A DNA stretch of 24,000 nucleotides from Lysobacteraceae bacterium. Its GTDB lineage: Bacteria > Pseudomonadota > Gammaproteobacteria > Xanthomonadales > Ahniellaceae. The first letter of the stretch is position 1, and every line of letters begins with the position of its first letter. The position numbers and the translations under genes were made by a program. Below are positions 1-24,000 of this stretch, in pieces. Location of the stretch: the NCBI GenBank assembly GCA_021299185.1, contig JAJTHZ010000031.1, positions 1 to 24,000 on the forward strand. Reading direction: 5' to 3'. A model generated the notes under the pieces. That model was not told the origin of the DNA and searched no databases. It saw only the letters and a program-made list of their open reading frames with translations.

Positions 1-75
1 CAGATCGCGCTGCGAAAGGTCGACGGCTGGCAGAGCCTCGCGCAGCCGCCCGCACCGCTTGATCTCGCCGCCTGA
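1..75 (+). CDS. 3' end of an upstream CDS (last 24 codons, product unknown)
   Basis: Frame 1 is open from the window edge to TGA at 73-75 (QIALRKVDGWQSLAQPPAPLDLAA*). 20 of 24 codons end in G/C, as in the confident genes here. Too short to identify. Confidence 0.3.
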   Translation, partial: QIALRKVDGWQSLAQPPAPLDLAA

Positions 76-734
76 CCGATCCACCATCAAGCCGCTGGCG
101 ACGCGCCTCGACGAGTTTCAACCAGATTCGCGACACGACCTGCAGCCCTGCTCCCGGCCTCAGGTGAGAAGGCCGATTGCGGCGGTACCCTGTGCACAAC
201 GCGAGTCAGCCGTGCACTCCGACTGAGAGAGACGATGCACTCCATGCGCACGGCAAGCGGTCCATCTGGCGACAGTTGCGGAGTATTCCCATCGAGTTTC
301 GGAGTGTCAATAACTCCAACCCGGCATGGCCTCCTGCGCTCGTCAAACGGGCCGCACGCAAGCGGATCTCCGGCCCAGCAGCGACTCACGCATCAGACGG
401 TGGCTGGCGGCAGAGCGCGCGCAGCCCGCAGCATCGGCTGGTCGGGGACATCTGCACAAGCTCCGTCGAACGGCACCACCCTCGGCGCCGAAGCTGGTGC
501 GTTGGCCAAACTGCCGCACGCCTGAGGGCCATCGGCGTAGTGTCCGCACGGAGACCAGTTGCTGTCTCGATCGCTGGCGCCTGCGATGGAACGGCAGCCC
601 AGGCCAAGCTCCGTCCACGTAGTCGCACCCTGAATGATCGTCGCATCAAGCACTTGCGCTTGCCATGAAACGGTGAAGCCTTGCTGGTAGGCTCCCGCGA
701 CTCGTCAATCGGGTCGTTCCTTACCGGGGGTCTG

Positions 735-3700
735 ATGCTTCCTCGTCGTTCGATGGCCGCGCTGGTCGCGGCGGGTTCTCTGTTCGCTGCCACTGCCGCG
801 TTCGCGGCGCCGTTCACGCCTGGCAACGTCGTGGTCTACCGGGTCGGCAATGGCGCCGCTGCGCTGAGCAACGCGGGCACCGTGGTCTTCCTGGACGAGT
901 ACACGACGGCCGGCACGCTGGTGCAGAGCATCGCGCTGCCGACCGCCGTGGCCGGCGGGAACCGCGAGTGCGTCGCTGCGGGCACCTCGACCTCCGAGGG
1001 CATGCTGACCCGCAGCACCGACAACCGGTTCCTGGTTGGCACGTGCTATGCGGCGGCGCCTGGCACGGCGAGCATTGCCGGCACCACGTCAGCGGCGACC
1101 AATCGGGTTGTGTTCCGCGTCGGCTCCGACGGCGTCGTCGACACCAGTACCGCGCTCACCGACTTCGCCAGTGCCGGTAACCCGCGCGGCGCGGCATCGA
1201 CCAACGGCACCGACCTGTGGTTCACCGGCTCGACCGGCGGCGTGCGGTACGCGAGCTTCGGCTCAACGACCAGCACGCAGTTGTCGACCACCGTGACCAA
1301 CCTACGCAACGCGTACATCGCCGGCGACCAGTTGCACGTCTCGACCTCGTCCGGCAGCGCGATCCGGATCGGCACCGTCGGGGCCGGCACGCCGACGACG
1401 GCTGGGCAGACCATCGCGCCGCTTCCGGGCCTCCCCATCAGCGCGGGCTCGCCATACGCGTTCGTCCTGCTCGACCTGACCGACGCTGTTGCCGGCAACG
1501 ACACGCTATATGTCGCCGACGACACGGCCAACCAGATCCTGAAGTACGCGCTGGTCGGCGGCACCTGGACCGCGAATGGCACGGTGACCGCGGCTGCGGT
1601 CCGGGGACTTGCGGCTTCGGTCAATGCTGGCACGGTGACGCTGTTCGCCAGCAGCGCCACCGCGCTGCTCAGCCTTTCGGACGCGAGCGGCTACAACGCG
1701 ACGCTCACCGGGACGCCGACGCCGATCGCCGCCGCAGGCACCAACACGGCCTTCCGGGGCATCGCCCTCGCCCCGGTCGTCGGGTCCGTGACGCCGAGCC
1801 TCTCAATCAACGATGTCTCGGTGACCGAAGGCAACACCGGCACCCGCAATGCGGTGTTCACCGTCTCGCTGTCGAGTCCGGCCGGCGTCGGCGGCGTGGG
1901 CTTCACCATCGCCACCGCCGACCAGACCGCGACGGCCACCGTCGACTACGTGCCGCAGAACCTCGCGGCACAGACCATCCCGGCCGGCCAGAGCACCTAC
2001 ACGTTCACGGTGCAGGTCAACGGCGACGAAGTGGTCGAGGGCAACGAAACCTTCCTCGTCGTGGTCACCAAGATCACCGGCGCGACGTCGGACCCGGACG
2101 CCAGCACGGGCGTGGGCACGATCGTGGACGACGACGCAACCAGTGCCACCTTGTCGATTGCCGACGCGACATCCGTCACCGAGGGCGACAGCGGGTCGCA
2201 GCCGCAGAGCTTCACCGTGACGCTGAGCGGCGCGCTGGCGAGCGACGTCGCCTTCACCGCGAGCACCGCCGCAGGCACCGCGACGACCGCGGACTTCGTG
2301 CCGCTGGCGAGCGCGCCTTTCACGATCCCCGGCGGCAGCCTGACCACCACTGTTCCGGTATCGGTGCTCGGCGACATCGATGACGAGAGCACCGAGAGCT
2401 ACACTTTGACCATCGCGTCGTCGGACCCGCGCGTCACGCTCGGCGTCGCGACCGCCACCGGCATCATCAACGACAACGACGATGCGCCGCTGTCGATTCC
2501 CGCCATCCAGGGCGCCGGCGACGCATCGCCCCAGGCGGGCAACACGGTGATCACGGCCGGCAACATCGTGACGGCCGTGGTCTCGAACGGCTTCGTCATG
2601 CAGGCGCCGGCGCCCGGCGACGGGAATGCCGGCACCTCGGACGGCATCTTCGTATTCACCGGTAGCGCACCGCAGTACACGGGCACGACGACTCCGGTAG
2701 CCGTTGGCGACCTGGTCGCGCTGCGCGGACGCGTCGTCGAATTTGCTTCGACGAGCCAGGGTCGCACGCTCAGCGGCACGCAATTCACCAATACGACCCC
2801 GCCGCTCACGATCAACCGTATCGGCACCGGCTCGCTGGACACGTTGGCCCCACCGCTGGCGCTGGATGCCGTGATCCCCAGCCCGAGCAGCGTCGTGCCG
2901 GCGTGCCCGGCACTCGGCAGCACGTTCCCGACCGGGACCGCTGTTCGTGTGCAGAACTTCGAATGCTACGAGTACATGCGCGTCAGTGCGGCCAATGCGG
3001 TCGTCACTGCCCCGAACCTGTCGTTCGGCTCGGACCCGGTCGCTGAAGCGACGGTGTCGCTCGCTGGCGCCCGCACCTACCGTGAGCCTGGTGTTGCGTT
3101 CCCCGTCGCCGGCGAGGACGCCTCGCTGGCCGCCATCACGCCGGCCGCTCCCCCGCTGCCTGCCGGGTTCGTGTGGGACGCGAACCCGGAACTGGTGGAG
3201 TTCGACGCCGATCGACTCGGGCAGCCGAACACGTCGTTCGCGCCCGGCACGCGGCTGTCGGCGACCGGCGTGCTCGGCATCGACTTCGCGGACTACGAGA
3301 TCTGGCCGTCGACGTACGCGCTGTTGGGACCGCAGCCGACGCTGTCGGTCCCAGTACCGGCGGCATCAGCCGACCAACTGACGATCGGGTCGTTGAACGT
3401 GCGTCGTCTGTACGACCTCTGCGACGACCCCTCGCGGCCAGCACCGCCGAACGGCGGGGAACCGTCACTGACGCCCACCCAGATCGCGAACACCAACGCC
3501 AAGCTCGAGAAGCTGTCGGCCTACATTCGCAACATCATGCGCGCCCCGGACGTGATCGGGCTGCAGGAGGTCGAACACCCGAGCGCTCCTGACACCGTGT
3601 GCGCAGGCGCGAGTCTCGGCGTTACTCCCGCGCTGCAACTCTTGGCGAACCGGATCGCCTTGGACGGCGGCCCGACGTATACCGTCGCCTATGGGCAGGT

Positions 3701-4577
3701 GCGGAACGACCCCGGCTTCATCGCGGTCGGTTTCCTGTACCGCGCTGATCGCATCGCGTCTCCAACCTTCACCCAACTCCGCGCGACCGAGCAGTTTTCG
3801 TTCGCCTATACGGACGGCAACGGTGCATCCCAGGTCTCGACCGGCAACCTGAACGATCGGCCGGCGCTGCTGCTGGAAGCCAGCAGCACGGCCGGCACCA
3901 GTCCGCTCCGGTTCGCGGTGATCGTCAACCACCTGCGCTCTCTCGGCGGGATCGACGACCTGCGCGACACCCAAGACACCGGCGACCCGATCACCGCACC
4001 GACCTTCCGCCAGGACGCCCATCGAGTCCGGCAGAAGCGACTACGCCAGGCAATCTCCCTTGCCTGCGAGGTCCAGGCGTTTCAATCGAACGCGGCGAAT
4101 TCGGGCGTGCCGCTGGTGGTGATCGGCGACTTCAATGCCTTCCAGTTCTCGGACGGCTACGCCGACGTCGCCGGCATCATCCGCGGCGACACCAACCCGG
4201 CCCAGTCCGAGTACGACATCGGCTTCGGGGGGACGCCGACCTCGCCCTGCGTCGCATCGGGCGGACAGATCGTCCAGCCGGCGTTGGAGCAGGCGCTGCT
4301 GGCAGTCCCGGATGCGCAGCGCTACTCGTTCAACTTCGAGGGCAACGCGCAGGTGCTCGACCATGCCTTCCTGAACGGTGCGGCGAGCGGTCGCTTCGAG
4401 GGTTTTGCTTTCGGGCGCGGCAACGCAGATGCGCAAGCGAGCCTCGAGTTCGACGTCGCCCCGGCCAACCTGCTCTTGCGGGCATCCGACCATGACGGCT
4501 TCGTGCTGCGCATCAACCCCGGGACACGCCCCACCCAGAGTGGCTGGCTGCTGTTCCAGGACGGTTTCGAACCCTAG
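735..4577 (+). CDS. Secreted multidomain extracellular nuclease: N-terminal repeat domain of unknown function, two Calx-beta repeats, then an ExeM/NucH-like endonuclease/exonuclease/phosphatase (EEP) core
   Basis: ORF 681..4577. I moved the start to ATG 735 (GGGGG 5 nt upstream), which gives a signal peptide MLPRRSMAALVAAGSLFAATAAFA|AP. Calx-beta-like repeats lie at nt ~1791-2090 (SINDVSVTEGNTGTRNAVFTVSLS...VVEGNETF) and nt ~2145-2420 (LSIADATSVTEGDSGSQPQSFTVTLS...DDESTESYTL). From nt ~2490 comes IPAIQGAGDASPQAGNTV...GFVMQ, as in ExeM/NucH nucleases. The EEP fold spans nt ~3378-4520 (LTIGSLNVRRL, IGLQEVE, VIGDFNAF, SDHDG). Confidence 0.85.
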   Translation: MLPRRSMAALVAAGSLFAATAAFAAPFTPGNVVVYRVGNGAAALSNAGTVVFLDEYTTAGTLVQSIALPTAVAGGNRECVAAGTSTSEGMLTRSTDNRFLVGTCYAAAPGTASIAGTTSAATNRVVFRVGSDGVVDTSTALTDFASAGNPRGAASTNGTDLWFTGSTGGVRYASFGSTTSTQLSTTVTNLRNAYIAGDQLHVSTSSGSAIRIGTVGAGTPTTAGQTIAPLPGLPISAGSPYAFVLLDLTDAVAGNDTLYVADDTANQILKYALVGGTWTANGTVTAAAVRGLAASVNAGTVTLFASSATALLSLSDASGYNATLTGTPTPIAAAGTNTAFRGIALAPVVGSVTPSLSINDVSVTEGNTGTRNAVFTVSLSSPAGVGGVGFTIATADQTATATVDYVPQNLAAQTIPAGQSTYTFTVQVNGDEVVEGNETFLVVVTKITGATSDPDASTGVGTIVDDDATSATLSIADATSVTEGDSGSQPQSFTVTLSGALASDVAFTASTAAGTATTADFVPLASAPFTIPGGSLTTTVPVSVLGDIDDESTESYTLTIASSDPRVTLGVATATGIINDNDDAPLSIPAIQGAGDASPQAGNTVITAGNIVTAVVSNGFVMQAPAPGDGNAGTSDGIFVFTGSAPQYTGTTTPVAVGDLVALRGRVVEFASTSQGRTLSGTQFTNTTPPLTINRIGTGSLDTLAPPLALDAVIPSPSSVVPACPALGSTFPTGTAVRVQNFECYEYMRVSAANAVVTAPNLSFGSDPVAEATVSLAGARTYREPGVAFPVAGEDASLAAITPAAPPLPAGFVWDANPELVEFDADRLGQPNTSFAPGTRLSATGVLGIDFADYEIWPSTYALLGPQPTLSVPVPAASADQLTIGSLNVRRLYDLCDDPSRPAPPNGGEPSLTPTQIANTNAKLEKLSAYIRNIMRAPDVIGLQEVEHPSAPDTVCAGASLGVTPALQLLANRIALDGGPTYTVAYGQVRNDPGFIAVGFLYRADRIASPTFTQLRATEQFSFAYTDGNGASQVSTGNLNDRPALLLEASSTAGTSPLRFAVIVNHLRSLGGIDDLRDTQDTGDPITAPTFRQDAHRVRQKRLRQAISLACEVQAFQSNAANSGVPLVVIGDFNAFQFSDGYADVAGIIRGDTNPAQSEYDIGFGGTPTSPCVASGGQIVQPALEQALLAVPDAQRYSFNFEGNAQVLDHAFLNGAASGRFEGFAFGRGNADAQASLEFDVAPANLLLRASDHDGFVLRINPGTRPTQSGWLLFQDGFEP

Positions 4578-4600
4578 CCGCCTGACATCGCGAAACACGC

Positions 4601-4637
4601 GCGGCCCGGGCGGCAACGCTCGGGCCGCTTCTCTTCC
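4601..4637 (+). terminator. Rho-independent terminator downstream of the nuclease gene
   Basis: 12-bp stem: 4601-4612 GCGGCCCGGGCG pairs with 4617-4628 CGCTCGGGCCGC, with one G-U pair. It closes a GCAA (GNRA) tetraloop and is followed by the T-rich TTCTCTTCC. It starts 24 nt after the stop codon. Confidence 0.7.
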
Positions 4638-4651
4638 GCCCCCGCAACCGC

Positions 4652-5479
4652 ATGCAGCCCTCGCAGCACCCCAAGGATGAGGCCGAAAGCAGTGCGCTGG
4701 CGCGCGCCCGGGCGCAGCTTGTCTGCGATGCCGCCGAGGCTCGCGAACTCGAGCCGCCGGTCACGGCGGCTGCAGAGCTGCCGCGTGATCTGCGCACCCG
4801 CCTGCGCCGCGCGCTGCCGCTGCTGGTCCTGCTCGCCGGCGGCGCATTCCTGCTGGCGAGCGGTCTGTATCGCGAGTTGTCGCTCGATCGCCTCGCCGAC
4901 CACCAGCAGTGGCTGCAGGCGCAGGCGCACGCGCATCCGTGGAGCACCATGGGCGGCCTCGCACTGGCCGCCGGCGGCGTGATCGCGACGGGTTTGCCGG
5001 GCGCACTGGCGGTGGTCGTGCTCTCGGGCGTGCTGTTCGGCACCTGGCTCGGCGGGGTGATCGGGATGGTCGGTGGCCTGCTGGGCTCAAGCCTGCTGTT
5101 CGGCGCGTCCCGTTACTGGTTCGCGGGCGGCCAGCCGCCCGCACTGCTGGCCCGCGTGCGCGACGGCTACCTGCGCAATCCGGCGAGCTACACCTTCTTC
5201 ATGCGCCTGCTGCCGGTGTTCCCGCTGGGGCCGTTCAGCGTGGCGCTGGCCTGGCTCGGCTGTCGCTGGCCGCTGTTCCTGGCCGCCACCGCGATCGGCG
5301 CCTGGTTCACTGGCACGGTGAACGCGGCGGTCGGCGCGGGGCTCGCGCACGTGATCGCGAGCCGCCAGCGCATCGATATCGGGCTCTTGTCCGAGCCGCG
5401 GTTGATGCTGCCGCTGTTCCTGTTCGCGGCACTGGCGCTGGTGCCGGCCCTGCTGGGGTTGCGGCGCGGACGCCCGTGA
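4652..5479 (+). CDS. TVP38/TMEM64 (DedA/SNARE-associated-like) family inner-membrane protein
   Basis: 275-aa ORF with several hydrophobic helices and the family-typical core GLPGALAVVVLSGVLFGTWLGGVIGMVGGLLGSSLLFGASRYWF. The start is uncertain: there is no clear SD, and the ATG lies only 15 nt after the terminator. Confidence 0.65.
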   Translation: MQPSQHPKDEAESSALARARAQLVCDAAEARELEPPVTAAAELPRDLRTRLRRALPLLVLLAGGAFLLASGLYRELSLDRLADHQQWLQAQAHAHPWSTMGGLALAAGGVIATGLPGALAVVVLSGVLFGTWLGGVIGMVGGLLGSSLLFGASRYWFAGGQPPALLARVRDGYLRNPASYTFFMRLLPVFPLGPFSVALAWLGCRWPLFLAATAIGAWFTGTVNAAVGAGLAHVIASRQRIDIGLLSEPRLMLPLFLFAALALVPALLGLRRGRP

Positions 5480-5504
5480 TCCGGGCGCAGGGTTGGCGTC
5501 CCGT

Positions 5505-5629
5505 GTGGGAGCCGCTTCAGCGGCGATTGCGCGCGACAGGGGCCCAGGTGGGTCGATCGCCGCTGAAGCGGCTCCCACCCTGCGAATGGGATGCAGCCGC
5601 AGATCGATCGCCGCTGAAGCGGCTCCCAC
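5505..5629. repeat. REP-type repeat cluster A (3 units)
   Basis: Exact 22-mer GTGGGAGCCGCTTCAGCGGCGA at 5505-5526 (forward). Its reverse complement is at 5557-5578 and 5608-5629. Unit starts are 52 and 51 bp apart. The first two units form a 22-bp inverted repeat with a 30-nt spacer. The cluster lies 26 nt after the TVP38 stop codon. Confidence 0.9.
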
Positions 5630-5666
5630 AGATGCCGCCCTGGCCGTCTGTTGCCTGAACGCCGGT

Positions 5667-5696
5667 CTGCCACGCTCTGCTGCGTTGCAGTAATCT
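5667..5696 (+). promoter_or_regulatory. Candidate sigma70-type promoter for the GH17-GT2 gene
   Basis: CTGCCA (5667-5672), an 18-nt spacer, then TAATCT (5691-5696). This is an unusually AT-rich hexamer for this genome, ~45 nt upstream of ATG 5742. Pattern match only. Confidence 0.25.
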
Positions 5697-5741
5697 TGGG
5701 ATCGCGCCCGCTCAGGGACGGGCGCCACTCCCCAAGGACCC

Positions 5742-8396
5742 ATGGCCGCACCCCGTCCTACCGCCGCCGCGTGGGCGCGCGGGCTCGCCATCGCCGCACT
5801 GGTCGCGCTCGCCAATCTCGCGCTGTGGTCGTACACCCATCGCCCGGCGAAGGTGCCCGACTTCGTCGGCCGGGTGGACGGCTTCGCGTTCTCCGCGTTC
5901 CAGCGCTACCAGAGCCCGCTGGAGAACATCTATCCCAGCGTCGAGGAACTCGAGCGCGACATCGCGATCCTCTCGCGCTACGGGCGCAGCGTGCGCACTT
6001 ACGCCTCGACCGAGTCGGTGGCGATCCCGCGCCTGGCGATGCAATACGGGCTGACCGTCACCCAGGGCGCCTGGCTCGACCGCCGGCTCGAGCACAACGA
6101 CGAGGAGGTGACGGCCCTGATCGGGCTGGTGCGCGCCTTCCCGAACATCGACCGCGTGGTGGTCGGCAACGAGGCGATCCTGCGCTCCGACCTCACCGCC
6201 GAGCAGTTGATCCCGTACCTCGACCGCGCGCGCGAGGCGCTGGACGTGCCGGTGTCCACCGCCGAGCCGTGGCATGTGTGGCTGAAGTACCCCGAACTCG
6301 CCGACCACGTCGACTACATCGCCGTGCACCTGCTGCCGTACTGGGAAGGCATCCCGCGGCGGGTGGCGATCGACGACGTGATGAAGCGCTACCGCGAGTT
6401 GCAGGAGGCCTTCCCCGACAAGCCGATCGTGATCGGCGAAGTCGGCTGGCCCACCAACGGCGACCGCTTCAAGTATTCGACGCCCTCGGTGCAGGACTCA
6501 GCGCAGTTCCTGCGCCGCTTCTTCGCGCTGGCCGAGAAGGAGAACCTCGACTACTACGTCATGGAAGCCTTCGACCAGCCGTGGAAGGAGGCGGGCGAAG
6601 GCCGGGTCGGCGCCTACTGGGGCATGTTCAGCGCCGACCGCGAACTGAAGTTCGACCTCACGGGGCCGGTGCCGGAAGACCCGCTGTGGCTGGCCAAGGC
6701 GCTGCTGGCGATCGCGCTGGCGCTGGTGCCGATGCTGTGGTTCTGCCTGCGCTTCGACCACTTCCGCACCGTCGGCAAGCTGTTCTTCTGCGTGCTGCTG
6801 CAGTCTGCCGCGGCGCTGCTGGTGTGGTCGGTGGGCGTGCCGTTCGACTTCTACCTCGACCCGATCGACTGGGCGATGCTGGTGGTGCTGCTGCCCGCGC
6901 AGCTGGCCATCCTCGGCATCCTGCTGTGCAACGGCTTCGAGTTCGTGGAGGCGATCTGGACCCCGAAGTGGCGCCGCCACGCCGGCCTGCGCCACGAGCC
7001 GGCGCGCCGCGACTGGCCCTTCGTGTCGATCCACCTCGCCTGCCACAACGAGCCGCCGGAGATGGTGATCGCCACCCTCGACTCGCTGGCGGCGCTCGAC
7101 TACGAGCACTTCGAGGTGCTGGTGATCGATAACAACACCGAGAAGGACGAGGTGTGGAAGCCGGTCGAGGCGCGCTGCCGCGAACTGGGGCCGCGCTTCC
7201 GCTTCTTCCACCTGCGCCCGTGGCCCGGCTTCAAGGCCGGCGCGCTGAACTTCGGGCTGGAGAAGACCGACCCGCGCGCCAAGGTGGTGGGCGTGGTGGA
7301 CGCCGACTACGTGGTGGAACCGAACTGGCTGCGTGGCCTGGTCGGCCACTTCGACGATCCGAAGGTCGCCATCGTGCAGTGCCCGCAGGCGCACCGCGAC
7401 TTCGAGGGCAACGCCTTCCGGCGCATGACCAACTGGGAGTACGAGGGCTTCTTCCGCATCGGCATGCACCACCGCAACGAGCGCAACGCCATCATCCAGC
7501 ACGGCACGATGACGCTCATCCGCCGCGAGCCGCTGGTCGCCACCGGCCGCTGGGCCGAGTGGTGCATCACCGAGGACGCCGAACTCGGCCTGCGCCTGTT
7601 CAACGAGGGCTACGAGGCGCTGTACGTCGACGAGCCGATCGGCCGCGGCCTGACGCCGGCCGACTTCACCGCCTACAAGTCGCAGCGCTTCCGTTGGGCC
7701 TTCGGCGCGATGCAGATCCTGCGCGCGCACTGGGACTGGCTGTGGGGCCCGGGCAAGCTCGACGCCGGCCAGCGCTTCCACTTCCTGACCGGCTGGTTCT
7801 CCTGGTTCGCCGATGCGTTGCACTTGGTGTTCACCCTGCTGGCGATCGGCTGGTCGATCGGCATGCTGTACAACCCGGACGTGTTCAGCCTGCCGCTGAA
7901 CCTGTTCCTGATCCCGGTGCTGGGCTTCTTCGTGTGCAAGGCGGCGTTCGGCATCATCCTGTATCGCGTGCGCGTGCCGTGCTCGTGGCGCGACACGCTG
8001 GGCGCTGCGGTGGCCAGCATGGCGCTGTCGCACGCCATCGCGCGCGGGGTGCTCAAGGGCCTGGTGTCGAAGGAGCATCCGTTCACCCGCACCGCCAAGA
8101 GCCGCCGCCTGCGCGGCCGGCCCGGCGCGTTCGCCGCGGTGCGCGAGGAGGGCCTGATGTTCGTCGCCCTGATGCTGCTGATCGTGGCGCTGGTGCAGCA
8201 CATCGGCACGCAGTGGTTCGAGGGCAACCTGTGGATGACCATCCTCGCCGCGCAGTCGCTGCCCTACCTGTGCGCGCTGGTGTGCAGCGCGGTCTCCGCG
8301 TTCGCGGGCGAGCGCTCGGGGGCGAAGGGCGATCCGGTGCCGGCGCCGGCGCTCGCCGCCCGGGTCAGCAGCGAGCCCACCGCGCGCGCGGCGTGA
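5742..8396 (+). CDS. ndvB: GH17 glucanase/transglycosylase fused to a GT2 processive glycosyltransferase (NdvB-like beta-1,3-glucan synthase)
   Basis: 884 aa, AAGGA SD 3 nt upstream of the ATG. An N-terminal TM helix is followed by GH17 motifs VVVGNEAIL and IVIGEVGWPTNG (the two catalytic Glu). Next come three TM helices and a GT2 core (VSIHLACHNEPPEMV, FEVLVIDNNT, VVDADY, QCPQ, ITEDAELGLRL, QRFRWAFG = QxxRW). A C-terminal TM bundle follows. The symbol is by analogy to Pseudomonas aeruginosa NdvB; orthology is not proven. Confidence 0.85.
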   Translation: MAAPRPTAAAWARGLAIAALVALANLALWSYTHRPAKVPDFVGRVDGFAFSAFQRYQSPLENIYPSVEELERDIAILSRYGRSVRTYASTESVAIPRLAMQYGLTVTQGAWLDRRLEHNDEEVTALIGLVRAFPNIDRVVVGNEAILRSDLTAEQLIPYLDRAREALDVPVSTAEPWHVWLKYPELADHVDYIAVHLLPYWEGIPRRVAIDDVMKRYRELQEAFPDKPIVIGEVGWPTNGDRFKYSTPSVQDSAQFLRRFFALAEKENLDYYVMEAFDQPWKEAGEGRVGAYWGMFSADRELKFDLTGPVPEDPLWLAKALLAIALALVPMLWFCLRFDHFRTVGKLFFCVLLQSAAALLVWSVGVPFDFYLDPIDWAMLVVLLPAQLAILGILLCNGFEFVEAIWTPKWRRHAGLRHEPARRDWPFVSIHLACHNEPPEMVIATLDSLAALDYEHFEVLVIDNNTEKDEVWKPVEARCRELGPRFRFFHLRPWPGFKAGALNFGLEKTDPRAKVVGVVDADYVVEPNWLRGLVGHFDDPKVAIVQCPQAHRDFEGNAFRRMTNWEYEGFFRIGMHHRNERNAIIQHGTMTLIRREPLVATGRWAEWCITEDAELGLRLFNEGYEALYVDEPIGRGLTPADFTAYKSQRFRWAFGAMQILRAHWDWLWGPGKLDAGQRFHFLTGWFSWFADALHLVFTLLAIGWSIGMLYNPDVFSLPLNLFLIPVLGFFVCKAAFGIILYRVRVPCSWRDTLGAAVASMALSHAIARGVLKGLVSKEHPFTRTAKSRRLRGRPGAFAAVREEGLMFVALMLLIVALVQHIGTQWFEGNLWMTILAAQSLPYLCALVCSAVSAFAGERSGAKGDPVPAPALAARVSSEPTARAA

Positions 8397-8478
8397 GCGA
8401 CCTCGAGCCTGTTGCCTGAGGCTTTCGGGAGCACGCGTCGCCCACAACCGCATCGTGCCAGGAATCCGCGTGCCGCGG

Positions 8479-8603
8479 TCGCCCGCAAGCGGGCTCCTAC
8501 ATGCACTGGCAGCGATCGCGTTCCTGCGTGTGGGAGCCGCTTCAGCGGCGATTTCCCCTGCGACAGCCACCGGCAGGAGCGTCGCCGCTGAAGCGGCTCC
8601 CAC
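8479..8603. repeat. REP-type repeat cluster B (1 variant + 2 canonical units)
   Basis: Variant unit at 8479-8500 (reverse complement GTAGGAGCCCGCTTGCGGGCGA). Canonical forward unit at 8530-8551 and canonical reverse unit at 8582-8603. Unit starts are 51 and 52 bp apart. The cluster sits in the convergent gap between the GH17-GT2 stop (8396) and the tsaB stop (8628). Confidence 0.9.
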
Positions 8604-8627
8604 ACCGGGCCTTCCTCGGGGCGGCCC

Positions 8628-9323
8628 TCAGGTGGGCATCGGCTTGCCCTGTTCGGCCAGCGTGAGCGCGACCTTGTCGCGCAGGTAGACCGGCTGCGCG
8701 TCCAGCGCATCGACACCGAGGCCGGCGGCGAGATCGCGCGCGGCGAGGCGCGCGAGGTCGGCCGCGCGCGGCAGGGCATCGGGCGCCACCTGCGCCAGCG
8801 CGCTGCCGAAGCGCGCGCCCAGCGCGCCGCCGTGCGCGCCGAAGCCGGTGCCGACCCCGGCGAAGCGCGCGGCAGGCGCCGCCACGTCCTGCGGCGCCGA
8901 CACCGACTCGGCGCCGCGCGGCACCACGAGGCCGTCCGCGGCGATGTCGAATGCACCCGCGTAGACCTCGCCCATCCGCGCATCGACCAGCGCCAGCACC
9001 GGCAGGCCGTGGCCGGCGCCGCCCTGCGCCAGCACCGCCAGCGTCGACACCGGCACCACCGGACGGTCGAGGGCCAGCGCCAGGCCCTGTGCGATCGCGA
9101 TCGCGAGCCGGATGCCGGTGAAGGCCCCCGGCCCGCGCCCGACCGCGATCGCATCCAGTTGCCGCTTGCCGACTCCCGCCTCGGCCAGCAGCGCGTCGGC
9201 CATCGGCAGCACGAGTTCGGCGTGGCGGCGCGGCGCGAGCTCGAAGCGCTCGCCGACCGCGCCGTCGACCCACAGGGCAACGGTGCAGGCCTCGGTGGCG
9301 GTTTCGATCGCGAGCAGGCGCAT
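8628..9323 (-). CDS. tsaB: tRNA N6-threonylcarbamoyladenosine (t6A) synthesis protein TsaB (YeaZ)
   Basis: 231 aa. MRLLAIETATEACTVALWVDG...GRGPGAFTGIRLAIAIAQGLALA matches E. coli TsaB closely as I recall it (MRILAIDTATEACSVALW...[23 protein letters not shown]). Confidence 0.93.
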   Translation of the reverse strand: MRLLAIETATEACTVALWVDGAVGERFELAPRRHAELVLPMADALLAEAGVGKRQLDAIAVGRGPGAFTGIRLAIAIAQGLALALDRPVVPVSTLAVLAQGGAGHGLPVLALVDARMGEVYAGAFDIAADGLVVPRGAESVSAPQDVAAPAARFAGVGTGFGAHGGALGARFGSALAQVAPDALPRAADLARLAARDLAAGLGVDALDAQPVYLRDKVALTLAEQGKPMPT

Positions 9324-9350
9324 CGCGCGATTGTCGCACTCCCCGGCCGC

Positions 9351-10673
9351 TCACGCCGCGGCCGGCGTCGGCGGCGGCGCCGGCCGTGGCTGGTACCAGT
9401 CGATGCGGCGGGTCAGCCACAGGCTCGCGGCGACCATCGCCAGCAGGCCCAGGGCGCCGATCAGCAGCGCGAAGTCCTCGCTGCGCACCATCAGGAACAG
9501 GAATCCGTACAGCACCGCCAGCCAGGCGCCCAGCGCGAGTCCGCGCCGCACGCCGCCGAGCGCCGCGCTGCCCCAGGCGCCGAGGATCGCGGTCAGCGCG
9601 CTGCCGGCCACCAGGTAGGCAACACCGAAGCCGAGGTGCTCGGCCAGCGCCAGCAGCAGCACGTAGAACACGGCCAGCGCGAGCCCGACCAGCAGGTACT
9701 GCACCGGGTGCACGCGCAGGCGGCCGGTCAGTTCGGCGAGCAGGAACACGCCGAAGGTCAGGGCCACGAACAGCAGGCCGTATTTGAGGCTGCGCTCGCT
9801 GAGGCGGTACACGCCGAGGGGCTCGTACAGTTCCACGCCGAAGCGCGCCGCTTCCAGTGCGCCCGGCGCCGGCGCTTCGCCGGTCCAGCGCAGCGGCAAG
9901 TCGCGGTTGACCGCGAGCACCGTCCACTGCGCGGAGAAGCCATCCTCACTGACCTCACGCTCGCGGGGCAGGAAGGCACCGGCAAAGCTGGGCGCGGGCC
10001 AGGCGCCGCGGATCGCGACCTCGGTCTCGTCGGCCAGCGGCCAGGCGGACAACTCGCGCGTGCCGGACAGGGCGAACGCGAGTTCGAACCCGATTCGCTC
10101 GCGCGCCAGCAGGTCGGGCGGCAGCTCGACGCCCAGCGCCTCGATGCCGAACGCCGGCGCACCGAGGCTACGCAGCGGCAACTGTCGGCCGTCGATGTGC
10201 AGGCGCGGCACGCTGCGCACGCCGCGCAGGTCGGCCACCGGCAGCACCAGGCGCAGGCGCTCGATGCCGCCGGCCAGCGCGGCGCGCGCGCGGTCTTCGG
10301 GCGCGACCACGAACTCGCCGCGCAGCAGCACGTCCGCCGTGTAGACCGGGACCTCGAAGATCCCGCGCACGCGACGCTCCACGCCGAGCGTGGCGTCGAT
10401 GGTGGTCCGGGTCGGTGCCTGGCCGTGCGCGTCGACCACTTCGACCGGCTCCTTGTCGCGCAGCACCGTGCGCCGCTGGCGCCATTCCAGCACCGGCGGC
10501 GCGAGCACCTGCGCGCGGCCCTGGCTGCGTGCGATCCCTTCCTCGGCCTCGGCCAGCCGGCCGGCACGCTCCTGCACCAGGTCGCCGACCAGGCCGAGCG
10601 GGATGGCAAACAGCAGGCACAGCACGGCGATGCCGAGCAGCTTCAGGGTCGACGACTGGATCAAGGGCGGCAT
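9351..10673 (-). CDS. creD: Inner-membrane protein CreD (cell envelope integrity protein)
   Basis: ORF 9351..10790. I moved the start to ATG 10673 (AGGAG 8 nt upstream), giving MPPLIQSSTLKLLGIAVLCLL. Blocks match E. coli CreD as recalled: PAPSFAGAFLPREREVSEDGFSAQW and LKYGLLFVALTFGVFLLAEL...VHPVQYLLVGLALAVFYVLLLALAEHLGF. Confidence 0.9.
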   Translation of the reverse strand: MPPLIQSSTLKLLGIAVLCLLFAIPLGLVGDLVQERAGRLAEAEEGIARSQGRAQVLAPPVLEWRQRRTVLRDKEPVEVVDAHGQAPTRTTIDATLGVERRVRGIFEVPVYTADVLLRGEFVVAPEDRARAALAGGIERLRLVLPVADLRGVRSVPRLHIDGRQLPLRSLGAPAFGIEALGVELPPDLLARERIGFELAFALSGTRELSAWPLADETEVAIRGAWPAPSFAGAFLPREREVSEDGFSAQWTVLAVNRDLPLRWTGEAPAPGALEAARFGVELYEPLGVYRLSERSLKYGLLFVALTFGVFLLAELTGRLRVHPVQYLLVGLALAVFYVLLLALAEHLGFGVAYLVAGSALTAILGAWGSAALGGVRRGLALGAWLAVLYGFLFLMVRSEDFALLIGALGLLAMVAASLWLTRRIDWYQPRPAPPPTPAAA

Positions 10674-10832
10674 GGGATGGCTCCTGGACGGGAAGTCCAG
10701 AGCCTGGGGCGCCGCGCGGGCGCGGCGCGGGCGCGCTGCGGCCGCGGATCGGGCGGATCGAGGGCAAGGCGAGCGCGTCGTAGACCCCATGCGTCAGGGC
10801 CCGGGAGAAGCCGCGAAAGGGTGGTGTTCCCT

Positions 10833-10900
10833 GTGGGAGCCGCTTCAGCGGCGACAGCGGCGGGGGGAATCGCTGCAGTCGCCGCTGAAGCGGCTCCCAC
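10833..10900. repeat. REP-type repeat cluster C (inverted pair)
   Basis: Canonical 22-mer forward at 10833-10854 and reverse at 10879-10900, with a 24-nt spacer. The pair lies between the helicase stop (11019) and the creD start (10673). Confidence 0.9.
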
Positions 10901-11018
10901 GGAACGCGCTGCGGCGGTTAAGGCTCACGCGTCGTGCAACAACGCCGGCGCCATCACCAGCGTGTCCCCGCGACGATTGCGCTCAAGGCACCTTGCACCA
11001 ATGCGCATCGACGGCTGC

Positions 11019-12937
<1,919 letters not shown>

Positions 12938-12941
<4 letters not shown>

Positions 12942-15900
12942 GGTGCGTCGCCCGGCGGCGCCGCACGCCGGCGCGCGAGGGCGGCCTGCAACGCGGCCTG
13001 CAGCGCATCGGGTCCGGCAGGCTTGCGCACGAAGGCGTCGAAGCCGGCTTCGCGGCACTGCGCCTCGATCCCGGCGCTGGCGTTGGCGGTGACCGCGACC
13101 AGCGGCAGCAGGGCCGCGTCGCCCGGCCGCTTGCGCACCATGCGCGCCAGCCGCAGCCCGTCCACACCGGGCAGGTCGAGGTCGAACAGTGCGGCGTCGA
13201 AGCGATGTTCGCCGAGCAGTCGCAGCGCATCGAGCCCGTTGGCGCCGGCCTGCACGCGGTGCCCGGCCACGCCGAGCAGGCCGACCATCACCTCGCGCAC
13301 GGTGGCATCGTCCTCGACCACCAACAACGCGAGGCTGCCGGCGACGCCTGCACTCGCATCCGCGGGCGTCGCGGCCTCGGCGCCAGTGGCCGCATCGGGC
13401 GCAGCGACCGGCGGCAGCGCGAGGCGCACGCGGAAGGTCGAACCCGCGCCCGGCGCGGTCTCGACCTCGATCCGGCCGCCCATCAGTTCCACCAGACGGC
13501 GGCTGATCGACAGCCCGAGGCCGCTGCTGCCGCGCCGGCGCGGCGCCGCGCCCTGCTCGTAGCGCGAGAACAGCCGGGCGACGGTTTCGCTGCCCATCCC
13601 CGGCCCGGTGTCGCGCACAGCGATCACGAGGCCATCCGCCTGCGCGGGATCCGCCGCGAGGTCGACGTCGACCCGCCCCCGCACGGTGAACTTCAGCGCG
13701 TTCTGGACCAGGTTGAACAGGACCTCCTGCAGTCGCGTGGCGTCGACCGCCACGTGGCGCGGCGCATCGGCGGCGATCCGCGAGGCGAGTTCCAGCCCGC
13801 GCTCGTCGGCCAGCGGGCGCAGCAGGGCGACCACTTCGTCGACCAGCGCCCACAGGTCGGCCGGCGCGGGCTCGAGCACGAAGCGCCCGGCCTCGATCCG
13901 CGACAGGTCGAGCAGGTCGTCGACGAGTTTCATCAGGTGCTCGCCGGAACGGCGCACGGTCTGCGCGTACTCGCGCTGGCGCGGGTCGAGACCGGATCGC
14001 AGCAGCAGTTCGGTCATGCCGAGCAGGCCGGTCATCGGAGTGCGGATCTCGTGGCCGACGTCGGCCAGGAATTCGGTCTTGGCCTGGCTCTGCCGCTCCG
14101 CCGCGAGGCGGCGCTCCTCGGCGAGCGCGAGCGCGTAGCTGCGCTCGACGCGCGCGCGCCAGGCGCGGAATCCGAGCCAGCCGGCGAGCGCGACGGCCAG
14201 CGCGTAGAGCGCGAACGCCCACGGCGTGCGCCAGGGCGGCGCGGCGACCTCGATCTCCAGCGCCTGCGGCGCCGGCGCCCACACGCCGCTCGGGTTGGCG
14301 GCCTGCGCCTCGAGGCGGTAGCGGCCGGGCGGCAGTTGCGATACCTCGCGTTCGCCACGGTTGCCGTTCTCGACCCAGTCCGCGTCGAAGCCCTGCAGGC
14401 GGAAGCGGTAGCGGTTCGCGGCGGGGTCGGCCAGCGACAGCGCGCGCACGCTGATGCGCAGGTCGCGGTCGGTGTGCGACATCCGCACCGGCTGCGCGGG
14501 ATCGAGCGCGATCCGGCTGCCGCCGCGGATCAGCGACACGCCGGACAGCACGACCGACGGCGGCACCTCGTTCTCCCGCACGCCCATCGGATCGAACGCG
14601 ACCACGCCCATCGCGCTGGCCACGAACAGCGTGCCGTCGGCGGCGCGCGCCACCGCACGCTCGCCGAAATCGGTGGCCGGCAGCCCGTCCGCCCGGCCGA
14701 TGCGGCGTACGCTGCGCGTCGCCGGATCGATCCGCCACACGCCGGTCGGCGCGAGCACCCACAGCCGGCCGGCGCGGTCGATCTCGAGTCCACCGCCGCG
14801 CACCGCGGGCAAGCCGTCGGCCGGACCGATGCGGGTGGTCTCGCGCAGGGCGTCGCCATCGCGCTCGAGGCGCAGGAGGCCGTCGGGCGCGTGCAGCCAC
14901 AGCCCGCCTTCGGCGTCGAAGGCGAAGGCTTCGATGCGGCCCGACGGCGCACCGGCCAGCGCCCGCCACGCGTCGGCAGCGCGATCGAAACGCGCAACGC
15001 CGGGCGTGCCGACCACCCACGGCGCGCCGTCGGGGCCGAACGCGAGCTGCTCGACTTCGTGGTGCGTGTCGGCATCCGTCCACGGCACGATGCGCTGCGG
15101 CCCGTCGGCGCCGGGTGCGAATCGTTCCAGCGCGGCACCCGCGACCGACAACCACACACTGCCGTCGCTGTCCTCCAGCAGCAGGTCGGCGAGTCCCGAG
15201 GCGATGCCGCCGCGCTGGCCGCCGCGCCAATTGCGCAACGCGCCGCTGCGCGGATCGAAGCGCGACACGCCGCCGCCATGCGCGAGCCAATAGGTGCCGT
15301 CGCGCGCGCACAGCAGCCCCAGGATCTGCCGCGGTGCGCCGGTGGACGGCCACGGCAGGTCGACGTACACGTCGGCGCCGGTGCGGGTGTCGAAGCGCGA
15401 CAGGCCGCCGTCGGCACCGTTGGACAGCAGGTCGCCGTCGGGGCACAGCGCGACCGCGCTGGCGCGCTCCTCGTCCAGCAGCACGCCCTCGCGCGGCGAA
15501 GGTCGCAGCAGGGTGAAGTTGTCCCAGCGCGGCTTGACGTGGACCAGCCCGCCCTCGCGGGCCGGGAACCACAAGCCGCCCTCGCGATCACGCAGGCCGC
15601 CGACGAAGTAGTTCGACGGCAGCGTGTGCGGTCGTCCGGGCTGGCGGCGGAACACCGCGAATTCGCCCGGATCCTGTTCGAGCACCAGCGCGTTCCGCGT
15701 GGGATACCAGCGGCGTCCGGCGTCGTCCTCGATCACGGCCTCGATCACCGCCTTGTCGGGCAGCTCGACCGGGCGCACGGTGCCGTCGCCGTCGACGCGC
15801 ACCAGGCCGTCGCGCAGGCCGACCCACATCGCGCCGTCGCCGGCATCGTGCAGCGCGGTCACCATCTGGCCGGGCAGGAACTGCCGCGCCGGACCATCCC

Positions 15901-16534
15901 CGGCCGGTGCGGCGTCGAGGTCGAGCACGCTCAGGCCGGCATTGGTGCCGACCCACAGCCGCCCGCCGGCATCGGTCCGCAGGTCGATGATGATGTCGCC
16001 GGCGATCGAAGACGGATCGCCCTCGCGGTGGCGCACCACACCGACCACGCCACGCGCGGGGTCCACGCGGTTGAGCCCGCCGGCGAAGGTGCCGGCCCAC
16101 AGCGCGCCGTCCGGCGCCTGCGCGATCGCCCACACGTCGGTGCCGGACAGTCCGTCACCGCCTTCGCCGCCGCGCCAGCTGCGCACCTTGCCGGTTGCCG
16201 GGTCGAGCAGCGACAGCCCGCCGTCCACGGTCCCGAGCCAGATCCGATCCTCGCGGTCGACGAACACGGTCTGCACGTCGTTGGCCGGCAGCGAGGCCGG
16301 GTCGGACGGATCGCGTCGCCACACGGTGAAATCGACGCCGTCGTAGCGGGCGAGACCTTCGGCACTTGCGATCCAGAGGAAGCCGCGGCGATCCTCCACC
16401 ACCTCGTAGATCCGCGTGGTCGGCAGACCCTCGGCCACCCCGAACGTCTCGAACAGCGGGGTCGGCGGCAGCGCCACGACGTCGGACGCGAAGCACAGCC
16501 CCGCCACCACGCCCCAGCCCCATCCTTTTCGCAT
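12938..16534 (-). CDS. Hybrid sensor histidine kinase/response regulator with a periplasmic two-component-regulator propeller + Y_Y_Y sensor
   Basis: ORF 12938..16687. I moved the start to ATG 16534 (signal-like [21 protein letters not shown]). There are at least 12 propeller repeats of the form G..W.G...GL.R.D (e.g. [16 protein letters not shown]). These are followed by a Y_Y_Y-like segment ([14 protein letters not shown]), a TM helix, the H-box [13 protein letters not shown], HATPase motifs ([25 protein letters not shown]) and a C-terminal receiver (LLVVEDD...[10 protein letters not shown]). The stop overlaps the helicase start. Confidence 0.88.
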
Positions 16535-16608
16535 CGATGATCCCCGCCCTGCCCGTCCCGTGCACCGCTGGTGAGGATAACCGGTCCACCGGCCGCGCAA
16601 GCGCAGGT

Positions 16609-16636
16609 TGCAGGCCTGCACGCACCGCCTGCACGC
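16609..16636. promoter_or_regulatory. Candidate operator: 12-bp perfect palindrome overlapping a tandem 10-bp direct repeat
   Basis: TGCAGGCCTGCA at 16609-16620 is a perfect palindrome. GCCTGCACGC occurs at 16614-16623 and again at 16627-16636. The motif lies in the 125-bp divergent region between the kinase start (16534) and the YceI start (16660). Function is unproven. Confidence 0.2.
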
Positions 16637-16659
16637 CACGCGCGGCACACTCTGGCGCC

Positions 16660-17247
16660 ATGAGCCGTCGCCCTGCCCTCGCCGCATTCGCCACCGGCCT
16701 GCTGCTGCTGGCCACCTGCGTCGCCGCCAGCGCCGCGCCGTCCCGCTGGCGGCTGGACCCGGTGCACTGCCAGGTGCTGTTCTTCGCCGACCACCTCGGC
16801 TTCTCGCGCCAGATGGGCCGCTTCACCGGCGTCTCCGGCCACCTCGAACTGGACCCGGACGACTGGACCACCGGCCGCGTCGAAGCCGAGATCGCGATCG
16901 ACTCGCTGTGGCTGGGCGACGCCGGCTGGGAAAAGAAGATGCGCTCCGACGATTTCTTCGACGCCGGGCGCTTCCCGACCGCGCGCTTCGTGGGCGAGCG
17001 CATCGAGCCGACCGGCGAGGCCACCGCCCGCCTGCACGGCACCCTGACCCTGCGCGGCGTGTCGAAGCCGGTGGTGCTGGACCTGCGCCGCAACCGCATC
17101 GGCCGCAACACCTTCAACCTCAAGCAGACCGCGGGCTTCTCGGCGCGCACCACGCTGAGCCGCAAGGCCTTCGGCATCAGCCGCCTGCCGGCGGCGATCG
17201 CCGACGAGGTCGAGGTCGTGCTCGAGATCGAAGCCATCAAGGAGTAA
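16660..17247 (+). CDS. YceI family periplasmic (polyisoprenoid-binding) protein
   Basis: This is the 3' part of ORF 16366..17247, starting at ATG 16660, with signal peptide [25 protein letters not shown]. YceI-like blocks: [48 protein letters not shown]. Confidence 0.85.
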
Positions 17248-17253
17248 GTCCGC

Positions 17254-17874
17254 ATGGCGCTGCGCAACGACCAATGGGACTGGGGCGGCGCGATGCGCCT
17301 GCTGCACTGGGCGATCGCGCTCGGCGTGATCGGCCTGCTGGCGGTCGGCTGGTGGATGGGCGACCTGCCGAACGGCCCGCGCAAGATCGAGATCTACAAG
17401 CTGCACAAGTCGGTCGGCCTCACCGTGCTGGCGCTGATGACGCTGCGCATCGCGCTGCGCCTCGCCCACCGCCGTCGCCCCACACCGCCGGCGATGCCGG
17501 CCTGGCAGCAGCGCGCGGCGGACGCGAGCCACCTCGCGATGTACCTGCTGCTGCTGGCGATGCCGCTGTCGGGCTGGCTGTACAACTCGGCGTCCAACTT
17601 CCCGCTGAAGTGGTTCGAGCTGTTCCGCGTGCCGGCGCTGTCCGGGCGCGACGAGACCCTCAAGGCGATCAGCGGCGCGGTGCACGAATACGCCGCGATC
17701 GCGCTCGCGGCGCTGGTCTGCCTGCACGTGGCCGCCGCGCTCAAGCACCACTTCGTCGACCGCGACGGCGTGCTGCGCTCGATGCTGCCCTTCGCCAGCG
17801 CACGCCCCGCCGACCCCAGCCCGCGCACGCCGGACCCGCCCGCGCCCGCAACGCCCCAGGAGCCCTCGCCATGA
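17254..17874 (+). CDS. Cytochrome b561 family protein (CybB/YceJ-like)
   Basis: 206 aa, AAGGAG SD 9 nt upstream. Conserved blocks LLHWAIALGV, KLHKSVGLTVLALMTLRIALRL and LHVAAALKHHFVDRDGVLRSMLP parallel E. coli cytochrome b561 (LHAAAALAHHYFWKDNTLLRMMP as recalled). Confidence 0.9.
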   Translation: MALRNDQWDWGGAMRLLHWAIALGVIGLLAVGWWMGDLPNGPRKIEIYKLHKSVGLTVLALMTLRIALRLAHRRRPTPPAMPAWQQRAADASHLAMYLLLLAMPLSGWLYNSASNFPLKWFELFRVPALSGRDETLKAISGAVHEYAAIALAALVCLHVAAALKHHFVDRDGVLRSMLPFASARPADPSPRTPDPPAPATPQEPSP

Positions 17875-18425
17875 TCCGCACCGCCCTCGCCATCGCCCTG
17901 TTCGCCGCTGCCGGCGCGCCCCGCGCCGCCGACTGGTCGATGGTCGCCGACGGCAGTTCGCTGGCGTTCGCCAGCAGCTACGACGGCGAGGCCTTCAATG
18001 GCCGCTTCCAGCGCTTCACGCCGGCGATCACGATCGACCCCGCGAACCCCGCGGCGACCCGCATCGAGGTCTCGATCGACGTCGCCAGCGTGGGCACCGA
18101 CAACGAGGAGCGCGACGGCACCCTGGCCACGCCGGAATTCTTCTGGACCGGCAAGTTCCCCAACGCGACGTTCCGCACCACCGCCTGCAAGGCGGGCGCC
18201 ACCGCCGGTGCGATCGACTGCGAGGCCTCGCTCACGATCCGCGACCGCACGGCGGCGATGCCGTTCAACCTGCGCTTCGAGGCGGCGGGCGATCGCGCGA
18301 CGCTGAAGGCCGCGGCCAAGGTCGATCGCATCGCCTTCGACATCGGCACCGGCGAGTGGGCCGACACCGACCTGATCCCGCAGTTCGTCGACGTGACCGT
18401 GGACCTGGTGCTGGCGCGCAAATAG
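17871..18425 (+). CDS. Second YceI family protein
   Basis: Start ATG 17871 overlaps the b561 stop (ATGA), with AGGAG 8 nt upstream. Signal peptide MIRTALAIALFAAAGAPRAA. YceI-like blocks: FNGRFQRF, PEFFWTGKFPNATF, ASLTIRDRTAAMPF. Confidence 0.85.
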   Translation: MIRTALAIALFAAAGAPRAADWSMVADGSSLAFASSYDGEAFNGRFQRFTPAITIDPANPAATRIEVSIDVASVGTDNEERDGTLATPEFFWTGKFPNATFRTTACKAGATAGAIDCEASLTIRDRTAAMPFNLRFEAAGDRATLKAAAKVDRIAFDIGTGEWADTDLIPQFVDVTVDLVLARK

Positions 18426-18474
18426 GCCTGCACCGGGCAGACGGATCGCGCCGCACGCGGCGCTCCCGCCTTGC

Positions 18475-18496
18475 CCGCGGCGTCGCTCCGCCGCGG
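18475..18496 (+). terminator. Possible terminator hairpin after the YceI/b561 operon
   Basis: CCGCGGCG (18475-18482) pairs with CGCCGCGG (18489-18496) around the 6-nt loop TCGCTC. It lies 50 nt after the stop codon. There is no U-tract. Confidence 0.3.
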
Positions 18497-18525
18497 TGCC
18501 ACGACCCTGCCGCAGTATCGAGGGA

Positions 18526-18541
18526 GCGGCGCGCGCGCCGC
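18526..18541 (-). terminator. Possible terminator hairpin after the glutaredoxin-like gene
   Basis: Perfect 16-bp palindrome GCGGCGCGCGCGCCGC, 18 nt downstream (minus strand) of the stop at 18559. There is no U-tract. Confidence 0.25.
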
Positions 18542-18558
18542 GATTCCCCCACCCCGCC

Positions 18559-18795
18559 TCAGCCCCGGGGACCTGCAACGAACGCGCGCACGCCCCAGGC
18601 ATCGAACGGCCAGTCGAGTTCACGCCCGCTGGCCGGCTCGTGCAGCACCGGCACCCGCCAGCCGTAGCGCTCGGCGAGCTCGCCGGTCCAGCCGATCTCC
18701 ACCGCGACGTAGTCCGCCACGCCGGCGCCTTGCAGGGCGGCCTCCGCGAGGTCGCACAGCGAACAGGACTCGCGTCGATAGAGGTGCAGGGCCAT
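18559..18795 (-). CDS. Glutaredoxin-like protein (DUF836/Glutaredoxin_2 type)
   Basis: 78 aa. CSLC (CxxC) near the N-terminus, YGWRVPVL, and a C-terminal LDWPFD motif typical of this family. Confidence 0.75.
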   Translation of the reverse strand: MALHLYRRESCSLCDLAEAALQGAGVADYVAVEIGWTGELAERYGWRVPVLHEPASGRELDWPFDAWGVRAFVAGPRG

Positions 18796-18973
18796 GGACC
18801 GGCCTGTGGGAGCGGCGGGCCGGCAAGCCTACGCAAGCGAGGCACGGCCTGCCAGCCCGGCGCGGCCGGCGGCAGCGCGCCGGACGGCGGCGTTCCGACG
18901 CGCGAGGTGGCGGACTTCCGGCATGCCCTTTGCCTGCCACCGGTCCATCGGGCCCCGCCCGGTGGAGCCTTCG

Positions 18974-20926
18974 ATGTCGTCCGCTGTCGCCCCGCGCCCG
19001 AGTCCGCCGCACGCCGATGCCGCTGCCGCCGTTTCGTCGGCGGCCGTGCAGCAAGCGCTTGCGCGCGGCGACCTCGCCGCCGCGATGGCGGCCGCGGCCG
19101 CGCAGGTCGCCGCATCACCCGACGATGGCGCGGTCTGGAAAGTGCTCGGCGCGCTGCAGTGGGTGCTGGTTTCGCCGGCGGCGGCGCTGCCCGCGCTGGC
19201 CACCGCCGCGCAGCATCTGCCCGACGACGCCGAAGCGCACAGCAACCTCGCCGCGGCGGCCGTCGCGGTCGGCGATGCCGCGGCGGGCGAAGCGGCCGCG
19301 CGGCGCGCGCTCGCGCTCGATCCCGCGCACGCGGTTGCCTGGGACAATCTCGGCGTCGCACTGGCGGCGCTGCACCGGCATGAAGAGGCCGAGACGGCGT
19401 ACCGCGAGGCCCTCGCGCGCGCGCCGCAGCGCGCCGCCACCTGGCACCACCTCGCCCTGCTCCTGCGCGACCTGCAGCGCGGCGACGAGGCCCGCGCCGC
19501 GACCCGTGCCGCGATCGAACGCGACCCGAACCACCCGGAGTACCCGAGCCTGCTCGGCGCGCTGCTGGCCGCCGACGGCGAGCACGCCGAGGCCGAGACC
19601 TGGTGCCGCCGCGCAGTCGAATCCGCGCCCGAGGCGAGCGGCCCGCGCAGCACCCTGCTGCTGCTGCTGCAGCACCACGGCACGCTGTCACCGAAGAAGC
19701 TGTTCGAGGCGCATCGCGAGTTCGGCCTGCGCCTCGAACGCGCGCTCGGCCCGGTCGCGCCGCCGCAGCGCCCGCGCGACCCCGAGCGTCCGCTGCGCCT
19801 GGGCTTCGTGTCCGGCGATTTCCGCCGCCACGCGGCCGCGCACTTCATCGAGCCGGTGTGGCGCGAAATCGACCGCGCCCGCTTCCACCTTCACGCCTAC
19901 TCGGTGGCACCGGCCGCCGACGAGGTGACGTCGCGCCTGCAGGGACTGGTCGACGCATGGACCCCGGCCGCGGGCTGGTCCGACGACGCGCTGGCCGCCG
20001 CGATCCGCGACGACGGGATCGACATCCTGTTCGACCTGTCCGGCCACACCGCGCACCACCGCCTGGCGGTGTTCGCGCGCCGCCCGGCGCCGCTGCAGGT
20101 GAGCTGGATCGGCTATCCCGGCACCACCGGCCTGCGCGCGATGGACTACTACTTCGTCGACCGCGGCTTCGCACCTCCGGGGAAACTCGATGCGCAGTTC
20201 ACCGAGCGCCTGGTGCACCTGCCGACCGTGTCGGTGTTCCGGCCCGATCCCGCGTCGCCGCCGGTCGGCCCCTTGCCCGCCCTCGCACGCGGCCACGCCA
20301 CTTTCGGCAGCTTCAACCGCTCGGCCAAGATCACCGCGGCGACCCTCGATGCCTGGTCCTCGGTGCTCGCCGCGGTGCCGGGCGCGCGGCTGCGGATCGG
20401 CGCGATCGACCCGTCGCAGGGCGACCGCCTGCGCGAGCGCCTCGCCTCGCACGCCATCGACACGGCGCGCGTCGACCTGCTGCCGCGTACCGACCTCGCC
20501 GCCTACCTCGCGGCCCACCACGAGGTCGACCTGCTGCTCGACACCTTCCCCTACACCGGCGGCACCACCACCGCCCACGGCCTGTGGATGGGCGTGCCCA
20601 CGCTGACCTTCGAGGGCGCGACGCTGGCCTCGCGCTCCAGCGCGGCGATCCTGCGCCATGCCGGCCTGCCGCAGTTCATCGCCGCCGACGCCGCAGCACT
20701 GGCGCCGCTGGCGGCGCAATGGATCGAGCGCATCGACACGCTCGCCGCGCTGCGCGCCGGGCTGCGCGAGCAGCTCGCCACCGCCCCGCAGCGCGATGCC
20801 CGTCGCGTGGTCGAAGGCCTGGAGGACGCGCTGCGCGCCATGTGGCGCCGGCACTGCAGCGGCAAGCCGCCAGCGCCGTTCCGCGTCGCGCCGCGCGCGA
20901 TCGAACCCTCGGATGCCGCCGCATGA
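18974..20926 (+). CDS. TPR-repeat protein fused to a GT41 (O-GlcNAc-transferase/SPINDLY-like) glycosyltransferase
   Basis: ORF 18794..20926. I moved the start to ATG 18974 (GGAG 6 nt upstream). The Ala-rich TPR region includes AEAHSNLAAAAVAVGD, AVAWDNLGVALAALHRHEEAETAYREAL and DPNHPEY. It is followed by GT41 blocks LRLGFVSGDFRRHAAAHF, DILFDLSGHTAHHRL, QVSWIGYPGTTG, FGSFNRSAKI and LLLDTFPYTGGTTTAHGLWMGVPTLT. Confidence 0.85.
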   Translation: MSSAVAPRPSPPHADAAAAVSSAAVQQALARGDLAAAMAAAAAQVAASPDDGAVWKVLGALQWVLVSPAAALPALATAAQHLPDDAEAHSNLAAAAVAVGDAAAGEAAARRALALDPAHAVAWDNLGVALAALHRHEEAETAYREALARAPQRAATWHHLALLLRDLQRGDEARAATRAAIERDPNHPEYPSLLGALLAADGEHAEAETWCRRAVESAPEASGPRSTLLLLLQHHGTLSPKKLFEAHREFGLRLERALGPVAPPQRPRDPERPLRLGFVSGDFRRHAAAHFIEPVWREIDRARFHLHAYSVAPAADEVTSRLQGLVDAWTPAAGWSDDALAAAIRDDGIDILFDLSGHTAHHRLAVFARRPAPLQVSWIGYPGTTGLRAMDYYFVDRGFAPPGKLDAQFTERLVHLPTVSVFRPDPASPPVGPLPALARGHATFGSFNRSAKITAATLDAWSSVLAAVPGARLRIGAIDPSQGDRLRERLASHAIDTARVDLLPRTDLAAYLAAHHEVDLLLDTFPYTGGTTTAHGLWMGVPTLTFEGATLASRSSAAILRHAGLPQFIAADAAALAPLAAQWIERIDTLAALRAGLREQLATAPQRDARRVVEGLEDALRAMWRRHCSGKPPAPFRVAPRAIEPSDAAA

Positions 20927-22158
20927 TCCTCGAGACCCATCTCCCGCACGACCCGCCGGCCGAGTGCGCGCCACCGGCCGTGCGCAAGCGCATCCGCGGC
21001 CGCGCCGACCTCGCCGTGCACGGCGCGCCGCCGGCCTTCGCCGAGCCGCTGCACGTCGGCCGGCCCAACATCGGCAACCGCGAGCGCTTCCTCGGACTCG
21101 CCAACGAGCTGCTCGACCGGCGCTGGCTGACCAACAACGGGCCGCTGGTGCAGGAACTCGAGCGCCGCCTCGCCGCCCACCTGGGCGTGCGCCACGTGGT
21201 GGCCATGTGCAACGGCACCGTCGCGCTGGAGATCGCGATCCGCGCGCTCGGCCTGCGCGGCGAGGTGATCCTGCCCTCCTACACCTTCGTCGCCACCGCG
21301 CAGGCGCTGCAATGGCAGGAGATCACGCCGGTGTTCGCCGACATCGACCCCGCCACCCACAACCTCGACCCGGCCGCGGTCGAGCGCATGATCACGCCGC
21401 GCACCACCGGCATCATCGGCGTGCACCTGTGGGGTCGCGCAGCGCCCATCGACGAACTGGCCGAGATCGCGCGCCGCCACCAGCTGGCGCTGATGTTCGA
21501 CGCCGCGCACGCCTTCGGCGCGACCTACCGCGGCCGGCGAGTCGGCGCCTTCGGCCGCGCCGAGGTGTTCTCCTTCCACGCGACCAAGTTCTTCAACACC
21601 TTCGAGGGTGGCGCGGTCACCACCAACGAGGACGACCTCGCGCGCGCCATGCGCTACATGCGCAACTTCGGCTTCGAGGACTTCGACCGCGTGGTCCACC
21701 CCGGCACCAACGGCAAGATGCCGGAAATCTGCGCCGCGATGGGCCTGACCAACCTCGACGTGCTGCCGGCCGTGGTCGAGGCCAACCGCGCCCACCACCA
21801 GCGCTACACCGACGCCCTGTCGGCGATCCCCGGCCTGCGGGTTCTGCCCTACGACGCGGCCGAAGCGAGCAACTTCCAGTACGTCGTGGCCGAACTCGAC
21901 CGCGACTTCCCGGTGCCGCGCGATGCGATCGTCGCCGCCCTGCACGCCGAGGGCATCCTGGCGCGCAAGTACTTCTGGCCCGGCTGCCACAACATGCAGC
22001 CGTTCCGCTCGCTCTACCCGCACGCCGGGCTGCTGCTGCCGCACACCACCGACGTCGCCGCGCGGGTGATCGTCCTTCCCACCGGCCCCACCCTGCCGGT
22101 GGACGCCATCGACACCGTGGCCGACGTGATCCGCGCCCTGCGGGAGGCGGCGCCGTGA
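20923..22158 (+). CDS. DegT/DnrJ/EryC1/StrS (PseC/WecE-like) PLP-dependent sugar aminotransferase
   Basis: Start ATG 20923 overlaps the GT41 stop (ATGA). 411 aa. Motifs: NGPLVQELERRLA, AMCNGTVALEIAIRAL, VILPSYTFVATA, FDAAHAFGA, and SFHATKFFNTFEGGAV (PLP lysine). Confidence 0.88.
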   Translation: MILETHLPHDPPAECAPPAVRKRIRGRADLAVHGAPPAFAEPLHVGRPNIGNRERFLGLANELLDRRWLTNNGPLVQELERRLAAHLGVRHVVAMCNGTVALEIAIRALGLRGEVILPSYTFVATAQALQWQEITPVFADIDPATHNLDPAAVERMITPRTTGIIGVHLWGRAAPIDELAEIARRHQLALMFDAAHAFGATYRGRRVGAFGRAEVFSFHATKFFNTFEGGAVTTNEDDLARAMRYMRNFGFEDFDRVVHPGTNGKMPEICAAMGLTNLDVLPAVVEANRAHHQRYTDALSAIPGLRVLPYDAAEASNFQYVVAELDRDFPVPRDAIVAALHAEGILARKYFWPGCHNMQPFRSLYPHAGLLLPHTTDVAARVIVLPTGPTLPVDAIDTVADVIRALREAAP

Positions 22159-22865
22159 TCGTCGCGTTGATGCAGCCGTACTTCTTCCCCTACCTCGGCT
22201 ACTACGGCCTGCTCGCGGCCGCCGACGTGTTCGTCGCCTACGACAACGTGCAGTTCGAGAAGCACGGCTGGGTGAACCGCAACCGCATCCTGCGCGACGG
22301 CGCCCCCGAGTGGTGGACCGCGCCGGTGGCGTCCGCGCCGCTGGCTTCGACCATCGCCGAGCGCCAGTACCACGACTGGCCGCGGCAGCGCGCGCGGCTG
22401 CTCGACCGGCTGCGCGACCGCTACCGGCACGCCCCGCGGCGCGACGACGCGCTCGACCTCGGCGCGGTGGCGATGGATCCGGCCGCCGAGGGCGTCGCGG
22501 ACGCGAACCTGCACGGGCTGCGCAGCGTCGCCACCACGCTCGGGCTGCGCGCCCGCATCGTGCGCGCCTCCGAGGTGCCGCACGACACCCGCCTGCGCGG
22601 CCAGGAGCGCGTGCTCGCGATCTGCGCCGCGCTCGGCGCCGACACCTACGTGAACGCGATCGGCGGCACCTCGCTGTACGATCACGCGGCCTTCGCCGCG
22701 CGTGGCATCGAACTGCGCTTCCTGCGCGCGCGCCCGGAACACTACGCGCAGGACGGCGGCGGCTTCGTGCCCAACCTGTCGATCCTCGACGCCCTGATGT
22801 TCCTGCCGGTCGACGAAGTCGCCCGCCGCGTCGCGCAGTTCGACCTGGTCACCGGCCACGCATGA
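22155..22865 (+). CDS. WbqC family protein (uncharacterised, polysaccharide/sugar-cluster associated)
   Basis: GTG 22155 overlaps the upstream stop (GTGA), with GGGAGG 7 nt upstream. The N-terminus MIVALMQPYFFPYLGYYGLLAAADVFVAYDNVQFEKHGWVNRNRI is the WbqC signature as I recall it. An alternative start is ATG 22170. Confidence 0.75.
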   Translation: MIVALMQPYFFPYLGYYGLLAAADVFVAYDNVQFEKHGWVNRNRILRDGAPEWWTAPVASAPLASTIAERQYHDWPRQRARLLDRLRDRYRHAPRRDDALDLGAVAMDPAAEGVADANLHGLRSVATTLGLRARIVRASEVPHDTRLRGQERVLAICAALGADTYVNAIGGTSLYDHAAFAARGIELRFLRARPEHYAQDGGGFVPNLSILDALMFLPVDEVARRVAQFDLVTGHA

Positions 22866-23851
22866 CGGCCGTGCGCGCCCTCGGTGGCTACTTCGGCCTG
22901 GAGCCCGGCGCCGGCCGCGGCCTGCCGTGGCGCGGCGACGCGCGCGCCGTGCAGAGCGGCCGCATGGCCCTGCGCCTCGCGCTCGACGCCTGGCCACGCG
23001 CGACCCTGTGGCTGCCGGCCTGGTACTGCCCGCCGGCGCGCGCCGCGCTCGCCGCCAGCGGCTGGCGGCTGCGCGAGTACGCGCTGGCCGAGGACCTCGG
23101 TCCGGACGCCGCGGTGCAGCCGGACGACGGCGACCGCGTCCTGCTGGTGGACTGGTTCGGCCTGTGTGGCGCCACGGTGCGCCGCGCCTGCCGCCACTTC
23201 GGCGCGCAACGCGTGCTGGTCGATGCCGCGATGTCGCTGTGGTTCGAACCCGAGCCCGGCGTGCCCACCGCGACTTCGCCGCGCAAGTTCGTCGGCGTGC
23301 CCGACGGCGGCTGGCTGCGCCATCCGCCGGCGACCGCGGCACCGGCACCGCCGCGCGAGGAACCCAGCATCGCGCGCTGCGCCCACCTGCTGCACCGCGC
23401 GGCGGGCGACGTCGCCGGCGGCCGCGCGCACTTCGCCGCCGCCGAGGCGTCGATCAGCGCGGAATCCGCGCCGACGACGATGTCGGCGCTCACCACCCGG
23501 CTGCTCGCCGGGATCGACTTCGACGCCGTGGCGCGGGCCCGGCGGCGCAACTACCGCCGCCTCGCAGACGGCCTGGTCGCGCTCGGCCACGCCCCGCCGG
23601 ACCTGCCCGACGACGCCGTGCCGCTGTGCCTGCCCCTGCCCGCGCCGGATGCGGGAGTCCTGCACCGCCGGCTCGCCGCGCACGGCATCTACTGCGCGCA
23701 CTATTGGGACGACGCCACGTCGCTGCGCCACGACCCGGTCGGCCGGCGCCTGCGCGATGCGACCGTCTGCCTGCCCTGCGACCAGCGCCTGGACGACGAC
23801 GACGTCGACGCGATGCTGGCGGTGTTCGACGCCACGCGGGCCGCCGCATGA
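22862..23851 (+). CDS. Divergent DegT-like aminotransferase-fold protein (function unknown)
   Basis: ATG 22862 overlaps the WbqC stop (ATGA). 329 aa. It aligns by eye to the upstream aminotransferase: QSGRMALRLAL vs CNGTVALEIAI; LWLPAWYC vs VILPSYTF; VDAAMSLW vs FDAAHAFG; SPRKFVGVPDGG vs SFHATKFFNTFEGG. The lysine is retained. Confidence 0.6.
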   Translation: MTAVRALGGYFGLEPGAGRGLPWRGDARAVQSGRMALRLALDAWPRATLWLPAWYCPPARAALAASGWRLREYALAEDLGPDAAVQPDDGDRVLLVDWFGLCGATVRRACRHFGAQRVLVDAAMSLWFEPEPGVPTATSPRKFVGVPDGGWLRHPPATAAPAPPREEPSIARCAHLLHRAAGDVAGGRAHFAAAEASISAESAPTTMSALTTRLLAGIDFDAVARARRRNYRRLADGLVALGHAPPDLPDDAVPLCLPLPAPDAGVLHRRLAAHGIYCAHYWDDATSLRHDPVGRRLRDATVCLPCDQRLDDDDVDAMLAVFDATRAAA

Positions 23852-24000
23852 ACCTGCGCGGGCGCCAGGTGACGCTGCGCGCGATCGAGCCCGACGACCT
23901 GTCGAGGCTGCAGGCCTGGGCCAACGATCCGCAGGTGCAGCGGCTGCTCGGCGGCTGGCACTTCCCGGTCAGCCGCGCCGACCAGCAGGCCTGGCTCGCC
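23848..24000 (+). CDS. GNAT family N-acetyltransferase (RimL/PseH-like), 5' fragment running off the window
   Basis: ATG 23848 overlaps the upstream stop (ATGA). My own translation is MNLRGRQVTLRAIEPDDLSRLQAWANDPQVQRLLGGWHFPVSRADQQAWLA. This is a typical N-terminus for this GNAT subgroup (L..W.NDP.V). It is absent from the ORF track because no stop codon is reached. Confidence 0.6.
   Translation, partial: MNLRGRQVTLRAIEPDDLSRLQAWANDPQVQRLLGGWHFPVSRADQQAWLA

What the first reader, a model, noticed from the sequence alone, without database searches (positions are those of the whole stretch)
18974..24000. GT41 (OGT-like) protein glycosyltransferase hard-wired to an amino-sugar tailoring operon: candidate dedicated protein O-glycosylation system
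Five consecutive plus-strand genes, continuing past the window edge, are joined by four 4-nt start/stop overlaps. These are ATGA 20923-20926, GTGA 22155-22158, ATGA 22862-22865 and ATGA 23848-23851, which implies tight translational coupling. The first gene is TPR + GT41, with the OGT-type block LLLDTFPYTGGTTTAHGLWMGVPTLT. The others are sugar-tailoring enzymes: a DegT/PseC-type aminotransferase with the SFHATK lysine, WbqC, a second aminotransferase-fold protein, and a PseH/RimL-like GNAT. GT41 enzymes act on proteins rather than lipid carriers. Bacterial GT41 homologues, such as the Xanthomonas campestris one used as a structural model for human OGT, have no settled physiological substrate. 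TPR-glycosyltransferases such as Caulobacter FlmG glycosylate flagellin. Coupling a GT41 to synthesis of an N-acetylated amino-deoxy sugar suggests a protein glycosylation module whose donor is not plain UDP-GlcNAc. No Wzx/Wzy, polyprenyl-phosphate transferase, flagellin or pilin gene is visible here, so both donor and target are unknown.
Basis: partly seen in the sequence, partly recalled or inferred. Interest (0 to 1): 0.8.

Follow-up and report, generated by a model that had tools for sequence, protein, structure and literature searches.

The report
Flagellin-type protein glycosylation operon (GT41)
This is a tightly coupled seven-gene operon that makes a decorated amino-deoxy sugar and encodes a SPINDLY-like enzyme to attach it to a protein, most likely flagellin; the same gene set sits next to flagellin genes in other bacteria, so it is a real but largely familiar kind of system.

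Summary
Five + strand genes (18974-24000) are joined by the four stated 4-nt overlaps. A near-identical contig shows a seven-gene operon: TPR-GT41, DesI-like aminotransferase, WbqC, a Pfam-less PLP-fold protein, GNAT, PhyH dioxygenase and SAM methyltransferase.

The glycosyltransferase is closer to plant SPINDLY (E 1.5e-92) than to XcOGT (4e-46). It keeps SPINDLY's H495, K665, Y744 and T748 equivalents.

The same seven genes follow fliC-fliD-fliT in Burkholderia and Paraburkholderia, at the position of FlmQ, the B. cenocepacia flagellin glycosyltransferase. The closest non-orthologous GT41s lie inside flagellar clusters next to DegT-WbqC (Thiobacillus, Accumulibacter). GT41-DegT fusion proteins also exist. 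A sigma-54-type promoter is conserved upstream.

Best reading: a cytoplasmic flagellin O-glycosylation island that supplies its own modified viosamine donor and sits away from the flagellar locus. The target is inferred, not shown: no flagellin gene is visible, and in Lysobacterales the sugar cassette also occurs beside pilin genes with a different, membrane-bound transferase.

GT41 enzymes are already described in flagellin glycosylation islands. New member of a known kind; interest about 0.35.

The parts
18919..18934 (+). Sigma-54-type (-24/-12) promoter-like element, CGGCATGCCCTTTGCC
   Evidence: It lies 40 nt upstream of the ATG. The block CCGGCA[CT]GC-N3-TTGC is the best-conserved stretch of the intergenic region in the orthologous loci L010 and L098, at the same distance from the start. 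The related Lysobacterales cassette (L016) has a perfect TGGCACGCGGCTTGCA upstream of its DegT gene. Taken alone, the window match is not above chance.
18964..18967 (+). Shine-Dalgarno GGAG, 6 nt before the ATG at 18974
   Evidence: Read directly from the sequence. It is conserved as GGAGCC in L010 and L098.
18974..20926 (+). TPR + GT41 glycosyltransferase of the SPINDLY clade, 650 aa (FlmQ-like)
   Evidence: Pfam Glyco_transf_41 1e-39 plus TPR families. Best PDB matches are SPINDLY 1.5e-92 and TtOGT 1.1e-86, against XcOGT 3.6e-46. H286, K452, Y527 and T531 correspond to SPY H495, K665, Y744 and T748. No predicted transmembrane segment. The catalytic domain is 49-53% identical to the flagellar-locus GT41s of Thiobacillus and Accumulibacter.
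20923..22158 (+). DesI/VioA-like sugar 4-aminotransferase, 411 aa, PLP lysine in SFHATK
   Evidence: DegT_DnrJ_EryC1 6.6e-108. Best PDB match is DesI 2PO3 at 1.8e-114, against perosamine synthase at 3.5e-59. NCBIfam DesI scores 480 bits, below the equivalog cut-off of 650.
22155..22865 (+). WbqC-family protein, 236 aa, biochemical function unknown
   Evidence: PF08889 5.6e-57. AlphaFold model pLDDT 96. The only notable PDB fold match is BshC (4WBD), E 3.5e-3, probability 0.98, TM 0.46. No sequence-level link to any PDB entry.
22862..23851 (+). Pfam-less protein with the sugar-aminotransferase (PLP fold-type I) fold, 329 aa
   Evidence: No Pfam, NCBIfam or PDB sequence hit. AlphaFold pLDDT 92; Foldseek matches TlmJ, WbpE, PseC and DesI with probability 1.0. 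Invariant K142 and D121 align with the PLP lysine and aspartate of the neighbouring DegT, although that hhalign alignment is itself weak (probability 2.4%, E 0.019). The family has more than 3000 clusters at E<=1e-30.
23848..24000 (+). 5' part of a GNAT N-acetyltransferase (187 aa in full); the operon continues past the window with PhyH (262 aa) and a SAM methyltransferase (250 aa)
   Evidence: Acetyltransf_3. Weak PseH similarity, 48.9 bits against a cut-off of 93. The full genes and their 4-nt overlaps are seen on L001 10987-13084. PhyH has HxD...H and the methyltransferase has a motif I.

Best explanation
The locus is a self-contained cytoplasmic protein O-glycosylation operon of the flagellin-glycosylation-island type.

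Shown by the analysis:
- Seven translationally coupled genes encode a soluble TPR-GT41 enzyme of the SPINDLY clade with its diphosphate-binding residues intact, plus six soluble tailoring enzymes.

Inferred pathway:
- dTDP-4-keto-6-deoxy-D-glucose, made by RmlA/RmlB encoded elsewhere, is aminated at C4 by the DesI-like aminotransferase to give dTDP-viosamine.
- The 4-amino group is then extended and decorated by WbqC (possibly an amide-forming ligase), the second PLP-fold enzyme, the GNAT (N-acetylation), the PhyH dioxygenase (hydroxylation) and the methyltransferase.

Inferred transfer step:
- The GT41 binds its protein substrate through the TPR superhelix and transfers this 6-deoxy amino sugar directly from the nucleotide donor to Ser/Thr in the cytoplasm, before export.

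Inferred target:
- The most likely substrate is flagellin. The identical seven-gene set follows fliC-fliD-fliT in Burkholderiaceae, at the position of FlmQ, and the nearest other GT41 relatives sit inside flagellar clusters.

Inferred regulation:
- Expression is probably sigma-54-dependent.
For: - Domain content and conserved catalytic residues.
- Seven-gene structure with six 4-nt overlaps.
- The whole block is conserved in relatives at 74-81% identity. In one of them it sits on the other side of sdaA, so it moves as a unit.
- The same seven genes lie immediately after fliC-fliD-fliT in nine Burkholderia/Paraburkholderia-type loci (three of them lack GNAT, PhyH or MT tblastn hits), with variants in Caballeronia.
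- BCAL0111 (FlmQ) is annotated as a TPR / O-GlcNAc-transferase-like protein and is required for flagellin glycosylation: PMC2753556, PMC3502180, PMC4462625. The B. cenocepacia flagellin glycan is a viosamine derivative, Qui4N(3-OHBut): PMC12355684.
- Thiobacillus has fliE-GT41-DegT-WbqC-...-fliC, and Accumulibacter has fliC...fliK-GT41...DegT-WbqC.
- TPR-GT41-DegT fusion proteins exist.
- The closest non-orthologous sugar cassette (Lysobacterales MAG) abuts rpoN-fleQ and has a perfect sigma-54 promoter. A conserved sigma-54-like element lies upstream of the window operon.
- All seven proteins lack transmembrane segments.
- GT41 plus DegT plus methyltransferases are already described in enterobacterial flagellin glycosylation islands: PMC4875605.
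Against: - No flagellar gene lies in the 24-kb window or within 10 kb of the operon on related contigs. I could not check whether this uncultured organism has flagella at all.
- The sugar cassette most similar to this one, after the rpoN-fleQ-linked one, sits next to type IV pilin genes in Luteimonas, Luteibacter and an uncultured gammaproteobacterium. The sugar itself is therefore not flagellin-specific.
- Sigma-54 promoters also drive pilin genes (from general knowledge).
- The aminotransferase misses the DesI equivalog cut-off, so the stereochemistry and the nucleotide carrier are inferred.
- No GT41 has been shown biochemically to use a dTDP-sugar.
- The roles of WbqC and the 329-aa protein are guesses. 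The BshC match is weak.
Confidence: 0.6

Rival explanations
1. The operon glycosylates type IV pilin, or another surface or secreted protein, rather than flagellin. The GT41 recognises that protein through its TPR domain.
For: The six-gene sugar cassette lies directly downstream of pilA in three Lysobacterales-type genomes, with DegT 63-67% identical to the window's. A cyanobacterial GT41 (Ogt), encoded beside pilA, is needed for pilin glycosylation (PMC9306852). The window's operon is not linked to flagellar genes. Sigma-54 promoters are also typical of pilA (general knowledge).
Against: In the pilin-linked loci the GT41 is absent. It is replaced by a 638-aa protein with about 11 predicted membrane segments, alongside GT2, Wzx-type and epimerase genes. 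That arrangement points to a periplasmic, lipid-carrier route. Every GT41-containing version found outside the window's own lineage is in or next to flagellar genes, or has no pilin gene nearby.
Confidence: 0.15
2. The GT41 is a general intracellular O-glycosyltransferase, like eukaryotic OGT or SPINDLY, that modifies many cytoplasmic regulatory proteins with the operon's sugar.
For: The best structural relative is SPINDLY, a nucleocytoplasmic regulator (PMC9715652). The operon sits among housekeeping genes.
Against: Investing six dedicated genes in an elaborate sugar is typical of surface-structure glycans. The homologous modules are embedded in flagellar loci. No hydrolase that would make the modification reversible lies in the operon.
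Confidence: 0.08
3. The genes make a sugar for LPS O-antigen or an exopolysaccharide, and the GT41-like protein acts on a glycan or lipid acceptor.
For: WbqC was named from O-antigen clusters. Homologues of the 329-aa protein, with DegT, occur in Bacteroidota, Firmicutes and Akkermansia loci that lack flagellar genes. A GH17-GT2 glucan synthase gene lies 10 kb upstream.
Against: There is no Wzx, Wzy, polyprenyl-phosphate transferase, ABC exporter or second glycosyltransferase in the operon or its flanks. All characterised GT41 enzymes act on proteins (PMC9715652, PMC4875605). The enzyme has a TPR substrate-binding domain and is soluble.
Confidence: 0.07
4. The operon is a pseudaminic or legionaminic-acid-type pathway, as the PseC and PseH labels would suggest.
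For: Weak similarity to PseC (210 bits) and PseH (48.9 bits).
Against: Both scores are far below the equivalog cut-offs of 423 and 93. DesI is a much better match. There is no PseB, PseG, PseI/NeuB or CMP-transferase gene in the seven-gene operon.
Confidence: 0.03

Closest known systems
FlmQ (BCAL0111) flagellin glycosylation system of Burkholderia cenocepacia
   Same: Both use a TPR plus O-GlcNAc-transferase-like (GT41/SPINDLY family) enzyme required for flagellin O-glycosylation with a viosamine derivative (PMC4462625, PMC3502180, PMC2753556, PMC12355684). In other Burkholderia and Paraburkholderia genomes the GT41 at this position is followed by the same six tailoring genes as here.
   Different: The window's GT41 is only 38-43% identical to the Burkholderia proteins. 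The operon is not next to fliC. In K56-2 the sugar genes are reported to lie elsewhere (from memory of Hanuszkiewicz 2014; that paper was not held in the library). The sugar made by the WbqC / PLP-fold / PhyH set has not been characterised.
Enterobacterial flagellin glycosylation islands with GT41 enzymes (De Maayer & Cowan 2016, PMC4875605)
   Same: SPINDLY-family (COG3914) GT41 glycosyltransferases are clustered with DegT aminotransferases, methyltransferases and acetyltransferases.
   Different: Those islands lie between flagellar genes, and most of their GT41s carry a fused methyltransferase domain. They are known from bioinformatics only, with no glycan structure.
Pseudomonas syringae viosamine island (vioA, vioB, vioM, vioR, vioS, acp, vioT; PMC3927599)
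   Same: It is a sugar-plus-transferase island located away from the flagellar cluster. It makes dTDP-N-acyl-2-O-methyl-viosamine for flagellin, using an aminotransferase, N-acylation enzymes, a methyltransferase and a dedicated transferase.
   Different: Its acyl chain comes from FabH/FabG/ACP-type enzymes rather than WbqC, a PLP-fold protein, a GNAT and PhyH. Its transferase adds the sugar to a rhamnose chain, not directly to the protein. Whether VioT is a GT41 was not tested here.
Plant SPINDLY (protein O-fucosyltransferase, PDB 7Y4I/8DTF)
   Same: It is the best solved-structure match (E 1.5e-92, one continuous alignment over residues 115-637). The Tyr744 equivalent, which restricts the pocket to a small 6-deoxy sugar, is conserved, as are H495, K665 and T748.
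   Different: SPINDLY uses GDP-L-fucose and has many nuclear and cytosolic targets. Here the linked pathway predicts a dTDP-linked 4-amino-4,6-dideoxyhexose. S496 is Ala here.
Caulobacter FlmG
   Same: It has a modular TPR (flagellin-binding) plus glycosyltransferase architecture and glycosylates flagellin in the cytoplasm (PMC7591256).
   Different: FlmG transfers pseudaminic acid. Homology of its catalytic domain to GT41 was not tested here.
Xanthomonas campestris XcOGT (PDB 2JLB/2VSN)
   Same: It is a bacterial TPR plus GT41 protein.
   Different: It is a much more distant relative (E 3.6e-46 against 1.5e-92 for SPINDLY). Its physiological role is unknown and no linked sugar pathway is documented.

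Membership tests
CAZy GT41 / Pfam PF13844 | Sequence match to the Glyco_transf_41 model above the curated threshold | tested here: met
   136.7 bits against a cut-off of 25, in two stretches.
CAZy GT41 / Pfam PF13844 | N-terminal TPR superhelix preceding the catalytic lobes | tested here: met
   TPR_1, TPR_2, TPR_16 and related hits over residues ~69-230. The alignment to the SPINDLY TPRs runs on continuously into the catalytic domain.
CAZy GT41 / Pfam PF13844 | Conserved active-site and diphosphate-binding residues (SPY H495, K665, T748; Y744 sugar gate) | tested here: met
   The equivalents are H286, K452, T531 and Y527. S496 is Ala287.
CAZy GT41 / Pfam PF13844 | Transfers a sugar from a nucleotide donor to a protein side chain | not testable with these tools
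   This needs an enzyme assay or glycoproteomics.
SPINDLY clade (as opposed to the OGT/SEC clade) | Closer in sequence to SPY than to OGT, and aligned without an intervening domain | tested here: met
   SPY scores 314 bits in one stretch over residues 115-637. Human OGT scores 205 bits in 2-4 stretches.
SPINDLY clade (as opposed to the OGT/SEC clade) | GDP-L-fucose as donor | not testable with these tools
   The context (a DesI-like aminotransferase) argues for a different 6-deoxy sugar donor.
Flagellin glycosylation island (FlmQ type) | Glycosyltransferase clustered with genes for synthesis of the sugar | tested here: met
   A seven-gene operon with 4-nt overlaps.
Flagellin glycosylation island (FlmQ type) | Located within or next to the flagellin/flagellar gene cluster | tested here: not met
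   No flagellar gene lies in the window or within 10 kb on L001, L010, L015 or L098. Homologous modules in Burkholderiaceae, Thiobacillus and Accumulibacter are so located. There is precedent for detached islands (PMC3927599; Caballeronia udeis).
Flagellin glycosylation island (FlmQ type) | Flagellin carries a glycan that depends on these genes | not testable with these tools
   This needs MS of flagellin from wild type and mutants.
dTDP-viosamine pathway (DesI/VioA-type 4-aminotransferase) | DegT-family PLP enzyme with the catalytic lysine | tested here: met
   PF01041 6.6e-108, with the SFHATK motif.
dTDP-viosamine pathway (DesI/VioA-type 4-aminotransferase) | Reaches the NCBIfam DesI equivalog score | tested here: not met
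   480 bits against a cut-off of 650. DesI is nevertheless by far the best PDB match, at 1.8e-114.
dTDP-viosamine pathway (DesI/VioA-type 4-aminotransferase) | RmlA/RmlB available to supply dTDP-4-keto-6-deoxyglucose | not testable with these tools
   These genes are not in the locus, and the rest of the genome could not be read.
Wzx/Wzy O-antigen cluster | Flippase, polymerase and initiating phosphoglycosyltransferase in the cluster | tested here: not met
   None occurs in the window or downstream of the operon.
Pseudaminic acid pathway (PseB, C, H, G, I, F) | PseC and PseH equivalogs plus PseI synthase | tested here: not met
   PseC scores 210 against 423 and PseH 48.9 against 93. There is no synthase or CMP-transferase gene.

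The most novel reading that the evidence does not exclude
WbqC and the Pfam-less PLP-fold protein may form a two-enzyme unit found across phyla that builds a so far undescribed N-4 substituent on viosamine. Supporting hints are the BshC-like fold of WbqC and a fusion of the PLP-fold protein to an ATP-grasp ligase in one relative. The SPINDLY-clade GT41 would then transfer this dTDP-linked 6-deoxy amino sugar directly to protein Ser/Thr. That would be the first GT41 shown to use a dTDP-sugar. It would also make 6-deoxyhexose transfer onto flagellin the bacterial root of the clade that gave plants their O-fucosyltransferase SPINDLY. A further possibility is that, in this lineage, the island has been freed from the flagellar locus to serve a different protein target.
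Probability: 0.25. Interest if true: 0.6.

Novelty: new member of a known kind. Interest (0 to 1): 0.35.

Why it matters
Flagellin glycans affect motility, filament stability and immune recognition. The enzymes that attach non-nonulosonic sugars directly to flagellin are poorly understood.

This operon is a compact, fully coupled example of a GT41-plus-viosamine module that recurs in Burkholderia, Paraburkholderia, Thiobacillus and Accumulibacter. It ties the bacterial relatives of plant SPINDLY to a concrete substrate class.

It also highlights two large uncharacterised enzyme families:
- WbqC, with more than 4000 homologues.
- A PLP-fold family with no match in the Pfam-A copy searched and more than 3000 clusters.

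Working out their chemistry would explain a widespread sugar decoration. The system itself is not a new kind, because GT41 enzymes in flagellin glycosylation islands are already described.

Tried and rejected
- The Pse/Leg nonulosonic pathway was rejected on scores and on missing genes.
- The O-antigen cluster reading was rejected because no Wzx, Wzy or initiating transferase is present.
- GDP-perosamine was considered because SPINDLY uses a GDP-sugar. It is less likely because DesI scores 386 bits against 204 for perosamine synthase.
- The sigma-54 motif is not above chance in the window on its own (30 matches against 44 expected at up to 3 mismatches). It was kept only because it is conserved in position and sequence in orthologous loci, and is perfect in L016.
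- No sigma-70-like promoter or terminator was found around the operon start.
- A literature search for WbqC found no functional study.
- A profile search of WbqC against PDB sequences found nothing, so the BshC fold match stands alone.
- The key FlmQ paper (Hanuszkiewicz 2014, PMC4081957) is not held. FlmQ's family assignment therefore rests on annotations quoted in other papers and on the positional equivalent in L013.
- One search failed because of a wrong frame for the upstream helicase gene; this had no consequence.

Full report
**Observation.** The window is 67-77% G+C. Frame-specific third-position GC was therefore used to pick real genes. On the + strand, 18974-20926, 20923-22158, 22155-22865, 22862-23851 and 23848 onward are open.

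A look-up of the 329-aa product found 13 contigs carrying it. The longest (L001, 29.9 kb, JGI metagenome 3300034010) is essentially identical to the window and runs past its edge. The operon there has seven genes, every junction a 4-nt overlap:
- TPR-GT41 (650 aa)
- DegT aminotransferase (411 aa)
- WbqC (236 aa)
- the 329-aa protein
- GNAT (187 aa)
- PhyH-type Fe(II)/2-oxoglutarate dioxygenase (262 aa)
- SAM methyltransferase (250 aa)

A 100-nt gap follows, then L-serine dehydratase, then Mu-like prophage genes. The operon holds no dehydratase, nucleotidyltransferase, NeuB/PseI, Wzx, Wzy or phosphoglycosyltransferase gene. Upstream, on the opposite strand, is a glutaredoxin-like gene (18559-18795). 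Beyond it lie YceI-cytochrome b561-YceI and a hybrid sensor kinase. The closest genome is a MAG labelled only 'Pseudomonadota bacterium CTOTU1219' (97% identity).

**The glycosyltransferase.** Pfam gives Glyco_transf_41 at 136.7 bits plus many TPR families. Against solved structures:

| Match | E-value |
|---|---|
| Arabidopsis SPINDLY (single alignment, residues 115-637) | 1.5e-92 |
| Thermobaculum TtOGT | 1.1e-86 |
| Human OGT | 1.7e-59 |
| Xanthomonas XcOGT | 3.6e-46 |

The protein is therefore a SPINDLY-clade enzyme, not an XcOGT-like one.

The SPINDLY structure paper identifies H495, K665 and T748 as active-site and GDP-binding residues. It identifies Y744 as the residue that narrows the sugar pocket so that fucose fits and GlcNAc does not (PMC9715652). 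The window protein has H286, K452, T531 and Y527 at those positions; S496 is Ala. It has no predicted membrane segment, so it should act in the cytoplasm.

**The sugar genes.**
- *Aminotransferase.* Its best PDB match is DesI (2PO3, E 1.8e-114), well ahead of perosamine synthase (3.5e-59) and PseC-type enzymes. The best NCBIfam model is DesI (dTDP-4-dehydro-6-deoxyglucose aminotransferase) at 480 bits, below the equivalog cut-off of 650. The likeliest product is therefore dTDP-4-amino-4,6-dideoxy-D-glucose (viosamine), but this is inference.
- *The 329-aa protein.* It has no Pfam, NCBIfam or PDB sequence match. A model built from 39 homologues has pLDDT 92 and matches sugar aminotransferases (TlmJ, WbpE, PseC, DesI) with Foldseek probability 1.0. 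A profile alignment to the neighbouring DegT is weak in itself (hhalign probability 2.4%, E 0.019). It places the family-invariant K142 on the Schiff-base lysine and D121 on the PLP-binding aspartate. On that alignment it is probably an active PLP enzyme. The family is large, with 3131 clusters at E<=1e-30. One member is fused to an ATP-grasp ligase domain.
- *WbqC.* The model is confident (pLDDT 96). Its only notable PDB fold match is BshC, the cysteine-adding enzyme of bacillithiol synthesis, which acylates the amine of a glucosamine derivative (E 3.5e-3, probability 0.98, TM 0.46). No sequence-level link exists. I treat 'amide-forming ligase on the 4-amino group' as a lead only.
- *GNAT.* It resembles PseH weakly (48.9 bits against a cut-off of 93).
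- *PhyH and methyltransferase.* PhyH has an HxD...H triad and the methyltransferase has a motif I.

**Comparative context, which decides the interpretation.**

*GT41 side.* Orthologues at 74-97% identity occur only in metagenomes. After them comes a gap to about 46%.
- Relatives at 74, 75 and 81% identity keep all seven genes. In the 81% relative, sdaA lies upstream rather than downstream of the block, so the block moves as a unit.
- Two hits are fusion proteins, TPR-GT41-DegT. One is followed by an FkbM-type methyltransferase. The other is followed by a hexapeptide acyltransferase and a BKACE enzyme.
- P0050 of Thiobacillus denitrificans (catalytic domain 53% identical) lies in fliE-GT41-DegT-WbqC-...-GNAT-MT-MT-...-fliC-flaG-fliD-fliS-fliT.
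- In Accumulibacter the order is fliC-flaG-fliD-fliS-fliT-fliK-GT41-...-DegT-WbqC-MT-ATP-grasp-...-MT-PilZ.

*Cassette side.* The 329-aa family was scanned against one genome per species and the loci were surveyed by tblastn.
- Nine Burkholderia, Paraburkholderia or related loci have fliC-fliD-fliT-[TPR-GT41]-DegT-WbqC-X, followed by GNAT-PhyH-MT in full in six of them (L024, L025 and L042 lack one or more of those three tblastn hits). Here X is the homologue of the window's 329-aa protein.
- Caballeronia cordobensis has the same genes with the GT41 inverted.
- Caballeronia udeis has the module away from the flagellar locus, next to a phage-type integrase.
- Several Pseudomonas loci have DegT...WbqC-X beside fliD.
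- A Lysobacterales MAG has the six-gene cassette directly upstream of rpoN, a response regulator and fleQ. Its proteins are the most similar outside the window's own lineage (DegT 79% identical).
- Three Lysobacterales-type genomes (Luteimonas, Luteibacter and an uncultured gammaproteobacterium) have pilin, a 638-aa protein, then the cassette (Luteibacter L018 shows only its DegT-WbqC-X part). There is no GT41. The 638-aa protein has about 11 predicted membrane segments and an early FDD motif. In Luteimonas it sits among GT2, Wzx-type and epimerase genes and pilBCD.
- In Bacteroidota, Firmicutes and Akkermansia, the 329-aa homologue occurs with DegT and/or WbqC in other loci.

**Link to experiment.** BCAL0111 (flmQ) of B. 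cenocepacia lies three genes from fliC (BCAL0114). It is annotated as a TPR / O-linked GlcNAc transferase protein (PMC2753556, PMC3502180). Its deletion gives unglycosylated flagellin and reduced motility (PMC4462625). The glycan there is Qui4N(3-OHBut), a viosamine derivative (PMC12355684). De Maayer and Cowan found SPINDLY-family GT41 enzymes, DegT aminotransferases and methyltransferases in enterobacterial flagellin glycosylation islands (PMC4875605). P. syringae keeps its modified-viosamine genes, including a dedicated transferase, in a 'viosamine island' away from the flagellar cluster (PMC3927599). That is a precedent for a detached island.

**Regulation.** No sigma-70-like promoter was found upstream. 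A -24/-12 element, CGGCATGCCCTTTGCC (18919-18934), lies 40 nt before the ATG. Alone it is not above chance. However, CCGGCA[CT]GC-N3-TTGC is the most conserved block of the otherwise diverged intergenic region in two orthologous loci, and it sits at the same distance from the start. The rpoN-fleQ-linked Lysobacterales cassette has a perfect TGGCACGCGGCTTGCA. Sigma-54 control fits a flagellar regulon in this kind of bacterium, but it would also fit pilin genes.

**Mechanism proposed.**
- Shown: the gene content, the coupling between genes, the conserved catalytic residues, the predicted solubility and the comparative linkage.
- Inferred: RmlA/RmlB encoded elsewhere supply dTDP-4-keto-6-deoxyglucose. 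The DesI-like enzyme makes dTDP-viosamine. WbqC, the second PLP enzyme, the GNAT, PhyH and the methyltransferase elaborate the 4-N substituent and the ring. The TPR-GT41 then transfers the finished sugar to Ser/Thr of flagellin in the cytoplasm before export through the flagellar secretion apparatus.
- The use of a soluble GT41 here, against a polytopic membrane protein in the pilin-linked versions, is the main mechanistic reason to prefer flagellin over pilin.
- I put 0.6 on flagellin as the target, and about 0.85 on 'dedicated protein O-glycosylation module' in general.

**Novelty and score.** The kind of system is known: GT41/FlmQ-type flagellin glycosylation with viosamine-derived sugars, including islands detached from the flagellar locus. 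This locus is a clean, fully coupled new member from an uncultured lineage. What remains unknown is the chemistry of WbqC and the Pfam-less PLP family, and whether a GT41 really uses a dTDP-sugar. Interest is 0.35.

Noticed in passing
window 5742-8396 (+): An 884-aa protein combines a GH17 glycoside hydrolase region with a GT2/cellulose-synthase-like domain. This is the architecture of NdvB-type beta-1,3-glucan synthases.
   Followed up: no
window 681-4577 (+): A 1298-aa protein with a Calx-beta domain and a C-terminal endonuclease/exonuclease/phosphatase domain. It is followed by a VTT/DedA-like membrane protein at 4652-5479.
   Followed up: no
window 16366-18425 (+) and 18559-18795 (-): A YceI - cytochrome b561 - YceI trio, and a divergently transcribed 78-aa glutaredoxin-like gene whose start abuts the operon's promoter region.
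   Followed up: no
L001 15279-16894: Mu-like prophage genes (HTH_Tnp_Mu_2, Mu-like_Pro_N) follow sdaA in this organism. The 75% relative L010 has prfC there instead, which suggests a prophage insertion just downstream of the operon.
   Followed up: no
L007 2444-5821; L008 9578-12889: Single polypeptides fuse TPR-GT41 to a DegT aminotransferase (1125 and 1103 aa). Their downstream tailoring genes differ: Methyltransf_21 in one, hexapeptide acyltransferase plus BKACE in the other.
   Followed up: partly
P0293 (762 aa): A homologue of the 329-aa PLP-fold protein is fused to an ATP-grasp (ATPgrasp_Ter/PylC-like) ligase domain. An ATP-grasp gene also sits in the Accumulibacter flagellar DegT-WbqC cluster.
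   Followed up: partly
L012 5110-13065; L017; L018: In Lysobacterales-type genomes the same sugar cassette (only its DegT-WbqC-X part in L018) follows pilA and a 638-aa polytopic membrane protein that has no Pfam family above threshold. This may be a GT-C-type pilin glycosyltransferase.
   Followed up: partly
Contig of P0004 (no DNA held), genes 6605-15149: In an 81% relative the serine dehydratase gene lies upstream of the seven-gene block instead of downstream. The block has therefore been repositioned as a unit.
   Followed up: no
L097 5225-7159; L095 12788-14718: Paired ~320-aa proteins with faint five-bladed-propeller glycoside hydrolase/phosphorylase similarity (GH32N/GH43/GH130) replace the PLP-fold, GNAT and PhyH genes in the Thiobacillus and Accumulibacter flagellar modules.
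   Followed up: no
L008 14569-18428 (-): A C39-peptidase ABC transporter and an HlyD-type adaptor (a type I secretion or bacteriocin export set) lie next to one GT41-DegT fusion locus.
   Followed up: no
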